From assembly GCA_031458695.1 (NCBI GenBank), contig JAVKJW010000008.1, positions 2,967 to 66,966 of the forward strand: a DNA stretch of 64,000 bases, in the 5' to 3' direction. Source of the DNA: Candidatus Thermofontivivens primus (lineage in GTDB: Bacteria; Sysuimicrobiota; Sysuimicrobiia; Sysuimicrobiales; Thermofontiviventaceae). Both the position numbers and the translations under genes were made by a program. The notes below the pieces were generated by a model that was not told the DNA's origin, did no database searches, and worked only from the letters and a program-made list of their open reading frames with translations. Positions 1 through 64,000 of the stretch are shown here, one piece after another. How positions within the stretch are numbered: the stretch's first letter is position 1; each line of letters begins with the position of its first letter.

Positions 1-1295
1 TCAGATTCCACAGTGGGAGAGAGCTCACAGCTGAGGATGTCGTCTTCTCTATGGAGAGGGCGCTCCGTATGAAGAAAGGTTTCTCCTGGGTTTGGACGCC
101 TGTTCTTGAGCCAGGTCGGATCAAGGCATTGGATAAATACACCGTACGATTCGAGCTCAAGGAAGCATATGCGCCATTCTTGGGTTCCCTTCTTCTCTTC
201 TTCATCCTTGACAAAGACTTAGTCATGCGGAACATCAGGCCGGGTCCCTATGGAGAGTTCGGTGATTACGGATCTGCCTTCTTGGAGCGCGCCGATGCGG
301 GGTCTGGCCCTTACCGGATGGAGCGCTTTGATCGGGCCACCGAGATGGTCATGACACGGTTTGAAAACTACTGGAGGGGATGGAAGCCGAACCAGATCTC
401 CCGTGTCTCCTTTAAGACGGTGACGGAGGAGGCGACCGTGAAGACGCTCATAAAGTCGGGGCAAGCCGATATGGTGAACCAATGGCTGTCAGTACAGGGC
501 TTTCAGGAACTGAAACAGGTACCAGGGATCGTGGTCAAAGAGGACCCAAGCGTCCAGCTTTTCCACCTGCAAATGAATACCAAGAAACCACCTTTGGACA
601 ATGTGAAGGTGCGTCAGGCGATCTCGTATGCTTTTGATTATGACACTGCCATCCAGAAGATCTTCCTGGGTGCCACTAGGGCCCGCGGTCCCGTGCCCGT
701 TCGCGTGCCCGGTTGGAACCCGAAGGTGCCTGTGTATACCCGGAACGTGGCCACGGCCAAAAGGCTCGTGGCAGAGTCTGGAGTTCCTCCAGAGCGCCTT
801 TCTATTGAGTACGCCTATGTTGTAACGTTACCTCTTGAACGCCAGATCGGTTTGCTCCTCAAGGCCAACCTCGAGGAGATTGGGTTCAAGGTAGAGATCC
901 GTGGGGAGCCGTGGGCACGGATCGTGGAGCTTGCCACGAAACCTGAGACGACTCCCCATATCACAGCGATTTTTGATACGCTGAAGTACCCGCATGTGGA
1001 TAGTCATACCTATGGGATGTACCATCCCTCCTGTTGGGGGACGTTCCGGTGCATGAGCTTCTACGAAAACCCGAAGGTCACGCAGGTACTTGAGGCAGCC
1101 CGGCGGGCTGTCAAACCAGAAGAGCAGATGCGTCTGTACCAGTTAGCTCAGGAATTGATTGTACGCGACGCGCCGAGCATCTATGTAGCCAATCCGTTGC
1201 ACCGGATTGCCTTCAGAGATTACGTGAAGGGATACCGCTATGTCGGGCTGTTAGGTTTTGATGTCGCCTTCTACGACTTCACCATTGCGCGGTGA
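1..1295 (+). CDS. ABC transporter substrate-binding protein, family 5 (peptide/nickel type), 5-prime partial (continues upstream of window)
   Basis: Frame is open from base 3 (RFHSGRELTAEDVVFSMERAL...), so the gene starts before the window. Family-5 SBP-like sequence, followed by DppBCDF-type genes. Confidence 0.8.
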   Translation, partial: RFHSGRELTAEDVVFSMERALRMKKGFSWVWTPVLEPGRIKALDKYTVRFELKEAYAPFLGSLLLFFILDKDLVMRNIRPGPYGEFGDYGSAFLERADAGSGPYRMERFDRATEMVMTRFENYWRGWKPNQISRVSFKTVTEEATVKTLIKSGQADMVNQWLSVQGFQELKQVPGIVVKEDPSVQLFHLQMNTKKPPLDNVKVRQAISYAFDYDTAIQKIFLGATRARGPVPVRVPGWNPKVPVYTRNVATAKRLVAESGVPPERLSIEYAYVVTLPLERQIGLLLKANLEEIGFKVEIRGEPWARIVELATKPETTPHITAIFDTLKYPHVDSHTYGMYHPSCWGTFRCMSFYENPKVTQVLEAARRAVKPEEQMRLYQLAQELIVRDAPSIYVANPLHRIAFRDYVKGYRYVGLLGFDVAFYDFTIAR

Positions 1296-1325
1296 GGAGG
1301 AGAGGACCGGGGTGAAGGAAGAGCG

Positions 1326-2333
1326 ATGAGTTTCCGCACGTATCTCCTCCGGAGATTGCTGCATATCATTCCTGCGCTCCTTGGCCTGTCCATCCTCATC
1401 TTCGTGCTTTCCAGGGTGGTCCCAGGTGATCCAGCTCGTCTGGCCCTGGGACCAGATGCCACGCAGGAGCAGGTAGAGCAACTCCGGCGGGAGATGGGCC
1501 TGGATAAGCCCCTCGTCGTGCAGTATCTCCGCTATATGGGGGGGCTGTTTCGTGGGGACTTTGGGTTCTCCTTGAGGACGCGGCGGAACGTTGCCCAGGA
1601 CATCAAGGAGTTCCTCCCTGCGACTGTGGAGCTTACCACGGTCGCCATGCTCTTTGCCATCGCCCTCGGGGTTCCCCTTGGCGTTCTCTCAGCAGTTCGC
1701 AAGGATCGTCCAGAAGACCATATCTCCAGGATCCTTGCACTTATCGGGGTAGCCCTTCCCCGGTTCTGGCTCGCCATTCTGCTCCAGCTCCTGTTCGCCT
1801 ACTATCTTGGGATCCTCCCAACCATTGGCCGTGGTCCTGCTCCGCCTGTTCGACTGACGGGGATTTATCTCCTCGATAGCCTTCTCGCGCTGGATTTCCG
1901 CGCGTTCCTCATTGCCCTCAAACACCTTATCCTTCCTGCCTTTGCTCTCTCGGTGGGTTCGCTTGCTCAGATCATGCGCTTGGTTCGGGCGAACATGATC
2001 GAGGAGATGCGAAGGGATTATGTCTTGGCCGCCCGGTCTTATGGGCTTCCTGAGCGGGTCGTGATCTACAAGTACGCGTTGAAAAACGCCTTTTCCTCGG
2101 CCCTTACGGTGATCGGGCTCTCCTACGGGTTCCTCCTTGGCAATGCCTTCCTCGTGGAAACCGTATTTGCCTGGCCAGGGTTGGCGTTTTATGGTGTCGA
2201 TTCCCTTCTGTTCAAAGACCTGAATGCTGTCGTCGGCGTGACCATCGTCATTGGTGTGGCTTTCGCTGTGGTGAACCTTCTGGTGGACATTGCCTACGGA
2301 TACCTGGATCCGCGGATCCGGTACGAGACCTGA
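1326..2333 (+). CDS. ABC transporter permease, DppB/OppB type
   Basis: N-terminus MSFRTYLLRRLLHIIPALLGLSILIFVLSRVVPGDPARLALGP and C-terminal LDPRIRYE are classic DppB signatures. The protein is multi-TM. Confidence 0.9.
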   Translation: MSFRTYLLRRLLHIIPALLGLSILIFVLSRVVPGDPARLALGPDATQEQVEQLRREMGLDKPLVVQYLRYMGGLFRGDFGFSLRTRRNVAQDIKEFLPATVELTTVAMLFAIALGVPLGVLSAVRKDRPEDHISRILALIGVALPRFWLAILLQLLFAYYLGILPTIGRGPAPPVRLTGIYLLDSLLALDFRAFLIALKHLILPAFALSVGSLAQIMRLVRANMIEEMRRDYVLAARSYGLPERVVIYKYALKNAFSSALTVIGLSYGFLLGNAFLVETVFAWPGLAFYGVDSLLFKDLNAVVGVTIVIGVAFAVVNLLVDIAYGYLDPRIRYET

Positions 2334-2343
2334 GGGGTGTACC

Positions 2344-3252
2344 ATGGCGGAGACCATCCTCGTTCCTCAAGAGATCCGAGCGACCCGCAGGGAGGAGCTG
2401 CGGAGAGCTTGGTCCCGGTTTCGATCCTCTACGCTCGCCTTAGTGGGACTTGGGATCATTCTCATGATGGCTGCCGCTGCCATTTTCGCACCAACCATTG
2501 CTCCCTACCCGCAGCATGCGGGAGGTTTTGTCGACTTCGCCAATACCTTCCAACCTCCCAGCAGAGCGCACCTTTTTGGAACTGACGATGTCGGCCGGGA
2601 TGTGTTCTCACGCGTCCTCTTCGGTGCCCGCATCTCCCTCTCCATGGGCATCGTCGTCCTTTCCATCGCATTGGCCATTGGTGTTCCCCTCGGACTCATC
2701 GCGGGGTACTGGAGTGGATGGGTGAGCAGTTTGATCATGCGGATTACTGACGTCTTCCTCGCTCTCCCCTCCATTGTTCTTGCGCTGGCTGTGGCGGCGG
2801 TACTCAAACCGACATTGACCAACGCCATGATCGCGATCGCCTTTACCTGGTGGCCATGGTACACGCGGCTCGTGTACGGAGAGGTCCTCTCCCTCAAACA
2901 GGAGGCGTTCGTGGAAGCAAGTCGCTCAGTCGGCGCGGGTCCCTGGCGTATCGTCTTTAAGGAGATCCTTCCGAACACATGGTCGCCCATCATCGTGAAG
3001 CTGACTCTCGATATGGGCTTTGTGATCCTGGTGGAGACGGGGTTGAGCTTCCTTGGATTAGGTGCCCAGCCGCCGACACCTGCCTGGGGCACGATGATTG
3101 CGGAGGGGCGTATCTACATGCCGGCGAACTGGTGGCTAGCTACGTTCCCAGGACTGGCGATCTTTCTCACCGTGCTCGGCTTCAACTTGCTTGGGGACGG
3201 GCTGCGGGATGTCTTCGATGTCCAGATTGAACAATGGCGTGGTGGTGCGTGA
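2344..3252 (+). CDS. ABC transporter permease, DppC/OppC type
   Basis: ATG at 2344 lies 10 nt after the dppB-like stop. Contains FGTDDVGRDVFSRVLFGARISL, typical of DppC. The ORF-track N-extension (2290-2343) is judged an artefact. Confidence 0.9.
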   Translation: MAETILVPQEIRATRREELRRAWSRFRSSTLALVGLGIILMMAAAAIFAPTIAPYPQHAGGFVDFANTFQPPSRAHLFGTDDVGRDVFSRVLFGARISLSMGIVVLSIALAIGVPLGLIAGYWSGWVSSLIMRITDVFLALPSIVLALAVAAVLKPTLTNAMIAIAFTWWPWYTRLVYGEVLSLKQEAFVEASRSVGAGPWRIVFKEILPNTWSPIIVKLTLDMGFVILVETGLSFLGLGAQPPTPAWGTMIAEGRIYMPANWWLATFPGLAIFLTVLGFNLLGDGLRDVFDVQIEQWRGGA

Positions 3253-4266
3253 ATGCAAAAGGAGCCCCTCCTGGAGATACGCAATCTGACCATCCACTTC
3301 CACACATTCGAGGGGCGAGCACGGGTGATCAACGGGATCGACTTGGTCATAGGAAAAGGGGAAAGTGTGGCCCTTGTCGGAGAGACGGGATGTGGGAAGT
3401 CGATTACGGCGAAGGCCATCCTGGGCCTCCTTCCGCCTAACGCAGAGGTAGTCTCCGGGAGTATCCTCTTTCAAGGCCAGGACTTGCTCCAGTTGAAGGG
3501 GGAGGAGCTCCGCAGGATCCGGGGCAGGCACATCGCCATGATCTTCCAGGATCCTTCCACTGCACTGAACCCTGTTTTCACCGTGGGCGAACAACTGATG
3601 GATGTACTGGTCCATTGCGATGACCAGGGTTCCGTTCAGAGGTGGAGAACGAGACGGCCAGTCGCAATGCTTCGACAGCGTTGTGTGGATATGCTCCGAC
3701 TTGTCCGCATCCCAGACCCAGAGTCCATGATGGGGCGCTATCCTAGCGAGCTCTCCGGGGGGATGCGCCAACGTGTACTGATCGCCCTAGCTCTTCTCCA
3801 GAGGCCAGAGCTTGTGCTCGCGGATGAGCTCGGAACGGCTTTGGATGTCTCCATCCAGGACCAAATCCTGCAAGAACTCAAAGACCTCGTGCGGACCCAG
3901 GGCATGTCTGTACTGTACATCACGCACAACCTGGGTGTTGCAAGGATGGTGTCCGACCGCGTCTACGTGATGTATGCAGGGGAGATCGTCGAGGTCGCTC
4001 TGACGCATGCTCTCTTCCGACGCCAGTTCCATCCTTATTCCCAAGGGCTCCTTGCTGCAGTTCCCCGACTCATTGGTTCGATCGGGGAAGGAATAGAGGG
4101 AAGGATTCCGGATTATGTGTCTCCTCCTCCCGCTTGCCGGTTTGAGCCCCGTTGTCCATACAGAATGCCGGTCTGTTGCGAGGTACGGCCTCCCCTGAGA
4201 GAAGTCGAGAGCGGGAGGTGGGTTGCCTGTCACCTCTATCCCGCTTCCGGTGGGGATTCTTCATGA
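3253..4266 (+). CDS. ABC transporter ATP-binding protein, DppD/OppD type
   Basis: Walker A GETGCGKS, LSGGMRQR signature motif, and the oligopeptide C-terminal domain. Confidence 0.9.
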   Translation: MQKEPLLEIRNLTIHFHTFEGRARVINGIDLVIGKGESVALVGETGCGKSITAKAILGLLPPNAEVVSGSILFQGQDLLQLKGEELRRIRGRHIAMIFQDPSTALNPVFTVGEQLMDVLVHCDDQGSVQRWRTRRPVAMLRQRCVDMLRLVRIPDPESMMGRYPSELSGGMRQRVLIALALLQRPELVLADELGTALDVSIQDQILQELKDLVRTQGMSVLYITHNLGVARMVSDRVYVMYAGEIVEVALTHALFRRQFHPYSQGLLAAVPRLIGSIGEGIEGRIPDYVSPPPACRFEPRCPYRMPVCCEVRPPLREVESGRWVACHLYPASGGDSS

Positions 4267-5330
4267 GCGCTGTATTGGTGGAAGCAATCAATGTCACGAA
4301 GATTTTCCTCCTGACAGCGGGTCTGCTTCGTCGCAAGGTGGGAGAGATCCGCGCTGTGGACGGGGCGACGATCTCCATTCATCCTGGTGAGACCATGGCC
4401 GTTGTAGGCGAGTCAGGGTCTGGGAAAACCACCTTGGGGAAAATGCTCATTGGTCTCCTTCCGCCTACCTCGGGGGTGATCCGGTTTGATGGGAAGGAGC
4501 TGGTGGGGTTGGACGACCTCTCCTGGCGTTCCATGCGCCGGCAGATGCAGATTGTCTTCCAGGATCCCGCTTCTTCCCTGAATCCCCGCAAGCGAGTGAA
4601 AGATATCATCGCAGAACCTTTAGAAGTCCATGGGATTGGAACACCCGCACAGCGCCTCCGCCGGGTGATCGATCTCCTGGAGCGTGTGGAGTTACCTCCC
4701 CGCGACTTCTTGTTCCGGTATCCGCATACCCTCTCGGGAGGGCAGCGGCAGCGTGTTGCCATTGCTCGAGCTCTCGCCCTTAACCCGAGGTTCATCGTGC
4801 TCGACGAGCCAACCTCCGCCTTGGATGTCTCTGTCCAGGCAAAGATCATTGATCTTCTCCGGCGGCTTCAACGTGAACTTTCCCTCACCTACCTCTTTAT
4901 CTCTCACGACCTCAGTCTCGTGCGTACAGTAGCCGATACAATCGCCGTGATGTACCTAGGGAAGATCGTGGAAATAGCTCCCGCAGGAGAGCTTTTCCGA
5001 TCACCATCTCACCCTTACACACGGGCTTTGCTCTCTGCCATTCCTGTGGTCGACGAAGCAGAGAAAGAGCTCGTGCCGGAGAAGATCACCCTGAGCGGGG
5101 AGATCCCGAGTGCGGCGCAGATTCCTGCAGGTTGTCCCTTCCATCCGCGGTGCTATGTGCGCATAGAGGGGTGCGATCGGGTTGTTCCTGAGCTGATCGA
5201 AATCGCACCGGGTCACTCTGTGCGTTGCCTCCTGTATGATCCAGCGTTTGGCGCACCAGGCCTCTCACAGAGGATGGCGGTGGGGCCGAGGGAATCTATG
5301 AGGGGAGGGGGAAAAGGTGGATTGGGTTAA
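4263..5330 (+). CDS. ABC transporter ATP-binding protein, DppF/OppF type
   Basis: ATG at 4263 overlaps the previous stop (ATGA). Walker A GESGSGKTT and signature LSGGQRQR. Confidence 0.9.
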   Translation: MSAVLVEAINVTKIFLLTAGLLRRKVGEIRAVDGATISIHPGETMAVVGESGSGKTTLGKMLIGLLPPTSGVIRFDGKELVGLDDLSWRSMRRQMQIVFQDPASSLNPRKRVKDIIAEPLEVHGIGTPAQRLRRVIDLLERVELPPRDFLFRYPHTLSGGQRQRVAIARALALNPRFIVLDEPTSALDVSVQAKIIDLLRRLQRELSLTYLFISHDLSLVRTVADTIAVMYLGKIVEIAPAGELFRSPSHPYTRALLSAIPVVDEAEKELVPEKITLSGEIPSAAQIPAGCPFHPRCYVRIEGCDRVVPELIEIAPGHSVRCLLYDPAFGAPGLSQRMAVGPRESMRGGGKGGLG

Positions 5331-6387
5331 CCAGGGGCTCATCGCAGCTGGCGTTCAAGCAATGCTTCGGGTGAATATGGGGGTCCGGGAAGGGGAGCGT
5401 ATCCTTGTGATCACCGACGTGCCAACGAAGGAACAATGGGAACTCATGCCAGCAGACGATGTGGAGGGGATGCTCCGGAGAGCTTATCTGGCTAGGCTGA
5501 TCGCTGACCTCGCGCGCACCTATTTCCCAGCATGCAAGGTAAAGTTCACCACGTATCCCTCTACCGGCCGCAGTGGTGTGGAGCCACCTGAGGATGTGGC
5601 ACGTCTCCTGCAGGATTCTGATGTTGTCCTGGCGATTACGTCCTTCTCCCTGACGCACACCGAGGCTCGCGCCGAGGCATGCCGCAAAGGCGCACGTGTC
5701 GCCAGCATGCCTAGGTTCGTGCCGGAGATGCTCTATCCAGATGGTCCAATGAGTACCGACTACTTCGCCCTCGCCTCCGCCACGAGGGCCTTCGCTGACC
5801 TGATCACTTCAGCAAGGGAGGTCCGGATTACCACCCCTGCGGGGACGGAGGTGACGTTCAGTGTGGTAGGACGGGAAGGGCGGGTGGATGCCGGGATCTA
5901 CACGGAGCCTGGGTCGTGGGGGAACCTGCCAGCAGGGGAGGCCTACTGTGCGCCTGTAGAGGGAACCGCGCGGGGGAGGCTTGTTGTGGAACCTGGTTGG
6001 CATGCAAAGCTCACGGAGCCCCTGACCATCTTTCTAGAGGCGGGTGAAGTCGTCGCGCTAGAAGGTGGGGGATCGGTGGGCAAGACCCTTGTGGAGGTCC
6101 TCGACCTTGCCCAACGACTGGAGGCCACCCGTCCGCGCCGGATGTTTGCGGAATTCGGCGTCGGCACAAACCCCAATGCACGGCGGACAGACATCACGTT
6201 AGAAGCGGAGAAAATCAAGGGGACCATCCACCTGGCAGTTGGGGACAATAGCCACATGGGCGGGATGGTCGTGGCGGATTACCACCAGGATTTCGTCTTC
6301 CCTCGGCCCGATGTATGGTTCGACGATCAACCGGTGATCCTTGAGGGGAAATGGGTTGCACCAACGGTAAGGAATGTTGGGTCATAA
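5317..6387 (+). CDS. M29-family aminopeptidase / NicX-like (2,5-dihydroxypyridine dioxygenase-like) protein
   Basis: GTG start with a GGAGGGGG RBS. ~356 aa, with EVRITTPAGTEVTF...IHLAVGDN and the overall pattern of the aminopeptidase-T/NicX superfamily. The precise subfamily was not resolved. Confidence 0.65.
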   Translation: MDWVNQGLIAAGVQAMLRVNMGVREGERILVITDVPTKEQWELMPADDVEGMLRRAYLARLIADLARTYFPACKVKFTTYPSTGRSGVEPPEDVARLLQDSDVVLAITSFSLTHTEARAEACRKGARVASMPRFVPEMLYPDGPMSTDYFALASATRAFADLITSAREVRITTPAGTEVTFSVVGREGRVDAGIYTEPGSWGNLPAGEAYCAPVEGTARGRLVVEPGWHAKLTEPLTIFLEAGEVVALEGGGSVGKTLVEVLDLAQRLEATRPRRMFAEFGVGTNPNARRTDITLEAEKIKGTIHLAVGDNSHMGGMVVADYHQDFVFPRPDVWFDDQPVILEGKWVAPTVRNVGS

Positions 6388-6401
6388 GGAGGGAATGCAA
6401 T

Positions 6402-7466
6402 ATGGAATTGGTGCTCGGCACAGAACCACTGCGGGAGTACCTTTCTTTCGAACTCACCGCAGCAGCGCATAAGCTTGTCAAGGAGATCATGCTGGTCAAA
6501 CCCGGGGAAGCGGTAGCCATCACTGCGGATACGAGCAGTGACAGGAGAGTCGTGGAGGCCACGGCAGGAGCAGCTTATGCAGTAGGAGCCACTCCCGTTA
6601 TCCTATGGTACCCTACCCTGCTCGGGAGCGGTGTAGAACCGCCTAGGCCAGTTGCCGGGGCGATCGCAGACTGTGATGTCTGGATCGAGTACGCGGTGGG
6701 GTACACCCTTTATTCCAATGCTTACCGCCGGGCAATGGAGAGAGGCGCCAGGTATATCTGCCTTACGGGGATGGATGCAGAGATGATGGTCCGTACCCTG
6801 GGTCGGGTGGATTACTCGAAGCTCCTCGCCCTGGGGGAGAGACTTCGCGCCCTTGTCGCCGCAGCGCGTACTGTGCACATCACCACGCCAGCAGGGACCG
6901 ACCTCGTAGCCGACAACGGCGGCCGGTACGTGCGCCATTCTGGGAAACTCGCTGACACACCTGGAGAGCCGGTAATGCTCGGGGGCCAAATCTCTTGGTG
7001 TCCCCTTGAAGAGACGATCCACGGTCGCTTGGTGTTTGATGGAGCCATCTGGCCTCCCGCGGACCTTGGGGTCCTGCGTTCGCCGGTGGTCCTCACCGTC
7101 GAGGAAGGGATAATCCGCCGGATTGAGGGAGGAACAGAGGCCCGGATCTTTGAGAGGTGGCTGGCCACCTTCAATGATCCAAACATGTATCGGATCGCAC
7201 ATTACTCCCTGGGGTTCAACCCGGGCGTGACGAAGCCGACGGGACGGATCGTTGAGGATGAACGCACCTTCGGCTGCTTGAACGTCGGGATTGGGACCCA
7301 AGGGCCACAGATGCGAGCAAAAGGATGGAAGGCGGCGGCCCATACCGATGGGATTGCCCTCAATCCCACGATTCTTCTGGACGGGGAGCCATTGGAGGTG
7401 GAGGGAAGATATGTTCACCCCGACGTTGTGGCCGCGTGTAGAGACCTCGGTGTCCCGGGATATTAA
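6402..7466 (+). CDS. M29-family aminopeptidase / NicX-like paralog
   Basis: ATG 6402 is preceded by AAGGAGGG. It is a paralog of the previous gene (VHITTPAGTDLV..., NPGVTKPTGRIVEDERTFGCLNVGIGT). Confidence 0.65.
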   Translation: MELVLGTEPLREYLSFELTAAAHKLVKEIMLVKPGEAVAITADTSSDRRVVEATAGAAYAVGATPVILWYPTLLGSGVEPPRPVAGAIADCDVWIEYAVGYTLYSNAYRRAMERGARYICLTGMDAEMMVRTLGRVDYSKLLALGERLRALVAAARTVHITTPAGTDLVADNGGRYVRHSGKLADTPGEPVMLGGQISWCPLEETIHGRLVFDGAIWPPADLGVLRSPVVLTVEEGIIRRIEGGTEARIFERWLATFNDPNMYRIAHYSLGFNPGVTKPTGRIVEDERTFGCLNVGIGTQGPQMRAKGWKAAAHTDGIALNPTILLDGEPLEVEGRYVHPDVVAACRDLGVPGY

Positions 7467-7470
7467 GACC

Positions 7471-8169
7471 ATGCCGGCGGTCTTGCATGTAATCCCTGTG
7501 CGCGCACGCCCTGGACGGGTTGAACGAGAACGAGAGCGGCTTTCTGCGATGGCTCCTTTCATCCGGGTCCATGTGATCGACCTTCCAGACGGGCCGTTGG
7601 ATCTCGAGTATCTCATAGACGATCACTTGGCCGTTGGGAAGATGCTAGAGATCCTTCCACCGTACATAGCTGAGCATTCGGTGGGGGCAGTGAGCATTGG
7701 TTGTTTTTATGATCCCGGCCTCTGGGAGCTTCGGGAGGTCCTGGATGTCCCTGTTGTAGGCATCGGAGAGGCGAGTTTGATGCTTGCGAGCATTGTTGCC
7801 TCCCGCATCGCGATCCTCGTTGGGGATTGGAAATGGGTCCCTAAGATGGAGCAGAATGTGCGTGCTTTGGGAGTGGCCCACCGGGTGTGCTCATGGCGGT
7901 CCATTGGGAGATCTGTCCAGGAGATGCAAGATGACCCCGAGGGGTGCTACTGGGAGATCAGAAGGGAGGCAGAGGCCAGTAGGGACCAAGACCACGCGGA
8001 AGCTGTGATCTTGGGATGTGGTGCGCTTGGAGGGATGGCCGAGCGCCTCCAGAGGGATATAGGGATGCCTGTCATCGATCCAGTGGCGAGCGGGTTCATG
8101 GTTGCATGCACGCTCGCGTGTATGGGGCTTCGGACCAGCAAGGTATGGGGATACAGGCCGAAGGGCTAA
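7471..8169 (+). CDS. Asp/Glu/hydantoin racemase family protein
   Basis: VGAVSIGCFYDPGLWELREVLDVPVVGIGEASLMLASIVASRIAILVG is typical of the PF01177-like fold. Start taken at ATG 7471, after the upstream gene. Confidence 0.7.
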   Translation: MPAVLHVIPVRARPGRVERERERLSAMAPFIRVHVIDLPDGPLDLEYLIDDHLAVGKMLEILPPYIAEHSVGAVSIGCFYDPGLWELREVLDVPVVGIGEASLMLASIVASRIAILVGDWKWVPKMEQNVRALGVAHRVCSWRSIGRSVQEMQDDPEGCYWEIRREAEASRDQDHAEAVILGCGALGGMAERLQRDIGMPVIDPVASGFMVACTLACMGLRTSKVWGYRPKG

Positions 8170-8177
8170 AGCTTACA

Positions 8178-9272
8178 ATGGACCACATCGAGCCTCTGGT
8201 TGTGGGCGGTTCCCTCCTTGGGGGCGGAGGAGGCGGGGATCCGCAAGATGGACGGCAGTTGGCCCGAAAGGCCTTAGAGCTTGGCGATCCCTACCTCGTC
8301 CCCATTGAGACCCTTCGTCCGGACGCTGTTGTCGTGACTGTTGCTCTTGTCGGAGCTCCTTCTGCACCTGAGCGCTCTCTCAACTTGGAGGATCTGCCCA
8401 AGGCGGTAGAACTGATTCAGGAGACCTTCGGGGCCCAGGTGCAGGCCATTATGACAAACGAGAATGGAGGCTTTGCATCGGTAAATGGGTGGATCCAGTC
8501 AGCGGTTCTGGGCCTTCCCATCGTGGATGCACCATGCAATGGGCGCGCGCATCCTACCGCCCTCATGGGTGCCATGGGCCTTCATCTGGTTCCAGGATAC
8601 CGGTCCTTGCAGGTTGCCCTCGGAGGAACTGGCACGCGCCGCGTAGAGGTATGCGTCTCCGGTTCACTGGAGGGAGCCTCTGCCATTGTCCGGCAGGCTG
8701 CTGTCCAGGCGGGGGGACTTGTTGCGGTAGCACGGAACCCGGTTACGGCGAATTACGTCGCGCAACATGGCGCGCCTGGAGCCCTCACAATGGCTCTGCG
8801 AATAGGAGAGGCGGTGCTGCGGACTCTTCCGCATCGCCAAGCGACATGGGAAGCAGCAGCCGAAGCTGTTGGCGGGAGGATCGTGGATGTAGGGAGAGTT
8901 CTTCGCGTTCACATGGAGACGGTCGGGGGGTTTGATCGCGGGGCCATCTTCGTTGAGGGTGGTAGAATCTATGAACTTACCGTGTGGAATGAGTACATGA
9001 CGTTGGAGGTGGAAGGGCAACGTTTGGCTACGTTTCCGGATTTGATTGCAACGCTTGGAGAGAACGGTTTGCCCCTGACGTCGGCAGAGATCCGGGAGGG
9101 AGTCACCGTTGCCCTTCTTGCCGCTCCCAAGGAGAATCTCATTCTTGGGGCAGGGATGCGGGACCCGCAGCTATTCCGCATAGTCGAGCAGAATATAGGT
9201 AAGGAGCTTATCCGGTACATCTTCGGCGAGGTGGAAAAGAATGGCAATGAAACAGACAATCGAAGCCTATGA
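8178..9272 (+). CDS. DUF917-family protein
   Basis: MDHIEPLVVGGSLLGGGGGGDPQDGRQLARKALE... has the Gly-rich N-terminus and length (~365 aa) typical of DUF917. ATG at 8178 lies just after the racemase stop. Confidence 0.65.
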   Translation: MDHIEPLVVGGSLLGGGGGGDPQDGRQLARKALELGDPYLVPIETLRPDAVVVTVALVGAPSAPERSLNLEDLPKAVELIQETFGAQVQAIMTNENGGFASVNGWIQSAVLGLPIVDAPCNGRAHPTALMGAMGLHLVPGYRSLQVALGGTGTRRVEVCVSGSLEGASAIVRQAAVQAGGLVAVARNPVTANYVAQHGAPGALTMALRIGEAVLRTLPHRQATWEAAAEAVGGRIVDVGRVLRVHMETVGGFDRGAIFVEGGRIYELTVWNEYMTLEVEGQRLATFPDLIATLGENGLPLTSAEIREGVTVALLAAPKENLILGAGMRDPQLFRIVEQNIGKELIRYIFGEVEKNGNETDNRSL

Positions 9273-10197
9273 GTTGTTGGACGCAGCTACGGTCAACGGA
9301 GAAATCGTCGCTTCCACCCTTCGGGGCCGTGGCCTGGATGTGGAGGTGCGGCATCTCTCCGGCAGGAATGGGGAGACGGATTTTCTCAAGATCCTCATCC
9401 CAGGAGAGCGTGGCCGGAGGAAGGGTGGTGATGCACCCACGTTGGGGATCATTGGGAGGCTAGGGGGCATCGGGGCACGCCCCCATAAGATCGGACTGGT
9501 CTCTGATGCGGATGGGGCTATCACAGCCATTGCGACGGCAATGAAGATAGCGGATATGCGTGCTTGTGGGGATGTGCTGGCAGGTGATGTGATCATCACA
9601 ACACACATCTGCCCTCGCGCACCTGTAAAGCCTCACCATCCGGTGCCATTCATGGACTCTCCGGTTGACATTGACACGCTGGTGCGTTTGGAGACCGATC
9701 CGGCAATGGAAGCCATCCTCTCCATCGACACAACACGAGGGAATCGTGTGATCAACATTCGGGGGATCGCAATCTCCCCCACCGTGAAGGAGGGGTACAT
9801 CCTTCGGGTGAGTGAGGACCTCCTGGAGATCCTACAAGTGGTAACGGGAAGGTTGCCCGTGGTCCTTCCGTTGACGACCCAAGATCTCACGCCCTATGGG
9901 AATGGGCTCTATCACTTGAACAGCATTGTCCAGCCTGCCACGGTCACTACCGCCCCCGTTGTTGGTGTTGCCCTCACATCCGAGGTCCCGGTCCCCGGTT
10001 CCGCCACAGGGGCGAGCCAGGTTGTAGATATTGAGCAGGCCGTGCGCTTCTGCATTGAGGTAGCAAAGGCATTCGGGGTAGGTATCTGTCGCTTTTATGA
10101 TCCAGAGGAGTTCGAGCGGCTGATCCAGCTCTACGGATCCATGCGACATCTGCAGGCTCCCCAACCGTGGTCGCTACCCGTGGGGAAGGGGGGATGA
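9241..10197 (+). CDS. conserved hypothetical protein (possibly DUF1177 family)
   Basis: 318-aa ORF that overlaps the DUF917 3-prime end. Family assignment is from memory only. Confidence 0.55.
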   Translation: MAMKQTIEAYELLDAATVNGEIVASTLRGRGLDVEVRHLSGRNGETDFLKILIPGERGRRKGGDAPTLGIIGRLGGIGARPHKIGLVSDADGAITAIATAMKIADMRACGDVLAGDVIITTHICPRAPVKPHHPVPFMDSPVDIDTLVRLETDPAMEAILSIDTTRGNRVINIRGIAISPTVKEGYILRVSEDLLEILQVVTGRLPVVLPLTTQDLTPYGNGLYHLNSIVQPATVTTAPVVGVALTSEVPVPGSATGASQVVDIEQAVRFCIEVAKAFGVGICRFYDPEEFERLIQLYGSMRHLQAPQPWSLPVGKGG

Positions 10198-10859
10198 GGA
10201 TGACCCTTGGTGTCCTGACCATTGGACAAAGCCCGCGTGATGATGTTCTGCCCACTCTCCGAGAAGTGCTCGGAGATGTTCCCATCGTTGAGGGAGGTGC
10301 GCTAGACGGCTGTACGGAAGACGAGATCGTCTCCTTGGCACCGCATCCTGGTGAGAGTATCCTTGTGACGCGCCTTCGGGATGGACGTGCAGTGACGTTG
10401 GCACGAGACCGTGTTTTGCCATACGTTCAGCGTGCCCTAGAGCATTTAGAAAACAGTGCGGATTTGATCCTGTTCTTGTGCACCGGAGAGCTCCCTTCAC
10501 TGTGCTGTAGCCGGTTCTTGATTGAGCCGGCCCGCCTCCTCCACCAGGTCGTGTGCGGAGTTGCTGCTGGGCGCACCCTGGGGGTGTTGGTTCCACTCCC
10601 TGAGCAGGTGAGAGAAGCGGAGGAGAGATGGAAGCGGGCCTCGTCTCATGTGATTGTAAAGGCGGTTACCCCCTATGGAGGAGGGGATTTCTCCTCCGTG
10701 GGGAGGGAGCTGAAGGCCGCAGGTGCAGAGATCGTGGTCATGGATTGTATGGGCTACAGGGTGGAGCAGAAACGCCTCGTTATTGCGGCCTCTGGGCTCC
10801 CGACAATCCTCGCAGGGACTGCCGTTGCCCGCGTTGTTCGGGAGCTTATTTCCTCATAG
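10194..10859 (+). CDS. AroM-family protein
   Basis: MRMTLGVLTIGQSPRDDVLPTLREVLG... is the hallmark AroM N-terminus (LTIGQxPRxD). A GGGGAAGGGGGG RBS precedes the start. Confidence 0.75.
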   Translation: MRMTLGVLTIGQSPRDDVLPTLREVLGDVPIVEGGALDGCTEDEIVSLAPHPGESILVTRLRDGRAVTLARDRVLPYVQRALEHLENSADLILFLCTGELPSLCCSRFLIEPARLLHQVVCGVAAGRTLGVLVPLPEQVREAEERWKRASSHVIVKAVTPYGGGDFSSVGRELKAAGAEIVVMDCMGYRVEQKRLVIAASGLPTILAGTAVARVVRELISS

Positions 10860-10918
10860 GAGCCTAAGCCCCTCTCAGTCGTTCACCTGTGTGAATTTCC
10901 TGGCACGAAAGTTGAGGG

Positions 10919-10945
10919 TTGACAAGCGGACTTTGGTTGTATACT
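10919..10945 (+). promoter_or_regulatory. candidate sigma-70-type promoter (TTGACA-N15-TATACT)
   Basis: TTGACA at 10919-10924 and TATACT at 10940-10945. The 15-nt spacer is shorter than optimal. Confidence 0.4.
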
Positions 10946-10962
10946 TGTATGCAGGTATACAA
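10937..10962. promoter_or_regulatory. palindromic GntR-type operator candidate (TTGTATAC-N10-GTATACAA)
   Basis: Exact inverted repeat that fits the GntR-family nGT-N-ACn half-site rule. A third palindrome, TCGTATACGA, lies at 11001-11010. Confidence 0.45.
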
Positions 10963-10985
10963 ACACAAAGGCAAGGTCGTTACGT

Positions 10986-11270
10986 ATGGAATCAGTTTTT
11001 TCGTATACGAATCTTCTGCCTGTGGCAGTGAGGGACAAAGCATATGAGATGCTACGCCTTCTCCGTGACCACATCAACCGGTATCGCTACCTTACCATTG
11101 CCATCCCCGGCCGTCATCGAGCAGCTTCCAGAGAGCACGAGGTTCTCCTAGAGGTCCTCCGTGCGCGGAACCCTGAAGCATCGGAACGTGCAATGCGCGA
11201 ACACGTCCTAGAGGCCGGGAATTGGATGATGCGCAGGCTACGTGAAACGCACTTGAATGGAAAAACCTAG
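10986..11270 (+). pseudogene. GntR/FadR-family regulator remnant (FCD-domain C-terminal half only, no HTH)
   Basis: The 94-aa product (...EHEVLLEVLRARNPEASERAMREHVLEAGNWMMRRL) resembles the C-terminal helices of an FCD domain. There is no room for a winged-HTH between AroM (ends 10859) and this ORF. Confidence 0.4.
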
Positions 11271-11341
11271 TCCCTCTCCAGATGTAGCGTATATGTGTGG
11301 ACCGACCAGAGGTTTACTTAAGGTGACAGGAGGGAGCAGAG

Positions 11342-12226
11342 ATGGGTCCAGGGAGAAAATTACGTGAGATGTTGAAACAGCCTGGAGCTTACATCATGCC
11401 TGGAGCTCCGAATGCCCTCACAGCTCGCATCATCGAGGAGGCTGGCTTTAAGGTAGTGCTCTTCACCGGTGCAGGGTTTGCCAACATGGAGCTGGCAGTG
11501 CCTGACCTAGGGCTCACGACGATGACCGAAGTCGTTCAACAGGTCGGTCGTATCTGTGAAGCTGTGGAAATACCTGTGGTAGCAGATGCGGACACGGGCT
11601 ATGGCAATCCCCTGAATGTACGGCGTACAGTCCGTGAACTTGAACGTGCAGGTGCTGCAGCGATCATCATCGAGGATCAAACTTGGCCGAAGCGATGTGG
11701 CCACTTCGAGGGCAAGGAAGTGATTGACCGGGAGGACATGATTGCAAAGATCAAAGCCGCCGTCGATGCTCGACGAGATCCCGACACAGTCATCATTGCC
11801 CGCACCGATGCCCGGGCTGTCTTTGGCCTCCAGGAGGCGATCGAGCGGGCCAGGTCCTACGCTGAAGCTGGGGCCGATGCCACATTCATTGAGGCTCCTC
11901 AGTCTGTGGAAGAGCTGGAGCTCATTCCGAAAAGCATTCCTGTCCCGCAGATGGCCAACATGGTAGAGGGCGGTAAGACGCCCATCTTACCCTTCAGACA
12001 GTTAGAGGCAATGGGGTTCAAACTTATTGCCTATGCGAATGCAGCCTTGCGCGCAGCGATCAAAGGGATGCAGATTGTGCTTGCTGGGCTCGCACGTGAC
12101 GGAACGACGGAGAATGTGCTCGATCACATGGTGACGTGGGAGGAGCGTCAGCGGCTAGTCCGCCTGAGGGAGTATAACGAGCTAGAAATGCAGTACACGA
12201 CCATGGTGTCTAGGAAGAGCAAGTAA
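11342..12226 (+). CDS. isocitrate lyase/PEP mutase family protein (2-methylisocitrate lyase / PrpB-like)
   Basis: VADADTGYGNPLNVRRTVRELERAGAAAIIIEDQTWPKRCGHFEGKEV is the ICL/PEPM active-site region (KRCGH). RBS AGGAGGGAG. Confidence 0.8.
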   Translation: MGPGRKLREMLKQPGAYIMPGAPNALTARIIEEAGFKVVLFTGAGFANMELAVPDLGLTTMTEVVQQVGRICEAVEIPVVADADTGYGNPLNVRRTVRELERAGAAAIIIEDQTWPKRCGHFEGKEVIDREDMIAKIKAAVDARRDPDTVIIARTDARAVFGLQEAIERARSYAEAGADATFIEAPQSVEELELIPKSIPVPQMANMVEGGKTPILPFRQLEAMGFKLIAYANAALRAAIKGMQIVLAGLARDGTTENVLDHMVTWEERQRLVRLREYNELEMQYTTMVSRKSK

Positions 12227-12294
12227 AAAGGGATCATGGATTCAACCATCCGGGTGAAGCGTCCTGAGCGCTTACCAGCCTCGATGGATTTCAG

Positions 12295-12489
12295 ATGGCT
12301 AAGAAAGGTCAAGCTGGTCCCGCGCTTGCGATTTCTGCCATTGGATTGTTGATCAGAGGTACCCTTTCTGTAGTGGTCCTTACCGTTCTGGCTTGCCCTA
12401 TAGCTCCTGCGATGCTACGATTTGGTCCAGCTGAAAACTTCGTTTTGATGATCTTTGCCCTGATTCTTTCTGCTACTCTGATCGGTTGA
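12295..12489 (+). CDS. hypothetical small membrane protein (2 predicted TM segments)
   Basis: 64-aa hydrophobic ORF in a lower-GC intergenic islet. No family recognised. Confidence 0.3.
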   Translation: MAKKGQAGPALAISAIGLLIRGTLSVVVLTVLACPIAPAMLRFGPAENFVLMIFALILSATLIG

Positions 12490-12592
12490 TCTTTGCCGCG
12501 GTCTACTCTCCCCTTCATAAAATGTTCATACGAAGAAGGTACAATGTCATTGCAGAGGGAAAAATGACTTCAAAGGAGAAGGAGGGTCTACG

Positions 12593-12835
12593 ATGTGGTG
12601 CATGTTGATGCATCTGCTGGGGCATCAAAACCATCATCAGAACCATACAGGGCACAAAGACTCGGCGACGCCTTCTGAGGTCTCGTTTGAGGAGGAGCTC
12701 CTGAGGATCCTCAAGCGCCGCTATGCGCTGGGAGAGATCACTCGGGAGCAACTGGAAGAGACGAAAGAGGCCCTTGGTTTGGGAGGTCAGACTTCTTCCA
12801 CCCCGCAAGCTGAAGAGCACGCTGCTCATGTCTGA
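12593..12835 (+). CDS. SHOCT-domain protein with His-rich N-terminus
   Basis: SFEEELLRILKRRYALGEITREQLEETKEAL matches the SHOCT motif. N-terminus is MHLLGHQNHHQNHTGH. RBS AAGGAGAAGGAGGG. Confidence 0.6.
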   Translation: MWCMLMHLLGHQNHHQNHTGHKDSATPSEVSFEEELLRILKRRYALGEITREQLEETKEALGLGGQTSSTPQAEEHAAHV

Positions 12836-12886
12836 CAGCTTCCCCCAGGGGGATAGGTGGAACGTGGAGGCTTGGGAGAGGGAGAG

Positions 12887-13426
12887 ATGAAAAACAAGGC
12901 ATTGCGCATCCGCTACACAGTTACTCCCTGCCCCCTGGGCAACCTGCTCGTGGCCGCCACAGAGAAAGGGATCTGTTCCGTCATGTTGGGGACCTCCCCA
13001 GCCGAGCTCGAGGCTTTGCTTGTGAAGGAGTACCCCCATGCCGAGTTCCATCGTGATCCAGCTGGTTTGGATCGATGGGTAAGGGTTCTGTTGAAGTATC
13101 TTAACGGCCAGCAGCGTGCTCTCGATCTCCCTCTAGATGTTCGAGGAACCGCCTTCCAGCAGAGGGTGTGGGAAGAGCTTCGGAGGATCCCTTATGGCAG
13201 TACCCGTACCTACAGCGACATTGCCCGTGCAGTAGGGAGACCCAAAGCGTCCCGGGCTGTTGCCCGGGCCTGTGCAACGAATCCCGTTGCCCTCCTTATC
13301 CCTTGTCACCGCGTAGTGCGGAAAGGTGGTGATCCCGGAGGCTTCGGATGGGGGGTGGAGCGCAAGCGTGCCTTGCTTGCCCTGGAACAGTCAGTCCTCC
13401 TGTCTTCTCCCGGATCCTCCTCATGA
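12887..13426 (+). CDS. ogt: methylated-DNA--protein-cysteine methyltransferase
   Basis: IPYGSTRTYSDIARAVGRPKASRAVARACATNPVALLIPCHRVV carries the PCHRV active site. ATG 12887 follows GGGAGAGGGAGAG. Confidence 0.85.
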   Translation: MKNKALRIRYTVTPCPLGNLLVAATEKGICSVMLGTSPAELEALLVKEYPHAEFHRDPAGLDRWVRVLLKYLNGQQRALDLPLDVRGTAFQQRVWEELRRIPYGSTRTYSDIARAVGRPKASRAVARACATNPVALLIPCHRVVRKGGDPGGFGWGVERKRALLALEQSVLLSSPGSSS

Positions 13427-14248
13427 GCTTGTGCGAGCCTTCTGGACGACGCGGGCCATTGATCTATCCACGAGAAAGGGGAGGAAGGTATTGAGAGCGA
13501 CCGCCAGCCAATAGATACCGGGCAGGATTCGACGAGGCCGGGGGCGGTCGGCGAGACGGACAATTTCCTCTGCGACACGCTGGGGTGTTACACTCAGCCA
13601 GGGAGGAGAGGTGAGACCCAGATCCACGCGCCTCTCTCGGCCAAACTCTGTTCCCCCGACAACTCCCGGGGAGAGGACACAGACATGGATCCCTAGGGGA
13701 AGGACCTCTCGCCGCAGGGCCTCGCTGAATCCATCTAGCCCGAATTTGGTAGCACTGTAGACCGCTAGGGTGGGGGTACCGATCCGGCCGGCGACGGAGG
13801 ATACGTTGATGATCGTCCCGCGCCGGCGGGCGATCATGGCAGGGAGGACTGCCTTTGTCAACAAGATGGGGGCGATGAGGTTCACTTCAATTTGCCTGCG
13901 GAGAGTCTCCTCAGAGGATCTGTCGAACCAGTTATGCTCCCCGAACCCTGCGTTGTTCACGAGGACATCAATCTGGCCATAGCAACGCAGAGTCTCCTCC
14001 ACGACCCTCTTGATCTGTTCCGGCCGCGCGAGGTCAGCGGTTACCACAAGGCTCTCTGGCAACTCACGGGCAATCTGCTGGAGGCGGTCCACTCGGCGCG
14101 CGGTGAGGACGACGCGGTCCCCAGCGCGGGAGAAGGCCCTCGCAGTGGCCTCCCCGATCCCGCTCGACGCCCCTGTAACGATCACAACCCTCCCGCTCAA
14201 GGGTGCCCTCCTGCACGTGCTCCCTCCCCTGGGGAGACTCGGTTCCAT
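13421..14248 (-). CDS. SDR-family oxidoreductase
   Basis: VVIVTGASSGIGEATARAF...NNAG...YSATKFG carries the TGxxxGxG, NNAG and YxxxK motifs. Start set at the first ATG before the Rossmann motif (MEPSL...). It overlaps the PPTase 3-prime end by ~50 nt, so an alternative downstream start is possible. Confidence 0.75.
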   Translation of the reverse strand: MEPSLPRGGSTCRRAPLSGRVVIVTGASSGIGEATARAFSRAGDRVVLTARRVDRLQQIARELPESLVVTADLARPEQIKRVVEETLRCYGQIDVLVNNAGFGEHNWFDRSSEETLRRQIEVNLIAPILLTKAVLPAMIARRRGTIINVSSVAGRIGTPTLAVYSATKFGLDGFSEALRREVLPLGIHVCVLSPGVVGGTEFGRERRVDLGLTSPPWLSVTPQRVAEEIVRLADRPRPRRILPGIYWLAVALNTFLPFLVDRSMARVVQKARTSS

Positions 14249-15018
14249 CCCCCTGACCACTTCCAGTACCGCACCCTGAAACCGTGGCCTTCCACCACCA
14301 GGGATGCAATATAGCCGGGGACGGGGGTGAATTCCCAGAAGGTCCAACGCAAGAGTTCTTGTGGATCCCCTTCGACATCGACCAAGTGGGCAGGTTCCCC
14401 TTGGGCCAGCGAGACGGTGAAATGCCGAAATGAGGAGAAAAGCCCGACACCCCTCGCCTTGACGTACGCTTCCTTCCGTGTCCAGCACGTAAAGAATGCC
14501 TTCTTCCTGGCTCTCTCTGGGATTTCGTTCAGCATGGCCACCTCCCGGGGGGAGAAGAACCGGCGGGCGAGCTGTTCCACCGGGACCCCCTCACGAATGC
14601 GTTCAAGGTCAATCCCCACCGCCCGTCCTCTGGCCACAGCGTAAATGGCTACTCCATGGGAGTGGGAAAGGTTGAAACGGAGGCCGATGGAATTGAAAGG
14701 AGGTGCCAGCTCAGGTTTCCCATAAGGGTTATAGGAGAATCGCAATGCGCGAGGTTCGGCACCGATGTACCGGCTCAGGATCATCCGGAGGATGGCACGG
14801 GCCACCTGAGCGCGGCCCCGATTGGGAGAGGATGAGAGACGGGCGACCTGTTCGCATTCAATGGGACCTAAGGCTTGGTAGAAGTGGTTCAGATCTCCTG
14901 GTGAAAGGTTGAGCGAGGCGCGCCAGACATGGACCTCCTCCTGTGGGAGGACGAGATCCGGTGGAGCCTGAGACCATATGGCCTGCGAGGAAGGACGGGG
15001 GTCGCCCAAGGGAATCAC
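14197..15018 (-). CDS. 4-prime-phosphopantetheinyl transferase, Sfp type
   Basis: Contains YNPYGKPEL, GIDLERI and FFTCWTRKEAYVKARG, the three PPTase motifs. Confidence 0.8.
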   Translation of the reverse strand: MIPLGDPRPSSQAIWSQAPPDLVLPQEEVHVWRASLNLSPGDLNHFYQALGPIECEQVARLSSSPNRGRAQVARAILRMILSRYIGAEPRALRFSYNPYGKPELAPPFNSIGLRFNLSHSHGVAIYAVARGRAVGIDLERIREGVPVEQLARRFFSPREVAMLNEIPERARKKAFFTCWTRKEAYVKARGVGLFSSFRHFTVSLAQGEPAHLVDVEGDPQELLRWTFWEFTPVPGYIASLVVEGHGFRVRYWKWSGGWNRVSPGEGARAGGHP

Positions 15019-15119
15019 CTCGGTCCCATCTTATCCTCAGTTTCACCATCACGCAAGAAGATCTAGGAGGTTTTTCGGGGCTCTCTCAAGAAAAAATCAG
15101 ACATCTACAGGAGGTACTG

Positions 15120-16892
15120 ATGGTTGTCCGGAGTCTTGTCAAACCGAGTACGTACTTTGATTCGGTGACCTTGATGCTCGTGCAGCGGGAGGTACGCGAG
15201 CTCCCCGGGGTGCACGAGGCAGGGGTGGTCATGGGGACTGAGGTGAATAAGCAGCTGCTCCGGGATGCTGGTTTGCTCCTCCCGGAGGCAGAAGCCGCCA
15301 AGCCGGATGATTTGATTCTCGTTGTGCGCGCGGAGAGCGAGGAAGCAGCAGCTCGTGCGCTGGCACATGCAGAGGAATTGCTCCTAGAGCGCCACCGGGC
15401 TCCCCTCCTCCCCACAGAGGCCTATCGTCCCAAAACCCTCTCCTCTGCTCTGCGCATGTTGGAAGGGGCAAATCTGGCGCTCATCTCGGTCCCTGGGCGT
15501 TTCGCTGGGGGCGTGGCACGGGATGCGCTCCAGGCAGGGCTCCACGTGATGCTCTTCAGCGATAACGTTCCAATGGAGGAGGAAATCGAGCTGAAACGCC
15601 TTGCCGCCTCCCAGGGACTCCTCCTCATGGGGCCAGACTGCGGCACGGCAATCCTCGGGGGAGCAGCGCTTGGTTTTGCCAACCGCGTACGCCGTGGGTC
15701 CATTGGCATCGTTGGTGCAGCAGGAACTGGGATCCAGGAGGTAGCCTCCCTGATCCATCACGCTGGGGCAGGCATCTCCCATGCCATTGGGACCGGGGGG
15801 CGGGATCTCAGCACGGCGGTTGGGGGTGTGACGGCGATGCAAGCGTTGACCGCTCTCGCGGCGGATCCTAGCACCCGTGTCATTGTGTTCCTCTCCAAAC
15901 CCCCCGCCCCTGAGGTCGCGGGAAGGATCCTGCACCTTGCCCGCACCATTCCAAAACCCGTGGTGGTGGATTTTATCGGAGCCAGGATTCCAGCGGAGGA
16001 AGGTCTCTATGGGGCGGAGACTCTAGAGGATGCTGCTCGGATTGCAGTGGAGCTTGCTACAGGATCGTCCCCGCGCTGGCCTGAGTGGATTGCCCTTCCT
16101 GCCCAGGAAGCTACCCGCCTCGCCCCTTCACAGAAATATGTGCGAGGACTGTATAGTGGAGGCACCCTCTGCTACGAGGCCCTTGTGCTCCTCGAGCAAT
16201 ACGTCGGCCCTGTCTTCTCCAACACACCCCTCGACCCCCTCATGAGGCTGGAGTCTCCCCACCACAGCCGGGACCACACCGTAATCGATATGGGCAGCGA
16301 TGAGTTCACCGTGGGCCGGCTTCACCCCATGCTCGACCCGGAGCTCCGGATCCAGAGGTTGCTCCGGGAGGCAGAGGACCCGCAGGTTGCGGTGATCCTC
16401 CTGGACGTTGTGCTCGGGTACGGTGCCCACCCCGACCCAGCCAGGGATCTCGCCCCTGCCATCCGGGAAGCCCGCGCCCGCGCGCAGGCCCGAGGCCGGT
16501 GGCTCCCTGTGGTGGTTCCGGTTGTGGGGACCGATGAGGATCCACAAGGGTACCAATCTCAGGTTCAGATGTTGGTCGAAGCGGGAGCGTTGGTGCAGCG
16601 CAGCAATGCCCAGGCAGTGCGGCTGGCGGGTTTGATTGCGGAAGCAGCGGGGAGTAGGGGGAGTCCGCGCCTCCTCGCCGAGATGCCCGTAACCCCAATG
16701 GAGGAACCACCCCCGGATGTCAGGAGAATTCTTCCCCTACTCGCTTCCTCGCCCCGCGTGGTCAACGTGGGCCTCGAGGGCTTCACCCAAAGCCTTGTCT
16801 CACAGGGTGTTCCAGTCATCCACATGGACTGGCGGCCACCGGCCGGCGGCAAGAAAGAGCTGATCGATCTGCTCGATAAATTAAACGCGTAA
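15120..16892 (+). CDS. fdrA: FdrA-family protein (succinyl-CoA-synthetase-like; AllF/FdrA homolog)
   Basis: MVVRSLVKPSTYFDSVTLM, ALISVPG, MLFSDNV, LLMGPDCGTAI, GIVGAAGTGIQE and AIGTGGRDLS are colinear with E. coli FdrA as recalled. ATG 15120 follows AGGAGG. Confidence 0.85.
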   Translation: MVVRSLVKPSTYFDSVTLMLVQREVRELPGVHEAGVVMGTEVNKQLLRDAGLLLPEAEAAKPDDLILVVRAESEEAAARALAHAEELLLERHRAPLLPTEAYRPKTLSSALRMLEGANLALISVPGRFAGGVARDALQAGLHVMLFSDNVPMEEEIELKRLAASQGLLLMGPDCGTAILGGAALGFANRVRRGSIGIVGAAGTGIQEVASLIHHAGAGISHAIGTGGRDLSTAVGGVTAMQALTALAADPSTRVIVFLSKPPAPEVAGRILHLARTIPKPVVVDFIGARIPAEEGLYGAETLEDAARIAVELATGSSPRWPEWIALPAQEATRLAPSQKYVRGLYSGGTLCYEALVLLEQYVGPVFSNTPLDPLMRLESPHHSRDHTVIDMGSDEFTVGRLHPMLDPELRIQRLLREAEDPQVAVILLDVVLGYGAHPDPARDLAPAIREARARAQARGRWLPVVVPVVGTDEDPQGYQSQVQMLVEAGALVQRSNAQAVRLAGLIAEAAGSRGSPRLLAEMPVTPMEEPPPDVRRILPLLASSPRVVNVGLEGFTQSLVSQGVPVIHMDWRPPAGGKKELIDLLDKLNA

Positions 16893-16906
16893 GTCAGGGG
16901 GAGGGA

Positions 16907-18157
16907 GTGTGCGTGGATATTGACCAAGCAAACCAGCTCGCCGTCGAACGGATCCTCCAGAGCCAGCCTGTGCTCATTGGCGTTGCCCGTGCAGGAGAGG
17001 TCATTCCAGGGATGCACAAGAACTTGATCCTCCATGCGGGCCCGCCGATCGATTGGCCCCGCATGTCGGGACCTCTCCGGGGCGCGGTGATTGGGGGACT
17101 GATCTTTGAGGGCCTTGCCCGGGACGAACGCGAGGCGGTTGCGCTGATCGAGAGGGGAGAGGTTACATTCGCCCCCTGCCACCACCATCAGGCGGTCGGG
17201 CCCATGGCTGGTGTGACAACCGCATCAATGCCGGTGTACATCGTCGAGAACAAGACCTTTGGAAACTGCGCGTTCTCTGGTCTCAATGAGGGGTATGGGA
17301 AGGTGCTGCGGTACGGGGCGTACAGCGAGGATGTCCTCGCCAGGTTACGCTGGTTGCGCGATGTCTGCGCTCCCATCCTGGGGAAGGCGCTGGAGCTCGC
17401 CGGTGGGGTCGACATGAAAACCTTGATCGCCCAGCAACTCCAGATGGGCGATGAAGGTCACAACCGCAACAAAGCTGGATCGAGTCTCTTTGCCCGCCTC
17501 CTTGCCCCACACATCGTTCGTACCGGAGCGAAGACCGAGGATGTGGCGGCTGTGCTCACCTACCTGGCAGAGAACGACCTTGCCGTCCTCAACCCTGTCA
17601 TGGCTGCCTGCAAGGCCACCATGGATGCAGCCCACGGGATTGAGGGGAGCACGGTGGTTACGTGCATGGCCCGCAACGGCACCGACTTCGGGATCCGGGT
17701 GAGCGGGCTGGGGGACACTTGGTTTACGGCCCCCGCCGAGATCCCCGTGGGGTTGTTCTTCCCTGGTTTCCGCCAGGAGGATGCGAATCCTGACATTGGG
17801 GACAGCACCATCACCGAGACCGCCGGCATCGGTGCGTTTGCTATGGCTGCCGCCCCGGCCATCGTGAAGTTCGTGGGAGGCACCCCTCAGATGGCCCTGG
17901 AGTCCACCCTGGAGATGTACGAGATCACCGTGGCCGAGAACCCTCATTTTACCATACCTCAGCTGGACTTCCGGGGGACGCCCACAGGGATCGACATCCG
18001 GAAGGTCGTCAAGACCGGGATCACCCCTCGGGTGAATACGGGGATTGCGCACCGCCAGCCTGGAATCGGGCAGATCGGGGCCGGGCTGGTACGTCCACCT
18101 ATGGTCTGTTTCGAGGAGGCGTTGAGAGCATTCGCCGCCCGCATTGCAATGGGATGA
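16907..18157 (+). CDS. DUF1116-family protein (YlbE/AllG-like)
   Basis: GTG start after GGGGGAGGGAG. Contains HAGPP, GEVTFAPCHHHQAVGPMAGV, NEGYGKVLRYGAYSEDV and NTGIAHRQPGIGQIGAG. Confidence 0.8.
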   Translation: MCVDIDQANQLAVERILQSQPVLIGVARAGEVIPGMHKNLILHAGPPIDWPRMSGPLRGAVIGGLIFEGLARDEREAVALIERGEVTFAPCHHHQAVGPMAGVTTASMPVYIVENKTFGNCAFSGLNEGYGKVLRYGAYSEDVLARLRWLRDVCAPILGKALELAGGVDMKTLIAQQLQMGDEGHNRNKAGSSLFARLLAPHIVRTGAKTEDVAAVLTYLAENDLAVLNPVMAACKATMDAAHGIEGSTVVTCMARNGTDFGIRVSGLGDTWFTAPAEIPVGLFFPGFRQEDANPDIGDSTITETAGIGAFAMAAAPAIVKFVGGTPQMALESTLEMYEITVAENPHFTIPQLDFRGTPTGIDIRKVVKTGITPRVNTGIAHRQPGIGQIGAGLVRPPMVCFEEALRAFAARIAMG

Positions 18158-18256
18158 TGGGGGAGGAGCCCCAGCAAGTTCTCGTTTGCGCAAGATTTCG
18201 CCGGGACTCTGTTCTGAGGGTGCTAGACTCATCAACAAAAGGAAAGGAGGGAGAAG

Positions 18257-19093
18257 ATGGCCATGAAACCATTCGACATGAGCAAGTGCCGTGTCCTAGA
18301 CCTTTCCCAGAATTTCAGCATCGATTCGCCCCCATTTGCGTTCTACGAGGGCCCGAAGATCACCTGGGTCAAGAAAATCGCCTTTGAAGGGGTGAATGCC
18401 CAGCACATCTCCACCACTAACCACATCGCCACACACCTGGACTCGCCACTTCACTTCTACGACCCGGGTCCCGACATCTCCGGGATCCCCATTGAGCATC
18501 TCGTCGGCCCGGCCTGTATTGTGGACCTCCAACAGTTCGGGATTGGGGACTACGATATCTACGGACCCGAGCACTTCGAGCAGTGGGAGAAGAAGTACAA
18601 CATCAAGATCGAGCCGGGGGACATCCTGGTGATTCACACAGGCTACCATGCCTATTACAACGAGGATTGGTCGCCGCATACCCGGGAGGTTCATAAGGAC
18701 GCCCGCCCAGATCTTCCTAGGGCGTTCTTGCGACACCCTGGCCCTCGCGCGGAGTTCTGTGAGTGGGTCCTAGACCGGGGCATTCGTTGGTTGGCCATCG
18801 ATGCCATCAGCACGGACCACCCCTTCAACACGAAGGTCCGCACGGCCCGGCCGGACCTCATCCCTGAAGTGGAGAAGAAAATCGGGATGTCCATCGATGA
18901 GGCCTTCCCGTGGCCCCGCGACTACCAGGCGACCCATACCATGCTCTTCCCCAAGGGTGTCTTCCATGTGGAGAATGTGGGAGGGCACATCGATCTTATC
19001 CTGAATCAAAAGGTGTGGGTGGGCTGTTTCCCCTTCCGCTTCAAGGGAGGAGAGGCTGCGTTCTGCCGGTTCGTGGCCTTCGTGGAGGCGTAG
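18257..19093 (+). CDS. cyclase-family protein (kynurenine formamidase-like)
   Basis: HIATHLDSPLHF is the HxxTHxDxPxH metal motif of PF04199. Confidence 0.8.
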   Translation: MAMKPFDMSKCRVLDLSQNFSIDSPPFAFYEGPKITWVKKIAFEGVNAQHISTTNHIATHLDSPLHFYDPGPDISGIPIEHLVGPACIVDLQQFGIGDYDIYGPEHFEQWEKKYNIKIEPGDILVIHTGYHAYYNEDWSPHTREVHKDARPDLPRAFLRHPGPRAEFCEWVLDRGIRWLAIDAISTDHPFNTKVRTARPDLIPEVEKKIGMSIDEAFPWPRDYQATHTMLFPKGVFHVENVGGHIDLILNQKVWVGCFPFRFKGGEAAFCRFVAFVEA

Positions 19094-19100
19094 AGGGGAC

Positions 19101-19985
19101 TTACTCCTTTGCGTAGGGCTGGCCCAGCGCTTCGGGTTTTGCCAGGCCCCAACGGGTCCGGAACCACGGGGTGGAGATGAGGGCGAGGATGACGATGGTC
19201 GTCGCAAAGGGTACTGCCCTCCACACGTAGCGGGAGAGGATCCCTGGCAAGAGGAGCTCTGGGCTGAGAGAGAGCTGCCACGTCATCCCAAAGAGGAGGG
19301 CGCCCACGAGAAGGATCCAGGGGTTCCACATGGAGAAGAACACCAGGGCCAGGCTCACAAACCCCCAGCCCATGAGGAAGTTGTAGTTCCATACGGGGTT
19401 GTAGGAGAGCGTGTAGGTTGCGCCCGAGAGGCCTGCGAGCATGCCACCGAGGACGACGCAGAGGTACCTGGTGATTGCGACGTTGATCCCAGAGGCCTCT
19501 GCAGCCGCTGGGTTCTCTCCCACGGACCGGATCGCGAGTCCCAGGCCGGTGTGGTAGAGCAAGAGCCAGACCGCGACGACCAAGGCGAAGGCGAGGTAGA
19601 CGAACGGGGAAAGCCCGAAGATCGAGGGGATGCGCGGCATCCCCAAGGGCCCGGTGTAGGGGTTGCCAATGTATGTGGTCAGGCCGAAACTTAGGATCCA
19701 CAACCCCATCCCGCTCACCACCTGGTCTCCCCGCATTGTGATGGAGAAGAACCCGTGGGCAAGGCCGAGGAGACCACCGATGGCGAGACCGGCGAGGAAC
19801 CCCAACCCGTAACTGCCCGTCGTCTGCGCGGCGATGAAGGCGAGGGTTCCCCCAAACAGCATCAGGCCCTCTAGCCCCACGTTCAGGATGCCCGAGCGCT
19901 GATTAAGGAGTTCACCCAGGGCAGCGAGCAGGAAGATCGTCGAGGCTTCCAGGCTGCGGACAAGCAGCTCCCACATGGAGGTCAC
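19101..19985 (-). CDS. ABC transporter permease (BMP/nucleoside-type uptake system)
   Basis: Multi-TM protein, last gene of the minus-strand ABC operon. YufQ-like. Confidence 0.85.
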   Translation of the reverse strand: MTSMWELLVRSLEASTIFLLAALGELLNQRSGILNVGLEGLMLFGGTLAFIAAQTTGSYGLGFLAGLAIGGLLGLAHGFFSITMRGDQVVSGMGLWILSFGLTTYIGNPYTGPLGMPRIPSIFGLSPFVYLAFALVVAVWLLLYHTGLGLAIRSVGENPAAAEASGINVAITRYLCVVLGGMLAGLSGATYTLSYNPVWNYNFLMGWGFVSLALVFFSMWNPWILLVGALLFGMTWQLSLSPELLLPGILSRYVWRAVPFATTIVILALISTPWFRTRWGLAKPEALGQPYAKE

Positions 19986-21127
19986 CTCTCTGGAATCCCC
20001 GCGGAGACACGGGGTACTTCCTCGGTTGCTACCGGTCGCCAGACGATACGGAACTGGTAAAGGAAGTGAGAGGCAACAAAGGTCATCATGAGGAGCCCTA
20101 AGAGGGCGTAGTCAACCCCAAAGGGGAGATGGAACTGCCCCTGGGCGAATCGGGCCCCTAGGGAGAGACCGGCAAAGAGGAGGGCAATGGGGACGGCCCC
20201 GAGAGCGGTCCCGCGCGCGATGAGGCCGCAAATGATCCCGTAGAATGCGAGGTCTCCGTAGAAGCCGTAGTTTCCGGGGATCTTGTAGACGCCTGGCACA
20301 GCGGCGAAATAGTGGTATCCGGCGAGGCCTGCGAACGCGCCGCCAAGGAGGAAGACCAGCAGGGAGATGGCCACAGGGTTGATGCCAGCATAGCGGGCAG
20401 CGGCTGGGTTGAGGCCGAAGACACGGATCCTGTAACCCAGAGTTGTCTTCACAAAGAGGAAGTCAAGGAGCCCTGCCGCAACGAGGGCGAGCAGAGCGGT
20501 GAAGGGCACACCACGTATAAGCGGGGCGTACAGAGAAGGGGGGAGGTTGAAGCTCTCCCCTTCGCCTGTGGCGCTCATGAAGGGGCCTCCCTCTTTGATC
20601 ATGTAGGCCACAAGCCAGAAAAGGATAGAATTCAGCATCATCGTGACGAGAATCTCGTTGACGTGGAGCTTAGCGCGGAGGATCCCTGCAAATCCAGCAA
20701 GCGCAGCACCAGCGAGGGAAGCCCCCACGACCATGAGGAGGATGATCAGCCCGGGATGGAAGGGTGGATGGGAGAGCTCGCTCATCCGGAGCGCATAGGG
20801 AACCGCGAACGCCGCAAGGGCGCCCACGTAGACTTGGCCAGGCAGGCCAATGTTCCACAAGCCCGCACGCATAGGTACAAGGAAGGCGAAGGTACATAGC
20901 CAGAGGAAGATGGCACGGTGGATAGTGGCTTGGAGCCCATAGGGGTTGGCGAAGGCGTAGGAGAAGACGGCGCGGTAAGCTGAGAGGAAACCAGTCTCAG
21001 CAGGGAGGAAGAGGAAGCTCGAAAGGGCTAAAGCCAGGAGGATGGCCGGGAACGCAGTCAAAGCCGTATGCAGAGCAGGACGCGTGGGCCTCGCTTCTAG
21101 GGTGAGCTCGTACCGGCCGATCCTCAC
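19982..21127 (-). CDS. ABC transporter permease (BMP/nucleoside-type uptake system)
   Basis: Multi-TM protein, YufP-like. 4-nt overlap with the neighbouring genes. Confidence 0.85.
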   Translation of the reverse strand: MRIGRYELTLEARPTRPALHTALTAFPAILLALALSSFLFLPAETGFLSAYRAVFSYAFANPYGLQATIHRAIFLWLCTFAFLVPMRAGLWNIGLPGQVYVGALAAFAVPYALRMSELSHPPFHPGLIILLMVVGASLAGAALAGFAGILRAKLHVNEILVTMMLNSILFWLVAYMIKEGGPFMSATGEGESFNLPPSLYAPLIRGVPFTALLALVAAGLLDFLFVKTTLGYRIRVFGLNPAAARYAGINPVAISLLVFLLGGAFAGLAGYHYFAAVPGVYKIPGNYGFYGDLAFYGIICGLIARGTALGAVPIALLFAGLSLGARFAQGQFHLPFGVDYALLGLLMMTFVASHFLYQFRIVWRPVATEEVPRVSAGIPER

Positions 21128-22710
21128 GACACTCCAGCCTCCTCCCGCCGAAGGCCGGCCATCATCGCGCCCACGGTCTCCGCGTCAGCACCCTCTCGAG
21201 GGAGGATGGCAACGAACCGGCCTTCGTAGATCGGCGCGACCCAGTCGCTCAGGGAGAGGATCTCATCCAGGTCCTCGGAGATGAGCAGGACAGCGGCACC
21301 CCCAGCCTTCGCTTCAAGGAGCTTCCCTCGGAGGAAGGCTGTGGCCTCCACATCCAGCCCCTGGGTTGGGAGGTGGGCGATAAGGAGCTTTGGCTTTCGG
21401 GCGAGAACCCGGCCCACGATGAGTTTTTGCAAGTTGCCTCCGGAGAGGTGGCGAGCCTGGGCATACAGGTGGGGAGCCTTGACCCTGTAGTGGGAGAGGA
21501 TGTGCCGGGTCACCTTTTCCAACCCCGGATGATTGAACAACCCTCGCCGGGAGAACAGGGGGTCAAAGTGAAAGTTCAAGGCAGCGTTCTCCACGAGCGT
21601 GAGGGTTGCGACAGAGGCTATCTCGTACCGTTCCGCAGGGATATAGCCAATGCCCATACGCCATCGGTCAAGAGGCGAAAGCCAGGTTACGTCCCGGCCA
21701 TCGAAGAGGACCCTGCCAGATGCCGGAGGACGCAAGCCGGCCAGGACCTGGACGAGTTCCTCTTGACCATTCCCCGTGACGCCGGCGATTCCCAGGATTT
21801 CTCCCTCGTGGAGGGAAAAGGTGACCCCCCGGAGGGAGAGTACCCCCTTGTCGTTATAAGCGGAAAGGTGTTCCACACGGAGGAGAGGCCTGCCTTTCTC
21901 CACAAGCAGGTCTGAAATCGAGTAGGAGGAGATGTCCTGGCCAATCATGTGCTGGACGAGGAGTTGCTCTGTGGCCTCACAGGTTCGGAGACGCGCTACG
22001 ACCGTTCCCGACCTCAACACTGTGACCGTGTGGCTGATGGCTGTGACAATGGGGAGCTTGTGGGTGACAAGGATCACCGTGACCCCGTGGTCTTGGACAA
22101 GGGCTTGAAGGCTAGCCATGAGCGTTTTGACCTCTGGCGGGGTGAGCACAGAGGTTGGCTCGTCCAGGATCAGGATCTTCGCGCCGCCGTAGAGGGCTTT
22201 CAGGATCTCCACCCACTGCTTCTCCCCCTCAGAGAGCTGCCATACCTTAGCCCCGAGATCCACGGTGAAGCCGTAGCGGTGACAGAGTTCTTCTACCTCT
22301 CGCCGGATGGTCCGGAGGTTGAGAAATCCGCGCGTACCTGGATGCCCGAGGAGGATGTTCTCGAGCACCGAATGCGCCGAGACAAGCTTACGAGTCTGGT
22401 GGACCATGCTGATCCCCATGGCTAGGGCATCATGAGGAGACCTGAAGTGGACCCGCTGGCCCCTGAAGTAGAGTTGCCCCTCATCAGGCTGGAGGAGGCC
22501 GAACAAGATGTTCATGAGGGTGGTCTTCCCGGCACCGTTCTGGCCAAGGACCGCGTGGATCTCTCCTGCCTTCACATCGAGATCTACCCGATGGAGGGCG
22601 AGCACGCCAGGGAACCGTTTGGTAATCCCCCGTGCGGCGAGAAGAGGCTCTTCGGGTTCTGGGTGGGTGAAAGGGAACCTCACCACAAAAGTATACCTCC
22701 ACTCCGTCAT
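21124..22710 (-). CDS. ABC transporter ATP-binding protein, duplicated (two NBDs)
   Basis: Two Walker A sites (GQNGAGKTT and a second NBD). 528 aa, YufO-like. Confidence 0.9.
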   Translation of the reverse strand: MTEWRYTFVVRFPFTHPEPEEPLLAARGITKRFPGVLALHRVDLDVKAGEIHAVLGQNGAGKTTLMNILFGLLQPDEGQLYFRGQRVHFRSPHDALAMGISMVHQTRKLVSAHSVLENILLGHPGTRGFLNLRTIRREVEELCHRYGFTVDLGAKVWQLSEGEKQWVEILKALYGGAKILILDEPTSVLTPPEVKTLMASLQALVQDHGVTVILVTHKLPIVTAISHTVTVLRSGTVVARLRTCEATEQLLVQHMIGQDISSYSISDLLVEKGRPLLRVEHLSAYNDKGVLSLRGVTFSLHEGEILGIAGVTGNGQEELVQVLAGLRPPASGRVLFDGRDVTWLSPLDRWRMGIGYIPAERYEIASVATLTLVENAALNFHFDPLFSRRGLFNHPGLEKVTRHILSHYRVKAPHLYAQARHLSGGNLQKLIVGRVLARKPKLLIAHLPTQGLDVEATAFLRGKLLEAKAGGAAVLLISEDLDEILSLSDWVAPIYEGRFVAILPREGADAETVGAMMAGLRREEAGVS

Positions 22711-22859
22711 TCAGGGCGGAGAGGCCGTAGACGGAGAAGTTACAAGAGGGAGGGAGGCTCCTCCCGCTGTGGAGTACCATAGGCAGGAGGAGCCTCGGAC
22801 CCTCATGGAATGATCACCCTGGTGCAGGACCCAGCTGTGGGGTGGCGCCGGAACCCGCA

Positions 22860-24116
22860 TCACTTCAGGATGGTCATCCCCTCGAGATCGAAGTTGAACT
22901 TCCCAAGGAGCCATTCGTCAGAGGGCATCTGACGGGCTTTCTTCACCACCGTTCCCTTCGGGGGGATTGGGGTGTCCTTGAGCGCCAATCCCGTGCCGTT
23001 GCTCACAAAGGCGTGCTCGAAGAAGGGATCCCACTGGCCCTTCATCATCTGTTCCCTCCGCTGCGCCACGAGCTTGAGAATGGCCTCGGGGATGAGGGGT
23101 CGTGCTTTCGGGCTAATTGCATCGAGACCCACCTTATTGTTGTTCATGATGTCCACGGTCGGGACCACGGCGCCGTCCGCAAGGGTCATGGTGTCCCGCA
23201 GACCCAGGTAGAGAAGGGTCTTGGGGTTGCGGTTGCCGGCGAGATACTCCTTGATCATGTGCTCGTAGAGGACCTCCCAGCGGGTATCGAAGGAGACCGC
23301 AACGGTGTCAGTGCTCGACCAGCCGTAAAAACCGACCACGTCCATGTCCTTGCCCACGAACCAAATCTTCCGCTCTTGCGCTACGTCCAGGGGGGAGCCA
23401 GAATCGGTCTGCTGGGTGATCACGTCCACCTTATACTGGCTCACAAGTGTCTGGGCCACCTCCCGTTCTTCGGTGGGTTTATACCAGTCCCCCACGTATT
23501 TCACATAGACGTTAACCTTTTTGCCCAAGACCTTGGCCGCATCCTGGACACCCAGGAAGAAACCGGCTTGGCGGCGCATCACCTGGACGTTGGGGAAGGC
23601 AGAGACGATGCCGATGTTCCCGGTACGGGTCAGGGCTCCCGCGATCAGGCCTTCGAGATAGAGGGCCTGGTACTGGCGTGGGAAGAAGCGGATGAAGTTC
23701 CGCTTCCTCGTCAAGTCGCTCGCAATGACGGAGGCGAAGTAGACGTTCGGGTACTGGTCTGCAATGGTAGCCAGAGGAAGGCCGATGAACTCAGCATTCC
23801 CCACCACGATGTTGGCACCCTGGGCGATAAGCTCCTTGGCGTAGGGAACGGTTGCATCGGGCCCGACCTCCTCGCGGTAGACGTATCGCACGTTGGGATA
23901 CTTCTGGGCGATGCGTTGTGCCGCACGGTGGTGGGCTCCAGACCAGGTTGTCCCCTTAATAATGCTGAAGTGCAGGATCGCCAGCGTCAGGGGCTTCTGA
24001 GGCGCAGCGGTTGCAGGGGCCCACAGCGTGGCGCCAGCAACCAGAACAAGGGCAACGAGCAGGGCAAAGGCCCGATGCAGGATCCGCACGAACTGGGAAC
24101 GATCTCGTTCGCTCAT
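22860..24116 (-). CDS. BMP-family ABC transporter substrate-binding protein
   Basis: Signal/TM N-terminus, then a PF02608-like sequence (LTLAILHFSIIKGTTWSGAHHRAAQRIAQKYPNVRYVY...). Confidence 0.8.
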   Translation of the reverse strand: MSERDRSQFVRILHRAFALLVALVLVAGATLWAPATAAPQKPLTLAILHFSIIKGTTWSGAHHRAAQRIAQKYPNVRYVYREEVGPDATVPYAKELIAQGANIVVGNAEFIGLPLATIADQYPNVYFASVIASDLTRKRNFIRFFPRQYQALYLEGLIAGALTRTGNIGIVSAFPNVQVMRRQAGFFLGVQDAAKVLGKKVNVYVKYVGDWYKPTEEREVAQTLVSQYKVDVITQQTDSGSPLDVAQERKIWFVGKDMDVVGFYGWSSTDTVAVSFDTRWEVLYEHMIKEYLAGNRNPKTLLYLGLRDTMTLADGAVVPTVDIMNNNKVGLDAISPKARPLIPEAILKLVAQRREQMMKGQWDPFFEHAFVSNGTGLALKDTPIPPKGTVVKKARQMPSDEWLLGKFNFDLEGMTILK

Positions 24117-24130
24117 AGCATCCCCCCTAC

Positions 24131-25111
24131 CTAAGGATTAGGTGAGCACAACACGGTGCAGTTGCTTGCGGTATTCTCCAGGGAATCTGGAAAATCCTGC
24201 GCATGTTTCCTGAGGATCGCCCCCGCAGCAAGGAGGAAGCCCGCGAGCATGTCGGCACCAGAGGTCTCTCCATAGGCCATTACCTTTCGAACGGCCGGGG
24301 TAATGGCTGTAGGGTCGCCTCTAAGGGTCACGTCGAGCAAGCGATGCCAAGCTTCGCTGGCCTCGCCCTCCCTTGCCGCTGCAAGATATGCCGCGCTGAT
24401 CCGGTGGGTCTGGGAGGGGCCTATGCTGGTGATGGCCTCGCGAAGGGTTTCATGGCTTTCTCTAGGGAGGACTGCAAGCGCGAGGAGGACCCCAGCGAGG
24501 ACATCGTCGCCTGAGGGGGTGAGTCCTGGGCCAAGGCCTGCAAGCCCTTTTGCTGCTCTTGCAGCGAGGGCAGGGGAATCCCTCTCCAGTGCTTCCTGGA
24601 GCATCCTCATCGCTTCCCGGGCCCTGACCAGCATAGGGCTGAACGCACCCCCGGCTTCCCTGGTATCTTCGAGGATCCTCGCAAGGCTCTCTGTGGGTGC
24701 CTCTGTAGCGAGGGTCGCTCGCACGGCAGCGAGGCCCTGGAGGAGGCGCTGGGGCACGAAGCTGTTCCAGGGCGTGTAGCGTGCTTCCCAGATCGTCGCT
24801 TTGTCCCATGCGATCGTGAGATCGGAGCCGAAATCGGAGCCGAAATGGATCGTTTCCCTCGTCACGACGAGGGGGGTACCTGGGGTGAGATGGCGAAAGA
24901 CGGCGGGATCCGCGACCACAACGTTGAGCGGACCATTGCCCAATTCTACGGACACGAAGGCAACGATCTGGCCGCTAAGCTCTGCGTAGCAACTCCGGGA
25001 GAAGCTGGCGATCACCGTCCCCCGGTGGGAGAGCTGGAGAATGCCGTGGGCCCGCCGGCTGAGGGAAAGGGCATGGAGGAGCGTGCTGGGGGGAAGGGTG
25101 TTATGCTCCAT
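24131..25111 (-). CDS. DUF2877-family protein (YlbF/AllH-like)
   Basis: Contains a TPSGDDVLAG motif. Start chosen at MEHNTL (ATG 25111), giving an 11-nt overlap with the coxS stop. Family call is from memory. Confidence 0.6.
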   Translation of the reverse strand: MEHNTLPPSTLLHALSLSRRAHGILQLSHRGTVIASFSRSCYAELSGQIVAFVSVELGNGPLNVVVADPAVFRHLTPGTPLVVTRETIHFGSDFGSDLTIAWDKATIWEARYTPWNSFVPQRLLQGLAAVRATLATEAPTESLARILEDTREAGGAFSPMLVRAREAMRMLQEALERDSPALAARAAKGLAGLGPGLTPSGDDVLAGVLLALAVLPRESHETLREAITSIGPSQTHRISAAYLAAAREGEASEAWHRLLDVTLRGDPTAITPAVRKVMAYGETSGADMLAGFLLAAGAILRKHAQDFPDSLENTASNCTVLCSPNP

Positions 25112-25673
25112 ATCCAGAACGTAAGCGCTGCGCAGCGTCCCGGACGGCGTCGATGATCCCCTGGTACCCTGTACAGCGGCAGAGGTTTCCGGCGAGGACC
25201 TCGCGGATCTGTTCATCGCTGGGCTCTGGGTTCTCTCGCAGGAAGGCGAGGGTGCTCATGAGGAACCCAGGGGTACAGAACCCGCATTGCAGGGCGTGGT
25301 GGTCCCGGAATGCTTCTTGGAGAGGATGGAGGCGCTCCGGTGTTCCAAGCCCCTCTACGGTCGTGATCTCAGCCCCATCAGCCTGGACGGCGAAGAGGAG
25401 ACAGCTGCGCACGGCCTGGCCATCGAGGAGGATGGTGCAGGCTCCACAGACCCCATGTTCACAGCCGACGTGGGTGCCCGTCAGCCCGAGTTCGTGTCGG
25501 AGGAAGTCCACCAGGGTCATACGGACATCTACGGTGGAGGTATACTCCACCCCGTTCACCCGCAGCCTGATCTCCTTGCGCGTCCACAAGGGGGGAAGGG
25601 AGACCTTAGCTTGCTTGGACCTTCTGGCCTGCGGGGTTCTCCGCGATGCATTTGTCTGGGCTCTCCTCTTCAT
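25101..25673 (-). CDS. (2Fe-2S)-binding small subunit of xanthine-dehydrogenase/CO-dehydrogenase family (CoxS-like)
   Basis: CEHGVCGACT and CGFCTPGF...CRCTGY cluster motifs. A ~30-aa N-extension suggests the true start may be an internal alternative codon. Confidence 0.85.
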   Translation of the reverse strand: MKRRAQTNASRRTPQARRSKQAKVSLPPLWTRKEIRLRVNGVEYTSTVDVRMTLVDFLRHELGLTGTHVGCEHGVCGACTILLDGQAVRSCLLFAVQADGAEITTVEGLGTPERLHPLQEAFRDHHALQCGFCTPGFLMSTLAFLRENPEPSDEQIREVLAGNLCRCTGYQGIIDAVRDAAQRLRSGYGA

Positions 25674-26545
25674 GCTCCCTCCCTCTGTTTGAACCTTTCC
25701 GCAGCTAGGCGAAGGGCACGCCCGGCGAGGATGCCCGCGACTTCCTTGCGGTAGGTTGCTGAGGCATGGATGTCGCTGTGGGGATCCAGGCGAGCGGCCA
25801 CGATGCGCGCGATTTCCCCAAGCGTGGAATCGTCAAGGGGCCTCCCGGTAGCCGCTTCTTCGGCTTCGGGGAGCCGTACCGGCACAGGGCCCACGCCTGT
25901 GAACCCCAAGCGGGCTTCCGTGCATCGTTCCCCATCCATCTGGACCATCGCCGCCACCCCGACGAGCGCATAGTCCCCATGCCGCCGGGCAACTTCAAGG
26001 AATGCCGTCCCGTATGTCCGGTGAACGGGGAAGCGAACCTCGACCAGCAGCTCCTCGGGTGCGAGGGCCGTCTGCAGGAAGGAGACGAAGAACTCCTCAG
26101 GACGGAGGACACGCGTCCCTTCGAGCCCTCGAACAACGAGCTGCGCTCCCAGGACAAGGGTAACGACAGGGAGCTCCGCAGCAGGGTCTGCGTGCGCGAG
26201 GCTCCCGCCTACCGTCCCCCGGTTACGGATCTGGGGATGGCCGATGTACCGGACTGCTTCGGCAAGGAGAGGAAGTTTCTCCCGCACGAGGCTGGAGAGC
26301 TCGACAGCTCGCTGGCGGGTCATCGCCCCGATGGAAACCGTCGCGTCCTCGTCATGGATGTAGGAGAGTTCGCGCACGCGATTCAGGTCGATGAGGACCG
26401 AGGGGCGCGCCAGGCGCATGTTGAGCAAAGGGACGAGGCTCTGGCCGCCGGCCAGGGGTTTTCCCTCCTCCCTGAAGGTGTGCAGGAGGACAAGGGATTC
26501 CTCAACGGTCTCAGGTGCGGTGTACTGGAAGGGAGCTGGTTTCAT
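25670..26545 (-). CDS. FAD-binding medium subunit of XDH/CODH family (CoxM-like)
   Basis: MKPAPFQYTAPETVEESL...AGGQSLVPLLNMRLA. ATGA overlap with coxL at 26542-26545. Confidence 0.9.
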   Translation of the reverse strand: MKPAPFQYTAPETVEESLVLLHTFREEGKPLAGGQSLVPLLNMRLARPSVLIDLNRVRELSYIHDEDATVSIGAMTRQRAVELSSLVREKLPLLAEAVRYIGHPQIRNRGTVGGSLAHADPAAELPVVTLVLGAQLVVRGLEGTRVLRPEEFFVSFLQTALAPEELLVEVRFPVHRTYGTAFLEVARRHGDYALVGVAAMVQMDGERCTEARLGFTGVGPVPVRLPEAEEAATGRPLDDSTLGEIARIVAARLDPHSDIHASATYRKEVAGILAGRALRLAAERFKQREGA

Positions 26546-28932
26546 CGCGGAGATTTCGCCTCCTTGCTCCTCTCTCGTGCCGTCCGGATGATCTCCAGGA
26601 GCCGGTTTGGGCTCAGGGGCATCTCGGTGATCCGCACGCTGAACTCGGCAAGGGCGTCGTCGATCGCCGAGGCAAACACCGCCGGAACAGGGATGGTACC
26701 CGCCTCCCCCGCTCCCTTCACCCCGAGGGGGTTGAGGGGGGAAGGAGTCTCCACGTGGGCGATCTCGACCTCGGGGACCTCCATCGCTGTAGGGAGCAGG
26801 TAGTCCATGAACGTGCGCGTGAGAAGCTGCCCGTTTTCGTCGTAGACGAGCTTCTCGTAGAAGGCGTTGCCGATGCCCTGGGCGACCCCGCCCCGGATTT
26901 GCCCATCCAGGATCATGGGGTTGATGATGCGACCGCAATCGTGCACGACGACATACTTGAGGATGTTGATCATCCCGGTGTGGATATCCACCTCAAGGAT
27001 AGCCGCGTGGACACCGTTGGAGAACGTCCCTCGGGGCGGGGCGAAGTACCGGGTTGCCTCTAGCCCTGGTTGCTCCCACTCCTCAGGGATGGTTCCGCGG
27101 AGGGGGTTGGCGGCTACGGCGATCTCGCCGAGAGAGAGGGACCTTCCAGGCACGCCGCGGACGAACACACGGCCATCCCGCAGTTCCAGGTCCTCGACGC
27201 GGGCCTCCAGCAGAGTAGCGGCGACGCGCAGGGCCTTCTCTCGGACGGCCTGCGCGGCAAGTGCGACCGCGTTGCCGGCAACCACGGCGGCTCGGCTGGC
27301 AAAGGTTCCAGTCCCCCAGCTGAATGCCCCGCTGTCTCCCGTGGTGATGGTGACATCCTCTACTGGCACGCTGAGGATGTCGGCGATGATCTGAGCGAAG
27401 GAGGTGAAGTGTCCCTGCCCCTGAGTGCCCACGCTAGTCGCTGCGTACACCTTCCCAGAGGGTTCCACCGTCACCCGGCACCCCTCGTACGGGCCGATCC
27501 CGGAGCCTTCCACGTAGCAGGCCAGGCCAAGCCCAACATACCTCCCCTCGCGCCGGTAGCGTTCACGCTCAGAGGGCCAACGATCGTATCCGATCATCTC
27601 CAGGGCCTTTTCCAAGCACGCCGGGTAATTCCCGCTATCGTAGATCAGTGGTGCATTGTCCTGATAGATCAGGCCGACGTCGTAGGGGAACTCGTCTGGC
27701 TGGATGAAGTTCCTGCGGCGGACTTCTGCCCGATCCAGGTTCAGCTCTCTGGCGACCCGGTCCATCAACCGCTCCATCACGAACACTCCGTGGGGCCTTC
27801 CAGCACCACGGTATGGGCTCACAATGGTCTTATTCGTGAACACCGCACGGAACTCGCAGTGGTAGTTGGGAATCTTGTAGGGTCCTGGAAGAGTCGTGCT
27901 GGCCACGATGGGGACGATGAGGCCATAAGGGATGTAGGCACCGGCGTCATAAAGGAAGACGGTCTTGACGCCCAGGATGCGTCCCTCCTTGTCCACGGCG
28001 ATGGATGCTTCATGGATTTGCTCGCGCTCCTGGTTCATGGCCACGAAGTTCTCCAGGCGATCCTCGATCCACTTCACCGGCCGCTCCAGTTGCATTGCCG
28101 CGAATGGGACCACAACCTCCTCAGGGTAGAACATCATGATCTTTGGTCCAAAGCCACCCCCGATATCCGGTGCAATCACCCGCACGCTCGACTGGGGGAG
28201 CCCGAAGAGCCTGGCAAGCCCATTGCGGATGGGGATCGGCGCCTGGGTGGAGTCCCACACTGTGAGCTGGCGCATCTTAGGCTCCCACTGGGCCACAACG
28301 CCGCGACACTCCATAGGTGCAGCAGTACCACGATCGATCACGAACCGCTCGGTAAAGACATATGCTGCCTTCGCGAAGGCCTCCTCCACGTTCCCGACCC
28401 GCTGGGTGTAGTGTGCGCAGACATTCGTCCCGGCATCCTCGTGCACGAGAGGGGCATCGGGCTGGATCGCTTGCTCGAGATCCACCACGGGCGGGAGGGG
28501 ATCGTATTCCACCTCGATGAGCTCGAGAGCATCCTCGGCGACATAGCGATTCTCGGCAATCACAACAGCAATAGGCTCGCCGACGTGGCGGACCTTATCA
28601 GGCGCGAGCGCGTACTGGGTCTTGTGGTGGATAAGGGCAGGGTGGGGAATCAGCTTAGGGAGTGGCTCCTGTAACGCAGGGGGAAGGTCGGCATGGGTGT
28701 ACACTGCGACAACCCCTGGGAGAGCTCGCGCCTTCTCCGTTCGGATCGAGAGGATGCGAGCATGTGCGAATGGGCTGCGCAAGAAGGCAGCGTGCAGGAG
28801 GCCAGGGGGTCGGATATCATCGACGAAGGTCCCACGGCCTGTGAGGAGGCGGGGGTCTTCGTTCCGTTTGATGGGTTCACCAAAGTACCTCGTCACCATA
28901 CTCTCACGACTCTCCCCGGGACGTTCGTTCAT
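26542..28932 (-). CDS. molybdopterin-binding large subunit of XDH/CODH family (CoxL-like, form-II-type motif)
   Basis: 796 aa with IVSPYRGAGRPHG (AYRGAGR-like form-II motif), and a typical aldehyde-oxidase/XDH a/b hammerhead plus MoCo domains. Confidence 0.9.
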   Translation of the reverse strand: MNERPGESRESMVTRYFGEPIKRNEDPRLLTGRGTFVDDIRPPGLLHAAFLRSPFAHARILSIRTEKARALPGVVAVYTHADLPPALQEPLPKLIPHPALIHHKTQYALAPDKVRHVGEPIAVVIAENRYVAEDALELIEVEYDPLPPVVDLEQAIQPDAPLVHEDAGTNVCAHYTQRVGNVEEAFAKAAYVFTERFVIDRGTAAPMECRGVVAQWEPKMRQLTVWDSTQAPIPIRNGLARLFGLPQSSVRVIAPDIGGGFGPKIMMFYPEEVVVPFAAMQLERPVKWIEDRLENFVAMNQEREQIHEASIAVDKEGRILGVKTVFLYDAGAYIPYGLIVPIVASTTLPGPYKIPNYHCEFRAVFTNKTIVSPYRGAGRPHGVFVMERLMDRVARELNLDRAEVRRRNFIQPDEFPYDVGLIYQDNAPLIYDSGNYPACLEKALEMIGYDRWPSERERYRREGRYVGLGLACYVEGSGIGPYEGCRVTVEPSGKVYAATSVGTQGQGHFTSFAQIIADILSVPVEDVTITTGDSGAFSWGTGTFASRAAVVAGNAVALAAQAVREKALRVAATLLEARVEDLELRDGRVFVRGVPGRSLSLGEIAVAANPLRGTIPEEWEQPGLEATRYFAPPRGTFSNGVHAAILEVDIHTGMINILKYVVVHDCGRIINPMILDGQIRGGVAQGIGNAFYEKLVYDENGQLLTRTFMDYLLPTAMEVPEVEIAHVETPSPLNPLGVKGAGEAGTIPVPAVFASAIDDALAEFSVRITEMPLSPNRLLEIIRTARERSKEAKSPR

Positions 28933-28970
28933 TCAGGTATCCTGCTCCTGCGTGTTTAGCCATGGTGCGT

Positions 28971-30341
28971 TCACCGTTTGAGATTCTCCTCAGGAGGCCG
29001 GAGTTCCCGCCATGGGTTGACCCGCTCGTACGCAGCTGCAGCTCGGAGGAGGGTGACCTCGTCCAGGGGACGGGCGACGAGCTGGATGCCGAGGGGGAGG
29101 CCACTGGGCGAGAGGCCAGCTGGGACCGTCATCGCCGGGAAGCCAAGAAAGGTAAATGGGAGGTTGAAGATCGGATCCCCGGTGGACGCGAGTCCTTCCG
29201 GTGCAGGTCCCGGGGTCGTAGGCGTCACCAAGAGGTCGACCTCCGCGAAGAGCCCCTTCATGGCCTGGATGCATGCAGTGCGAGTCTCACGAGCTCGGAG
29301 ATAGGAGACTGCAGGAATCCGGAGGCCCTCCTCGATCATCGCGCGGATCTTGGGGCCATACTCGTCGGAGCGGTCCCGGAACCACCTCTGGTGGAAGGCT
29401 GCTGCCTCGGCGTACATGATGGTCCGGTGGGCCTCTAGGCAATCGTCAAACTCAGGGGGGAGGTGGATCTCACGCACCTCCATCCCCGCTTCCTCAAGGA
29501 GCGGGAGGGCACGGCGGTAAGCGCTCACCATCTCCGGGGTGGATCGCTCAAGGAAGAACCGGTCTGGAACCCCTACACGCAGACCAGAGGCAGGCCTCTC
29601 GCACGCTGAAACGCATCCTTCCAGCGTCTCCTCAAGGCAGGTCGTATCGTAGCCATCAGGGCCAGCTGTGGCCTCCAGGAGGATTGCGACATCCTGAACG
29701 GTTCTCCCCATGGGGCCTGGGTGGTCAAGAGTCCAGCTCACAGGAACCACTCCGTGCCGGCTGATCCTTCCATACGAGGGTTTGAGACCAACGATGCCGC
29801 AGAAGGCAGCTGGGCGAAGGATCGAGCCTGCCGTCTGGGTTCCAAAAGCACCTGGGCACATGCGCGCGGCCACGGCCGCCGCCGACCCGCTACTCGAACC
29901 CCCAGGAGTATGGCGAAGGTTCCAAGGATTACGGGTCGGGCCAGGGTCAAAGGTGGCGAATTCAGTCGTGACAGTTTTCCCGAGGATAATCGCCCCTTTG
30001 GACTTCAGCCGGGCGACGACGGTAGCATCAAAAGCGGGAAGAAATCCTGCAAGGATGCGAGAGCCAGCGGAAGTTTCCCATCCTGCTGTATAGAAGATGT
30101 CCTTCACGCCGATGGGCACGCCATGCAAAGGGCCCAGGGGCCCCTCGCGGGCAAGACGGCGGTCCAGCTCCTCGGCCTCGACCAAGGCCTCTTCGGGTCG
30201 CAGACGTGCCCATGCCTGGATCTGCGGCTCAAGCCTCTCGATCCTGTCCAGCAACGAGCGGACGAGATCCCGGGAGGAGAGTTGCCGCGAAGCAATGGCC
30301 TTTGCCGCCTCGTGAAGGGACAGGTCCCATGGATCACGCAT
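28971..30341 (-). CDS. amidase (amidase-signature family)
   Basis: GGSSSGSAAAVAA and the GVPIGVKD signature. ATG 30341 (MRDPWDL) is preceded by GGAGAGGAAG. Confidence 0.85.
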   Translation of the reverse strand: MRDPWDLSLHEAAKAIASRQLSSRDLVRSLLDRIERLEPQIQAWARLRPEEALVEAEELDRRLAREGPLGPLHGVPIGVKDIFYTAGWETSAGSRILAGFLPAFDATVVARLKSKGAIILGKTVTTEFATFDPGPTRNPWNLRHTPGGSSSGSAAAVAARMCPGAFGTQTAGSILRPAAFCGIVGLKPSYGRISRHGVVPVSWTLDHPGPMGRTVQDVAILLEATAGPDGYDTTCLEETLEGCVSACERPASGLRVGVPDRFFLERSTPEMVSAYRRALPLLEEAGMEVREIHLPPEFDDCLEAHRTIMYAEAAAFHQRWFRDRSDEYGPKIRAMIEEGLRIPAVSYLRARETRTACIQAMKGLFAEVDLLVTPTTPGPAPEGLASTGDPIFNLPFTFLGFPAMTVPAGLSPSGLPLGIQLVARPLDEVTLLRAAAAYERVNPWRELRPPEENLKR

Positions 30342-30562
30342 CGGCTTCCTCTCCGATCGTTTGATGGATCTATTCATTCCCCATCGAGATCCCTGTTTCC
30401 TCTTCACCCCTCCCACAAGATCGTCTCCTTCGAACTTCCTAGGTCTCTCAAGTTGAAGCCCGATGTTTACTCCCGTACACACCTGAGGTACGAATCGATT
30501 CTCTGCTCGATTCCATTGTGTGTGTTGGGATCCTACCATAAGGAGGGTGGAGGTGGAGAGAG

Positions 30563-30793
30563 ATGCAATGGGTGCGCAGGATCGCTCAGGAGCTAGGAGC
30601 AATGGGTGGCGCGTTCGCACGGATCCCGGAGTACACAGAGACGGCGGAGCGTCTGTACCTCCTGCTCCGCAACCGCACCGCGATCTCTCGGGACGGTTCG
30701 ATCGTCTCTCCCCTTCTGGGAGCACATAGGCAAACGCCAGACGAGACTGGCTTCGAGGTGTTCCCCATCCCCTCCCTTTCCCGATCGCGCTGA
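30563..30793 (+). CDS. hypothetical 76-aa protein (may instead be leader RNA of thiW)
   Basis: ATG preceded by AGGAGGGTGGAGGTGGAG. No homology recognised. Confidence 0.25.
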   Translation: MQWVRRIAQELGAMGGAFARIPEYTETAERLYLLLRNRTAISRDGSIVSPLLGAHRQTPDETGFEVFPIPSLSRSR

Positions 30794-30929
30794 TTCTTCA
30801 CCAACGCCTCAGGGAAACCTGGGAAGCACCCTGCGTGCAGGAAGTCTTCCCTGCCACACAGAAGAACACGAGGGAACCTTGTTCCCTCAAGAACGGGAGC
30901 GTACACAGCACTCGCGCCATGAGGTGACC

Positions 30930-31436
30930 ATGACACCGGTTCGAAGACTCGTTCTGTCAGCGTTGTTTGCAGCAGTGCCGGTGATCCTTTCGTTCGTGCC
31001 TGGTTCGATCCCGGTAGCCGGGGCGAAGTTGCTGCCCTGGCAGCACATGACGAATGTCATCGCAGGGGTTGTAGTAGGTCCGTGGTATGCGGCGCTGGCG
31101 GCGACGGCCGCGGCAATTCTCCGGAATGTGTTGGGGGTAGGGACGCTGCTCGCCTTTCCTGGAGGGATCCCCGGGGCAATTGTCGTTGGGCTGGCCTACC
31201 GGATCTGGCGGAGTGAATGGGTCGGACTCCTGGAGCCCGTTGGGACCGGCCCCATTGGGGCAACGGTTGGATCGCTCTTGGTCGCCCCGGCGCTCATGGG
31301 TACGGCGATCCCGCTGGGGACCCTCCTTCCTCTCTTCCTGGCCAGCAGCGTCCCCGGCTCGCTCTTCGGCGTGGTGGTCCTGAAGGCATTGGCCCGCCTT
31401 GGTTTCAGTCCTGCTCGCCTCCCTGGAGGGTCCTGA
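30930..31436 (+). CDS. thiW: ThiW-type membrane protein (ECF S-component-like thiazole transporter)
   Basis: ~168-aa multi-TM protein directly upstream of thiM, as is typical of thiW. ATG 30930 follows GAGGTGA. Confidence 0.65.
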   Translation: MTPVRRLVLSALFAAVPVILSFVPGSIPVAGAKLLPWQHMTNVIAGVVVGPWYAALAATAAAILRNVLGVGTLLAFPGGIPGAIVVGLAYRIWRSEWVGLLEPVGTGPIGATVGSLLVAPALMGTAIPLGTLLPLFLASSVPGSLFGVVVLKALARLGFSPARLPGGS

Positions 31437-31441
31437 AGGAC

Positions 31442-32278
31442 ATGCTCTTGGCAGCCCAGGCTGGTAGCCTCCTTACGCGTATCCGCGAAACTCGCCCTTT
31501 GGTCCACCACCTTACGAACTTCGTCGCGATGAATGACGTAGCGAACGTCACCCTTGCCACTGGTGCGCTCCCGATCATGGCCCATGCTCCCGAGGAGATG
31601 GAAGAGGTCGTTTCTGCTGCCTCCGTCCTTGTACTCAACCTAGGCACATGGACGCAGGAGAGATGGGACGTGATGCTTCTTGCGGCACGCATCGCCAACA
31701 GGCGTGGGATCCCGGTTGTCCTGGATCCCGTGGGCGCGGGGGCCTCTCGAGTTCGTACGGAGAGTGCACTCAAGCTCCTCCGCGAGAAGCGTGTCACCGT
31801 GGTAAGAGGCAATCGGGGAGAGATCGCCTACCTCACGGGGGCGCTCGCGAGCGTCAGGGGGGTGGAGTCCCTGGGGTCGGACGTCCCTCCCCAGGATTTG
31901 GCCCAAACCCTGGCCCGGGAACATGGGTGCATTGTTGCGGTTACGGGCCCGCGCGACTGGATCAGCGATGGGAAACGCCTCCTCGCCGTGGACAACGGGC
32001 ACCCCCTCCTCCAGAGAATCACCGGTTCCGGGTGTATGGCCACGGCGGCCATCGGCTGTTTTCTCGCTGTCCCCGGAGATCCTCTCATCGGCACCGCCGC
32101 AGCCCTGGCCTATTTCGGGTACGCTGCCGAGCTGGCAGCGAGGGATTCCAAAGGGCCAGGGAGTTTCCGGGTATCTCTGCTTGACCACCTTGCCTTGCTC
32201 GATGCAGCTTCTCTGGAGGCAGGGGCGCGGATCCTGGAGGATTTCGATCCTGGTGGAGGGCCTCAGGGATCCGGGTGA
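31442..32278 (+). CDS. thiM: hydroxyethylthiazole kinase
   Basis: HHLTNFVAMNDVANVTLATGALPIMAHAPEE...VDPVGAGAS...ITGSGCMATAAIGCF is a ThiM-like sequence. Confidence 0.85.
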   Translation: MLLAAQAGSLLTRIRETRPLVHHLTNFVAMNDVANVTLATGALPIMAHAPEEMEEVVSAASVLVLNLGTWTQERWDVMLLAARIANRRGIPVVLDPVGAGASRVRTESALKLLREKRVTVVRGNRGEIAYLTGALASVRGVESLGSDVPPQDLAQTLAREHGCIVAVTGPRDWISDGKRLLAVDNGHPLLQRITGSGCMATAAIGCFLAVPGDPLIGTAAALAYFGYAAELAARDSKGPGSFRVSLLDHLALLDAASLEAGARILEDFDPGGGPQGSG

Positions 32279-34458
32279 GGAAAGCCCGCGAGGACGCCGA
32301 AGGGGGAGAGCAGCGTCTTCGCTGCTTCCAGGACGAGCTCGCTGTATTTCTGCACATCGTAGCTCCAGCCGTCCTGCAGGAGAGCCCACGGCTTGGCCCG
32401 CTCCTCGGGAATCCTGCTGCGGAAGTCGGTGATGACGTACTGTACGGCCTCTCCAGGGTGAAGCCGGACCCCGCGGCGGGCGAGCTGGCGGGCAGCGATG
32501 GCGAGGAGGGTTTCGTGGGTGTAGGACTCCGGGGGTTTGGAGAGCACCTGTTGGATGACGAGGTCCCTCAGCGTGACGTCGCCGTCTCGCAGCCGTGCCA
32601 AGAAGGTTTCCACCACAGCGACCACTTCAGGGAGCCGCTCTTGGAGTTCGTGAAGGGTGCTGGCGGAGGCCAGGACCTCCACCATGCGCTGTTGCGCCTC
32701 CCGCACAATGGGGGGGAGGTCCGAACGCCGGAGCTCAATCCCCCGCACTTTTACAGTCCCGTCCTCGAAGACGCCCACGAAGCGGTTAGGGACCCCCAGG
32801 CGACGACGGATCCTGGACGGGATGAAAGCGATCCAGCGATAACGACCCTCTAGGAGGATGGGAATCCCTGTGGCCTCTGTGATCTCCTGAACCAACGCCT
32901 CCACCTCCTCTGGGCAGCTGCCAGCCTTATGGATCCAGAGGGAATCCACGATGGCATGGAGGAGGCGGAATCCCCGTGACTCGGCGAGTTCTTTCGCCCG
33001 CAGCAACAGCTCCCGGCTGTAGGCAGTAACGGCTTCGTGCGCCTCGATCCTTCCGAACCGGGCGTTCCGGTATCCGAGGTAACCGAAGCACGTCACAAGA
33101 CACCACTTCAGGGCGTTCTGGCGGTGCTCGTAGACTATCCGCTCCTCCCCTGGGGTCTGCCGCATGAGGTGCTTGTAGGCAAGACGTTTCTCAATCAGCG
33201 GCGCGAGCACCTGGGGGATCAATCCCTTCCTCCTCCGGCACACAGAGTACCCAATCTCCGGAACGCGGTGGTCTGGGCAACACGCGCATCCCAGCGTCTC
33301 GGGGGAGATGTTGAACCGCGCCATGATCATGGGGTACATCGAGGCAAAATCCAGCTCAAACACGTCCTCGTAGACGCCGATCGGAGGAAGGTAAACGAGC
33401 CCCCCTTTGTCCGTACGGAGGAGTTCGAGGGCCGACTTGAACTCCTCGGCCTGGCGTTTCCGCCAGGGGATGAGGATCCCCTGGCGGACCGCCGTGTCCA
33501 GCTGCATGGAGGTGATTGCCGTCCCTGTGGTGGTCCGCGCGAGGCGTTGTACTGGGATCTTTGCTAGGCGAGCGACCTCCACCAACCCTTCGAGGCCGCT
33601 CTCCCCCATCAGGAAAGAGTTCACAGTATCGACGTGCAACCGCCCTCTGAAGAGTTGGGCTCCTGCACGATAGACCCACCGGCCGTACGTGTAAAAAGAG
33701 TACCCTCGCCGAGCTAAGGTCGTCCGCTCGCGGTTGAATGGAAGGGGAATCCCAGTCATCCGGCTGAGGCGCTCCAGCCGGGGGATGAGGAAGGAATCCC
33801 CCCACTCCGTCAGGATGATGTCGGGGTCGTACCGGGTGAACAGCGAGCGCAGGCTCTCCAGGAGATCTACGGGCCCGTCCCCATCGAGAACGATGGTCTG
33901 CCCCTCTATCGTTGCCTCCAGGAAACTCCTCCGGCCGTGGGGGGCGATGATCGGGTCTCCCTCCAGCCGGAGGTGAATCATGGTGAGGGGCGGAAGGTGG
34001 TAGGAGAGATCCCAGGGGGAGTCCTCCAGTGCAATGGCTTGGACGGTTCCCTGTTCGTGCTCGATGGCGCAGCGGGCCAAGGGGAAGAGGCCGGACTCGT
34101 AAAAGTAGAGCTGCTCCAGAGGGATGTCCACGTTGAATAGCTCTATCCCTGGGATGTTTGCAACCAAGCGCACCATGGAAGGGAAGTGCGCAGGCGAAGT
34201 TGTCAGCTCGATCACAGGCCGCTCCCTTCCACTGAAGAAGTCGACCCTGCTGGTCGTGCGCAAAGTCACGGGGGCGCGGCATCGCTGGAGAACGGCCTCC
34301 ACCTGGCGGCGTACCCTTGGAGGACCATCGGCATAGCAACGGAGGGAGACAGGGTGGGTGAGGCGGAGGCGGCGGCCTTGCCCGTCTATGAGCCAGAGGA
34401 CCATCCCTCTCTCCCCAGGGTAGGCGTCAAGGATCCACGCGGTGATCTGCTCGCCCAC
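32263..34458 (-). CDS. family-B DNA polymerase (Pol II-like) with degenerate exonuclease motifs
   Basis: Motif A LDFASMYPMIM and motif B KWCLVTCFGYLG are present, and motif C is reduced to AIVDS. Exo I reads HLRLEG (vs SIDIET) and exo II reads WGDSFLIPRL (vs QFDLRML). Start is uncertain: GTG 34458 just before the conserved ITAWILDAY, or ATG 34566/34611. Confidence 0.8.
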   Translation of the reverse strand: MGEQITAWILDAYPGERGMVLWLIDGQGRRLRLTHPVSLRCYADGPPRVRRQVEAVLQRCRAPVTLRTTSRVDFFSGRERPVIELTTSPAHFPSMVRLVANIPGIELFNVDIPLEQLYFYESGLFPLARCAIEHEQGTVQAIALEDSPWDLSYHLPPLTMIHLRLEGDPIIAPHGRRSFLEATIEGQTIVLDGDGPVDLLESLRSLFTRYDPDIILTEWGDSFLIPRLERLSRMTGIPLPFNRERTTLARRGYSFYTYGRWVYRAGAQLFRGRLHVDTVNSFLMGESGLEGLVEVARLAKIPVQRLARTTTGTAITSMQLDTAVRQGILIPWRKRQAEEFKSALELLRTDKGGLVYLPPIGVYEDVFELDFASMYPMIMARFNISPETLGCACCPDHRVPEIGYSVCRRRKGLIPQVLAPLIEKRLAYKHLMRQTPGEERIVYEHRQNALKWCLVTCFGYLGYRNARFGRIEAHEAVTAYSRELLLRAKELAESRGFRLLHAIVDSLWIHKAGSCPEEVEALVQEITEATGIPILLEGRYRWIAFIPSRIRRRLGVPNRFVGVFEDGTVKVRGIELRRSDLPPIVREAQQRMVEVLASASTLHELQERLPEVVAVVETFLARLRDGDVTLRDLVIQQVLSKPPESYTHETLLAIAARQLARRGVRLHPGEAVQYVITDFRSRIPEERAKPWALLQDGWSYDVQKYSELVLEAAKTLLSPFGVLAGFPHPDP

Positions 34459-34714
34459 GATTCCTCTCCAGGGAATCCAGCCTGCGTTCAAGAGATCGCA
34501 CCCGCTTGAGTGTCTCGAGGAGCATGCAAACCAGCATCGTTTCGAAGGGAACTGGGTGGCTGGCATAGGCGGCTTCGGCAGAATGGTGCCGTGCTGCTTC
34601 AAACAGCTCATCCAGGACCTCCTGGTCCTCTCGCCGCAACGCCCTCCGGAACGGCATCCAGCGCTCGATCTCTTCCAGAACGAGGTTGGTCATGGTACGC
34701 AGCGTCCGTCCCAT
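34427..34714 (-). CDS. hypothetical 95-aa protein, middle gene of the SOS operon
   Basis: Sits between the ImuA-like gene (6-nt gap) and polB (overlap). Predicted helical, no family recognised. Confidence 0.55.
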   Translation of the reverse strand: MGRTLRTMTNLVLEEIERWMPFRRALRREDQEVLDELFEAARHHSAEAAYASHPVPFETMLVCMLLETLKRVRSLERRLDSLERNRGRADHRVDP

Positions 34715-34720
34715 CGCACC

Positions 34721-35368
34721 TCACTCCTTTCCTCTTTGGGAGTACCCCCAGACGAATCTCTTCGAGATCCTGCTGGCGTGGTTAGGATGTTCCTGGAGCA
34801 CGAGGTAAGAACCATCGCCTGTTGCCTGAATACGCAAAATCCAAGAGGCCAGGCGGCGCAGCAATGGGAACAAGTGGGCCTCCCGGGATCGTTCCACGGG
34901 GCTCGGGCAGGCGACGAGAAGATGGCATCGGCGTTTGACCAGGCGCTGGAAAGTCCAGAGAATCCCTCTGAAGATACGATGTGCCTCCGGGTTGGGCACA
35001 GCTTCGTCCCCGAACAGGTCCAGGAGGCCGAGGAGGAGGACTGGGCTGGCCTCCCCACAGAGGGCAGGGAGGCGTTTGGTGATTAGGACCTCAAGCTGGT
35101 GTACGGTGAAAGCCCTGGCGATGCTGACGCGAGCCAACCATCGTTCAGGGATCTCCCCCGCTGCCCTCGCCGCGTCGGAGATGATGTAGGGATCAAAGGC
35201 GTTCCCAGCGTCCACGACGATCAGGTGAGAAGCTCGTCCTTGTCCTGGTTGCCTTCTCTCGAGGAATGTGCGGGCGGTAGTCCACATGGCAACGGTCATG
35301 CATGTGTGGTCCCCGCAAAAGAGGACCAGTTCACCATAGCTGAGAGGAAAAAGGTCTAGAAAGTTCAT
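34721..35368 (-). CDS. RecA-fold protein with degenerate P-loop, ImuA/SulA-like (SOS cell-division/mutagenesis protein family)
   Basis: LSYGELVLFCGDHTCMTVAMW...LIVVDAGNAFDP has RecA/ImuA-like topology, but Walker A lacks Lys. First gene downstream of the LexA-box promoter. Confidence 0.55.
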   Translation of the reverse strand: MNFLDLFPLSYGELVLFCGDHTCMTVAMWTTARTFLERRQPGQGRASHLIVVDAGNAFDPYIISDAARAAGEIPERWLARVSIARAFTVHQLEVLITKRLPALCGEASPVLLLGLLDLFGDEAVPNPEAHRIFRGILWTFQRLVKRRCHLLVACPSPVERSREAHLFPLLRRLASWILRIQATGDGSYLVLQEHPNHASRISKRFVWGYSQRGKE

Positions 35369-35389
35369 AGGCGCACCCGGTCTGAGGTT

Positions 35390-35418
35390 ATTATATCGAA
35401 CTTATGTTCGCATGTCAA
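35390..35418 (-). promoter_or_regulatory. sigma-A promoter TTGACA-N17-TATAAT (minus strand) with embedded LexA box
   Basis: On the minus strand, TTGACA is at 35418-35413 and TATAAT at 35395-35390, with exactly 17 nt between. The -10 ends ~21 nt upstream of the ATG at 35368. Confidence 0.75.
35397..35410. promoter_or_regulatory. LexA operator (Cheo box) CGAACTTATGTTCG
   Basis: Perfect match to the Gram-positive SOS box consensus CGAAC-N4-GTTCG. It lies inside the spacer of the promoter of the minus-strand operon. Confidence 0.8.
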
Positions 35419-35505
35419 CTTCCCTCATGGAGTGAGGAAGAACCTGGCGTATTGACGTCCTCTGGTGCGCGGTGCTACCAATAAACACGGGTGCGATAGG
35501 GGGAA

Positions 35506-36705
35506 ATGGCGCTTCCACGCCTCCGGCGTTTTGACGCATATCCTGTTCGCCTTAACGGCCGGGACTTCATCTGCCTGCGCGACCTGGAAGGTGTGCTCGA
35601 TGAGCCAGTCCTCCTCTCGCCGCAGGCGTTTCTGGTTGCTACCCTCCTGGACGGGCAACGAGACGTGCTCGATATCCAGGCGGAGTATGCCCGGCGGTCG
35701 GGCGGAGATCTCCTCCTTTCCTGGGATCTCCAGAGGATCGTGGAAGAGCTGGACCGATACGGCCTTCTAGAAACTCAGACGTTCACAGAGCGCCGCAAGC
35801 AGTTGGAGGAGTCCTTCCGGAACGCACCGATCCGGTCTCCCTATCACGCTGGCAAGGCCTACCCATCGGATCCCGACGTCCTGCGCACACAGCTCTCAGG
35901 GTATTTCGCAACGGTAGATCCCCGGGAGCTCAACGGTCTCAAGCCGCGCGGAATTATCGTGCCGCACATCGACTTCGCCCGCGGCGGTTGGTGCTATGCT
36001 TGGGGATACGCTACCCTTCATCCGTATCAGCGGAGGACATACATTGTGCTTGGGGTTGCCCATTCCGGGCCACCCGTGCCGTTCGTGCTCACGAGGAAAC
36101 CTTTCCAGACGCCCCTCGGCGTGATGGAGGTGGATCAGAACCTCGCGGATGCACTCCAGAGGGAAGCGGGCGACCTTACAGAGTACGAGGCGATCCACCG
36201 CACCGAACACTCGGTGGAGTTCCAAGTTCTCTTCCTTCAGCACATGGCGGGAAGCCGTCCCATACGTATCCTTCCGCTCCTGTGTGCAAACCTAGAAGAA
36301 TGGGCAAAGGAAGGTTCCCCACGCGACGTGGAGGCGATCGAGCGGGTGATCCAGGTGCTCCGTGACCTAGTGCTGCAGGCAAGGGGAGAAATTGGGGTGA
36401 TCGCGAGCGTGGACTTCAGCCATGTCGGCCCGCGCTTTGGAGACGTCGAACCTGTCGGGCCCGCTCTTGCTTCGCGGACCTCGCTGGATGATCGGGCGGC
36501 GCTAGAGGCCATTGTCCGCGGCGATGCTGAGGAGTTCTGGAGGACGATCACTAGGAGAGGGAACCCAAACCGCATCGACGCCCTCTCTGCTGTGTACGTG
36601 GCGTTGCGACTTCTCGAACCTGTGCAAGGGAAGCTCCTCCGCTATGGCCAGGCTCAGGATCCCGCGGGCGGCCTTGTCTCCTTCGCGAGCCTCGCCCTCC
36701 TGTAG
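35506..36705 (+). CDS. MEMO1-family (AmmeMemoRadiSam system protein B-like) enzyme with N-terminal PqqD-like RRE domain
   Basis: C-terminal 290 aa carry GIIVPHIDFARGGWCYAWGY...SVDFSHVGPRFGD. The N-terminal ~105 aa (LSPQAFLVATLLDGQRDVLDIQAEYARRSG..LSWDLQRIVEELDRYGLLE) follow the PqqD/RRE pattern. ATG follows GATAGGGGGAA. Confidence 0.75.
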   Translation: MALPRLRRFDAYPVRLNGRDFICLRDLEGVLDEPVLLSPQAFLVATLLDGQRDVLDIQAEYARRSGGDLLLSWDLQRIVEELDRYGLLETQTFTERRKQLEESFRNAPIRSPYHAGKAYPSDPDVLRTQLSGYFATVDPRELNGLKPRGIIVPHIDFARGGWCYAWGYATLHPYQRRTYIVLGVAHSGPPVPFVLTRKPFQTPLGVMEVDQNLADALQREAGDLTEYEAIHRTEHSVEFQVLFLQHMAGSRPIRILPLLCANLEEWAKEGSPRDVEAIERVIQVLRDLVLQARGEIGVIASVDFSHVGPRFGDVEPVGPALASRTSLDDRAALEAIVRGDAEEFWRTITRRGNPNRIDALSAVYVALRLLEPVQGKLLRYGQAQDPAGGLVSFASLALL

Positions 36706-36773
36706 AGAGGCGGGCGCTTCCTTTGACGACCTTTCCTAAAGGACCTCCACACCAAAGAGCATGGTGGTGAGGG

Positions 36774-37259
36774 TCAGAATGTAGCAAAGGGGACGATTCC
36801 TGTCTCGCCGATAGCATAGATCACCAGAGGGCCCTGGCGCGCACCGTCCATGCCCGGTGATCCTGGAGGCATTCCCGGCAAGGCGATACCTTTGATCTTC
36901 GGCTTCGTCTGGAGCAGCTTTGTAATCGCTGCGGCAGGGACGTGCCCTTCTACGAAATAGTTTCCCATGATCAGGGTGTGGCAGCTGCGCATACTCTGTG
37001 GAATTCCCCATCGATCCTTAATCTTCTCAGGATCCTGCACCGGCATCAACCTGATGCCGAAGCCCGCGGACGTGAGGTAATCCGCGTAGCTCCTGCAGCA
37101 CCCTCAGGTGGGGGAGAAGTAGATGTCCCCCACGATAGGTTTCCCCGGTTGCGCAGCACGTGCACTCTCCAGGAGCTGTGGGGACAGGGCTGCAAGCATT
37201 GCGGTGATCACTCCGACCAGCAGGGCTGCTTGCACAGCGCGCTTCTGAGCGGGACGCAT
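36774..37259 (-). CDS. DUF411/CopG-like secreted metal-binding protein with in-frame TGA at the conserved CxCC motif (candidate selenoprotein)
   Basis: Manual translation of the minus strand gives MRPAQKRAVQAALLVGVITAMLAALSPQLLESARAAQPGKPIVGDIYFSPT[TGA]GCCRSYADYLTSAGFGIRLMPVQDPEKIKDRWGIPQSMRSCHTLIMGNYFVEGHVPAAAITKLLQTKPKIKGIALPGMPPGSPGM... A GAGGAGG RBS precedes ATG 37259. The TGA at 37104-37106 replaces the first Cys of CxCC. Confidence 0.6.
37062..37092 (-). promoter_or_regulatory. candidate SECIS-like hairpin 14-42 nt downstream of the in-frame UGA
   Basis: mRNA GCUACGCGGAUUACCUCACGUCCGCGGGC folds as a 6-bp stem CGCGGA/UCCGCG (extendable to ~9 bp with a bulge) with a 10-nt loop. It does not match the E. 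coli fdhF SECIS loop. Confidence 0.25.
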
Positions 37260-37286
37260 GCACGTACCTCCTCGCAAGTGATCTCA

Positions 37287-37308
37287 CAAGAATCCCCCAG
37301 GATTCTTG
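37287..37308. other. perfect inverted repeat CAAGAATCC-ccca-GGATTCTTG (9-bp stem)
   Basis: Lies 28 nt upstream of the DUF411 gene start, in the intergenic region after the PepSY-like gene. No U-tract follows, so it is not a canonical terminator. Confidence 0.4.
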
Positions 37309-37449
37309 CGGGGGCCTCGACACGAGATGGGGCGGCCCTTGGGCCTCGGCCCAGGGCGCGCCCCTTCCCAAGGTCATTCGGAGTACCCCGGCAAAACTCC
37401 TTCGACTCCTGCCGGGGCTCACCTGAAAAATCGGGGATACTTGGACGCA

Positions 37450-38169
37450 CTAGTCAAGCTCCTTCTCCCGGATAAAGTCCCCGTGCCAGTAGTGGTACCA
37501 CACCGCGCCTGTGTAGCCGTTGACGCTGAGCATGCCTACAATCTTCCCCCCACGGGCCACGTGGATCGTATAGTACCCGTAAAAGGTGTGGACATCCTCC
37601 GCGGTCGCCCCGGGCATGACCGTTGCAAGGTAGCGGTTGGCGATCTGCTTCGCCTGTTCCTTCGTCACGGGCATGGCTGAGGGCGGAGTGATCCGTGTAG
37701 GCGCTTGGTACCCCCACCGTGGGCCCCAGCCAAAGCCACCCATCATACCGTAGCCACCTCGCCAAGCAACCATATGACCGTATTTCGTGTTCCACATCAT
37801 ATTCGGGCCAGGCTCGGGGTAGACAGCACCGGTGAATCGATCGACGAGTAGCTCAAACGCGCCGATGCCGGTGCTTTTCTCCTTCACGACGACGTAGAAA
37901 TTCCGAGTGAACTCCATGATCTCTTCCAATATGAGGTCAGGGTTGCCATAGGAGGCAACAGCCTGCCGGGCAATCTCCACGGCGCGTTCCAGCGAAATCG
38001 GCTGGGCATTCGGGGGAACTGCTCCCCAAAAGCCAAAGTGGGGACACGCCCCAGGACCGTATCCCCCCATCATCCATGGGCCAGGCCAATACGGCTGGGC
38101 AAATACGGGGATTGCAGAAACGAGTACCCCTGCGATGGCAAGGATCCAGGCGAACTTCTTCACCCTCAT
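37450..38169 (-). CDS. secreted PepSY-like protein with Gly/Met/Trp-rich repeats
   Basis: Signal peptide MRVKKFAWILAIAGVLVSAIPVFA, followed by ISLERAVEIARQAV (PepSY-like) and repeats such as MMGGYGPG and GGYGMMGGFGWGPRWG. Confidence 0.55.
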   Translation of the reverse strand: MRVKKFAWILAIAGVLVSAIPVFAQPYWPGPWMMGGYGPGACPHFGFWGAVPPNAQPISLERAVEIARQAVASYGNPDLILEEIMEFTRNFYVVVKEKSTGIGAFELLVDRFTGAVYPEPGPNMMWNTKYGHMVAWRGGYGMMGGFGWGPRWGYQAPTRITPPSAMPVTKEQAKQIANRYLATVMPGATAEDVHTFYGYYTIHVARGGKIVGMLSVNGYTGAVWYHYWHGDFIREKELD

Positions 38170-38477
38170 CACCCCTTCCTTGGTAGTCTTATCTCTGAGG
38201 TCATCCCCCTCCACTACTGATCCTACGAGAGGGATATGAAGAATCTTTGAAGGGAAAATGGGAAGATTGTGAAAGGGCTTCAGGTGGTGTCTGAGAGAGG
38301 GAAGCGGCGAAATGCCTGCTACCACCTACACCGAACCAGTACACAAGAAGGTGGGCGTCCTATCCTCGGAAATCTTCCCCAAAAATCGGGTCTTCGCCCG
38401 ATGGTGAGCGTGTCCATTGTGGAGTATCTTTTCTTAGGAGATCCTTACGAATCCTGATAGGGTATCCTTAGAAAGCG

Positions 38478-38738
38478 ATGCGGCGGCTAGCGGAGCTCAA
38501 ACCTGGAGAGAGGGGACGCATCCTGGAGGTTATCGCAATGGCAGAATCCCTCGCCGCCCTGGGGTTCATCCCGGGGGCCACAGTACGAGTCCGCCAACGG
38601 GTCCGCGGGGGTCCTCTCCTTGTGGATCTTGGTGAATCGATGTACGCCCTCGGTCGAGAGATAGCTGCCATGGTTGCGGTAGAACCAGAGATGGACTGTC
38701 TCGGTCCAAGAAGAGGAACCAGTCAGAGAGGGAGATGA
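38478..38738 (+). CDS. feoA: FeoA-family protein
   Basis: LAELKPGERGRILEVIAMAESLAALGFIPGATVRV matches the FeoA SH3-like pattern. It lies directly upstream of feoB with an ATGA overlap. Confidence 0.8.
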   Translation: MRRLAELKPGERGRILEVIAMAESLAALGFIPGATVRVRQRVRGGPLLVDLGESMYALGREIAAMVAVEPEMDCLGPRRGTSQRGR

Positions 38739-40744
38739 GGCATTCCTGTCACTCTCCCACCACAACGATCCCCTTTTTGAGGTCTGCCCAGGACCTTCCT
38801 GTTGTTGCTCTCGTGGGAAACCCGAACTCGGGGAAGTCCACACTTTTCAATGCGCTCACCGGGTCATGTGCCGAAACGGCGCACTATCCGGGAACCACAG
38901 TGGAGATCCTCACAGGTCTTGTCCCGCTCGGGGATCGACAGATCATGCTGGTAGACCTGCCTGGCTTGTATACCCTGCGGGGAGGAGGGGAGGAGCGGCA
39001 AGTCGTGCGCGAGGTGCTGCGTTCTGGTGTGGACGCAGTAGTTGCTGTGGTGGACGCGACGAACCTGGCGCGGCATCTCTACCTTGTTTTAGAACTGCGG
39101 TCCCTCGGTCTCCCCCTGGTCGTGGCCTTGAACATGATTGACCTCCTGACGTCGCAGGAAGGAAGGGTTGACGTCAAGGAGCTCGAGCGCCTCCTCGGAG
39201 TCCCTGTCATTCCTACCATTGCCACCACAGGGCAGGGAGTAGACAAGGTCGTCCAGAAGATCCTCTCCATCACTTCCAGCCCTCCTCCTGCAGTGGCCTT
39301 CCTGGGTCCGGAGCTAGATGATTCGATCGAGAAGTTGGGCGATGCTCTTGAGGGATATCCGCTCCCTCCAGGGCTTTCCCGTCTTTCTGTCGCACTGTTG
39401 CTCTTGGAAGGAGATCCAGAGGTCACCTCGTTCTTCTCCAGCCGCCCGGGAATGGAGGGCATACTCCAGCAGGTCGTGGAGACGCAGGAGCGCCTAGAGG
39501 AAACCTTAGGGATGCCCTTGGCCGTTGCAATAGCTGCAGCCCGCCACAGGGTCGCCGATCACATTGCGAAGCAGGTGGTGAAACCTGGCGTTCGTCGGGA
39601 GAGCTGGCTATGGTCCTTGGCGATCTCTCCCCGCGCGGGCGTCTTCTTCCTCCTGGGTGTCCTGGCGATCTTGTTCACCGTCTTGTTCTGGGGTGGAAAC
39701 TTCCTTTCTACGCTTCTCAGCGCAGGCTGGGCAATGGCTGTCTCCCCGTTCCTCCAAACGGCTGCGCGGGCGATGTTCGGTGAAGGAGTGATCGGCAGGA
39801 CGGTCCTGTGGGGAGTCGACGCGGGCCTTCTTGCAGCTCTTTCGGTAGGGATTCCCTATGTCCTCACTTTTTACATCCTCCTGGCGTTCCTGGAGGATAC
39901 CGGATTCCTCAACGCCATGGCTTTCCTTGCGGACCGACTCATGAGGAGTTTCGGTCTCCATGGTCGGGCCATCATTCCTCTCGTGGCCGGGGCAGGGTGC
40001 AACGTGCCCGCCATCATTGGCACGCGCGTGCTGCCGACCATGCGAGAGCGGACCATCGCCTCCACCCTGATCACCCTTGTTCCGTGCAGCGCGAGAACGG
40101 CTGTGATCTTGGGCGCCGTTGCCCTCTCCCTGGGTATCCTCCCTGCACTTGCGCTCTACCTCCTCGTCCTAGGGGTGATCGTCCTCGTAGGGTGGGGTCT
40201 TGGGAAGGTATTGCCTGGACAAGCCTCGCCTCTCGTCATGGAGGTGTTCCCTTTTCGTAGGCCGGTGGTCAGGGTCTTGTGGAGAAAGACATGGGCTCGG
40301 TTCAGGGAATTCCTCATCGTGGCCCTCCCCTTGGTGATGGTGGGGAGTATTGTCCTGGGTGGTCTGTACGAGAGTGGTCTCATCTGGAAGCTGAGCAGGC
40401 CTCTCGCTCCCGTCGTAGAAGGCTGGCTAGGGCTCCCTGCGGTGGCTGGGTTGACCCTCGTCTTTGCCGTGCTCCGCAAGGAGCTGGCACTCCAGCTCCT
40501 CGTAGCCCTGGCCATCGTGCGCTACGGGCCAGGAGCGGAGAGCCTCCGGGCTTTTTTGAATGGGCGCCAGATTTTTGTCTATGCCCTCGTGAACACCCTG
40601 TACATCCCGTGCATCGCCACGATTGCAGTTCTTGCAAGAGAGCTGGGGTGGAGACGCGCCCTCCTGATCTCCACCTTTACCGTGGCCCTGGCGGTGGCTA
40701 TCGGGGGCGTCGCCAATAGGCTGATCCTGTGGTGGGGAGCTTAG
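38735..40744 (+). CDS. feoB: ferrous iron transporter FeoB
   Basis: N-terminal GTPase GNPNSGKSTLFNALTG plus a ~450-aa polytopic membrane domain. Confidence 0.9.
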   Translation: MRHSCHSPTTTIPFLRSAQDLPVVALVGNPNSGKSTLFNALTGSCAETAHYPGTTVEILTGLVPLGDRQIMLVDLPGLYTLRGGGEERQVVREVLRSGVDAVVAVVDATNLARHLYLVLELRSLGLPLVVALNMIDLLTSQEGRVDVKELERLLGVPVIPTIATTGQGVDKVVQKILSITSSPPPAVAFLGPELDDSIEKLGDALEGYPLPPGLSRLSVALLLLEGDPEVTSFFSSRPGMEGILQQVVETQERLEETLGMPLAVAIAAARHRVADHIAKQVVKPGVRRESWLWSLAISPRAGVFFLLGVLAILFTVLFWGGNFLSTLLSAGWAMAVSPFLQTAARAMFGEGVIGRTVLWGVDAGLLAALSVGIPYVLTFYILLAFLEDTGFLNAMAFLADRLMRSFGLHGRAIIPLVAGAGCNVPAIIGTRVLPTMRERTIASTLITLVPCSARTAVILGAVALSLGILPALALYLLVLGVIVLVGWGLGKVLPGQASPLVMEVFPFRRPVVRVLWRKTWARFREFLIVALPLVMVGSIVLGGLYESGLIWKLSRPLAPVVEGWLGLPAVAGLTLVFAVLRKELALQLLVALAIVRYGPGAESLRAFLNGRQIFVYALVNTLYIPCIATIAVLARELGWRRALLISTFTVALAVAIGGVANRLILWWGA

Positions 40745-40756
40745 GAGCAGAGGGGC

Positions 40757-40954
40757 ATGGGAGCAGAGGGGCGGAGGATCAAGGGAGCACAGGGGGAAAC
40801 GAGGATCATTTGTCCTTTATGCGGGGCCCTCTTCGACCCGGCCGATTTACGAACGTGCCAGCTCTGTCCCCTGGGAGGTTCGTGTGACTTGGTGATGTGC
40901 CCAAGGTGCAACTACGAGTTCCCGCTAGAAGAGAGAGGTAGACTACCGTCCTGA
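40757..40954 (+). CDS. Cys-rich zinc-ribbon-like small protein
   Basis: CPLCG...CQLCPLGGSC...CPRC form three CxxC pairs. The ATG lies between two copies of the 13-mer GGAGCAGAGGGGC. Confidence 0.45.
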   Translation: MGAEGRRIKGAQGETRIICPLCGALFDPADLRTCQLCPLGGSCDLVMCPRCNYEFPLEERGRLPS

Positions 40955-40972
40955 CACCTGACGACTGGAGTT

Positions 40973-41362
40973 CTACGACGTCCTCGGTTGCAGGGGGCAT
41001 AGGGTTCCTCGCCAGAGCTTCTTCCCCCGTGCCCACTCCATCCACGCCTCATCTCCGAGCTCTGCCCTCTTCGCCGCAGACTCGATGCGAAGGCGTGGAG
41101 GTTGGTCGTGGGCCGCGAAGGAGATGAGCAGTTCGCAGGGGAATTCGGGACAGACCCCGCAGTGCGCTACCCCACGCTCCTTAGCGCACTGGTAAATGGG
41201 GCAGATGTTCCGGAACTCCACCATCTCCTGGAGGGTACACGCGGGGACGTATTCCTCATACCAGGGATCGCCTTCTGCGAAGACACCACAGACTCCAGCG
41301 AAGCGAAGCTCCCCTAGCTCCGCCTGTGCTTTTTCGATGAGCTCTCGCGATGAGGCCATCGC
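40973..41362 (-). CDS. DUF3795-like Cys-rich protein
   Basis: ICPIYQCAKERGVAHCGVCPEFPCELL. Start chosen at MASSREL (ATG 41362). Confidence 0.55.
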   Translation of the reverse strand, partial: AMASSRELIEKAQAELGELRFAGVCGVFAEGDPWYEEYVPACTLQEMVEFRNICPIYQCAKERGVAHCGVCPEFPCELLISFAAHDQPPRLRIESAAKRAELGDEAWMEWARGKKLWRGTLCPLQPRTS

Positions 41363-41575
41363 CTTTTTCCTCCTCCCCTGGTGCCGTTTCCACTTCCACC
41401 ATAGTCCAATTGGATCACTTCTGGTATCCGGCGAAGAGAGTATTTCCCCTGCCCTCCCTACGGTATATCTTTGTTCCCACCGAACTCGCCCCATCAAGAA
41501 CCTTCTTGAATGGAGGAAAGCCCCTCCGCGCGAGAGAAATGAACCCCAAACGCTTTATCTCAGGCGGTGGTGAGG

Positions 41576-42706
41576 ATGGCACGGACTGCAGATGCCGTAA
41601 TCGTCGGAGGAGGAGTCATCGGATGTGTATGTGCCTACCATCTGGTGTGCGCAGGTGTGAGGCGGGTAGTGGTCCTGGAGCGGGGAGAGGTCGGTGGGGA
41701 GGCGAGCGGTGCCTCAGCTGGGATGCTTGTCCCCCAGAGCGAGGCGAGCGGTCCCGGTCCATTTCTAGACCTGGGCCTCTTCAGCAGGAGTCTCTTCCCC
41801 AGGCTCCGGGACGAGCTGCGCGAGCGGGCGGGAGTGGACATCGAATACCTCCCCTGGGGGACCCTCCTCATCTTCGAGGAAGGAGAGGAGGAGGCTGCTC
41901 TGGGCCGTCAGTCCTGGCAGAAGTCCCTAGGCCTTCGTGCGGAAGTCCTTCCACGGGAGGAGGTATTGCGGCTTGAGCCCGCTCTTCGGGGGGACATCGG
42001 CGGTGCCCTCTTCCTTCCTGACGACCACCACCTCAACAATGTCGAACTCGTACGGGCCCTGGCGACGGCTGCTCGATCCCTGGGGGCGACGATCCTTGAA
42101 CACACCCCTGCCCTGGAGCTCCTTGTGGAAGGGGATCGGGTCATCGGAGTGAGGACCCCGGAGGATTCCTTCCTCTGTGGGACTGTCATCCTCGCCAATG
42201 GGTGCTGGACTCCTGAATTGACACGCCCCTTGGGGCGGCCGCTTCCTGTCCAGCCCGCCCGCGGCCAGATCGTCTACACTGAACTGCCGCACTTTCTGCT
42301 CCATCATGTGGTTTGGGGGAAGGGTGGGTACCTCGTCCCCAGGCTCAACGGGGGGATCCTCGCCGGAAGCACGGTGGAATTCGTAGGCATGGATAAGAGA
42401 GTCACCTTGGAGGCGGTCAGCCAGCTCAGCGCCATGGCTTTTGAGACGATCCCTGCTTTGCGGAGCGCCCCCTTGATCAGAGCGTGGGCTGGGCTCCGTC
42501 CACATTCCCCTGACGATTTGCCTCTGATTGGTCCTCTCCCTGGTGTAGAGGGTCTTGTGGTAGCGACGGGCCACTTCCGCAACGGGATCCTGTTTGCCCC
42601 CCTCACGGGGATCCTAGTGAAAGAGATGGTTCTTGGTGAACCGCCGTCGGTCGACCCCTCCCCGTTGAGTCCAGGCCGCTTCTTCCACTCCAGCAAAATC
42701 TCCTGA
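41576..42706 (+). CDS. thiO: FAD-dependent glycine oxidase (ThiO-like) / DAO-family oxidoreductase
   Basis: AVIVGGGVIGCVCAYHL dinucleotide-binding motif and C-terminal GHFRNGILFAPLTG, typical of ThiO. Confidence 0.65.
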   Translation: MARTADAVIVGGGVIGCVCAYHLVCAGVRRVVVLERGEVGGEASGASAGMLVPQSEASGPGPFLDLGLFSRSLFPRLRDELRERAGVDIEYLPWGTLLIFEEGEEEAALGRQSWQKSLGLRAEVLPREEVLRLEPALRGDIGGALFLPDDHHLNNVELVRALATAARSLGATILEHTPALELLVEGDRVIGVRTPEDSFLCGTVILANGCWTPELTRPLGRPLPVQPARGQIVYTELPHFLLHHVVWGKGGYLVPRLNGGILAGSTVEFVGMDKRVTLEAVSQLSAMAFETIPALRSAPLIRAWAGLRPHSPDDLPLIGPLPGVEGLVVATGHFRNGILFAPLTGILVKEMVLGEPPSVDPSPLSPGRFFHSSKIS

Positions 42707-42749
42707 TGCGATGTTGCTAGGACCTCATCCTCCAGGGCGGAGCTAGCGG

Positions 42750-45700
42750 TTACCTGACTTTCACGAGCTTCACTCGTGTATCGTAGAAGACCGCGCTGCC
42801 ACCGGTGAGGTCTACGAGGCAGGTATTCTTGAGATACGGGTCTATCCGCATGGCGGCGTTTGCATGCACGCCTGTACGCCGCCTAGGATCGCCTTTGATC
42901 ACCTTTCCGTCCACTACGATGTCTGTGGACCCATAAGCCCAGTGCCCATTTCCGAGGGAGAAGGAAATGACTCCAGGTCGCATTCCTTCCACGACTTTCA
43001 CTTTGCCAACCATTGGGACCTGTTTCCCGTTCCCCACAGGCCAGACGCCCTCCGGGTTACTCGCAGAGGTGATGCGCACAAGGTCTCCTTCCGAAAGACC
43101 CAGCTTCTCTGCGTCCCGTTTGTTCATCACCACAAAGTTCTCCGGGTAGATCGAGAGGAGCCAGTAGTCTGCAATGGTCCGGCTTTTGGTGTGGAAGATC
43201 TCCCGGTGGGTGATGAGGTTCAGGGTGTATCCTGCAGCCTCGTCGGGGATCGGCCGGCCGAGGGAATCTGTGATGGGGACGTACGTGGCGATACCCAGGA
43301 AGGGTTTCCCAGCCATAGAGTTCTTGGTCTCCGCAGCTTTTTCAGAGTACAGGTTGATCAGGGTCCCATACTTGTGCCGTACCTTTTCCCCTTCGTAACC
43401 TTGCTCGTAGTCTTCAAACCGGCCGCCCCGGTTGAGGACGTAGATCACCTTGGGCCACCAGCGATCCCCCACGATGCGCCGCCAGCGGTTCGGGTCGAAG
43501 ACGCTCTTTGGAAGATGGGACCGCGCGCGGAGGAAGAGATCGACCTCCGCGGCATCGGCGTCTGGAACTTCCTCTCCAGGCGCGTCCCCGGCCGCTACAT
43601 TGGCTACCATGCGGAGGTAGAGATCTTCCGGGCGGCGGAAATCCAGCCCGGGTCCGAAGGCATCCTTCCCAAATCCTGGAAGCCCCATCTTCTCTGCAAT
43701 CCCGAGGATCAGCGCCTCTAGGGAGAGGGGGATCTCCTCTCCGAACACCCTCACCGTCCTGGGGATCGGCGCTACAACAGGCGAAAAGATAGGCTGGACC
43801 TTCTGGGCTACAGACGGGTGGGACCCCATGAACTCCCACCGTTCCAGGTAGGTCAGGTCCGGGAAGATGTAGTCGGCATACATGGACGTCTCGCCCACGG
43901 TGATGTCACAAGCCACAACCAGCGGGATCTTTGCAGGATCCCGGAGGATCTCAATGTTGGTGTGGCCTGCGGGCAGGCTGTAAACCGGGGAACCCATATA
44001 GAGGAATAACGCCTTGATGGGGTAAGGATACCCGTCGCCAGCGGAGGGGATGATCTCCTGATAGATGTCACTGGCGAGAGGATACCAGGGCCGCTTGGCC
44101 GGGTATCCGCTGAAGAGCGTGGACTCCTCGTACTTGACTTCGTGGCGGATGATACTGATCCCGAAGGGCTTCATCTTCCCCGCCATCGCGCTGAGGTCAA
44201 AGGGCTTGGGCGGCCTTCCCCCGACGATGTCGTAGGTCGTCGCCTTGATCATCCCGCCCTTCCAGTCGAAGTTCCCCACCAGCAGGTTGAGGGACATCCA
44301 GGCGAGGACGTTGTAGAAGCCGTTGGTATGCTGGGAGACACCACGGTGGATGTCAACGGCTGCCTGCTTTCCGTAGCTCGTGAACTCCCATGCCAGCTCC
44401 ACGATGTCCTGTTCCTTGATCCCGCACAGCTTGGCCCAGGCCGCCAGCGTGCGGGTCTTGCTGGACTCATACAGGACCTGGAGGCCGCTCTTCACTCGAA
44501 TCCCGCCGATCACAGTGTCCACGAGGAGATCCCCTTCCACCGGGGTCTTCTCGTCGTACGGGTCGAAGGCTACAGGCTTGCCATCGCGGAGGACGACGAA
44601 CTCGTCTTTCTCGGATAACCCAATCTCTTTCGCCCGCAGGAACCTTCCTGGCCGGCCATCAGGGCCAATCTTGATGAGCCAGGTTGCATTGGTCCAGGTA
44701 GGTTCTCCGTCGGCTTTCGCCGCACCCTTATTGGCGTTCTGGAGGTAGCGGGCGTCGTAGCGCTTGTTCTCAATGATCCAGCGGATCATCCCGAGGGCGA
44801 GAGCTGCCTCGGTCCCCGGCTTGATAGGGACCCACTTCCAGGCCTTAGCCGCGGTCTTGGAGAGCCTGGGATCTACGACGGCGATCTTGAGGCGCCCATG
44901 TACGATGCCGTCGGTGATCTTGCTGGAACGAAGAGGCGGGCCGTAGTTTCCCTCGAATGGGGATGCACCCACAAAGATGATGAACCGGGCGTTTGCCGTG
45001 TCTGCCTGCCAGTAGAACTTCCGCCCTCCCGTCCACTTCCCCCCAATGTACTGCTCGCTCATGGCTTTGCAGGTGAAGTAGAGGGAGCCCTGGCAGACCG
45101 TGGTATGGCCGTGGGCGTTTACCGACCCAAGCGCGTCTCCGGTGAAGCGCTTGATGAGATCGCCGCGCCCACCCTTCAGGCGACCCCACATGAACACAAA
45201 CTGGTTGTTCTTCGGCCCGAGGTCGGGGTGGTCGGGGTCGATAAGGAGGTGGAGGTGCTCCCGGTGCTTGGCCTTGAACTCCGCCACGGTCATCTCTTTC
45301 TTCTTGATCTTCTCTACATCAGCGGCCAGAGCAGCGGCAAGCTTTGGATCCCGCAGGGCCCAGATCTCCTTTAACCCTTGTACGTAGCGGTTCTCCTCTC
45401 CTGGGACATCCTTGAACAAGTAGCCACCATTGACGATCTCCTCAATCGCTTGTTCGAACGAAATGGTTCGCCACCGGTTGGATCCCCGTGGCCCGGCCCG
45501 CTTGAGGACGGCCCGGAGGCGGTAGGGGTCGTACAAGGTTTGGATTCCAGCCTGTCCCTTCGGGCAGATCGCCCCATCGATGCGGGCGGTGTCAAAGGGG
45601 GAGGCTGTATAGGGGAGATGGGGGGTCATCGTCCAAGGGCTCTGCGGGTTTCCGTCGATCTTGACGACCACACCCTGGAGGAGCTTCACTTTAATCCCAC

Positions 45701-45929
45701 ACCCTGTGTTGCACTGGAGGCAGACAGTGCGCAAGATGTTTTCCGGACGAGAGAGCTCATAGAGGGCACTCCCCTCTCCCGCCTCGGCCTGGTGGAGGAG
45801 TTCAAACGCCCTGTCGATGCGGCGTAGGAGGAGGGCTGAACCTCCCAGGAAGGCCGTGGTCTTGAGGAATTCCCGCCGGGTCATGGGGAGGTCCATCTTT
45901 GGAGATTCCTTCAATGTGCTCCTTAGCAT
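42750..45929 (-). CDS. Tat-exported molybdopterin oxidoreductase catalytic subunit (tetrathionate/polysulfide reductase TtrA/PsrA-like, ~1059 aa)
   Basis: Twin-arginine signal [15 protein letters not shown] and N-terminal [14 protein letters not shown] [4Fe-4S] motif, with large MopB and molybdopterin-binding domains. ATG 45929 follows GGATAGGAGGGGGAAG. Confidence 0.85.
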
Positions 45930-45939
45930 CTTCCCCCTC

Positions 45940-46836
45940 CTATCCATGGCAGACCTGGCAGTTCTTCTTGACGTCTTCAGCGATGTAGTAAACCCTTGGC
46001 CGGGTCCCCAGGTTCGCGTTCACCTGCATATGGGGATTCCGGCGGAGGAGATCGGCGACGAGGCTCCTCTTGTCGGAGATGTCCCCAAAGTACATGGCCC
46101 GGCCAATGCAGGTGGTCACGCAGGCCGGAAGCATCCCGACCTCCAGACGTTGCAGGCAGAAGTGGCACTTCCGACCGGCGCCAATGGGGAGTTGCCCCTC
46201 CATCCGCGTCCATCGCTGGCCGTACTCCACATGCGGTCGAGTCTCATATGCCTGGAGCCTCGGCGTTCCCTGAGTCCAGTATTTCCCATCATCGAAGTAG
46301 AGCGCTGTGTAAGGACAGGCCTTCGCCGCGGCCTCGAAGGCCTTGCGGGTGCGGAACTTGGTGTAGTCAACGACCACGATGCCATCTGGCCGTTTAGAGA
46401 TCGCCCCGGGAGGGGCTGCCTTCATACAGGGTGGATTGTCGCACTGCTGGCAGTTTGTAGGCATGAATACCCGCCTGACTGCGGGATATTCCCCGACTTC
46501 TACCTCTGGAACGGTGCGGTAGGAGACTCCAGGGGGGAGCCTGTTTTCTGCGATACAGGCCACCACACAGGCGTTGCACCCGATGCACTTGCGAGTGTCA
46601 ATGACCATCACCCACTGGCGCTGTTCCACAGGCTTGCGCAACGCCCTCTCCAGGTCCTGCTGCATGCGCAGGACTTCATTGTCGGTAGAGAACCGTTCTT
46701 CCGCACTTGCCCGCCGTTCCGTGGTGACCCCCTTCAGGACAGTTCCCACTTCCGCTGCGACGACCGTGGCCGCAGCAGAGATCACGCCCCTCAGCAACTT
46801 GCGTCGCGTCGCCTTCCCTTTGCAAGGTTGGCTCAT
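45940..46836 (-). CDS. Tat-exported 4Fe-4S ferredoxin-type subunit (TtrB/PsrB-like)
   Basis: [11 protein letters not shown] Tat motif and multiple CxxCxxCxxxCP clusters. ATG 46836 is preferred (AGGAGG-5nt-ATG) over GTG 46842. Confidence 0.85.
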
Positions 46837-46858
46837 AGCCACCTCCTGGACTTGCGGA

Positions 46859-47950
46859 TTACTTCTTCCGCTTCCCTAGGCTGTGGATCCCCTTCGCATA
46901 CTGCGCAGCCCACTTCACCGTCTTGTCCTGGTGGCACTGCAAGCATGCGAAGTCCAGGGTCACGTAGTGCTTGGCAAAGGCTCCGTCAGGGGTGAACATC
47001 TTCGCCTCAGGGTCGGTCTTAATCAGGAAGAGGTGGGTCTTTACATCGCCCTTGTATGGACCCAGGCTTACTGCCGATTTCGTGGCCATAGGCATGTGGC
47101 AATCCACACACCTGACCCCGACGCGTTGCATTGTGCTACCAGCGAAGGCGGCCTGAGCAGCAGAATGGCAGGATGCACAGGTGGTGCGGATAGAGAACTC
47201 TGCCTTCTTGTGGGGGTCGTGACAGTCCACGCACGCAAGCTTGCGATGCGGGCTGGCGAGGTGTTCATTGAACTGCTCGTGGTGCTGGATAAACCCACCT
47301 ACAGCGGGAATGGTTGTCGCTTTGCCCCGGATATGGCAGTTGCCGCAGAACCAAGCGGAGCGATCCGTGGCGATCAGCTTCTTGTCTCCTCCTGCCGCGA
47401 TATGCGCCTGGCCGGGGCCATGGCAGGATTCGCACCCCACGCCAGGGAATACCCATGTGCCTACGATGCCGGGGAGGCCACCCTGGCTTCCCTCAGGCGA
47501 ATACCCCGTGGTGTGACACCGACCGCAGTCATATTTCTTGACCTTCCCGGCCTCGTAATCTGCCCAGGCTCCGGTCATCAGGTTATATTGGTTCTTTCCT
47601 GGTTTCCCGGCTGCGGTGGTGATGAAGAACCCTTTCTTGTCGAGGTAACGTGCCTTCCACTTGTATCCCCCCACGACGTAACTGATGTCGTCCCAGGAGT
47701 ACCCGGCAGGCAAGGGGAGAGGCATATTCTTCGCCTGCTCAGCGGGGATCAGGATATAGGGATGACCGGAGACCTTCCAATCGTTGAACTCCCCAGGGTG
47801 GCACTTGAAGCACGCTTCCGACCCTGCATACGGAGATGTTGCTACTTGCCCGGAGGCGGTGCGGAAGGAGAAAACAGAGGGTGCAAACATGACGCTGACC
47901 AGGAAGATCAGCACTCCTACGATGAGGAGAATCCCACGCGCCCTTCTCAT
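46859..47950 (-). CDS. membrane-anchored octaheme c-type cytochrome
   Basis: Eight CxxCH motifs (CFKCH, CGRCH, CESCH, CGNCH, CVDCH, CASCH, CVDCH, CLQCH) and an N-terminal TM anchor ILLIVGVLIFLVSVMF. Confidence 0.85.
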   Translation of the reverse strand: MRRARGILLIVGVLIFLVSVMFAPSVFSFRTASGQVATSPYAGSEACFKCHPGEFNDWKVSGHPYILIPAEQAKNMPLPLPAGYSWDDISYVVGGYKWKARYLDKKGFFITTAAGKPGKNQYNLMTGAWADYEAGKVKKYDCGRCHTTGYSPEGSQGGLPGIVGTWVFPGVGCESCHGPGQAHIAAGGDKKLIATDRSAWFCGNCHIRGKATTIPAVGGFIQHHEQFNEHLASPHRKLACVDCHDPHKKAEFSIRTTCASCHSAAQAAFAGSTMQRVGVRCVDCHMPMATKSAVSLGPYKGDVKTHLFLIKTDPEAKMFTPDGAFAKHYVTLDFACLQCHQDKTVKWAAQYAKGIHSLGKRKK

Positions 47951-48369
47951 CGAGCTCACCTCACGCGCTGGAGGTTTTTCCTTCAACCCTCGTATCTCCA
48001 ATTCCACCCCTTCTTAGCTTATCGGTGAACCTGGAGCATGAGAATCGAACTAGAACTTGATTCTCCATGTGGTGGTCCACAATTTTGCCTCCTACTCAAA
48101 TCCGATGACCAATGTGGTCTTGATGCATGCGTATCGCACAGCGAAGGAAATAGATCTTCGATCTCATCGCGACCACTGGTGGGTAGAAGACAACCTCCCT
48201 CGCCGATCGATGAGGAGGATCCCTTGCCACAATCTGGCGCGATCTGTTCGCAGATCTCATTCATGATCCTTGTGCTGCTAAGCCGGCCTTGTTTCCTTGC
48301 CGAACGAAGGAGCTCTTTGAGGCTGCTAGGACCGATGGAGGGAGGTCCACGTGATTCCAAGGGGAGCGC

Positions 48370-49557
48370 TCATCCTCGGGAGCGCGGGCTGAACACGATA
48401 TTCAGTTTCCCGTCCTCCAACCGCGCGTCCCTGGCATCCAGGCCTGCCAGGGTAAGAGGCAGGAAGATGTTCCGTTTGAATGTTCCCACGCGCACAATGA
48501 GCTCGTGTCCTGTCTGAAGGAGTTCGACTTCGCCCTTCTCCACAAAGGGGAGGGAGAGGGTGAGGATATACCTGTTCCCTTGTTTGGTCACCTTCTGAGG
48601 GGTCCCTTTGTAGTATAACCGGGTGGGGTCATCATCGCCGAAGAGGTGCTCGGCCACCTGGCGAAGCATCTTCACCCCAACAACCTCGTGGGGGAATAAA
48701 GGCACGTGGAGGATGGGAAGGGGGGTGAAGGCCTCCTCAATCATCTGGGCGTACTTCCTTTGGGTTTCGGACCACTGCCCAAAGAGCCCATCCATAGTTC
48801 CCTCTGGGAGTACTTTGTTCACGATAATGGCATCCGTACCATATCCGAACAGGTTAAAGTATGTGTAGGCCCTCTGAGATTCCTTAATGACCATCTTCTC
48901 TAAATTCAGGACAAGGCGGATAGAGGTCGTGGAGGTATCCGCCAGAATCTCCTTCATCTCCTCCACAGCGTGCAGGAGGTTTTGGGCAGCGACAAAGACG
49001 TCATCTGTCGGCAGGGGAAGGCGAATGAGCGGTTGTACCACCGGACGCACCACTCGAGTCGCGGCACGTCCAATTGGGAAGAGCTTCTCCAGCCACCACC
49101 GTGCCATATCCGGGAAACCGAGGAGTTGTATGGTTTCTCCCGTAGGGGCGCAGTCGACGACGATGACATCGTAGTTCCCTTCCCGTGCGAGATGGCTCAA
49201 CTGGAGAAGACTGCTGATTTCCTCCATGCCCGGGAGGTTGGCCAGCTCTTCGCTCGTGATCTCATCGACGCCCTGCGATGCCAGGAGTGTGGAGAGGTAC
49301 GCCTTGAGGACGCCCCAGTACTTCTCCAGCTGGTACAGGGAGTCGACCTCTTGCGCCCACAGGTTCTCGCCCACCTTCACGACCTCGTTGCCAATGGGAG
49401 ATTCCAGGGAATCACCCAGGCTGTGCGCTGTGTCGGTGCTCATGACGAGGGTCCGGTAGCCGAGGTCGGCACACCGGATCGCGGTGGCCGCAGCGACGGT
49501 GGTCTTCCCTACTCCACCCTTCCCAGTGTAGAGGATGACGCGCTTGACCATCCCCAT
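48370..49557 (-). CDS. ArsA/Get3-family single-domain anion-transporting-type ATPase
   Basis: YTGKGGVGKTTVAAATA P-loop plus the DTAHSLGDSL motif of the ArsA family. ~395 aa. Confidence 0.8.
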   Translation of the reverse strand: MGMVKRVILYTGKGGVGKTTVAAATAIRCADLGYRTLVMSTDTAHSLGDSLESPIGNEVVKVGENLWAQEVDSLYQLEKYWGVLKAYLSTLLASQGVDEITSEELANLPGMEEISSLLQLSHLAREGNYDVIVVDCAPTGETIQLLGFPDMARWWLEKLFPIGRAATRVVRPVVQPLIRLPLPTDDVFVAAQNLLHAVEEMKEILADTSTTSIRLVLNLEKMVIKESQRAYTYFNLFGYGTDAIIVNKVLPEGTMDGLFGQWSETQRKYAQMIEEAFTPLPILHVPLFPHEVVGVKMLRQVAEHLFGDDDPTRLYYKGTPQKVTKQGNRYILTLSLPFVEKGEVELLQTGHELIVRVGTFKRNIFLPLTLAGLDARDARLEDGKLNIVFSPRSRG

Positions 49558-49572
49558 GCGTGAGGAGGAACC

Positions 49573-49815
49573 TTACTTGACCACGACGCGTTTTGGCCTC
49601 TTGGACTCGGGCTTTGGTTGGGTCCGGGCGATGGCCACGTCGATCATCGCCCGCATTGCCTCGAGGAACTCCCGCAGGGCGTTCGTGAGATGGTGCTGGA
49701 CCTCCGCGGGAATAGCACCTTCCAGTGCATTCCAGAACCGTTCCTCCAGTTCTGCCGCGACCCTCATGGGCCGCACTCTCCCGCGCCGGGGTTGCGGCAT
49801 CTTCCTCACCTCCAT
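49573..49815 (-). CDS. hypothetical 80-aa protein downstream of the ArsA-like gene
   Basis: MEVRKMPQPRRGRVRPMRVAAELEERFWNALEG... No SD-like sequence upstream. Low confidence. Confidence 0.3.
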   Translation of the reverse strand: MEVRKMPQPRRGRVRPMRVAAELEERFWNALEGAIPAEVQHHLTNALREFLEAMRAMIDVAIARTQPKPESKRPKRVVVK

Positions 49816-49888
49816 GGCCAATGGCTTGAGGAGCCGGCCAACTCCATTATAGCAAAGCTTCCCGGCCACGGCCGCTTTTTGGGGGGCG

Positions 49889-51559
49889 TTAGGATCTCGT
49901 GTAGAGACGCCGGAGGGCGCATGCTGCAGTGAACTCCGCGAGGGCTCCAAACAACCCTTCCGCCTGCGCTTCCTTCTCCTCCGGCGGTAAGGCCAGGTGC
50001 GATCTGACCCGTTCATCCATTTCCTGGAGGGCTTCTCGATCTGCGTACGGGGCGAGGTGCAAGAACAGCTGGTGGTGGGCTTCCCGGCGTTCCATGACCT
50101 CAAGGCCATCCAAAATCTGCCTGTGCGGGGTTCCTTCCCATATGGGGAGGATCATAGCCTCCCGGAGCAGTCGCTCTACAGAATACTCGGCTAACACGCC
50201 AGCACCACCATGGACTTCCATCGTCCATTTGGCTGTCTGGACTGCTACCTCTGCTGTCCAGTATTTCGCCAGGTGTGCGACGAGGCGGAAGAGGTGGTAC
50301 CGGCCAGAGTATCTTGGGGTCTCCAGCCAAACTTCGTCGAGGAGCTGCACAGCTTCCCAGGCAAGGGCGAATGCGAGCTGGAGGGTCCTCACACGCTCCT
50401 CAAACTGCTGGTGAAGCAGGGGGTGGTCAAGGATGCGCTTGCCGAAGGCGACACGTCCTTCCGAGAAGGCAAGTGCTTCCTGGATTGCCCGCTGGGCCAG
50501 AGCGACGCTTCCTATACTGTTGGCGACGCGGGAGATGTTAAGGACCTCCAGAATGAGGTAGATCCCCCATTCGGGTTTGCCAAGGAGATAGGCTACACTG
50601 TCGAGAAGCTCTACCTCCCCGGTAGGAACAGAGCGTGTGCCGATTTTATCCTTCAGGCGGCGGATGAAGTAGTTGAGCCGCCCATCCTCCAGCCTCCTTG
50701 GGAGGAGGAAGAGCGCCAGGCCGCGAACTCCGGGCGGTGCCCCCTCTGGCCTGGCTGCCACCACCGCAACATCCGCTCCCACATTGCTGGCGAAGTACTT
50801 CTCTCCCCTCAGGAGCCAGTAGTCTCCCTGGGGTCGGGCCACTGTCTCCACGCTAGCTCCAAGGTCCGAACCTCCCTTTACCTCTGTCATCCAGGTTGCA
50901 CCCTGCCAAGCGTTGCCATCCCTGCGGAGCAGAGGTGGGAGGTACTTTGTCTTCACCGCCTCGCTTCCATACTTCCAAAGGGGGACACCCGTTGAGAGGG
51001 TGACGGTATAAGGACAGTAGACCCCTGGGTCATAAAAAGAGGTGACGTACCCAAAGAGATAAAAAGGGAGGAGGGTCCTTTCCTCAAAGACCCGCCAGAC
51101 CGCCCCTGCCTTATAGCCCGTCTGAAGCATCTCCCAGTACTCTGGAGGGTACTGGATCTCATCCACACGATTGCCAAAACGGTCGAACATTCGGAGCCAA
51201 GGAGTACCTAAGCGATCAATAAAAGAGGAAATCGCTTTCCCCCTCTCCTCCCACCATCGTTCGTACTCTTCCAGTTGGGCGCGGAGGGCAAAGTCTCTGA
51301 AGGTTTCCTGGAGGAAGCGCGTGGGTGACCGGACAAAATTCCAGCTCACGTTGGACCCTCCTGGTTCCGATTCAGTTTCTAAGGGGAAGTATTCTCCTTG
51401 TCTTGAGGTGGACCTTTCGGAGGACAGGGATGGAGCTCCAACGAAATCTTTTGACAGATGGTGTGTGATGCGGGCTGTCTGGCGAATATGCAATTCGTGG
51501 CTCGCTCGTTCATGCGCTTGCCTGAGAGAGGAATCGGGTACAAGCCCGATAGCGTCCAA
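49889..51559 (-). CDS. acyl-CoA dehydrogenase family protein (AidB-like, ~556 aa)
   Basis: ACAD middle and C-terminal domains (EVKGGSDLGASVETVARPQGDYWLLRGEKYFASN). TTG start as drawn, so the true start is uncertain. Confidence 0.7.
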   Translation of the reverse strand: MDAIGLVPDSSLRQAHERASHELHIRQTARITHHLSKDFVGAPSLSSERSTSRQGEYFPLETESEPGGSNVSWNFVRSPTRFLQETFRDFALRAQLEEYERWWEERGKAISSFIDRLGTPWLRMFDRFGNRVDEIQYPPEYWEMLQTGYKAGAVWRVFEERTLLPFYLFGYVTSFYDPGVYCPYTVTLSTGVPLWKYGSEAVKTKYLPPLLRRDGNAWQGATWMTEVKGGSDLGASVETVARPQGDYWLLRGEKYFASNVGADVAVVAARPEGAPPGVRGLALFLLPRRLEDGRLNYFIRRLKDKIGTRSVPTGEVELLDSVAYLLGKPEWGIYLILEVLNISRVANSIGSVALAQRAIQEALAFSEGRVAFGKRILDHPLLHQQFEERVRTLQLAFALAWEAVQLLDEVWLETPRYSGRYHLFRLVAHLAKYWTAEVAVQTAKWTMEVHGGAGVLAEYSVERLLREAMILPIWEGTPHRQILDGLEVMERREAHHQLFLHLAPYADREALQEMDERVRSHLALPPEEKEAQAEGLFGALAEFTAACALRRLYTRS

Positions 51560-51696
51560 GGCTTCCTCTTCGCTAAGATGGAAGTGGCCCTGTGGAGATC
51601 TTTGGACAAGATTCCACCGGAAACGCTGAGCTTTCAGGTGGAGCCGCGGATCACGTCAAAAACCTTCTGTCAAGGGACTGAGAAGGGGGTGGTGGG

Positions 51697-52269
51697 GTGA
51701 TTGAGATCCGAATCCATGGCCGCGGAGGCCAGGGAGCGGTGGTCGCTTCGAAAATCCTCGCTGATGCGGCCTTTCGTGAAGGGCACTCCGTCCAGACTTT
51801 TCCCCAGTTTGGCGTAGAACGACGCGGTGCGCCGGTTGCTGCTTTCGTCCGCATTGCCGATCCCGACGAGCCCCTCTGGATTCGCTGCCACGTCACCACA
51901 CCCCATATCGTTATCGTCCTCGATGCTACCCTGTTGGAAACTGCCGGGATCCTAGAAGGTTTGCGCGATGGAGGGATCGTCCTGGTGAACTCCCCGCAGC
52001 CTCCAGATGCCCTGGCGATCCCATCCAAGTACCAGGTGGCTACTGTGGATGCTTCGGCGATTGCACTCAAACACAAGCTTGGCACGCGGACCCAACCCAT
52101 TGTGAACACCGCGATCTTAGGTGCGTTCGTGAAGGTGACGCGGTTGGTCCGGTTGGAGTCCGTGCTGGAGGCAATCCGCGAAAACGTCCCCGTAGACCCC
52201 GAAGGGAACGTCCGTGCTGCGGAGGAGGCATTCGCAACTGTCCTGTCAAGCGCACGCGCAGCGGCATGA
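51697..52269 (+). CDS. 2-oxoacid:ferredoxin oxidoreductase gamma subunit (PorG-like)
   Basis: MIEIRIHGRGGQGAVVASKILADAAFREGHSVQTFPQFG. GTG start after GAGAAGGGGGTGGTGG. Confidence 0.85.
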   Translation: MIEIRIHGRGGQGAVVASKILADAAFREGHSVQTFPQFGVERRGAPVAAFVRIADPDEPLWIRCHVTTPHIVIVLDATLLETAGILEGLRDGGIVLVNSPQPPDALAIPSKYQVATVDASAIALKHKLGTRTQPIVNTAILGAFVKVTRLVRLESVLEAIRENVPVDPEGNVRAAEEAFATVLSSARAAA

Positions 52270-52282
52270 GGAGGGATCTCCC

Positions 52283-53953
52283 ATGGGCTCCGATTCGATG
52301 CAGGACCTTCCAGATGCTCCCCTCTCCTGGGGAGACACGCGCTGGAACAAGACGGGGAACTGGCGCCACATGCGTCCTGAAGTGCGCGAGCGTGCTGCGC
52401 CTTGTGCCAAGGCCTGCCCGCTCGGAAACCCTATTCCCAAGGTGATGACTGCCGTGTCCCGGGGGGATCTGGAGGAAGCGGCCCGTCTTCTCCTTGAGCG
52501 TAACCCTTTCCCCGCGATTACCGGAAGGGTTTGCCCACACCCTTGTGAAGTGGGGTGCAACCGGAGGCGCTACGACGAACCCCTGGCGATCCGGTCCATT
52601 GAGCGCCTCGTGGGGGATTGGATCCAAGAACACAGGACGGTTTACTTTCCCTCCGAGACAGGCAAGCGCGTGGCGATCGTTGGATCAGGGCCAGCCGGCC
52701 TCGCGGCAGCCAGCTACCTCCGGCGACAGGGACATCGCGTGGTGGTGTACGACCGGAACGACCGTGTGGGAGGAATGCTGGTGGATGCCATCCCCAGTTA
52801 TCGTCTTCCCCGGAGCGTTGTAGAACGGGAGGCGCGAGCGCTCGAACAGATGGGGGTAGTTTTCCAGCTTGGTGTGACCATCGGGCGCGATGTCTCTGTG
52901 GAGCAGCTTCTTTCCAGTTATGATGCGGTCCTTGTGGCCACTGGCGCACACGGAGAGCGGAGGATGGGGATCCCAGGCGAAGAGCACTTCCTCGGAGGTT
53001 TGGAGTTCCTCCGCGCGGTGCGGCGGGGAGAGAGGAAACCTCCTGGCCGTCGGGTGGCGGTGGTGGGCGGGGGAAACGTGGCGATCGACGTGGCTCGTAC
53101 CCTTGTCCGCTTGGGCGCTTCCCCTGTGATCCTCTACCGCCGGACCCGTAAGGAGATGCCGGCGATTGAGGAGGAGGTGGAGCGTGCTGAGGCCGACGGG
53201 GTGGAATTCCAGTTCCTCACCCTCCCCACATCTGCCGTCAAGCTGGACGGGTACCTTCGTCTTGTGGTGGTCCGAATGCAGCTCGGAGAGCGCGATCGCA
53301 CCGGGCGGCCGCGGCCAGTTCCTATTCCTGGGTCGGAGTTCGAGCTGGAGTGTGACGCAGCCATCCGGGCAATTGGGGAGGTCGCCGAGACAGAATTCCT
53401 GCCCAGGGAAGTCCTGGACGACCAGGGATGGGTTGTTGCCGACAAATTTACAGGGGCGACAAAGAGGGCCGGGCTGTTTGTCGCTGGAGATCTTGTAACA
53501 GGGCCGGCAACAGTTGTGGAAGCGATTGCAGCAGGGCTCAGGGCAGGCAGGGCCATTGACCGGTTCGTGCGGGGGGAGGCTCTTCCCGTGCAGGAGAAGC
53601 CTCTGCCCACAGTTCCCCTCAAGGAGATCAACCTTGATTACTTCCCAAGGGCGTCCCGGGTCTCGATTCCGGAGCTTCCCCTCGCGGCGCGTTGCAAGAC
53701 CTTCGATGAAGAGATCCTAGGCTTGGACCTCAATTCTGCTAGGGGGGAAGCGGCACGTTGTTTTAGCTGCGGGAGTTGCAACCTTTGCGCCAACTGCTGG
53801 ATCTTCTGCCCCGATGCGGCAATCCACCTTGATGGCGATCTTCCCTGGGTGAACCTCGAGTACTGCAAAGGGTGCGGCGTCTGCGCAACGGAGTGCCCGC
53901 GTGGGGTCATCACCATGAAGGAGGAGCTGGCGAGAGAGGGGGCGGTCGCCTGA
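52283..53953 (+). CDS. fusion protein: GltD-like NAD(P)H-dependent FAD/FeS oxidoreductase + PorD-type 2x[4Fe-4S] delta subunit
   Basis: N-terminal CAKACPLGNPIP...RVCPHPCEVGCN...VAIVGSGPAGLAAA (glutamate-synthase small-subunit-like). C-terminal CGSCNLCANCWIFCP and CKGCGVCATECP ferredoxin motifs. RBS GAGGAGGG. Confidence 0.8.
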   Translation: MGSDSMQDLPDAPLSWGDTRWNKTGNWRHMRPEVRERAAPCAKACPLGNPIPKVMTAVSRGDLEEAARLLLERNPFPAITGRVCPHPCEVGCNRRRYDEPLAIRSIERLVGDWIQEHRTVYFPSETGKRVAIVGSGPAGLAAASYLRRQGHRVVVYDRNDRVGGMLVDAIPSYRLPRSVVEREARALEQMGVVFQLGVTIGRDVSVEQLLSSYDAVLVATGAHGERRMGIPGEEHFLGGLEFLRAVRRGERKPPGRRVAVVGGGNVAIDVARTLVRLGASPVILYRRTRKEMPAIEEEVERAEADGVEFQFLTLPTSAVKLDGYLRLVVVRMQLGERDRTGRPRPVPIPGSEFELECDAAIRAIGEVAETEFLPREVLDDQGWVVADKFTGATKRAGLFVAGDLVTGPATVVEAIAAGLRAGRAIDRFVRGEALPVQEKPLPTVPLKEINLDYFPRASRVSIPELPLAARCKTFDEEILGLDLNSARGEAARCFSCGSCNLCANCWIFCPDAAIHLDGDLPWVNLEYCKGCGVCATECPRGVITMKEELAREGAVA

Positions 53954-55119
53954 TGATTACCGCGAGCGCGACAAAGGTCATCACGGGAAACCACGCCGTG
54001 AGCTACGGCGTTCTCCTCAGCCGGGTTCAGGTCATCTCAGCCTACCCCATCACCCCCCAGACGCAGGTAGTGGAACTCCTCTCCGAGTTCGTGGCCAGCG
54101 GGAAGATGGCTGCGCGATTCATCACCGTGGAGTCCGAGCACTCCGCCATGGCCGCCTGCATTGGCGCCGCGTCCGTGGGAGCCAGGACATTCACAGCAAC
54201 TTCCTCCCAGGGCCTTGCCCTCATGCATGAGATGCTTCACTGGGCATCGGGGGCGCGGCTCCCCATTGTGATGGCGAATATCAATCGTGCCCTTGCCCCT
54301 CCTTGGTCCATCTGGACTGATCAGACCGATTCCCTTGCCCAGCGCGATACTGGGTGGATGCAGATCTACGTGGAGACAAGCCAGGAGGCCCTCGATTCCA
54401 TCATCCTCGGGTTCAAGGTCTCTGAGCGTGTCCTTTTACCCACCATGGTCGTTTTGGATGCCTTCCTGCTCTCGCACACCGCCGAGCCTGTCGAGATCTA
54501 CGACCAGGGGAGGGTTGATGAGTTCCTCCCTCCTTTCTCTGCTCCCTATCGCCTGAAGCCTGGTGTGCCTCAAGCACTCGGGGGGCTCGCCGATCCAGGG
54601 GTCTACTTCGAATTCCGGGTGAAGCTCCAAGAGGCCATGGAGAAGGCAAGGGAAGCCATCCTCGAAGAGGGGAAGCGTTTCGCCAAGCTTTTCGGGCGGT
54701 TCTATGGCCTCGTCCAGGAGGAGTTCATGGAAGACGCCGAGATGGTGATCGTGACGGCGGGGGCCATGGCGGGAACTGCCAGGGCCGCTGTCCGGGAGCT
54801 GAGAAACGAGGGCCGGAAGGTAGGGCTCGTGCGGATTCGCGTCTTCCGTCCCTTCCCCTTTGTAGAACTTCGGCAAATCCTGGGAGGGCGAAAGAAAGTG
54901 GCTGTGCTCGACCGCAACCTCTCCCTGGGTCACCACGGGATCTTCTACGAGGAGGTGAAGTCCGCGCTTTACCCCATGGCTGCACGACCCTTAGTGGTGG
55001 GATACGTGCTTGGGCTTGGAGGGCGCGATGTCCGGCCTGAGGATATCCAAGCCATCGTAGACGATCTGGAGATGCGGGAAGAAGCGCCGGAAATCGTCTG
55101 GTGGGGGGTGAAGCGATGA
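53953..55119 (+). CDS. 2-oxoacid:ferredoxin oxidoreductase alpha subunit (PorA-like)
   Basis: MITASATKVITGNHAVSYGVLLSRVQVISAYPITPQT. Overlaps the previous gene by TGATG. Confidence 0.85.
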   Translation: MITASATKVITGNHAVSYGVLLSRVQVISAYPITPQTQVVELLSEFVASGKMAARFITVESEHSAMAACIGAASVGARTFTATSSQGLALMHEMLHWASGARLPIVMANINRALAPPWSIWTDQTDSLAQRDTGWMQIYVETSQEALDSIILGFKVSERVLLPTMVVLDAFLLSHTAEPVEIYDQGRVDEFLPPFSAPYRLKPGVPQALGGLADPGVYFEFRVKLQEAMEKAREAILEEGKRFAKLFGRFYGLVQEEFMEDAEMVIVTAGAMAGTARAAVRELRNEGRKVGLVRIRVFRPFPFVELRQILGGRKKVAVLDRNLSLGHHGIFYEEVKSALYPMAARPLVVGYVLGLGGRDVRPEDIQAIVDDLEMREEAPEIVWWGVKR

Positions 55120-56060
55120 GGACGGGGACGTTGCTGTGGGCAGGACTGGAGGTCCCACAGGAAGAGTACCTCCACCCCGGCCACCTGGCCTGCCAGGGGT
55201 GCGGGGCAGCGCTCGCCATGCGCCTTGTCCTGAAAGCGGTGGGAGGGGATGTGATGGTGGTGCTCCCGGCCTGCTGCTGGACGATCATCGACGGGCCTTT
55301 TCCCTACCACGCTCTCAGAGTTCCCCTCCTCCATACTGCGTTTGAGACGGCAGCAGCGGCAGCAGCGGGGGTGAAGGCGGGGCTTGAGGTTCTGGGGGAT
55401 ACAAGGACCCAGGTGATCGCCTGGGCAGGGGATGGAGGTACTTTCGACATCGGTCTCCAGGCTCTTTCAGGAGCTGCAGAGCGGAACGAGGACATCCTCT
55501 ACATCTGCTACGACAACGAAGCCTATATGAACACAGGGATCCAGCGGAGCAGCGCCACCCCCCTCGGCGCCTGGACAACCACAACACCCGAGGCGCACCC
55601 GGAGGATCGCCCCAAGAAAGACTTAATGGCCATCATGGCCGCCCACCGCATCCCCTATGCTGCGACGGCGACGGTCGCCTTTCCCGATGACCTCATCCGG
55701 AAGGCCCGCAAGGCCAAGGGGATCAGGGGTACGCGTCTATTACATATCCTTGCGCCCTGCCCGCCGGGATGGCGCATGGAGAGCGAGCGGATGATCAAGG
55801 TCTCCCGCCTCGCCGTGGCCACAGGAGCTTTTCCCCTCTTCGAGGTGGAGGAGGGAACACGGTATACCCTGACTTATCGCCCCGCAGGGCTCCCCCTGAA
55901 GGAGTATCTGAAGCTCCAAGGGAGATTCGCGCATCTCACCGAAGACCAGATCGCCGTTTTGGAGAAGCAGGTAGAGGCGCGCTGGAAGGAGCTCTTGGAG
56001 TTGCATGCCCGAACCCACGGAACAGTCGAAGATATCCCTGTAGTTCCCTTTGGAGGGTGA
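55116..56060 (+). CDS. 2-oxoacid:ferredoxin oxidoreductase beta subunit (TPP-binding, PorB-like)
   Basis: CQGCGAALA...GDGGTFDIGLQALSGAAERNEDILYICYDNEAYMNTG is the TPP motif. ATGA overlap with the alpha subunit. Confidence 0.85.
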   Translation: MRTGTLLWAGLEVPQEEYLHPGHLACQGCGAALAMRLVLKAVGGDVMVVLPACCWTIIDGPFPYHALRVPLLHTAFETAAAAAAGVKAGLEVLGDTRTQVIAWAGDGGTFDIGLQALSGAAERNEDILYICYDNEAYMNTGIQRSSATPLGAWTTTTPEAHPEDRPKKDLMAIMAAHRIPYAATATVAFPDDLIRKARKAKGIRGTRLLHILAPCPPGWRMESERMIKVSRLAVATGAFPLFEVEEGTRYTLTYRPAGLPLKEYLKLQGRFAHLTEDQIAVLEKQVEARWKELLELHARTHGTVEDIPVVPFGG

Positions 56061-56064
56061 GAGA

Positions 56065-57180
56065 ATGGATATCTCCGTGCCCCGGGAGACGACCCGGGAG
56101 GAGACGAGAGTGCCCCTCTCCCCGGCCGCGGTACGGGCGCTGGTGCAGCGCGGGCACCGTGTATTCGTGGAGCGCCGTGCCGGGGAATTCGCAGGGTTTA
56201 CAGACGATGCCTACACTTCTGCCGGGGCCACTGTGGTCTACAGCGCAGAGGAAGCCTTTCGCCGTGGCGAGCTCGTGGTGAAGGTCCAGGCCCCGTCTCC
56301 TTCGGAGCTTGCCCACCTGGAGAAGGGCCAGATGGTCATGGCATTCTGGCACTTCCCCATCCTGCCGTCCGCTAGCCTCGAGCGAGTTCTTGCAGGGGAG
56401 ATTACCGCCATCGCCTACGAGCTGATGCAGTCCTCCAACGGTACCCTCCCGGTGTTGCGGGCGATGAGCCAGATTGGGGGGAGGCTCGCGATCCAGAGAG
56501 CCGCCATTCTCCTCGAGACGATCCAGGGAGGTGCTGGTGTCCTCCTCGGGGGGATCCCAGGGATTCCCCCCGCAGAGGTCGTGATCCTGGGAGGAGGCAC
56601 GGTGGCGCAGAATGCCGCCATGGCTGCGCTCGGTCTGGGGGCACATGTCACCATCATCGAGAAGGACTTAGAACGCCTCCAGTTGCTGGAACAACGGTTT
56701 CCAGCCGGGGTGACCACTATGGTCTCCAATGAGGAGACCATCCGCAAGGCCGTCACGTATGCCAACGTCCTCATTGGGGCGGTGCTCGTCCCAGGAGAGC
56801 GAACGCCCATCCTGGTCACGCGGGAGATGGTTCGGTCGATGCGTCCCAGGTCCGTGATCATAGACCTTTCCATTGACCAAGGAGGATGCGTGGAGACGAG
56901 CCGGCCCACGACCCTGAGGGATCCCGTGTATGTCGAGGAGGGAATCATCCACTGCTGCGTTCCGAACCTTCCCGCAGCCGTGAGCAGGACGGCCTCCCGG
57001 GCGCTCAGCAACGCCATCCATCCGATCATCGAGGAGCTTGCTGAAAAAGGCTTCTCTCAAGCGGTCCGTACCAATCCTCTCCTGGAGTCTGCGGTGTGCT
57101 CCTACCGTGGGCACCTCACCCATCCCACCGTCTCCCGCTCCCTTGGCCGAACTTGGACTCCCCTCACTTCCCTCCTCTGA
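56065..57180 (+). CDS. ald: alanine dehydrogenase family protein
   Basis: MDISVPRETTREETRVPLSPAAVRALVQRGHRVFVE plus the VILGGGTVAQNAAMAALGLGAHVTI Rossmann region. RBS GGAGGGTGAGAG. Confidence 0.8.
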   Translation: MDISVPRETTREETRVPLSPAAVRALVQRGHRVFVERRAGEFAGFTDDAYTSAGATVVYSAEEAFRRGELVVKVQAPSPSELAHLEKGQMVMAFWHFPILPSASLERVLAGEITAIAYELMQSSNGTLPVLRAMSQIGGRLAIQRAAILLETIQGGAGVLLGGIPGIPPAEVVILGGGTVAQNAAMAALGLGAHVTIIEKDLERLQLLEQRFPAGVTTMVSNEETIRKAVTYANVLIGAVLVPGERTPILVTREMVRSMRPRSVIIDLSIDQGGCVETSRPTTLRDPVYVEEGIIHCCVPNLPAAVSRTASRALSNAIHPIIEELAEKGFSQAVRTNPLLESAVCSYRGHLTHPTVSRSLGRTWTPLTSLL

Positions 57181-57184
57181 GGTG

Positions 57185-58492
57185 ATGCCGTTGGCTGGGA
57201 TCGATTGGGTGAACCTGTACAGGAGCAAGATCACGACTCCTGAGGACGCCGTGCGTCTCGTCCAGAGAGGCCACCGTGTGTATATCAGTGGGAACGCGGC
57301 AACGCCGCACATCCTCCTAGAAGCCCTCGCCCATAGGGCACCTGAGCTCGAGGGGGTAGAGGTCCTCCATGTCTTGATGCTCGGAGAGACCTCGCTCTCC
57401 CGCCCCGAGATCGCTGGGCACGTCCGGTTGAACGCCTTCTTCGTGGGGCCTGGGGACCGGGAGGCGGTGAACGAGGGGCGAGCGGATTACATTCCCATCT
57501 TCCTCCATGAGATCCCGAAGGTGCTGAGGGGTGAGCTGGCCCCCGATATCGTCTTGCTGCAAACCTCACCTCCCGATGAGCATGGCTTCTTGAGTCTGGG
57601 GACCGAGGTCCTGGCCAACCTCGCCGCCATCTCCCAGGCGAAATACGTTATCGTCCACGTTAACGAGCGCATGCCACGGACCCTTGGGAACTCGTTCATT
57701 CACCTCTCCCGTGTCTCCCGGATTGTGGAGATGCCTTGGGAGCTCCCAGAGCTCCGTCCCCGGCCGTTCACCGAGGTCGAGGAGCGCATTGGGAGGTACA
57801 TCGCAGAGCTCATTCCCGATGGCGCCACCTTACAGCTTGGAATCGGTGGGATCCCCGATGCCGTCCTCGCGGCATTGACCAACCATCGAGACCTTGGAAT
57901 CCACTCTGAGATGGTCTCCGATGGTGTCATGAACCTGGTGGAGGCAGGAGTCATTACAGGAGCGCGGAAAACCCTCCACCCCGGGAAGGTGGTTGCCACG
58001 TTCATCCTAGGGAGCCGGCGGCTCTATGACTTTGTGGACAATAACCCCCTATTTGAACTTCATCCCGTGGATTACACCAACGATCCCTTTGTGATCGCCC
58101 AGAATGCACGGATGGTCGCAGTGAACTCTGCCCTGGAGGTCGACCTCACGGGGCAGGTTTGCGCGGATTCTCTGGGGACATTTATTTACTCGGGGTTTGG
58201 TGGACAGCTGGATTTCATCCGCGGCGCAGCCCGCTCCCAGGGTGGGATCCCCATCATCGCCCTTCCTTCCACAGCCAAGGGAGGGACTGTTTCCCGCATT
58301 GTCCCGACGCTGACCCCGGGCGCAGGCGTTGTCACCACGAGGGCCGATGTACACTATGTGGTCACGGAGTACGGGGTTGCTCATCTCCACGGGAAAAGCC
58401 TCCGGCAGCGGGCTCAGGCGCTCATCGCCATCGCCCATCCTAAGTTCCGTCCTTGGCTAGAGGAGGAAGCCCGCAAGCGCCACCTCCTGTGA
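57185..58492 (+). CDS. acetyl-CoA hydrolase/transferase family protein (4-hydroxybutyrate/succinyl-CoA:acetate CoA-transferase-like)
   Basis: Two-domain CoA-transferase pattern (…GIHSEMVSDGVMNLVEAG…GGQLDFIRGA…). Confidence 0.8.
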   Translation: MPLAGIDWVNLYRSKITTPEDAVRLVQRGHRVYISGNAATPHILLEALAHRAPELEGVEVLHVLMLGETSLSRPEIAGHVRLNAFFVGPGDREAVNEGRADYIPIFLHEIPKVLRGELAPDIVLLQTSPPDEHGFLSLGTEVLANLAAISQAKYVIVHVNERMPRTLGNSFIHLSRVSRIVEMPWELPELRPRPFTEVEERIGRYIAELIPDGATLQLGIGGIPDAVLAALTNHRDLGIHSEMVSDGVMNLVEAGVITGARKTLHPGKVVATFILGSRRLYDFVDNNPLFELHPVDYTNDPFVIAQNARMVAVNSALEVDLTGQVCADSLGTFIYSGFGGQLDFIRGAARSQGGIPIIALPSTAKGGTVSRIVPTLTPGAGVVTTRADVHYVVTEYGVAHLHGKSLRQRAQALIAIAHPKFRPWLEEEARKRHLL

Positions 58493-58668
58493 GAATATCC
58501 ACCACACTCCCCTAGGTCCTCCATCGGGCTTGGGCCCGAGGAGGAAATTCCCCCGCGTACCCTATGGTTTGACTCCCCCAGAGACGTTAGACTGGGACAT
58601 GGAAGGACCTCTTTCCACGCTCCAGGGTTCCCTGCGGGTGATGGAAAGCAAAGAAAGGAGGATTCGAG

Positions 58669-59319
58669 ATGCTTGTCAAGGAGTGGATGACCACCGAGGT
58701 GATCACGGTAGATAGCAGGACACCGCTCTACGATGCATTGCGCCTCATGGAGAAGAAGCGTATCCGGCGTCTCCCGGTGGTGGACCGGGGGAAGCTCGTG
58801 GGGATCGTTACTTGGACAGATTTGATGCGCGCTCAGCCCTCTCCGGCCACCTCCCTTGCCGTGTGGGAAATTCCTTATCTTCTTTCCAAGGCCCAAGTCG
58901 CAGATGTGATGACACGGAACCCCATCACCATCTCCCCCGATATGCCTCTTGAGGAGGCTGCCCTCCTCATGCGGGAAAAGAAGATCGGCGGGCTCCCGGT
59001 GATGGAAGGGGAGCGCCTTGTGGGAATCATCACCGAGAGTGACATCTTCGACGCTTTGATCGACGTCCTAGGTCTTCGCACGCCTGGCGCGCGACTCGTC
59101 GTGACCTTGGAAACTCCCCAGGCCGTTTGCGGCGTCCTGAGTGCCATTGAATCCACGGGATCGGCAGTCCACAACTTGGCCCTCTACCACCAGGATGGTC
59201 AGGTCCGGCTCGTCCTGCGGGTGGAAAAGGCGAAGGCGAAGGAAGTCGAGCGCGTGTTGCACGACCAAGGATTCCGGATTGTGTACGCGAACCATGTAGA
59301 GGTACGCGCGGCAGGATAG
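58669..59319 (+). CDS. CBS-pair protein with C-terminal ACT-like domain (AcuB-like)
   Basis: Two CBS motifs (VITVDSRTPLYDALRLM.., VMTRNPITISPDMPLEEAALLMREKKIGGLPV) plus a C-terminal ~70-aa ACT-like region. RBS AAAGGAGG. Confidence 0.75.
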   Translation: MLVKEWMTTEVITVDSRTPLYDALRLMEKKRIRRLPVVDRGKLVGIVTWTDLMRAQPSPATSLAVWEIPYLLSKAQVADVMTRNPITISPDMPLEEAALLMREKKIGGLPVMEGERLVGIITESDIFDALIDVLGLRTPGARLVVTLETPQAVCGVLSAIESTGSAVHNLALYHQDGQVRLVLRVEKAKAKEVERVLHDQGFRIVYANHVEVRAAG

Positions 59320-59386
59320 AAAGAACCCCCTGCAAAATCCCCGTTGCAGCTCTCAGGCAACGGGGGAACGGGGAAGGTGGCGGGAC

Positions 59387-60583
59387 ATGGCGTCTGAGGT
59401 GACCTTCCCCTTTCTCTCCATCCGAGAAGGGACCATCAACATTGGAACGCGCGACGGCGCCCTCTACACATTCGACCGGGAGGGGCGTCTCTTCGCCGCC
59501 TACCGGGACGGACACCTCTACCGGAGGGGGTTGGATAACCGTCTCAAGGAGAAATGGTCGGAGGGAGGTCGGCGGTTCTACCGGGACGTGGAAGGGGAAG
59601 AAAAGGCGATCTTCCTGGAGGGCGTGATCAAAGTTGTGCAGGAAGTGGTATGGGCGCTGAAACGCGGGGATGCAGAGGTGCTTGCGCCCGCCAGGGCTGT
59701 CTCCCCAAGAGAAGTCGAGGAGGTATTGGAACGGATCCTGCGGCACGACGCGAAGACTTTGGAAGAGGAAAAGCAGGATTTCTTTGCTGTGTACAAGCCC
59801 GTGAGCATTCTTCCTCCCGACCAATACCTTGCCGTGGTCTTCCAGGCGACGGAGGGGTGCCACTGGAACCGTTGTACATTCTGCACCTTCTACCGGGACC
59901 GTCCTTTCCGGATCAAACCCCTTGAGGAGTTCCGCAGGCACGTCCGGGCTGTCCTGGAGTTCCTGGGAGAAGGCCTCTCCATGCGGCGTTCGATTTTTCT
60001 CGCCGATGCGAACGCCCTGGTCACTCCCCAGCCTCACCTGAGGGCGTTCATCCAGACGATTGAAGAGGTCCTGCCCGTACGCGAGATGGGCATCTACTCT
60101 TTCTTGGATATCTTTACCGGGCGGAGGAAACCTCCTGAGGAATTTGCCGAGCTCCGGGAGCTTGGATTGCGGCGTGTCTACATAGGGCTGGAAACCGGGG
60201 ACGATGAACTCCTCCGCTTCTTGAACAAGCCAGGGAGCGCGCGGGATGCCATTGAGGTGGTCAGGGCGCTCAAGGGAGCAGGGGTGCATGTTGGTGTGAT
60301 TGTCATGGTAGGGGTTGGAGGGGAGAAGTTTGCCCAAAGTCACGTAGATCGCACTGTCGAAGTCCTCCATGCTATGGAGCTCGGACCCGGTGATATTATC
60401 TACCTCTCCGAGTTCATCGAATTTCCAGGAAGCGCTTATGTGGAGAGAGCGCGTGCGGAAGGGATCCGGCCCCTGGACGAAGGAGCGATCAAGGCGCAGA
60501 GACGGACTCTCATCGAGAGACTCCGATTTCCTAGCGGCCGTCCCAAGATCGCCCGCTACTCCCTCCAGGAGTACATCTATTAA
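59387..60583 (+). CDS. radical-SAM-like protein with atypical CX4CX2C cluster motif and uncharacterised 150-aa N-domain
   Basis: ATEGCHWNRCTFCTFY, and downstream the LETGDDELLRF/GVIVMVGVGGE TIM-barrel-like region. Confidence 0.55.
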   Translation: MASEVTFPFLSIREGTINIGTRDGALYTFDREGRLFAAYRDGHLYRRGLDNRLKEKWSEGGRRFYRDVEGEEKAIFLEGVIKVVQEVVWALKRGDAEVLAPARAVSPREVEEVLERILRHDAKTLEEEKQDFFAVYKPVSILPPDQYLAVVFQATEGCHWNRCTFCTFYRDRPFRIKPLEEFRRHVRAVLEFLGEGLSMRRSIFLADANALVTPQPHLRAFIQTIEEVLPVREMGIYSFLDIFTGRRKPPEEFAELRELGLRRVYIGLETGDDELLRFLNKPGSARDAIEVVRALKGAGVHVGVIVMVGVGGEKFAQSHVDRTVEVLHAMELGPGDIIYLSEFIEFPGSAYVERARAEGIRPLDEGAIKAQRRTLIERLRFPSGRPKIARYSLQEYIY

Positions 60584-60660
60584 GGTAACCCTAGCAGGAT
60601 CTCGACAGGGGATTTTGCTGAGGACCCCGTTATCTCAAGAAAGGCCTCGCGCCAGCCCCC

Positions 60661-61743
60661 TCAGGTTCGTGGGTTTGGCGGAGGAGAGAGCCGCCCAGCC
60701 TGGTGTAGCAGGGCGAGGGTCTCTTCCAAAGGAAGCGCCTCCAGGAGGTGGCCGTCTCTTCCTACCAGGGTTGTCGCCCGGAAGAGGCTATTGAGAACCG
60801 CTTCCTCGGTGGCCTCCTCGGCTGCGCGGAAGAGATGGTTGAGGACCTCGGGGTCAACCTTCTCCATGGCACGTGTGGTCGTGAAAGCGATCACAAGGTC
60901 ACCACTGCGGTAGCCGCCTGTCCAACCAGTGCGGGCGAGGCCGATGGGACACCGCCGGGCCACCCGTTTCAAGGAGGTGGGATCAAGAAAGGCATCGGTG
61001 GCGAGGACGATGACCACGGAACCTCCTTGGACGATGGGAGGCTCTCTTTGGCTGAGGAGTCGGCCGACGGGAACGCCGGCGATGAGAAGGTCCTCCCTTC
61101 GCCCCATATTTGTCACCACCAAGACACCTACCCGGAACCCTCCTGCCTCCTCCGGGAGGAGGCGAGAGCTGGTCCCTACCCCTCCCTTGAAGCCGTAACA
61201 GGCAGTTCCGACACCTGCTCCGACGGTCCCCTCCTCGACGAGACCGCCTTTCGCGCCTTCGATGGCGGCGAAGACATGCTCCTCTCTCACGTGGCGGCCC
61301 TGGGCATCGTTGAGGTAGCCATCGTGGCACTCGGCGACTACTGGGTTGACGGTGGGTCCAGAGATGCCGATCTCCCGGTTCTCCCGGAGGACCCAGGAAA
61401 TGAGCCCATCGGCCACCCTGGGGACGTTCAAGGTGCTGGTGATCAGAATGGGTGTCTCCAGTTCCCCGAGTTCTTCGATCTGGATCAACCCTGTCGCTTT
61501 CGCGAATCCATTGAAGACGTGAACAGCAGCCGTCACAGGTTCTCGGTAGATATTCCCAGGGTGCGGAAGGATAGCGGTCACGCCGGTCCGGATGGGTCCT
61601 TTCCCCGGGATCAGAGGGCCTTCCCCTTCGAGGAGGGAAACGTGGCCAACACGCACTTCGCCGACGTCGGTGATGGCATTCAGCGGACCACACGGCAAGG
61701 AACCGATCTGAAGCCCCGTCTCTCGGACTCTAGGACGGTACAT
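60661..61743 (-). CDS. peptidase family S58 (DmpA / L-aminopeptidase D-Ala-esterase/amidase-like)
   Basis: GPLNAITDVGEVRVGH...GFKGGVGTSS are DmpA/P1-family motifs. Confidence 0.8.
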   Translation of the reverse strand: MYRPRVRETGLQIGSLPCGPLNAITDVGEVRVGHVSLLEGEGPLIPGKGPIRTGVTAILPHPGNIYREPVTAAVHVFNGFAKATGLIQIEELGELETPILITSTLNVPRVADGLISWVLRENREIGISGPTVNPVVAECHDGYLNDAQGRHVREEHVFAAIEGAKGGLVEEGTVGAGVGTACYGFKGGVGTSSRLLPEEAGGFRVGVLVVTNMGRREDLLIAGVPVGRLLSQREPPIVQGGSVVIVLATDAFLDPTSLKRVARRCPIGLARTGWTGGYRSGDLVIAFTTTRAMEKVDPEVLNHLFRAAEEATEEAVLNSLFRATTLVGRDGHLLEALPLEETLALLHQAGRLSPPPNPRT

Positions 61744-61870
61744 GCAAAGTTCCCCCTTCTGCGTGTGCAGGCAATCCTAGGATGTTCCGACACATCGGGA
61801 GCTAGCGTATCACGACATCTCAGGAACGGCAACTATCAGCTCTTCTGGACCCTATAGCGGGACGATCGTC

Positions 61871-62788
61871 TTACCGCCCTCGCAGCCGTGGATCGAGGAC
61901 GTCCCGGATTCCGTCCCCCAGGAGGTTGAAGCCCAGCACCACCAGAGAGATCGCCAGGCCAGGGAAGGTAGAAAGCCACCACTGCCCGGGGATGTAGTTG
62001 CGCCCCTCGGAGATCATCAGCCCCCACTCTGGTGTCGGTGGTTGCGCGCCGAAGCCGATAAACCCCAGGCCTGCCGCGGTGAGGATGATCCCGCCCATGT
62101 CGAGACTCACCTGGATGATGACGGGGCTCACGACGCCGGGAAGGATATGCCGCAGCAGGATGCGAGAGGTGCTGGCTCCCACTGCCTGGGCGGCCTCCAC
62201 GTAAACCTCCTCCCGGATGGCCATCGTGACGCTCCGTGCCAGACGAGCGTACGTGGGCCATCCGGCAAGGGCGATGGCGATGACTACGTTCTCAAGTGTA
62301 GGGCGGAGGGCAGCGGCGATGGCCATGGCAAGGACAAGCCTGGGGAATGCCATGAACATATCGGTGACGCGCATCAGCAGATCATCCACACGGCCGCGGA
62401 AGTACCCGGAGAAGATCCCTACTGGGAACCCAATGACCGTCGAGATCAACGCTGTCAGGATGGCGATGCGCAGGGAGATGCGCGCACCATACAGGACGCG
62501 GCTGAAGACATCGCGTCCCAGCTGGTCGGTACCAAAGAGATGGTGGCTGCTCGGGGGCGCCAGGCGATTGGCAATATCGGTGCGCAGGGGATCGTAGGGG
62601 GCGAGGAGGGGAGCCAGTGCGGCGACGCAGATGAGGAGGCCAATGATCGCGAGGCCAGCAAGGGAGAGCGGGTTGCGCAGCGTCCTCCAGGCGAGGCGCA
62701 GGGTCCGGACCCGCTCCTGCCGAAGACGTGCGGCCATCGCCGCCTCCATCCACACTGTGGCAGGGGTTTTTGCCTCCGCTGGTTCCAT
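61871..62788 (-). CDS. ABC transporter permease, DppC/OppC type
   Basis: FGTDQLGRDVFSRVLYGARISL. ATG 62788 (MEPAEAK). Confidence 0.85.
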   Translation of the reverse strand: MEPAEAKTPATVWMEAAMAARLRQERVRTLRLAWRTLRNPLSLAGLAIIGLLICVAALAPLLAPYDPLRTDIANRLAPPSSHHLFGTDQLGRDVFSRVLYGARISLRIAILTALISTVIGFPVGIFSGYFRGRVDDLLMRVTDMFMAFPRLVLAMAIAAALRPTLENVVIAIALAGWPTYARLARSVTMAIREEVYVEAAQAVGASTSRILLRHILPGVVSPVIIQVSLDMGGIILTAAGLGFIGFGAQPPTPEWGLMISEGRNYIPGQWWLSTFPGLAISLVVLGFNLLGDGIRDVLDPRLRGR

Positions 62789-62809
62789 CGGGATCGGTTC
62801 ACGCATAGC

Positions 62810-63817
62810 TTATTCGTACCGGATCTTTGGATTGAGGAACGCGTAGGCCAGGTCTACAGCTAAGTTGGCGAACGAGAAGATCAGGGCAATGAGGATCGTC
62901 ACCCCCATGATCGCAGCGAAGTCCTGGGAGAGAATGGCGCTTGTTGCGTATCGCCCGAGCCCTGGCCAGGCGAAGACCGTTTCAGTGAGGACGGCCCCTT
63001 CTAAGAGGCTCCCGTAGTAGATCCCAATCACGGTAATAATGGGTAACAGTGCATTCTTGAGGGCATGCCGTAGGATCACGATCCGCTCAGGCAGCCCTTT
63101 GGCACGTGCGGTCTTGATGTACTCCTGCCCGAGAACCTCCAGCATGCTGGCACGGGTGATGCGAGCGATTCCTACCATCGCATGGGAACCGAGGACGAAG
63201 GCGGGGAGTACCAGGTGCCGGAGCGCGTTGCGAAAGACCTCGAAGTCCCTGGCGATCAGGGCATCCACGGTGATGAGCCCGGTCACCCAGGGAGGCCGGA
63301 GGAGATAGACATCGATTTGCCCAGGTCCTGGTAGCCAGCCAAGGTTATAGTAAAAGATCAGGAGGGCGATCAACCCCAACCAGAATACAGGCATGGAGAG
63401 CCCTATGAGTGAGACGAACCGGACGAGGTGATCGAGCCAGCTTCCCCTGGAGATTGCCGAAAGAATACCCACTGCTAAGCCTGCGGCAACTCCCACAAGG
63501 ATCGAGGCGGTGGCCAACTCGACCGTAGCAGGGAAGAATTCCTTCAGGTCCTGGAGGACAGGGCGATGGGTGGCCAGCGACTGGCCGAAGTCCCCTTGCG
63601 CAAGCCGCCTGAGGTACAGGAGGAACTGCTCGGGGATTGGACGGTCAAGGCCCCAGCGGTGACGCAGTTCTTCGATGACGTCCTCAGGAGCTTGCGGCCC
63701 CAGGATCGCTGCCACAGGATCTCCCGGCACAATATGCGAGAGGAAGAAGGTGATTACGAGGACGCCGAAGATGGCAACGGCAGCTAGGAGAAGACGGCGG
63801 GCAACGTAGGCTCCCAT
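62810..63817 (-). CDS. ABC transporter permease, DppB/OppB type
   Basis: MGAYVARRLLLAAVAIFGVLVITFFLSHIVPGDPVAAILGP ... FLNPKIRYE. Confidence 0.85.
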   Translation of the reverse strand: MGAYVARRLLLAAVAIFGVLVITFFLSHIVPGDPVAAILGPQAPEDVIEELRHRWGLDRPIPEQFLLYLRRLAQGDFGQSLATHRPVLQDLKEFFPATVELATASILVGVAAGLAVGILSAISRGSWLDHLVRFVSLIGLSMPVFWLGLIALLIFYYNLGWLPGPGQIDVYLLRPPWVTGLITVDALIARDFEVFRNALRHLVLPAFVLGSHAMVGIARITRASMLEVLGQEYIKTARAKGLPERIVILRHALKNALLPIITVIGIYYGSLLEGAVLTETVFAWPGLGRYATSAILSQDFAAIMGVTILIALIFSFANLAVDLAYAFLNPKIRYE

Positions 63818-63854
63818 AAGGAGTCAGGGGGGCGAGTGTATCGCCCCCCTCGCG

Positions 63855-64000
63855 TTACTCCTTCCAGACCTCGAAGAGGTCGTAGGTCTCATACAGCGGC
63901 GATGGTTCCAGCCCTTTGACATTCGCACGCAAGGCGATCTGGCGGAGTGGGTATGCGAAGACGACGTAGGGACCCTCCTCAAGGGTGATCTTTTGGATCC
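63855..64000 (-). CDS. ABC transporter substrate-binding protein (family 5), 3-prime end only (gene continues beyond window)
   Basis: The reverse strand translates to ...EGPYVVFAYPLRQIALRANVKGLEPSPLYETYDLFEVWKE*, a typical SBP5 C-terminus, with the stop at 63855-63857. Confidence 0.55.
   Translation of the reverse strand, partial: IQKITLEEGPYVVFAYPLRQIALRANVKGLEPSPLYETYDLFEVWKE

Follow-up and report, generated by a model that had tools for sequence, protein, structure and literature searches.

A probable selenoprotein form of the CopG/DUF411 copper protein, with selenocysteine at the first cysteine of the CxCC motif

The 64-kb stretch of DNA analysed here (hereafter the window) carries a gene of the CopG/DUF411 family whose reading frame contains a UGA at codon 52. 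Its product is very likely an exported copper protein with a thioredoxin fold, bearing selenocysteine (Sec) instead of the first CxCC cysteine and thus reading U52-G-C-C. This reading, which had been put forward in a first-pass annotation of the same DNA, is supported by the near-universal presence of Cys at the affected column of the family, by the recurrence of the TGA in related genes and by the selection acting on the sequence that follows it. We infer that Sec is the residue inserted at UGA-52, and the conclusion that Sec-type CopG proteins form a new selenoprotein family is well supported.

Gene structure and family assignment

The gene and the RNA elements discussed below all lie on the minus strand:

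36774..37259, minus strand: complete coding sequence of a DUF411/CopG-type protein, 161 codons including UGA-52 (translation, Pfam and PDB match)
37267..37273, minus strand: Shine-Dalgarno sequence GAGGAGG, 7 nt 5' of the ATG (read from the sequence)
37155..37259, minus strand: predicted Sec-type signal peptide or membrane anchor, codons 1-35 (by eye from the translation)
37104..37106, minus strand: UGA in frame at codon 52, proposed to specify selenocysteine (translation and alignment)
37095..37106, minus strand: U-G-C-C, selenium variant of the CxCC copper-cluster motif, with C54 and C55 invariant (aligns with CGCC of 6WIS)
37059..37093, minus strand: hairpin 1, candidate SECIS, stem of 13 pairs containing one bulged A, apical loop of 8 nt (folds)
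37042..37058, minus strand: hairpin 2, which follows hairpin 1 immediately, stem of 7-8 bp, loop GGU (37049-37051)
36978..36983, minus strand: codons of C93-H94, invariant in DUF411
36936..36950, minus strand: codons of E104-G-H-V-P108, the EGHVP motif conserved in DUF411
36849..36872, minus strand: codons of M130-P-P-G-S-P-G-M137, whose two invariant Met are candidate copper ligands

Translation from the ATG at 37259-37257 to the terminal TGA at 36776-36774 gave one frame that is open on both sides of a single in-frame TGA, so that the earlier description of one gene broken only at this codon, and preceded by a strong ribosome-binding site, holds in both respects. The product matched the Pfam family DUF411 (PF04214; E = 1e-24, 86.5 bits, cut-off 27) and, over residues 41-150, the CopG structure 6WIS (E = 8e-24), which bears out the proposed family assignment. 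The conserved body reported for the protein (GHVP and MPPGSPGM) was likewise found, as EGHVP and PGMPPGSPGM, and is near-invariant across DUF411. Seven residues (C93, H94, E104, G105, P108, M130 and M137) do not vary among the homologs, 99% of which also have H106, and the window protein has every one of these residues.

Read by eye, the N-terminus consists of MRPAQKR, a hydrophobic stretch and then ARA/AQ. Comparable hydrophobic N-termini were found in all Sec-type homologs, that of the homolog L018 being lipoprotein-like (AAGC), and the N-terminal sequence suggests that the window protein is exported. In the window, the DUF411 gene comes after a Met/Gly-rich PepSY-like gene, with feoAB nearby, while in the relatives L012-L014 it comes after molybdopterin oxidoreductase clusters.

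At the column occupied by the TGA, 98 of 99 full-length DUF411 homologs have Cys, and the remaining one (P0036) has Trp (SPTWECC). The alignment thus places the TGA at the first Cys of CxCC, a motif that the first-pass annotation had given correctly. The absence of an encoded Cys at this position is the only departure of the window motif from CopG/DUF411, and the motif would be chemically preserved if either Sec or Cys were inserted at UGA-52.

Recurrence of the UGA in related genes

The first-pass annotation had suggested looking for Sec-containing orthologs, and TGA-bearing homologs were indeed recovered, by a search with the C-terminal 90 residues alone and then through truncated gene calls. 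The same column carries TGA in seven distinct genes (the window gene and six others) from five lineages, and over 12 assemblies obtained independently of one another show it (L001-L006, L010 and L012-L019). The TGA is kept in the copy from GCA_031432505.1, which differs from the window gene at 2 nt, and in L001-L005, each of which comes from a different assembly (ENA, JGI or Logan) and which have 77% amino acid identity; further carriers are L012, L013, L014/L015, L016/L017 and L018/L019. Seven of the eight truncated DUF411 gene calls tested contained the TGA, and the eighth (L020) proved to have an ordinary Cys and a mis-called start. Scans of genomes and metagenome contigs with the whole window protein returned only distant Cys-type archaeal relatives.

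The Sec-type genes span a GC content of 48-71%. Four of the seven distinct genes (window, L012, L013 and L014) are on Armatimonadota-labelled MAGs or same-context assemblies, and the L018 lineage is probably Chloroflexota. Sec and Cys types are interleaved in the DUF411 tree (L001 with P0001, L013 with P0015, L014 with P0061, and L016 with P0082/P0236), and a close Cys-type relative is present for four of the five Sec-type lineages, the exception being the most divergent one, L018. These pairs of close U and C homologs have 74-86% identity over the domain.

A generic scan for in-frame TGAs within open frames gave 101 hits and was uninformative in a window of 60% GC. The neighbour of the DUF411 gene in L013 is CMD/AhpD-like, from a family with known selenoproteins, but its frame is uninterrupted.

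Selection downstream of the UGA

In the comparison of the window gene with L001, dN/dS over codons 53-161 was 0.14, and a value of about 0.33 was obtained for L012 versus L013. On this substitution pattern, the region downstream of the UGA is translated and under purifying selection. Between the window gene and L001, dS was 0.07 for codons 53-75, as against 1.29 for codons 76-161 (Fisher p = 1e-4); when this test of synonymous sites was repeated with L012 and L013, the result went in the same direction and was not significant (p = 0.21). Within the 66-nt zone after the UGA, 7 of 9 changes fell on the branch of the Cys-type gene L011, compared with 17 of the 74 parsimony-assigned changes outside the zone, where 7 further sites were ambiguous in parsimony (p = 0.002 for the contrast), and the L011 changes in the zone disrupt stem pairs. 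By these comparisons, RNA-level constraint after the UGA is specific to the Sec-type genes.

Downstream hairpins and their fit to the bSECIS model

A stem-loop of 6-9 bp had been reported past the UGA, and of this description the stem-loop itself is real but its size is not: the 13 pairs of hairpin 1 form a lower stem that starts 10-12 nt past the UGA and a 7-bp upper stem (-9.9 kcal/mol) that starts at 17 nt. The apical loop (UACCUCAC, 37072-37079) lies 24 nt past the UGA and has no G at positions 1-2. The window gene and L001 differ at 2 of the 66 nt in the zone, and one of these differences turns a U-G pair into U-A. Hairpin 2 is identical in L001, the Cys-type L011 loses two of its G-C pairs, and L012-L014 have a hairpin of different sequence in the same position.

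We compared these elements with the published bSECIS model, which has a loop of 3-9 nt, a stem of 4-16 bp, G at loop position 1 or 2, a spacing of 16-37 nt and a minimum free energy of at most -7.5 kcal/mol (PMC13188914). The window gene and L001 fit in stem, loop length, spacing and energy and lack the loop G, and the G-containing loop of hairpin 2, at about 52 nt from the UGA, is outside the range of 16-37 nt. For the window clade, the suppression of synonymous change seen only in Sec-type genes supports a functional RNA element independently of the model. L012, L013 and L014 fit the model in every respect (spacing 18 nt, 5-nt G-first loop, 8-10 bp), with hairpins of -13 to -19 kcal/mol that were matched by at most 1.4% of shuffles. 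L016 and L018 have G-first loops (GGUGC and GGUC, respectively) at a spacing of 16-19 nt; their hairpins are weak (-6.2 and -5.1 kcal/mol versus the model limit of -7.5), and their 66-nt folds are no better than shuffles. In the L016 lineage, Cys-type and Sec-type proteins differ mainly at residues whose codons form the hairpin.

A two-hairpin fold was found in the five high-GC Sec-type genes (z = -1.9 to -3.7), and three Cys-type controls gave z = -0.6 to +0.4 in the same test. Taken alone the bSECIS model is permissive, as the Cys-type control L020 passes it too. An 8-bp hairpin just upstream of the UGA (37108-37133) was considered and not counted towards the signal, given its location 5' of the codon and the partial presence of similar pairing in the Cys-type L011.

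Compared with E. coli-type bSECIS elements, those of L012-L014 are alike in all four published criteria, and those of L016 and L018 in spacing and in having a loop that begins with G. The elements of the window gene and L001 differ in having an 8-nt loop (6-8 nt in L001) that is G-less at positions 1-2, with a spacing of 24-25 nt, and in being followed by another conserved hairpin, whose loop is GGU. In L018, the loop (GGUC) equals the apical loop of fdhF. According to a review, some bacterial SECIS elements fall outside the bSECIS model.

Selenocysteine or cysteine at codon 52

Neither the 64-kb window nor about 150 kb of relatives' loci contained selA, selB, selC (tRNA-Sec) or selD; likewise, ARAGORN and Rfam detected neither tRNA-Sec nor any other RNA family across the window, and ARAGORN detected no tRNA-Sec in 12 of the relatives' loci. 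Support for Sec machinery comes from the level of the phylum: Armatimonadota MAGs with Sec-type hydrogenases carry canonical selC, and five of five Armatimonadota genomes with UXXU-type hydrogenases have, alongside canonical selC, tRNA-ReC-like tRNAs, which read UGA as Cys given a downstream SECIS (PMC13582414). With such a Cys-inserting tRNA on record in the phylum alongside tRNA-Sec, residue 52 could sometimes be Cys.

The UGA might accordingly be recoded via SECIS and SelB with Cys inserted by a tRNA-ReC-type tRNA, either always or when selenium is scarce; this would make the product a normal CopG with a CxCC motif, and the UGA a regulatory or conditional device. The Armatimonadota setting of four of the seven Sec-type genes is in keeping with this, and the comparative evidence (dN/dS, dS, folds, SECIS fit and branch test) suits either residue equally. 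However, canonical tRNA-Sec occurs in those same Armatimonadota genomes, the present MAG accessions were not found in the literature searched, and the L018 lineage is probably Chloroflexota. Among Sec-type genomes that lack the UXXU motif, only about 2.3% had tRNA-ReC (PMC13582414). If Cys were always inserted, it would moreover be hard to explain why a costly UGA and SECIS have been kept in five lineages beside close relatives with TGC or TGT. We therefore regard insertion of Cys as an unlikely account of this gene.

Pseudogene, error and genetic code

A pseudogene, or an assembly or sequencing error (e.g., TGC or TGT to TGA), would mean that only a 51-residue peptide or a 90-residue C-terminal fragment is made. 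Gene callers do split the DUF411 gene into ORFs of 51 and 90 aa in every assembly, the 90-residue C-terminal fragment is annotated in GenBank, and Sec machinery was not seen within the window. Against this, the identical TGA recurs in seven distinct sequences, drawn from over 12 independent assemblies, dN/dS past it is 0.14, and synonymous constraint past it occurs only in TGA-bearing genes. In addition, the invariant C54 and C55 sit between the TGA and the annotated restart, the restart codon is not conserved between lineages, and the N-terminal part encodes the predicted signal peptide that the C-terminal domain needs. The pseudogene or error alternative, which the first-pass annotation had itself raised, is effectively refuted, and we assign it very little probability.

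Even less probable is genome-wide reassignment of UGA (to Trp or Gly, as in codes 4 or 25) or near-cognate or suppressor read-through without Sec machinery, for which the Trp of P0036 (TGG, or TGA under another code) might speak, given that TGA terminates about half of the well-supported window genes, which have normal-length Pfam matches, so that the genetic code is standard, that in-frame TGA in all seven Sec-type DUF411 genes is restricted to one Cys column, and that Trp or Gly at a position with Cys in nearly every homolog would delete a cluster ligand.

Predicted fold and proposed mechanism

We modelled the Cys-type sister P0001, which is 74% identical to the window protein over the domain (pLDDT 87.9, >95 in the domain). 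The best PDB matches of the model were 6WJE and 6WIS (TM 0.87-0.89, rmsd 1.8 Å), with thioredoxins next; it has a helix at residues 13-31 in the N-terminal segment and places the Sec-equivalent Cys between strand b1 and helix a1. As modelled, the DUF411 protein has the thioredoxin-like CopG fold. According to a review, CxCC together with two adjacent Met binds the tetranuclear (Cu4) cluster of CopG, and this cluster and a role in copper resistance are known for the Pseudomonas protein only (PMC7558416). Copper binding by the window protein may be proposed by analogy with one characterised homolog of 37-39% identity.

With Sec as the residue at codon 52, we propose that UGA-52 would be recoded rather than read as a stop, the 66-nt downstream RNA (hairpins 1 and 2) recruiting SelB with Sec-tRNA(Sec). 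The full 161-residue precursor would be made and exported via its N-terminal signal sequence, and in the mature domain of about 126 residues, U52, C54 and C55 would join with the conserved Cys-His and Met residues to form a multinuclear copper site. The selenolate would take the place of the thiolate at the position where thioredoxin-fold CxxC proteins have their nucleophilic Cys. With its lower pKa, higher nucleophilicity and easier reversal of oxidation, it might tune copper binding, or the proposed Cu(I)/Cu(II) redox chemistry, to an anaerobic way of life; a chemical advantage of selenium at position 52 is suggested on these grounds. In the window clade, Sec insertion would be directed by a non-canonical SECIS with a G-less apical loop and a second conserved hairpin, and in Armatimonadota that also have tRNA-ReC, the codon could yield Sec or Cys according to selenium supply, giving two chemical forms of one copper protein. 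We lean only modestly towards this combined picture, in which Sec-52 ligates a multinuclear copper cluster, the family occupies at least two phyla, the window clade uses a non-canonical SECIS and Sec or Cys is inserted by selenium supply.

Relation to known copper proteins and selenoproteins

The window protein and CopG of Pseudomonas aeruginosa (6WIS, 6WJE) have in common their homology, fold, motif position and N-terminal export signal (predicted here), as well as the invariant CC, Cys-His, EGHVP and two Met. In contrast to P. aeruginosa CopG, the first CxCC Cys of the window protein is encoded by UGA (UxCC), the Sec-type hosts are Armatimonadota and probably Chloroflexota MAGs instead of Proteobacteria, and the window gene is outside any copA/cus/cueO cluster.

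Thioredoxin-fold selenoproteins likewise have Sec where helix a1 begins, in place of the N-terminal Cys of the active site, a mosaic distribution of Sec and Cys among close homologs and a coding-region SECIS hairpin just past the UGA. Sec-type CopG differs from them in belonging to another Pfam family (PF04214) and in its UxCC motif, with a one-residue spacer and a Cys pair, the Cys form of which builds a metal cluster and not a redox disulfide. Metal-handling selenoproteins predicted by the same logic of Cys/Sec pairs include an SO_0444 family Cu/Zn efflux transporter (UxC), CopZ-family proteins, a cation-transporting ATPase (UxxC) and a YHS-domain protein (PMC13188914). These, too, are metal-homeostasis proteins with Sec inside a metal-binding motif rich in Cys, whereas their families and folds are unrelated and none is a CopG-type multinuclear copper-cluster protein. 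The 119 selenoprotein families inventoried in 2026 do not include DUF411/PF04214, and none of the NCBIfam selenoprotein models matches the window protein.

Implications

Because new selenoprotein families are regularly found and the recoding mechanism is standard, the finding should be of moderate surprise to a specialist. Sec-type DUF411 genes are recorded by GenBank and metagenome pipelines as fragments of 49-85 aa and about 90 aa, an annotation that can now be corrected, and the occurrence of canonical and non-canonical downstream elements among related genes may be useful for refining bacterial SECIS models. The natural pairs of U and C homologs offer a ready system for studying what selenium contributes in anaerobes, whether to the binding of copper or to Cu(I)/Cu(II) redox chemistry. 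Sec-type CopG adds a family to the prokaryotic selenoproteome and, if the proposed reading is true, would be a natural copper-selenolate cluster protein and a selenoprotein family present in at least two phyla.

In-frame TGA at the first cysteine of the CxCC motif

The first-pass annotation had described a single DUF411/CopG gene with a GAGGAGG ribosome-binding site, interrupted by one TGA and open in frame on both sides, and our translation agrees with it. The features are as follows.

ATG 37259 to TGA stop 36776-36774, minus strand: DUF411/CopG gene, 161 codons (translation)
7 nt upstream of the start, minus strand: Shine-Dalgarno sequence GAGGAGG (direct reading)
37106-37104, minus strand: internal TGA, codon 52, the sole in-frame TGA within the gene

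Codon 52 lies in the context GDIYFSPT-TGA-GCCRSYADYL, and the frame remains open through to the terminal stop. When the TGA was read as Cys, the translated protein matched PF04214 (DUF411) in Pfam (E = 1e-24, 86.5 bits, cut-off 27); the solved copper-resistance protein CopG (6WIS/6WJE) was matched at E = 8e-24, with SPT-C-GCC of the window protein opposite DAN-C-GCC of CopG in the 6WIS alignment. Alignment with 99 full-length homologs bore out the CxCC motif given in the first-pass annotation, the TGA column being Cys in 98 and Trp in one. The two Cys following this column are invariant, and C93-H94, EGHVP and both Met of PGMPPGSPGM are invariant or almost so, as had been proposed for the body motifs GHVP and MPPGSPGM. 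The sole homolog lacking Cys at the critical column, P0036, reads SPTWECC; its W is one base from TGA and could represent a TGG mutant, or a TGA under another code used by the source pipeline.

Identity of the inserted residue

A Sec-type CopG, with selenocysteine at codon 52 (U52), is in our judgement the probable explanation of this gene. A rival reading keeps the same recoding route but has Cys inserted by tRNA-ReC, a tRNA that reads SECIS-dependent UGA as Cys. Support for Sec machinery is indirect: Sec-type group 4 hydrogenases have been reported from Armatimonadota MAGs, and the five Armatimonadota genomes with the UXXU motif all carry canonical selC and also tRNA-ReC-like tRNAs (PMC13582414, 2026). 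The latter make Cys a serious alternative to Sec at codon 52, though one that we regard as unlikely. No selA, selB, selD or tRNA-Sec was found within the 64-kb window, nor tRNA-Sec or SelA/SelB/SelD-type Pfam domains in the fetched loci.

TGA-bearing relatives

Sec-containing orthologs had been suggested as a check, and a TGA at the CxCC column was found in seven distinct genes in all, several of the assemblies being independent and the loci ranging from 48% to 71% GC. Two matches of 90 aa from the initial homology search span only the post-TGA part, and the DNA of both carries TGA at the same column. The gene in GCA_031432505.1, an Armatimonadota MAG assembled separately from the window, has the TGA and is otherwise only 2 nt different from the window gene. 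Five assemblies obtained independently from ENA, JGI and Logan contain a 77%-identical TGA ortholog (loci L001-L005; identical or 1 nt apart). A second search used the C-terminal 90 residues alone, so that truncated gene calls rank equally with full-length proteins; fragments of 72-103 aa made up about 28 of the best 120 matches. The DNA of six further fragment genes was then examined.

CxCC region of the six further fragment genes (loci L012-L020)
L012, GCA_031459855.1: YQPPT-TGA-ACC
L013, GCA_031459385.1: YQPPT-TGA-ACC
L014 / L015, GCA_964437095.1 / Logan: YQPPT-TGA-PCC
L016 / L017, ENA / GCA_044232495.1: YNSPT-TGA-GCC
L018 / L019, ENA: FQPAA-TGA-GCC
L020, JGI: KSPTCSCC, ordinary Cys with a mis-called start (negative control)

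The L018 lineage is probably Chloroflexota, as judged from the gene adjoining DUF411 (76% identity to a Dehalococcoidales protein, 60-73% to Chloroflexota proteins). In GenBank, TGA-bearing DUF411 genes are entered as fragments. Sec-type and Cys-type genes are interleaved in a neighbour-joining tree, where L001 is nearer to the Cys-type protein P0001 than to the window gene and Sec/Cys pairs are formed by L013 with P0015, L014 with P0061, and L016 with P0082 and P0236. Cys/Sec pairs scattered in this mosaic fashion are what typically marks a genuine selenoprotein family.

The possibility raised earlier of a pseudogene or sequencing error was not borne out and is very improbable, given the same TGA at the same column in seven distinct genes, independent assemblies included, and a dN/dS of 0.14 over codons 53-161 (window versus L001), a value which also indicates, at the level of sequence, that the part after the TGA is translated. 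Other read-through or a code reassignment is scarcely credible against the use of TGA as the normal stop of about half of the window genes, these with full-length Pfam matches; genetic codes 4 and 25 are ruled out for the same reason.

RNA-level selection after the TGA

Between the window and L001, dS was 0.07 in the 23 codons directly after the TGA versus 1.29 in codons 76-161 (one synonymous change at 15 sites versus about 38 at 61 sites; Fisher P = 1e-4). We further compared the 66 nt following the UGA codon with the remaining gene: the two Sec-type genes (window and L001) differ by 3% in this zone versus 24.5% elsewhere, whereas L001 and the Cys-type L011 differ by 10.6% and 11.9%, respectively. 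Parsimony assigned to the L011 branch 7 of 9 changes in the zone versus 17 of 74 outside it (P = 0.002; the 74 are those placed on a single branch, with 7 more sites ambiguous), and the L011 changes disrupt hairpin 1 (37059-37093) at two pairs and hairpin 2 (37042-37058) at two G-C pairs. These results point to an RNA-level constraint tied to the TGA. L012 and L013 follow the same trend (dS 0.15 versus 0.48), which is not significant with few sites (P = 0.21).

Candidate SECIS elements

Two consecutive hairpins lie straight after the UGA in the high-GC loci (window, L001, L012, L013 and L014; z -1.9 to -3.7), and the same folding gave z of -0.6 to +0.4 for three Cys-type controls. This architecture occurs in two clades with differing sequences and differing encoded amino acids. 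The bacterial SECIS (bSECIS) model specifies a loop of 3-9 nt, a stem of 4-16 bp, G at loop position 1 or 2, spacing of 16-37 nt and MFE <= -7.5 kcal/mol (PMC13188914).

Hairpins downstream of the UGA
L012, L013, L014: spacing 18 nt; loops GCAGC / GCCGA / GCGGA; stem 8-10 bp; -13 to -19 kcal/mol
L016: spacing 18-19 nt; loop GGUGC; stem 6-7 bp; -6.2 kcal/mol
L018: spacing 16 nt; loop GGUC; stem 5 bp; -5.1 kcal/mol
Window, L001: spacing 24-25 nt; loop UACCUCAC (L001: UACCUCAA / ACCUCA); stem of 7-8 contiguous pairs, 13 counting the lower stem; -9.9 / -11.0 kcal/mol
L020 (Cys control): spacing 22 nt; loop CGUAC; stem 8 bp; -7.8 kcal/mol

L012, L013 and L014 agree with the model throughout, equalled by <=1.4% of shuffles, and L016 and L018 in spacing and loop, with weak stems. 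L020 also passes, by chance, and the model alone is therefore permissive. L012-L014 close the hairpin with a C-G pair and L016 with U-A, both sides having changed, and in the L016 lineage the substitutions between the Cys-type (CGCCHEYEKYLEENGFEVEP) and Sec-type (UGCCHGYGAYLEDNGAEVET) proteins fall mostly in hairpin-forming codons. Our conclusion is that the DUF411 Sec-type family probably carries SECIS elements. The loop of the window and L001 hairpin lacks the G of the model, and the GGU loop of hairpin 2 in the window clade is some 52 nt away from the UGA, beyond the model range; the window element appears to be a SECIS that is non-canonical in one respect, its function supported by selection and not by model fit.

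Other structures were observed around the gene. A perfect 8-bp hairpin (GUGGGGGA ... UCCCCCAC; 37108-37133, minus strand) ends 1 nt 5' of the UGA codon, has weaker forms in L001 and L011, and may simply be due to the GD...SPT codons. The 5' region of the DUF411 mRNA (37270-37367) contains a perfect 9-bp inverted repeat (37287-37295 / 37300-37308), a second pairing that flanks it and overlaps the Shine-Dalgarno sequence (37270-37278 / 37305-37313), and a 20-nt imperfect inverted repeat (37326-37367). L001 has a different hairpin in their place, and these repeats could terminate transcription of the upstream gene or sequester the ribosome-binding site.

Genomic neighbourhood

In the window and L001-L005, DUF411 comes after a PepSY-like gene rich in Met and Gly, with feoAB close by. 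Two neighbours in the window are listed here.

37450-38325, minus strand: exported protein of 239-291 aa, directly 5' of DUF411
42750-48007, minus strand: molybdoenzyme cluster (TtrA-like molybdopterin oxidoreductase, TtrB-like Fe-S subunit, multihaem cytochrome)

The former has Met/Gly-rich stretches (PWMMGGYGPG, GGYGMMGGFGWG), only faint PepSY similarity and no NCBIfam match; because its position beside Sec-type DUF411 is kept in L001-L005 and L010, it may be a functional partner. The molybdoenzyme cluster lies 5.5 kb from DUF411, and its oxidoreductase (1065 aa) scores below the TtrA cut-off. In L012 and L013, a cluster of Fer4_11, NrfD and molybdopterin oxidoreductase genes immediately precedes Sec-type DUF411; in L014, three genes and a gap of about 300 nt separate it from such a cluster, and a nos cluster lies 5 kb away. 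The link with anaerobic respiratory molybdoenzymes may be a recurrent association or mere synteny among relatives, and the context fits an anaerobic respiratory lifestyle, not a classical cop operon.

Several further features were noted. NosZ of L014 (15229-17156), upstream of nosD/F/Y, is split by the gene caller into ORFs of 459 and 178 aa that differ in frame and are separated by 11 nt; this probably reflects a frameshift or an assembly error and not a stop codon within the frame. In this genome labelled Armatimonadota, a small DUF8156 gene stands before a gene for a family B DNA polymerase (32263-34715, minus strand; 782 aa, archaeal-type PRK05761 models), and the pair is kept in L001/L002. 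ARAGORN called a 90-nt 'tRNA-Thr (tgt)' at 16026-16115 of L001/L002 and 7547-7636 of L003, on the opposite strand within a resolvase gene beside an IS605 OrfB/TnpB (Cas12f-like) gene; the call is unlikely to be a true tRNA and may reflect a structured RNA belonging to the mobile element. A methylated-DNA-protein-cysteine methyltransferase (12857-13426, plus strand), a family in which Sec forms are known, has an ordinary Cys at its active site (PCHRV). Positions 14943-28932 hold a large, ordinary-looking purine or oxamate catabolism cluster (AllG and AllH oxamate carbamoyltransferase subunits, CoA ligase, cyclase, Bmp-type ABC transporter and xanthine-dehydrogenase family subunits).

Predicted function and novelty

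The fold was read from the Cys-type sister P0001 as modelled with confidence by AlphaFold (pLDDT 87.9 overall, >95 in the domain). The model fits CopG best (TM 0.87-0.89, rmsd 1.8 A), and thioredoxins and glutaredoxins come next. In it, the counterpart of U52 is a Cys located between strand b1 and the N-terminal end of helix a1, where thioredoxin-fold CxxC proteins have their nucleophilic Cys. CopG itself is thioredoxin-like and periplasmic, with a tetranuclear copper cluster bound by CxCC and two adjacent Met; it contributes to anaerobic copper resistance and has been proposed to oxidize Cu(I) to Cu(II) and hand copper over to other proteins (review PMC7558416). The window protein is probably exported, because its basic-hydrophobic N-terminus, read by eye, ends in ARA|AQ. 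The product would most likely be an exported CopG with a selenolate in place of one cluster thiolate, and we infer an effect of selenium on its copper chemistry.

Our literature search retrieved no paper joining DUF411, or CopG in the bacterial sense, with selenocysteine; a 2026 review table of 119 prokaryotic selenoprotein families or subfamilies lists neither DUF411, PF04214 nor CopG, DUF411/CopG is likewise absent from the deep-Sep and BSepDB papers, and NCBIfam, including the selenoprotein-specific NCBI models, gave no match to the window DUF411 protein. The earlier observation is confirmed and the selenoprotein reading supported. Sec-type CopG/DUF411 therefore adds a new family to a familiar type of system. 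The surprise is moderate, as UGA is recoded here by a standard mechanism and selenoproteins that handle metals had already been predicted.

What the first reader, a model, noticed from the sequence alone, without database searches (positions are those of the whole stretch)
42750..47950. Tat-dependent Ttr/Psr-like molybdoenzyme and FeS subunit partnered with a membrane-anchored octaheme cytochrome c instead of a PsrC/NrfD-type quinol subunit
The operon order is octaheme cyt c (8 CxxCH, N-terminal TM anchor), Tat FeS protein, then Tat catalytic subunit (~1059 aa, CLQCNTGCG cluster). No integral-membrane NrfD/PsrC gene is present. This implies electron delivery via the multiheme cytochrome (NapC/NrfH-like logic). 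The substrate (tetrathionate, polysulfide, arsenate, selenate, ...) cannot be inferred from sequence alone. The nearby candidate selenoprotein makes a Se or chalcogen link worth testing.
Basis: partly seen in the sequence, partly recalled or inferred. Interest (0 to 1): 0.55.

Follow-up and report, generated by a model that had tools for sequence, protein, structure and literature searches.

The report
Anchorless Ttr-like molybdoenzyme with octaheme partner
A hot-spring bacterium (an Armatimonadota genome assembled from a metagenome) has a three-gene operon for a periplasmic molybdenum enzyme, probably acting on arsenic, that lacks the usual membrane anchor, has lost one iron-sulfur cluster, and carries a conserved heme-binding motif that would let it trade electrons with cytochromes.

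Summary
Three tightly packed minus-strand genes encode an octaheme cytochrome c (8 CxxCH), a Tat-signal FeS protein and a Tat-signal Mo-bisPGD catalytic subunit. No NrfD/PsrC gene occurs anywhere in the 64-kb window.

The interpretation needs refining in four ways.
1. The catalytic subunit belongs to a very large, cross-phylum clade of TtrA homologues (58-81% identical). Many relatives have the classical FeS-NrfD-Mo order.
2. The window belongs to an NrfD-less subtype. Its FeS subunit has lost exactly the four Cys ligands of FS4, the cluster next to the membrane subunit. The subunit ends in a conserved CxxCH motif, present in 21 of 25 FS4-less loci and 0 of 49 FS4-retaining loci. The His is invariant even where both Cys are lost. 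I infer a C-terminal c-heme that replaces FS4 as the port to cytochromes.
3. The octaheme has an OcwA/MccA-like fold, not a NapC/NrfH one. Its relatives are mostly stand-alone secreted proteins, and the "membrane anchor" may be a signal peptide.
4. A Gly-Arg motif aligns with ArrA R165. Homologous loci carry ars genes and ArrTSR-like regulators. Both point to arsenate/arsenite rather than tetrathionate.

Verdict: a new variant of a known kind. All evidence is computational.

The parts
46859..47950 (-). Octaheme cytochrome c gene (363 aa; alternative GTG start at 48007). It belongs to a large family of ~350-aa octahemes with an OcwA/MccA-like fold.
   Evidence: Eight CxxCH motifs at verified coordinates. 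Pfam multiheme hits. More than 3000 homologues with all eight motifs invariant. AF2 pLDDT 85; Foldseek OcwA 6i5b E 8e-13, MccA 4rkm E 3e-11.
47879..47950 (-). N-terminal signal peptide or signal anchor of the cytochrome (MRRARGILLIVGVLIFLVSVMFAP).
   Evidence: Sequence. Predicted helix at residues 3-21, followed by a low-confidence linker. Homologues have short signal peptides or lipoboxes. Cleavage was not determined.
45940..46836 (-). TtrB-like FeS subunit gene (298 aa), of the FS4-less subtype.
   Evidence: Fer4_11. The best NCBIfam hit is TtrB at 133 bits, below the cutoff. Foldseek best hits are ArrB 6cz7_B and PsrB 2vpw_B. 2112 homologues.
46789..46806 (-). Twin-arginine (Tat) motif of the FeS subunit (RRKLLR).
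   Evidence: Translation. An RRxF consensus is seen in the A2 alignment. 64 of 68 full-length homologues with a C-terminal CxxCH have RRx## in their first 60 aa.
46309..46452 (-). Cys groups II/III of the FeS subunit: [17 protein letters not shown]...[17 protein letters not shown]. Cys4 of group II and Cys1-3 of group III are replaced, so all four ligands of one cluster (FS4) are missing.
   Evidence: Alignment to PsrB 2vpw_B. Alignment of 23 FS4-less and 48 FS4-retaining subunits.
45946..45960 (-). Extreme C-terminal CQVCH motif of the FeS subunit, followed only by Gly and the stop codon. It is a putative covalent c-heme attachment site.
   Evidence: Coordinates. 92 of the 120 closest homologue clusters carry a CxxCH within the last few residues (86 by the stricter test, 92 by that). 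The His is invariant in A2 even where both Cys are lost. The association with FS4 loss is perfect.
42750..45929 (-). Mo/W-bisPGD catalytic subunit gene (1059 aa), a TtrA homologue.
   Evidence: Pfam domains. NCBIfam TtrA 487 bits (cutoff 1750), PhsA 183, ArrA 132. More than 3300 homologues at 58-81% identity across phyla.
45861..45884 (-). Tat motif of the catalytic subunit (MTRREFLK).
   Evidence: Translation. R24 and R25 are invariant in A1.
45696..45722 (-). FS0 [4Fe-4S] motif CLQCNTGCG.
   Evidence: Translation. Molybdop_Fe4S4 domain. The Cys residues are invariant in A1.
45180..45185 (-). Gly-Arg pair (in [11 protein letters not shown]) that aligns with the (R/K)GRY motif of ArrA, i.e. 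R165 of Shewanella ArrA.
   Evidence: phmmer alignment to 6cz7_A. Invariant in A1. PMC12949373 reports that GR is conserved in all arsenic-metabolising enzymes and absent from bona fide TtrA.
45093..45095 (-). Predicted Mo-ligand cysteine (HTTVCQGS).
   Evidence: Aligns with ArrA HSSVCAE. Invariant in A1.
47951..48369 (-). About 420 bp of non-coding DNA upstream of the operon; presumed promoter region.
   Evidence: Only a low-complexity 113-aa ORF with no support lies here. No sigma-70 consensus was found.

Best explanation
The operon encodes a soluble, periplasmic, quinone-independent member of the Ttr-like branch of the Mo/W-bisPGD (DMSO reductase) family.

The catalytic subunit (Tat-exported, with an FS0 cluster, a Cys-ligated Mo and a Gly-Arg oxyanion-binding motif) most probably reduces arsenate to arsenite, or runs the reverse reaction.

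Its FeS partner keeps clusters FS1-FS3 but has lost all four ligands of FS4. In PsrB-, NarH- and DmsB-type subunits, FS4 is the cluster that faces the NrfD/quinol subunit. In its place the subunit carries a conserved C-terminal CxxCH 'heme tag'. I infer that the cytochrome c maturation system loads this tag with one covalent heme after Tat export, and that the heme is the electron port to c-type cytochromes.

The co-transcribed octaheme cytochrome (OcwA/MccA fold; secreted or N-terminally tethered) is the immediate partner in this organism. It would connect the enzyme to an unidentified quinol:cytochrome c oxidoreductase or to another redox chain.

Shown: the gene anatomy, the family placement, the FS4-ligand loss, the motif conservation and its association with the absence of NrfD, and the fold of the cytochrome.

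Inferred: heme attachment, the electron path, its direction, and the substrate.
For: Operon and motifs.

No NrfD in the window.

A survey of 80 species-representative loci plus look-ups shows three architectures:
- FeS(16 Cys)-NrfD-Mo.
- FS4-less FeS directly next to Mo: 25 loci, none with NrfD, 21 ending in CxxCH.
- Triheme cytochrome-FeS-Mo.

FS4 ligand loss was mapped by alignment to PsrB and across the two FeS types.

The C-terminal His is invariant. A subgroup has lost both Cys together (AAYH, AGFH, STSVH) but keeps the His. This is the pattern expected for a heme axial ligand, not for an FeS ligand.

System I attaches heme to 12-aa CXXCH peptides and to C-terminal heme tags (PMC3601427 and PMC6962350).

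Multiheme cytochrome genes lie within 3 kb in 16 of 36 NrfD-less loci against 2 of 37 NrfD-type loci (Fisher p = 1e-4, uncorrected for phylogeny).

A second FS4-less locus (L064) holds a homologue of the octaheme in a decaheme-containing cluster.

Substrate:
- The GR motif aligns to ArrA R165 (PMC12949373).
- ArrT/HK/RR-like genes lie upstream in at least 16 homologous loci, and Acr3/ArsC lie beside at least 7.
- ArsP, ArsR and phosphate-porin genes are frequent neighbours.
- The literature describes Ttr-like arsenate reductases (PMC11462812, PMC5492636, PMC13608581).
Against: - No experimental data exist.
- Heme attachment to a Tat-exported, already folded FeS protein has no precedent that I know of or could find.
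- No residue specific to the FS4-less type that could serve as the sixth heme ligand was found in the FeS subunit.
- The window itself has no ars genes.
- The closest FeS/Mo relatives lack an adjacent cytochrome, so the octaheme pairing may be recent or facultative.
- In the NJ tree of catalytic subunits the FS4-less type falls into three groups. This means either poor resolution or repeated subunit swapping.
- The best-scoring curated model is still TtrA.
Confidence: 0.55

Rival explanations
1. First reader's model. The octaheme cytochrome is a membrane-anchored quinol dehydrogenase of the NapC/NrfH/CymA type. It oxidises menaquinol and feeds the FeS subunit directly, taking over the role of NrfD.
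For: An N-terminal hydrophobic helix of about 17-22 residues. A weak NrfH-like hit in the C-terminal third (TIGR03153, 37 bits against a cutoff of 134). Precedent: ArrAB with CymA in Shewanella (from my own knowledge).
Against: No PF03264 hit for the window protein. The fold matches OcwA, MccA and OmhA. The NrfH-like stretch is far from the N-terminal helix in the sequence. Homologues have cleavable-looking signal peptides or lipoboxes and are stand-alone genes in Kosmotoga and in the closest relative. Sister Armatimonadota loci use a separate cytochrome b as the membrane module.
Confidence: 0.15
2. The enzyme works in the oxidative direction. It would be an arsenite (Arx-like) or thiosulfate dehydrogenase that delivers electrons through the FeS/heme subunit and the octaheme cytochrome to a terminal oxidase or another acceptor.
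For: A cytochrome c partner without a quinol module fits a donor-side enzyme. Arr/Arx and Tsd enzymes are bidirectional (PMC12949373; PMC5146829 abstract). Armatimonadota from hot springs include aerobes (my own knowledge). Two homologous loci sit next to MtrB/PioB-type porin-cytochrome genes, which are used in both directions.
Against: Relatives with NrfD and ArrTSR-like regulators look like respiratory reductases. Published Ttr-like enzymes are described as arsenate reductases (PMC11462812, PMC5492636). The sequence contains nothing that fixes the direction.
Confidence: 0.25
3. It is a genuine tetrathionate reductase (or selenate or other chalcogen reductase) that simply uses a cytochrome partner.
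For: The best curated models are TtrA and TtrB. The TtrA/SrdA/alternative-Arr clade is catalytically versatile (PMC10100899). Some sources annotate homologues as tetrathionate reductase subunit A.
Against: The score is far below the TtrA equivalog cutoff (487 against 1750). The GR motif, reported absent from bona fide TtrA, is present and invariant. Arsenic-related neighbours recur in homologous loci.
Confidence: 0.2
4. It is a classical quinol-dependent enzyme whose NrfD/TtrC subunit is encoded elsewhere in the genome.
For: Only 64 kb of a metagenome-assembled genome were examined. Published genome papers have assumed a missing ttrC in similar cases (PMC8528874).
Against: The FeS subunit lacks FS4, the cluster that faces the NrfD subunit. 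The absence of NrfD is a trait of the whole subfamily: 25 of 25 FS4-less loci, many on long contigs.
Confidence: 0.05
5. The C-terminal CxxCH is not a heme site. It could be a metal-binding or redox-disulfide tail, an assembly or docking element, or the axial ligand for a heme of the partner cytochrome.
For: No known precedent for c-heme on a Tat substrate. No type-specific sixth ligand was found. The linker before the motif varies in length. Variants lacking both Cys still keep the His, which could also fit a docking or ligand-donating role.
Against: The motif is the canonical c-heme signature. It is periplasmic and terminal, like engineered heme tags. It appears exactly where an electron-transfer cofactor was lost. 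Two Cys and one His cannot rebuild a cubane cluster, and the other 12 Cys are already used by FS1-FS3.
Confidence: 0.3
6. The octaheme cytochrome is itself the terminal catalyst, like the related MccA or OTR enzymes or the multifunctional OcwA. The molybdoenzyme would then be its electron donor or an unrelated co-transcribed function.
For: The fold resembles MccA and OcwA, whose heme 2 is an open-coordination active site. Distant octaheme homologues sit next to FeS+NrfD modules, as in MccACD.
Against: At 363 aa it is a minimal scaffold. Seven conserved His and three conserved Met outside the heme motifs could make all eight hemes six-coordinate. No CxxCK motif and no MccA-type CX15CH motif is present.
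Confidence: 0.1

Closest known systems
Salmonella-type tetrathionate reductase TtrBCA
   Same: Mo-bisPGD catalytic subunit of about 1020-1060 aa with FS0 and a Cys ligand. Tat signals on both A and B. The best curated HMM hits are TtrA and TtrB. Relatives at 65% identity keep the B-C-A gene order.
   Different: No TtrC/NrfD. The FeS subunit has three rather than four clusters. A C-terminal CxxCH is present. The GR motif is present. Scores are far below the equivalog cutoffs. A cytochrome c gene lies in the operon.
Ttr-like respiratory arsenate reductases (Anaeromyxobacter sp. PSR-1, Geobacter sp. OR-1, Pyrobaculum, Melioribacter, Limisphaera)
   Same: TtrA homologues distinct from true Ttr and true Arr. 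They carry the GR motif and have arsenic-related neighbours and regulators (PMC12949373, PMC11462812, PMC5492636, PMC13608581).
   Different: The described examples are drawn as ABC complexes with a membrane subunit. No octaheme partner and no FS4-less or CxxCH-bearing FeS subunit is reported in the papers I could read. Co-clustering with the PSR-1 sequence was not tested.
Shewanella ArrAB with CymA
   Same: A soluble periplasmic AB heterodimer without a C subunit that takes electrons from a multiheme cytochrome. ArrB is the best structural match of the FeS subunit. The GR and Cys motifs align.
   Different: The ArrB chain in the PDB is a 234-aa ferredoxin-type protein with no terminal CxxCH in the aligned region. 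CymA is a NapC/NrfH tetraheme encoded elsewhere. ArrA is only a distant relative (132 bits).
Shewanella DmsEFAB (extracellular DMSO/iodate reductase)
   Same: A molybdoenzyme AB pair without its membrane subunit, wired through a decaheme cytochrome and a porin (PMC11302344, PMC9732548). Homologous loci L012 and L047 carry MtrA-like decahemes and MtrB/PioB porins next to the Ttr-like AB genes.
   Different: The window has no porin or decaheme gene. The catalytic clade differs (DmsA uses a Ser ligand).
Polysulfide reductase PsrABC (Thermus thermophilus, 2vpw-2vpz)
   Same: It is the structural reference for the A and B subunits.
   Different: PsrB has all 16 Cys and docks on PsrC, which carries the menaquinol site. 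The window FeS subunit lacks the FS4 ligands.
OcwA (Thermincola), MccA (Wolinella) and OmhA (Carboxydothermus) multiheme cytochromes
   Same: They are the best sequence and fold matches of the octaheme. All belong to the NrfA/c554/octaheme superfamily.
   Different: The window protein is much smaller (363 aa against 480-680). No evidence for an open-coordination catalytic heme. It is not a cell-surface protein of a Gram-positive organism.
NapC/NrfH/CymA quinol dehydrogenases
   Same: An N-terminal hydrophobic helix followed by a multiheme domain. They serve as electron donors to periplasmic reductases.
   Different: No significant family match. Eight hemes rather than four. A different fold. 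The helix may be a cleaved signal peptide.

Membership tests
Mo/W-bisPGD (DMSO reductase family) catalytic subunit with FS0 | Molybdop_Fe4S4, Molybdopterin and Molydop_binding domains, with a CxxCxxxC...C FS0 motif | tested here: met
   All three Pfam domains score above the gathering score. CLQCNTGCG is invariant in the family alignment.
Mo/W-bisPGD (DMSO reductase family) catalytic subunit with FS0 | A protein ligand to Mo (Cys, Sec, Ser or Asp) at the conserved position | tested here: met
   The Cys in HTTVCQG aligns with ArrA HSSVCAE and is invariant. The ORF is uninterrupted, so the residue is not Sec.
Bona fide tetrathionate reductase TtrABC | ttrBCA gene order with a nine-helix, cofactor-less TtrC (PMC12949373) | tested here: not met
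   The gene order is cytochrome-B-A. No NrfD/TtrC homologue is found in the 64-kb window.
Bona fide tetrathionate reductase TtrABC | Tat leader on both TtrA and TtrB | tested here: met
   MTRREFLK and TRRKLLR.
Bona fide tetrathionate reductase TtrABC | Score above the curated NCBIfam equivalog cutoffs for TtrA and TtrB | tested here: not met
   TtrA 487 bits against 1750; TtrB 133 bits against 416.
Bona fide tetrathionate reductase TtrABC | TtrB carries four FeS clusters | tested here: not met
   Only 12 cluster Cys remain, and the four FS4 ligands are replaced.
Bona fide tetrathionate reductase TtrABC | Absence of the Gly-Arg pair in the substrate pocket (PMC12949373, Fig. 2B) | tested here: not met
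   GR is present and aligns to ArrA RGRY. I could not align a bona fide TtrA myself as a negative control.
Ttr-like respiratory arsenate reductases | Gly-Arg pair equivalent to ArrA R165 | tested here: met
   GR is also present in a Ttr-like enzyme inside an ars island on a Citrobacter arsenatis plasmid.
Ttr-like respiratory arsenate reductases | Arsenic-related genomic context (ars genes, ArrTSR-like regulators) | tested here: inconclusive
   Present in many homologous loci. Absent from the window, where only a Get3/ArsA-fold ATPase with an HSP20-like domain lies upstream.
Ttr-like respiratory arsenate reductases | Phylogenetic clustering with the PSR-1 (WP_059435911.1), OR-1 (WP_041969781.1) or PAE1265 sequences | not tested
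   The reference sequences were not retrievable with the tools, and Muramatsu et al. 2020 is not held.
Ttr-like respiratory arsenate reductases | Arsenate reductase activity, or induction by arsenate | not testable with these tools
   Needs biochemistry or transcriptomics.
NapC/NrfH/CymA quinol dehydrogenases | Tetraheme NapC/NirT domain (PF03264) directly after the TM helix | tested here: not met
   No PF03264 hit. The NrfH model scores 37 bits against a cutoff of 134, and only at residues 275-366. The fold is OcwA/MccA-like.
NrfA/c554/octaheme superfamily (OcwA, MccA, OmhA) | Similar fold and heme-motif arrangement | tested here: met
   phmmer E 2e-11 to 6qvm and 6i5b. Foldseek E 8e-13 to 3e-11, TM-score (query-normalised) 0.56-0.59.
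NrfA/c554/octaheme superfamily (OcwA, MccA, OmhA) | Open-coordination catalytic heme (heme 2 in OcwA and MccA) | tested here: inconclusive
   There are enough conserved His and Met for eight distal ligands, but the assignment cannot be made without a heme-containing structure.
c-type cytochrome (applied to the C-terminus of the FeS subunit) | CxxCH motif in a periplasmic polypeptide | tested here: met
   CQVCH at 45946..45960 on a Tat-signal protein. It is conserved in 92 of the 120 closest clusters, and the His is invariant.
c-type cytochrome (applied to the C-terminus of the FeS subunit) | Covalently bound heme | not testable with these tools
   Needs heme staining or mass spectrometry.

The most novel reading that the evidence does not exclude
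The FS4-less TtrB-like subunits form a natural FeS/heme-c hybrid. A Tat-exported three-cluster ferredoxin would receive a covalent heme on its extreme C-terminal 'heme tag' after export. This would define a widespread, cross-phylum class of quinone-independent molybdoenzymes, probably arsenate reductases/oxidases. They would plug directly into multiheme-cytochrome networks, including outer-membrane porin-cytochrome conduits, instead of into an NrfD quinol site.
Probability: 0.4. Interest if true: 0.75.

Novelty: new variant of a known kind. Interest (0 to 1): 0.58.

Why it matters
Genome papers repeatedly call Ttr-like AB pairs without TtrC puzzling, possibly non-functional, or an assembly artefact (PMC6896113, PMC8528874). 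Recently one was called 'a novel class' (PMC13490349).

This analysis offers a concrete structural reason. The FeS subunit has been re-engineered: FS4 is gone and a conserved C-terminal heme motif has appeared, so it can talk to cytochromes instead of to a quinol-binding subunit.

If this is confirmed, three things follow.
- It would be a new cofactor solution within the complex iron-sulfur molybdoenzymes.
- It would be an unusual case of c-heme attachment to a Tat substrate.
- It would give a simple sequence marker (one CxxCxxCxxxC motif plus a terminal CxxCH) for annotating thousands of metagenomic genes.

Because the clade is linked to arsenic respiration, which dominates arsenate-reductase transcripts in some soils (PMC11462812), it also bears on how arsenic mobilisation is wired into cytochrome-based and possibly extracellular electron transfer.

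Tried and rejected
- Metagenome scan with the octaheme alignment. No second cytochrome-FeS-Mo operon was found. The best hits were only 53% identical or less. Distant homologues sit beside FeS+NrfD modules instead.
- Contexts of the two closest octaheme homologues. Both are stand-alone genes, so the octaheme is not a dedicated subunit of the enzyme family.
- Search for a sixth heme ligand specific to the FS4-less type in the FeS subunit. None was found. The His of RKCHFC occurs in both types.
- The idea that the terminal CxxCH rebuilds an FeS cluster together with C174. Rejected: alignment to PsrB shows that C174 is the fourth Cys of group III, which serves FS2, and a subgroup loses both terminal Cys yet keeps the His.
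- NJ tree of catalytic subunits. Internal branches are short and the FS4-less type splits into three groups. I do not claim a single origin from it.
- Promoter and terminator scan: nothing above chance.
- Rfam and tRNA scans of the window: no hits, so no SECIS or Sec evidence.
- Literature searches for a heme motif on TtrB-like subunits: nothing found.
- Muramatsu et al. 2020 (PMC7657633) is not held, so its gene cluster could not be compared.
- tblastn against plasmids: only relatives at 35% identity or less. This was useful only for the Citrobacter ars-island example.

Full report
**Observation.** On the minus strand, three ORFs lie head to tail.
- 46859..47950 encodes a 363-aa protein with eight CxxCH motifs and one N-terminal hydrophobic helix.
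- 45940..46836 encodes a 298-aa 4Fe-4S protein with a twin-arginine motif (TRRKLLR).
- 42750..45929 encodes a 1059-aa protein with MTRREFLK, the FS0 motif CLQCNTGCG, and all three Pfam domains of Mo-bisPGD enzymes.

The junctions indicate one transcript. The cytochrome stop is followed by 22 nt with a strong Shine-Dalgarno sequence. The FeS stop codon lies inside the Shine-Dalgarno sequence of the Mo gene. About 420 bp of non-coding DNA lies upstream, and a convergent thiO gene lies downstream.

No NrfD/PsrC homologue exists anywhere in the window. The other polytopic membrane ORFs are ABC permeases, ThiW and FeoB. The sequence is an exact match to contig JAVKHR010000003.1 of an Armatimonadota metagenome-assembled genome (GCA_031432505.1). 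The look-up counted the same place on a second contig as similar.

**The catalytic subunit.** The best curated model is TtrA: 487 bits against a cutoff of 1750. PhsA scores 183 and ArrA 132. More than 3300 homologues exist, many 58-81% identical. They come from Armatimonadota, Methylomirabilota/Rokubacteria, Chloroflexota, Bacillota, Desulfobacterota, Bacteroidota/Ignavibacteria, Planctomycetota, Omnitrophota and even Nitrososphaeria. Conservation is very high; the mean column identity of 16 diverse members is 72%. The homologue in Thermanaeromonas sp. C210 (65% identical) sits in a classical FeS-NrfD-Mo operon behind a periplasmic phosphonate-binding-type protein, a histidine kinase and a response regulator. 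The enzyme is therefore not an orphan. It belongs to a large, conserved Ttr-like clade whose canonical members do have an NrfD partner.

**Architecture survey.** I fetched 80 species-representative loci, plus several metagenomic contexts. I classified the neighbours by phmmer, by CxxCH counts and by hydrophobicity. Three architectures recur.
1. FeS with 16 or more Cys, then NrfD, then Mo: 31 loci with a detected NrfD, plus 6-7 with an NrfD-sized gap between the FeS and Mo genes.
2. FeS directly abutting Mo with no NrfD, where the FeS protein has a single CxxCxxCxxxC motif: 25 loci, including the window.
3. A small one-TM triheme cytochrome, then FeS with 16-18 Cys, then Mo: about 7 loci.

Multiheme cytochrome genes lie within 3 kb in 16 of 36 NrfD-less loci but in only 2 of 37 NrfD-type loci (Fisher p = 1e-4, not corrected for phylogeny).

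The partners vary.
- The window's sister Armatimonadota loci have a 7-heme cytochrome plus a cytochrome b (Ni_hydr_CYTB) upstream.
- Two loci have MtrA-like decahemes and MtrB/PioB porins.
- The closest relative of the window's FeS and Mo genes has mobA and moeA-mobB upstream and no cytochrome gene. Its FeS subunit is 71% identical to the window's.
- Only the window has this octaheme directly upstream. One other locus (L064) has a homologue (266 bits) 3.7 kb downstream, in a cluster that also holds a decaheme.

**The FeS subunit is the constant, unusual feature.** Alignment to PsrB (2vpw_B) shows two replacements.
- Window [14 protein letters not shown] aligns with PsrB CENPPCVPVCPTGA, so the fourth Cys of group II is now Ala.
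- Window [17 protein letters not shown] aligns with PsrB KCIACGACIAACPY, so Cys 1-3 of group III are lost and Cys 4 is kept.

The same four replacements separate all 23 FS4-less subunits aligned from the 48 FS4-retaining ones.

In the two-ferredoxin-domain fold, these four residues ligate one single cluster. By the NarH, DmsB and PsrB convention this is FS4, the cluster nearest the membrane subunit and the quinol site. That assignment comes from my own knowledge of those structures. Groups I, II (Cys 1-3), III (Cys 4) and IV remain, so FS1-FS3 are intact.

At the same time the protein gains a short, variable linker after the conserved PRVYY(I/L) ending and terminates in CxxCH plus 0-2 residues (window: KKNCQVCHG, then stop).
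- Of the 120 closest homologue clusters, 92 have a CxxCH within the last few residues. The stricter test counts 86, and the looser one counts 92.
- In the locus survey the motif occurs in 21 of 25 FS4-less subunits and in 0 of 49 FS4-retaining ones.
- In a 48-sequence alignment the His is invariant. A subgroup has replaced both Cys together (…AAYHT, …AGFHA, …STSVHT) while keeping the His.

Concerted loss of the two thioether cysteines, with the axial His retained, is what one expects when a c-type site becomes a b-type site. It is not what one expects of FeS ligands. Two Cys and one His also could not rebuild a cubane. The protein carries a Tat motif, as do 64 of 68 full-length homologues with the motif, so the tail ends up in the periplasm. 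System I attaches heme to 12-residue CXXCH peptides and to flexible C-terminal 'heme tags' (PMC3601427 and PMC6962350).

I therefore infer that the tail carries one covalent heme that functionally replaces FS4. This is an inference.
- I found no precedent for c-heme on a Tat substrate.
- I found no type-specific sixth ligand.
- The AF2 tail is only moderately confident.

**The cytochrome.** The family has more than 3000 members of about 350 aa. All eight CxxCH motifs are invariant, and seven conserved His and three conserved Met lie outside the motifs. Sequence and fold searches place it with OcwA (6i5b), the S-layer undecaheme OmhA (6qvm) and the sulfite reductase MccA (4rkm). Foldseek E-values are 8e-13 to 3e-11 and query-normalised TM-scores are 0.46-0.59. 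It is not related to the NapC/NrfH family. There is no PF03264 hit, and only a 37-bit NrfH-like stretch in the C-terminal third. Homologues mostly have ordinary signal peptides or lipoboxes. The nearest ones, at 73% and 62% identity, are stand-alone genes. The window's hydrophobic stretch of about 17 residues, followed by APSVFS/F, may equally be a cleaved signal peptide. 'Membrane-anchored' and 'quinol-oxidising' are therefore unproven. Distant octaheme relatives sit next to FeS+NrfD modules, as in MccACD. OcwA and MccA use heme 2 catalytically (PMC6703420). A catalytic role for the octaheme therefore cannot be excluded, but nothing here supports it.

**Substrate.** Recent work distinguishes true Ttr from 'Ttr-like arsenate reductases' by a strictly conserved Gly-Arg pair. 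This pair, the Arg of which is R165 in ArrA, binds arsenate and is reported absent from bona fide TtrA (PMC12949373).
- In the window protein, [12 protein letters not shown] aligns with ArrA LLRGRYSHI-ND, and HTTVCQG aligns with HSSVCAE. The GR pair is invariant in the family.
- ArrT-like binding proteins with a kinase and a regulator, the 'ArrTSR' arrangement described for Melioribacter (PMC5492636), precede the operon in at least 16 homologous loci.
- Acr3 and LMW-ArsC genes flank at least 7 homologous loci.
- ArsP, ArsR and phosphate-selective porin genes recur next to FS4-less loci.
- A more distant Ttr-like B-C-A set (33% identical) lies inside an ars island on a Citrobacter arsenatis plasmid, and it also has GR.

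The window itself has no ars genes. The upstream ATPase has a Get3/ArsA fold plus an HSP20-like domain and is separated by about 420 bp. I rate arsenate/arsenite as the most likely substrate (about 0.5), ahead of tetrathionate or another chalcogen oxyanion. The direction of the reaction is open.

**Comparison and novelty.** Molybdoenzyme AB pairs that lack their membrane subunit and use cytochromes are known: ArrAB with CymA, DmsEFAB, and TorCA/DorCA. The general logic is therefore not new. TtrC-less Ttr homologues have been noticed, but they were treated as doubtful or as 'a novel class' without explanation (PMC6896113, PMC8528874, PMC13490349). As far as I could search, three things are new:
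- the specific remodelling of the FeS subunit (FS4 lost, terminal CxxCH/His gained);
- its perfect association with the absence of NrfD across phyla;
- the pairing with an OcwA/MccA-type octaheme in this organism.

I classify this as a new variant of a known kind.

**Limits.**
- Everything is computational.
- The phylogeny (NJ) is poorly resolved.
- Counts are not phylogenetically independent.
- Reference sequences of the characterised Ttr-like arsenate reductases could not be obtained.
- Only 64 kb of the genome were visible, so the upstream electron source (a quinol:cytochrome c module) and the cytochrome maturation genes remain unidentified.

Noticed in passing
Homologue proteins P0273, P0280, P0286, P0307 and others; locus L047: A subgroup of FS4-less FeS subunits has lost both Cys of the terminal CxxCH (…AAYHT, …AGFHA, …STSVHT; 12 Cys in total) but keeps the invariant His. 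This could be a b-type or non-covalent version of the same site. L047, of this type, sits beside 3-, 4- and 10-heme cytochromes and an MtrB/PioB porin.
   Followed up: partly
L051, L073, L075, L076, L078, L087 (upstream of the FeS gene): A third operon architecture in the same enzyme family: a small (~105-125 aa) one-TM triheme cytochrome c, then FeS (16-18 Cys, FS4 retained), then Mo, without NrfD.
   Followed up: partly
L012:6112-8475, L047:7030-9297, L047:6011-7015; L064:10657-15621: MtrB/PioB-type outer-membrane porins (E 9e-121 and 3e-99) and MtrA-like decahemes lie next to Ttr-like AB genes in an NC10 and a Deltaproteobacteria genome. In L064 the order is Mo, unknown, decaheme, 539-aa unknown (possibly a porin), then a homologue of the octaheme. 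The arrangement resembles DmsEFAB.
   Followed up: partly
L008:4234-5870 (also L027, L032): Sister Armatimonadota loci carry a 7-heme cytochrome c plus a cytochrome b (PF01292) directly upstream of the FS4-less FeS and Mo genes. This is a plausible quinol-oxidising module that the window operon lacks. A CODH/ACS and a hybrid-cluster protein lie nearby.
   Followed up: no
L172 (Citrobacter arsenatis plasmid NZ_CP037863.1, 28794-33598); similar hits on E. coli, Klebsiella and Salmonella plasmids: A Ttr-like FeS / 335-aa hypothetical / Mo set (33% identical to the window enzyme, GR motif present) lies divergent from arsR-arsD-arsA-arsB and near arsC on conjugative IncF plasmids. It is annotated only as 'DsrO' and 'molybdopterin-dependent oxidoreductase'.
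   Followed up: partly
window 48370-49557 (-), and the small ORF within about 49573-49800 (-): A Get3/ArsA-fold ATPase with a C-terminal HSP20-like domain (PF02374 plus PF17886; NosAFP-like, 150 bits, below the cutoff) lies immediately upstream of the operon, preceded by a 75-aa AF_1253-family gene. No link to the operon could be established.
   Followed up: partly
window 38478-40744 (+), 40973-41497 (-), 41567-42706 (+), 30606-31436 (+): Genes flanking the operon: feoA-feoB, a DUF3795 Cys-rich protein, glycine oxidase ThiO (294 bits, above the cutoff) and, further away, a ThiW thiamine-precursor transporter.
   Followed up: no
window about 32750-34459 (from L001:21471-23180): A family B DNA polymerase (PF00136) gene was called on this bacterial contig.
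   Followed up: no
window 51697-55900 (+) (L001:1-4233): A 2-oxoacid:ferredoxin oxidoreductase gene set (POR gamma, an Fer4_20/FAD-NAD oxidoreductase, POR_N/PFOR_II, TPP_enzyme_C) and an AidB-like acyl-CoA dehydrogenase (49889-51559, -) lie upstream of the ATPase.
   Followed up: no
L105, L114, L122, L137: Distant (23-34% identical) octaheme homologues in metagenomes are adjacent to FeS plus NrfD genes, an MccACD-like arrangement. This suggests that this cytochrome superfamily is often fed by NrfCD-type quinol modules.
   Followed up: no
whole window 1-64000: No tRNA genes and no Rfam family at the gathering threshold in 64 kb.
   Followed up: partly
L004 (Kosmotoga pacifica CP011232.1, 1391237-1392259): A cultured Thermotogota species encodes a 62%-identical stand-alone copy of the octaheme cytochrome. 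It offers a tractable source for characterising this uncharacterised cytochrome family.
   Followed up: no

Follow-up and report, generated by a model that had tools for sequence, protein, structure and literature searches.

Organization of the locus

The window analyzed here is a stretch of 64,000 nucleotides of Candidatus Thermofontivivens primus DNA, in which positions 51697-58492 of the plus strand carry six close-packed genes. These are porG, a gene for an unusual delta subunit that we term delta*, porA, porB, an alanine dehydrogenase-like (AlaDH-like) gene, and a CoA-transferase gene, and all six yield strong family matches. The features of the region are as follows.

51350..51696, no strand: intergenic region from which porG and the minus-strand acyl-CoA dehydrogenase gene diverge (source MAG gene calls and sequence)
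51697..52269, plus: porG, gamma subunit of a POR/VOR-type 2-oxoacid oxidoreductase, 190 aa (PF01558 POR, E 5e-38)
52283..53953, plus: delta*, PorD interrupted by a GltD/NfnL-like FAD/NADP(H)/2x[4Fe-4S] cassette, 556 aa (NF009410, 527.6 bits, cut-off 516)
52283..52399, plus: PorD N-terminal segment of delta*, residues 1-39, motif NKTGNWRHMRP (alignment to PorD structures)
52400..53773, plus: inserted cassette of delta*, residues ~40-497 (invariant columns of alignment A1)
53774..53950, plus: PorD ferredoxin core of delta*, residues 498-556, two CxxCxxCxxxCP motifs, C499/502/505/509 and C528/531/534/538 (PorD/VorD/OOR-delta models, structures)
53953..55119, plus: porA, alpha subunit, 388 aa (POR_N and PFOR_II)
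55116..56060, plus: porB, beta subunit, predicted to bind TPP and [4Fe-4S], 314 aa (TPP_enzyme_C)
56065..57180, plus: AlaDH-like protein, 371 aa (KVQAP where AlaDH has KVKEP)
57185..58492, plus: class I CoA-transferase, TtCoAT orthologue, 435 aa (AcetylCoA_hydro and AcetylCoA_hyd_C)
58669..59319, plus: CBS-domain protein (PF00571, E 8e-41)
59387-60583, plus: radical-SAM gene, downstream of the CBS gene

The delta* and porA genes overlap by 1 nt (TGATG) and porA and porB by 4 nt (ATGA), as an earlier sequence-only reading had noted, and the remaining junctions among the six genes are gaps of 4-13 nt. That reading had also described eight plus-strand genes ending with the CoA-transferase. The count is instead six, because porG is preceded by minus-strand genes (acyl-CoA dehydrogenase, AF_1253, ArsA-like, multihaem cytochrome, and FeS and Mo subunits), and eight consecutive plus-strand genes are reached only by including the downstream CBS and radical-SAM genes. 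The operon promoter presumably lies within the divergent intergenic region, where a search for a sigma-70 consensus returned none. A Shine-Dalgarno-like run, AAGGGGGTGG, precedes the GTG start of porG. We envisage two functional units that would share one transcription unit, namely porG-delta*-porA-porB followed by the AlaDH-like and CoA-transferase genes.

The first unit would encode a four-subunit, archaeal-type TPP/[4Fe-4S] 2-oxoacid oxidoreductase. PorG exceeds the cut-off of TIGR02175 PorC_KorC (189.5 bits against 81.1), PorA matches the alpha subunit of Methanosarcina acetivorans POR (9bt4_B) with 343 bits, and PorB scores 409.5 bits with NF008818 (cut-off 405), with a GDG...N TPP motif and four cysteines visible in its translation. 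The clues to substrate are split. The alpha subunit is nearest to PorA models yet remains below their cut-off (495.8 bits with PorA_Arch against 550), and the beta subunit scores above the cut-off of a VOR-beta subfamily model. Pyruvate and/or branched-chain 2-oxoacids are candidate substrates.

A flavoprotein cassette inserted into PorD

The delta* protein has a counterpart of 100% identity in an NCBI Armatimonadota MAG and combines a GltD-like module (Fer4_20 and Pyr_redox_2) with a PorD-type 2x[4Fe-4S] domain (Fer4) in one chain. The sequence-only reading had correctly joined these two parts but had placed the delta subunit behind the GltD-like module as a simple fusion. Because the N-terminal ~39 residues of PorD, with their NKTGxWRxxRP motif, stand before the flavoprotein module, the module is inserted into PorD. 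When residues 40-497 are removed in silico, the match to M. acetivorans PorD (9bt4_G) rises from 41.6 to 58.2 bits and covers residues 11-80 of 85, and the TIGR02179 score climbs from 56.5 bits, under the cut-off of 60.05, to 76.8. In the shortened protein the N-terminal segment aligns with residues 11-30 of 9bt4_G, and the delta subunit of oxalate oxidoreductase aligns with it likewise. T24 and W27 of this segment, and all eight cysteines of the ferredoxin core, are invariant among 61 homologues.

The cassette spans PC41xxxC45P, C84/C88/C92/E107, GSGPAG (FAD site, 134-139), GGGNVA (NADP site, 262-267), Y285-R286-R287, and RC493FSC496G (columns of alignment A1 are numbered one higher than the residues given here). 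The segment that follows its FAD domain aligns with the N-termini of NfnL, NfnB, and GltD (E 1e-9 to 9e-6), which indicates that the cassette is circularly permuted; the same segment also matches the post-FAD segment of NfnA/StnC. An AF2 model of delta* is compact and confident (pLDDT 93.4, pTM 0.90). Foldseek ranks NfnA/StnC best and NfnB and GltD next, with the NfnA/StnC matches spanning the cassette and the ferredoxin domain that follows (TM 0.78-0.79, ~585 columns). This best structural match, the NfnL-like domain of the Bfu-type NfnABC/StnABC complexes (9bov, 9n5u, 8oh5), has the same permuted topology, with a CxxC segment after the FAD domain and then a 2x[4Fe-4S] domain. However, it resides in a bifurcating complex, within a NuoG/HydA-like subunit, and a ligand of its proximal cluster is Lys rather than the Glu of delta*.

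Cofactor sites and the predicted electron route

The concern that the module might lack FAD and NAD(P) motifs did not materialize. Both motif sets are intact, and the FAD (GxGxxG), NADP(H) (GGGN, YRR), and GD motifs are invariant, together with 15 cysteines, among the 61 homologues (43-89% identity). E107 is nearly invariant in that set, and YRR occurs in 120 of the 120 top homologues. By alignment to NfnB, seven Cys and one Glu of the cassette are assigned to two [4Fe-4S] clusters. Since in NfnB and DsrL-2 it is YRR that determines NADP(H) use (PMC7596348), its invariance favors NADP(H) over NAD(H).

These observations are consistent with the earlier suggestion that electrons pass straight to NAD(P)+ independently of ferredoxin, with NADP+ as the favored acceptor. 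A direct route is the most economical because delta* fills the delta slot in a POR operon of canonical gamma-delta-alpha-beta order, no separate porD is present, and a search near the operon found no NfnA-like partner gene. NfnB-like proteins that lack an nfnA neighbor are non-bifurcating ferredoxin:NADP+ reductases (PMC12221290), and the FAD of NfnA/StnC is a plain NADPH site rather than the bifurcating one (PMC12018979). The delta subunit has gained a circularly permuted GltD/NfnL-like cassette by insertion, and this module probably passes electrons to NADP+ and not to ferredoxin. The path would run from the TPP radical through the beta [4Fe-4S] cluster to the two delta [4Fe-4S] clusters, on to the distal cluster of the cassette (C41, C92, C493, C496) and its proximal cluster (C45, C84, C88, E107), with ligands placed by alignment to NfnB, and finally through FAD to NADP+. 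From this anatomy we infer, as the reading that fits best, a 2-oxoacid:NADP+ oxidoreductase that neither depends on ferredoxin nor bifurcates.

Several known systems offer parallels. PadEFGHI, the NADH-dependent phenylglyoxylate dehydrogenase of Azoarcus/Aromatoleum, likewise joins a POR-type gamma/delta/alpha/beta core to a flavoprotein that serves a pyridine nucleotide instead of ferredoxin, and it offers a precedent for an OFOR core with an NAD+-reducing flavoprotein. The Pad flavoprotein is reportedly a separate fifth subunit that uses NAD+, whereas the delta* module is inserted into delta and has an NADP(H)-type YRR. The window subunits match the PadE/F/G/I NCBIfam models weakly, with scores well short of the respective cut-offs (141 vs 300, 292 vs 700, 233 vs 700, and 45 vs 150). 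In PNO, the pyruvate:NADP+ oxidoreductase of Euglena and Cryptosporidium, PFOR is covalently wired to an NADP+-reducing flavoprotein. Its net reaction and wiring logic are those predicted for the window enzyme, but PNO is a single-chain PFOR with an unrelated C-terminal FMN/FAD domain of the cytochrome-P450-reductase type, in place of four subunits and a GltD/NfnL-type FAD plus 2x[4Fe-4S] cassette. The NfnB-like ferredoxin:NADP+ oxidoreductases of the Cac_0764 type share the GltD/NfnB-like FAD plus 2x[4Fe-4S] makeup without an NfnA partner, and provide a non-energy-conserving link from low-potential FeS electrons to NADP+ (PMC12221290). They are free-standing and use soluble ferredoxin, whereas the "ferredoxin" of delta* is the covalently attached PorD domain.

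The AlaDH-like protein and the CoA-transferase

The fifth gene had been read as ald, an assignment that the sequence does not bear out. Its product has Gln at the catalytic, pyruvate-binding Lys (Mtb K75), a position where Lys is absent from all 120 nearest homologues and Gln is rare (2/120). Its score with the NCBIfam alanine dehydrogenase model TIGR00518 (382.2) is under the 391.85 cut-off, and the gene is directly 5′ of a CoA-transferase gene in five of five homologue loci checked. Against an ADLP identity, the protein and its homologue profile score better with true AlaDH structures (325 and 464 bits, respectively) than with the Thermus ADLP (269 and 390 bits). The CoA-transferase matches T. 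thermophilus TtCoAT (9vag_F), an acetyl-CoA:short-chain fatty acid CoA-transferase, with 609 bits and ~69% identity over 423 residues.

The two genes therefore match the TtCoAT-ADLP pair of Thermus thermophilus (PDB 9wns/9wnu), in which an AlaDH-like gene without the catalytic Lys (Ala there, Gln here) adjoins a class I CoA-transferase gene and an inactive NAD+/NADH sensor regulates a short-chain acyl-CoA transferase. A preprint on that one organism describes ADLP as catalytically dead, inactive on all 20 amino acids, and an NAD+/NADH-sensing inhibitor of CoAT, with an acetylated Lys5 that, among ADLP-CoAT organisms, only Thermus conserves (bioRxiv 10.1101/2025.10.31.685773). Unlike in Thermus, the window pair is co-transcribed with an OFOR, and its complex is a prediction. 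The AlaDH-like protein is most likely a catalytically inactive sensor of the ADLP type, although residual or altered activity is possible. It would bind NAD+/NADH and inhibit the CoA-transferase in the NAD+-bound state.

An active alanine dehydrogenase that supplies pyruvate to an NAD(P)+-linked POR, with the CoA-transferase making acetate from acetyl-CoA, is improbable. The protein does match T. thermophilus AlaDH (2eez) at E 8e-96, keeps equivalents of R15, H96, E118, and D270, and is labeled alanine dehydrogenase by NCBI. However, the substituted Lys, the lack of Lys across a clade tied to CoAT genes, the TIGR00518 score, and the inactivity of the Thermus member all argue against this activity, and Ala replacement of the conserved Arg15, Lys75, His96, and Asp269 abolished AlaDH activity (PMC10401832).

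Thus, the first step of a previously proposed alanine to pyruvate to acetyl-CoA to acetate module lacks support, but coupling of the OFOR to the CoA-transferase is plausible because OFOR operons lie directly upstream of ADLP-CoAT in two of five homologue loci. The transferase would let acetyl-CoA/acetate trade CoA with other short acyl groups and so could process acyl-CoA from the oxidoreductase unit; an acetyl-CoA to acetate step needs a second carboxylate to accept the CoA. The CBS gene may belong to the ADLP-CoAT unit, as homologous CBS genes flank this pair in loci L062, L063, and L065 and in L057, a close relative of the window.

Distribution

The search for the same arrangement in other genomes was productive. 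The porG-delta*-porA-porB order recurs across several phyla, with matches in several hundred 50%-identity clusters, and MAGs, among them Armatimonadota, WOR-3, and Acetothermia, carry delta* in the delta slot and lack a separate porD. Some of these genomes additionally have delta* fused to porG. The ald-CoAT genes lie 3′ of the por genes only in L057 and not in the other cassette-bearing operons. The architecture is already modeled by NCBIfam (NF009410), and the authors of the DsrL study noticed the por-linked homologues and explicitly excluded them (PMC7596348). Our literature search for a published biochemical study of this por-linked architecture found none.

Alternative readings and implications

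The enzyme might instead be a POR with a built-in ferredoxin:NADP+ reductase and thus not strictly ferredoxin-independent. The delta clusters could be open to free ferredoxin and still reduce it, with the cassette equilibrating that pool with NADP(H). We regard this as unlikely. In its favor, the ferredoxin core of PorD shows full conservation, the cassette has stand-alone relatives that are ferredoxin:NADP+ reductases (PMC12221290), and DsrL, of the same architecture, docks on its partner through its C-terminal ferredoxin domain (PMC7596348). Nevertheless, the covalent insertion and the confidently packed ferredoxin domain suggest an internal wire, and the operon has no ferredoxin gene. The likeness to DsrL also invites the view that delta* is a free-standing NAD(P)H:acceptor oxidoreductase and no POR subunit at all, to which we give very little credence. 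DsrL belongs to the same NCBIfam family, has RCxxCG followed by a PorD-like ferredoxin domain and, in DsrL-2, YRR, and delta* is 37-41% identical to homologues in dsrAB-dsrN contexts. Yet DsrL is encoded beside dsrAB/dsrN and acts together with DsrAB, and it has lost TGxW from the PorD-specific N-terminal motif that delta* keeps. Moreover, delta* is translationally coupled to porA and occupies the delta slot in every case. It is the only delta gene of the operon, and the window ORFs that we inspected include no dsr genes.

Some hosts, namely Acetothermia, are credited with the Wood-Ljungdahl pathway, which would call for pyruvate synthesis. Accordingly, one could imagine an NfnB-like bifurcation at the cassette FAD, with NADPH and a high-potential acceptor driving reductive carboxylation by what would be a 2-oxoacid synthase, or that oxidation of the 2-oxoacid is confurcated with that of a second donor. 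The cassette is a homologue of NfnB, the bifurcating subunit, and keeps the Glu ligand typical of NfnB/GltD, as opposed to the Lys of NfnA. This possibility is nonetheless highly improbable: a third redox partner, NfnA-like or otherwise, is missing from the operons seen, the closest structural relatives employ the equivalent FAD as a simple NADPH site, and NADPH alone is, by established potentials, ~180 mV too positive for 2-oxoacid synthesis.

We therefore favor, with a probability of roughly 0.6, a 2-oxoacid:NADP+ oxidoreductase with an inserted cassette, accompanied by an ADLP-CoAT pair. If this is true, the fall in potential, from about -500 to -320 mV, would render oxidative decarboxylation all but irreversible and would yield NADPH.

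Organization of the operon

Six tightly packed genes occupy positions 51697-58492 on the plus strand, with likely starts set from the sequence. Each of the six products strongly matches Pfam and NCBIfam families.

Genes of the 2-oxoacid oxidoreductase (OFOR) operon
51697-52269, plus strand: porG, 190 aa
52283-53953, plus strand: delta-like gene (delta*), ATG start, 556 aa
53953-55119, plus strand: porA, 388 aa
55116-56060, plus strand: porB, 314 aa
56065-57180, plus strand: alanine dehydrogenase (AlaDH)-like gene, 371 aa
57185-58492, plus strand: CoA-transferase, 435 aa

The gene calls of an Armatimonadota MAG contig that covers the same stretch (GCA_031432505.1) agree with this layout. A 13-nt spacer with GGAGG inside it separates porG from delta*, and the AlaDH-like gene is set off by 4-nt gaps from porB and from the CoA-transferase gene. 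The overlaps noted in the sequence-only reading are present as a 1-nt TGATG at delta*/porA and a 4-nt ATGA at porA/porB. That reading also counted eight plus-strand genes ending at the CoA-transferase, of which we find six; all genes 5′ of porG lie on the minus strand. These encode an AidB-like acyl-CoA dehydrogenase, an AF_1253 protein, an ArsA-like ATPase, a multihaem cytochrome, a 4Fe-4S subunit, and a molybdopterin oxidoreductase (1,059 aa). A functional link of the operon to the acyl-CoA dehydrogenase was set aside, as the gene of the latter is on the strand opposite to porG, and in L057, a close relative of the window, another gene intervenes before porG. Two plus-strand genes, for a CBS-domain protein and then a radical-SAM protein, follow the CoA-transferase gene beyond a 176-nt gap. 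Scans for promoter and terminator consensus sequences at the operon gave no useful signal.

The catalytic subunits are of the POR/VOR type, as indicated by POR_N (PF01855, E 1e-73) and PFOR_II (PF17147, E 5e-31) domains in alpha and a TPP-binding domain (PF02775, E 2e-21) in beta. The gamma subunit belongs to the PorC_KorC family (TIGR02175, 189.5 bits vs a cut-off of 81.1). The best solved relative is the Methanosarcina acetivorans POR, against which alpha scores 343 bits (9bt4_B). Among substrate-specific models, alpha is below the cut-offs of both PorA_Arch (495.8 vs 550) and VorA (468 vs 646), with PorA the nearer, and beta is below that of PorB (374.5 vs 405) and above that of the VOR-beta subfamily NF008818 (409.5 vs 405).

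A PorD protein interrupted by a flavoprotein cassette

The delta* protein carries Fer4_20 (PF14691, E 2e-19) and Pyr_redox_2 (PF07992, E 3e-35) domains, which constitute a GltD/DPD-type module, followed by a 4Fe-4S domain at the C-terminus. As a whole it falls in NF009410/PRK12771 (527.6 bits vs a cut-off of 516, model positions 31-565 of 566), and PorD/VorD models match its final ~55 residues. Its N-terminus, WNKTGNWRHMRP, is the PorD N-terminal signature. Of the 120 best database homologues, 112 have both this motif, or a close variant, and the C-terminal motif block. All PorD features (TGxWR..P and two CxxCxxCxxxCP motifs) are present, but they are split by an insertion of ~458 aa.

The sequence-only reading had PorD fused behind the GltD-like module. 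The combination of the two stands, whereas the order holds only roughly because the PorD N-terminus precedes the module. A simple N-terminal fusion of a flavoprotein module is ruled out by the position of this motif and by excision in silico. When residues 40-497 are removed, the remaining 99 residues align with positions 11-80 of the 85-residue M. acetivorans PorD (9bt4_G), and the match improves from 41.6 to 58.2 bits. The score against TIGR02179 (PorD_KorD) likewise rises from 56.5, which is below the cut-off of 60.05, to 76.8 (model positions 7-77 of 78). Because excision raises the PorD match scores, we prefer insertion of the module between the PorD N-terminal strand and the ferredoxin core.

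Conservation was read from an alignment of 61 homologues (43-89% identity). Invariant or nearly so are C41, C45, C84, C88, C92, E107, the FAD motif GSGPAG (134-139), the NADP motif GGGN (262-265; GGGNVA in delta*) with Y285-R286-R287, the GD motif, C493 and C496 within EAxRCFSCG, and the eight cysteines of the two CxxCxxCxxxCP motifs. On alignment with Thermotoga maritima NfnB, C45, C84, C88, and E107 correspond to the proximal-cluster ligands C51, C90, C96, and E117, and C41 and C92 correspond to two distal-cluster ligands, C47 and C100. This N-terminal region thus supplies five cysteines and one glutamate, and a counterpart of the NfnB distal ligands C39/C42 is absent there.

Loss of the distal [4Fe-4S] cluster could be read from this missing CxxC pair. 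However, an invariant RC493xxC496G follows the FAD domain and provides such a pair, such that the ligand set of seven cysteines and one glutamate would be complete but permuted. A profile built from this post-FAD segment (residues ~446-499) matches the N-termini of NfnL (5jca_L 6-45, E 1.4e-9), NfnB (4ylf_B 4-42, E 1.5e-7), and GltD (6s6s_G 9-53, E 9e-6), and these matches together with the invariant motif argue against cluster loss. C493 and C496 are therefore probably distal-cluster ligands, and the cassette is, judging from these homologies, a circular permutation relative to NfnB/GltD. The same profile matches the post-FAD segment of NfnA/StnC proteins (9n5u_A 552-594, 9bov_A 525-567, 8oh5_C 525-566), and Bfu-type NfnA/StnC has an NfnL-like insert with the same permuted topology.

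An AlphaFold2 model of delta* is confident throughout (pLDDT 93.4, pTM 0.90). Its best structural matches are these NfnA/StnC chains (~585 columns, TM 0.78-0.79), with NfnB, NfnL, and GltD ranking lower, and the module matches the fold of GltD/NfnB-like flavoproteins (4ylf_B, 5jca_L, 6s6s).

A predicted route for electrons to NADP+

All motifs for binding FAD and NADP(H) are present in the cassette. The earlier proposal of direct electron transfer to a pyridine nucleotide depended on such motifs and is borne out to this extent, as both dinucleotide motifs are present and conserved. The YRR triad, invariant in the 61-homologue alignment and also among the top database homologues, fits the 2′-phosphate in NfnB and is a marker of the NADP(H)-preferring DsrL-2 (PMC7596348). 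Neither the window operon nor six related operons include an nfnA-like gene for a PyrK-like [2Fe-2S]/FAD subunit, and they therefore differ from the NfnAB type. Where an NfnB-like protein has no nfnA gene next to its own, it is a simple ferredoxin:NADP+ reductase that conserves no energy (PMC12221290). The closest structural relatives use the corresponding FAD as a plain NADPH site and not as a bifurcating centre (PMC12018979).

Given the full motif set, the invariant YRR, the missing NfnA partner, and the plain NADPH site in relatives, it is reasonable to propose an internal wire in which electrons would pass from TPP to the beta cluster, the two delta clusters, the two cassette clusters, FAD, and finally NADP+. 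The most economical reading, from anatomy and analogy, is that the enzyme would be a 2-oxoacid:NADP+ oxidoreductase. The standard potential of the acetyl-CoA + CO2/pyruvate couple is about -500 mV, and that of NADP+ is -320 mV. By passing electrons to NADP+, the enzyme would give up low-potential electrons and its reaction would be effectively irreversible, which makes it unlikely that it serves to synthesize pyruvate from NADPH.

Distribution of cassette-bearing POR operons

The order porG-delta*-porA-porB without a separate porD recurs widely. The sequence-only reading proposed a search for the fusion in other genomes, and seven further operons have the same gene order.

Further operons with the order porG-delta*-porA-porB
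L001: Armatimonadetes groundwater MAG
L002: candidate division WOR-3
L033: unclassified MAG
L055 and L056: Candidatus Acetothermia
L058: contig rich in hydrogenase genes
L059: porG also fused to delta* (750 aa)

The PorA and PorB proteins of six of these seven operons are 57-69% identical to those of the window, and those of L033 are the most divergent (42-46%). For comparison, a Thermoflexus OFOR with an ordinary gamma-delta fusion is 44-49% identical. A junction profile comprising the PorD motif and the start of the cassette matched 784 representatives of 50%-identity clusters at E <= 1e-3 and 206 at E <= 1e-10. Among the best 150 matches, 42 are full length. Short matches might be taken for ordinary PorD proteins, but all eight that were inspected are fragments of cassette-bearing proteins. 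In an Aquificota MAG (L024:5447-7470), porG is followed by a shorter cassette-bearing delta-like gene (496 aa) with no porA or porB adjoining; genes for a DeoC aldolase and a GGDEF protein come next.

Relation to DsrL and to other hosts of the cassette

Wiring an OFOR core to a flavoprotein that reduces pyridine nucleotides is a known principle. In PadEFGHI, however, the flavoprotein is a separate subunit and the acceptor is NAD+, whereas the window's module is inserted in delta. The eukaryotic PNO has a reductase domain of a different type, and NfnABC/StnABC already contain the same type of cassette. DsrL shares the whole architecture of delta*, and NCBIfam and JGI already label proteins of this architecture. 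DsrL was defined by an organism with dsrAB and a gene unlinked to por/vor, and por-linked copies were noticed and excluded (PMC7596348). The delta* gene lies inside a por operon and is thus outside this definition, and no dsr genes occur among the window ORFs examined. Targeted full-text literature searches for a POR delta/GltD fusion found no description or assay of the POR-hosted form.

Genome-scan matches with ~38% identity were considered as further POR examples, but they are DsrL proteins whose genes are located among dsrAB-like, dsrN-like, and dsrMK-like genes. In three DsrL-context homologues (L012:5917-7596, L003:5863-7602, L044:5920-7596), the same RCxSCG motif lies immediately ahead of a PorD-like ferredoxin domain. 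The DsrL N-terminus (..LRPxxxxKxxPC) resembles a decayed PorD motif. When the cassette is excised from DsrL, the best match is to PorD models (48 bits), and DsrL may have descended from a cassette-bearing PorD. Moreover, because a CxxC pair is present after the FAD domain, the published distal-cluster ligands of DsrL (Ser/Thr and Arg replacing NfnB C39/C42) may need revision.

The same cassette (PPCSSDCP ... EANRCFNCGC) appears in six proteins of 744-796 aa (P0106, P0112-P0115, P0119), one of them named Dehalococcoidia. Their host is a CoxM/XdhB-type flavoprotein subunit (FAD_binding_5 at 3-120, CO_deh_flav_C at 691-784). This adds a third type of host, and the cassette begins and ends at the same motifs in it. 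The observed hosts are thus PorD in the window, NuoG/HydA-like NfnA/StnC, and CoxM/XdhB-like flavoprotein subunits. The two ends of the cassette, PCxxxCP and RCxxCG, would meet at one [4Fe-4S] cluster, which would allow splicing into unrelated iron-sulfur and flavoprotein hosts. The insertion-plus-permutation anatomy, the cassette within CoxM/XdhB-like flavoproteins (P0114 type), and the proximity of excised DsrL to PorD models all seem to be new.

In Syntrophobacteraceae MAGs (L026:2855-10557 and L029), genes for OFOR alpha, beta, and gamma precede one for a 1,124-aa protein with a GltD-like module and a C-terminal ferredoxin domain, and then one for an MvhD(FlpD)/CCG (HdrB/C-like) protein. 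Here OFOR may be coupled to NAD(P)H in another way, of the bifurcation type.

The AlaDH-like protein and the CoA-transferase

The last two genes were proposed in the sequence-only reading to complete a path from alanine through pyruvate to acetate. This branch is not supported, as the supposed Ald lacks the catalytic lysine, and we read the pair differently. True AlaDHs align with the AlaDH-like protein over its whole length, but KVQAP replaces their KVKEP, and the pyruvate-binding lysine (K75 in Mycobacterium tuberculosis, Mtb; K73 in TT_C1770) is glutamine. Alanine replacement of the conserved Arg15, Lys75, His96, and Asp269 abolished AlaDH activity (PMC10401832). The protein scores below the cut-off of TIGR00518 for alanine dehydrogenase (382.2 vs 391.85 bits), and identities among its matches drop from 100% to 55% for the next relatives. 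Lysine is found at the catalytic position in none of the 120 nearest homologues (A 86, T 12, S 11, G 8, Q 2, E 1), and glutamine is an unusual substituent within this clade. The protein keeps the GGGTVA Rossmann motif and, at the Mtb D198 position, an acidic residue (Glu).

The CoA-transferase is ~69% identical to TtCoAT of Thermus thermophilus (9vag_F; 423 residues, 609 bits). It belongs to the class I 4-hydroxybutyrate CoA-transferase/TtCoAT family, with N- and C-terminal AcetylCoA_hydro domains (PF02550, E 9e-25; PF13336, E 2e-70), and scores 331 against a cut-off of 675 for the butyryl-CoA:acetate equivalog TIGR03948. PDB entries 9wns and 9wnu contain TtCoAT together with an "alanine dehydrogenase", and the corresponding preprint (bioRxiv 10.1101/2025.10.31.685773) describes this partner, ADLP, as the product of the gene adjoining TtCoAT. 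According to the preprint, ADLP has lost the catalytic lysine, which is replaced across its whole clade, and shows no activity with any of the 20 amino acids. It binds NAD+ and NADH, and the NAD+ form tightens onto TtCoAT and inhibits it. TtCoAT itself shifts CoA between acetyl-CoA and short-chain fatty acids.

The AlaDH-like gene is immediately 5′ of the CoA-transferase gene in all five homologue loci examined. Lysine loss, similarity to TtCoAT, this synteny, and the preprint findings lead us to read the window pair as ADLP-CoAT, with the AlaDH-like protein a predicted pseudoenzyme. Placement of this protein by raw similarity is uninformative, since true AlaDH gives higher scores than Thermus ADLP with both the protein and a profile of its clade. 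We therefore base the assignment on synteny and the residue at the catalytic position.

Metabolic setting and other features of the window

Among cassette-bearing operons, only two have the ald-CoAT pair 3′ of porB, namely that of the window and that of its 89%-identical relative L057. An OFOR operon is directly upstream in two of the five ADLP-CoAT loci. In Thermoflexus (L062) the order is gamma-delta fusion, alpha, beta, CBS, ADLP, CoAT, and in L065 it is delta, alpha, beta, gamma, CBS, aminotransferase, ADLP, CoAT, CBS. CBS-domain proteins adjoin ADLP-CoAT in three of the five loci as well as in the window.

The CBS-domain and radical-SAM genes of the window (58669-60583) are kept with the operon in L057. 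Thermoflexus and two other MAGs likewise have CBS-domain genes beside ADLP-CoAT, and in Thermoflexus a radical-SAM/SPASM gene is present a few genes downstream. The CBS proteins might act as further nucleotide sensors.

Two sets of oligopeptide/dipeptide ABC transporter genes (51-5330, plus strand; 61871-63817, minus strand) and an S58 (DmpA-like) peptidase gene (60661-61743, minus strand) flank the region, which is consistent with a peptide-degrading lifestyle. Together with the aminotransferase of L065, the transporters on both flanks and the nearby peptidase fit a peptide- or amino-acid-catabolic setting. We therefore hypothesize an amino-acid-catabolic OFOR-CoAT pathway. Transamination would yield 2-oxoacids, OFOR would convert these to acyl-CoA, and the transferase would swap CoA with acetate or acetyl-CoA, with this exchange under NAD+/NADH control.

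Several other features lie farther from the operon. On the minus strand, positions 42750-48007 encode a respiratory-type module with a molybdopterin oxidoreductase (1,059-1,065 aa), a Fer4_11-type 4Fe-4S subunit, and a multihaem c-type cytochrome. Beside it are genes for a small AF_1253-family protein and for an ArsA-like ATPase that has an HSP20-like domain. Positions 14943-30725 encode FdrA/AllF-like (CoA-ligase domains), AllG-like, and AllH-like (oxamate carbamoyltransferase) proteins, a cyclase, a xanthine-dehydrogenase-family Mo enzyme, and an amidase, and look like a catabolic island for purines/ureides or N-heterocycles. This bacterial MAG also has a family B DNA polymerase gene (32263-34611, minus strand, 782 aa), which might stem from a mobile element or be what is left of a prophage. 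Some real genes are mirrored by long ORFs on the opposite strand, such as 46883-48028 (plus strand) opposite the cytochrome gene at 46859-48007 (minus strand). We rejected such ORFs (46859-48028 and elsewhere) as a by-product of ~60% G+C.

Implications

A bolder and less certain reading is that a portable, permuted GltD/NfnL cassette of ~458 aa serves as an NADP(H) port for unrelated hosts, with DsrL maybe derived from a cassette-bearing PorD. In POR, it would create a widespread prokaryotic 2-oxoacid:NADP+ oxidoreductase, a bacterial analogue of PNO, that in some lineages is co-regulated with an NAD+/NADH-gated CoA-transferase. We give this reading a probability of about 0.35.

Automated "alanine dehydrogenase" labels within the AlaDH-like clade are probably wrong. 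The insertion and permutation anatomy bears on the identity of the DsrL distal-cluster ligands and suggests cut points for the design of proteins with such modules. If the predicted transfer of electrons to NADP+ is correct, the enzyme would offer a compact NADPH-generating decarboxylase for metabolic engineering. Alongside eukaryotic PNO and Pad, it would represent a second natural way to couple OFOR to pyridine nucleotides. Metabolic models from metagenomes currently assume that each por operon produces or consumes reduced ferredoxin, and their redox and energy balances would change. Many uncultivated bacteria, in lineages that include Armatimonadota, Acetothermia/Bipolaricaulota, WOR-3, and Hydrothermales, would then oxidize pyruvate or other 2-oxoacids by an OFOR core of the oxygen-sensitive type, with electrons delivered to NADP+ and not to ferredoxin.
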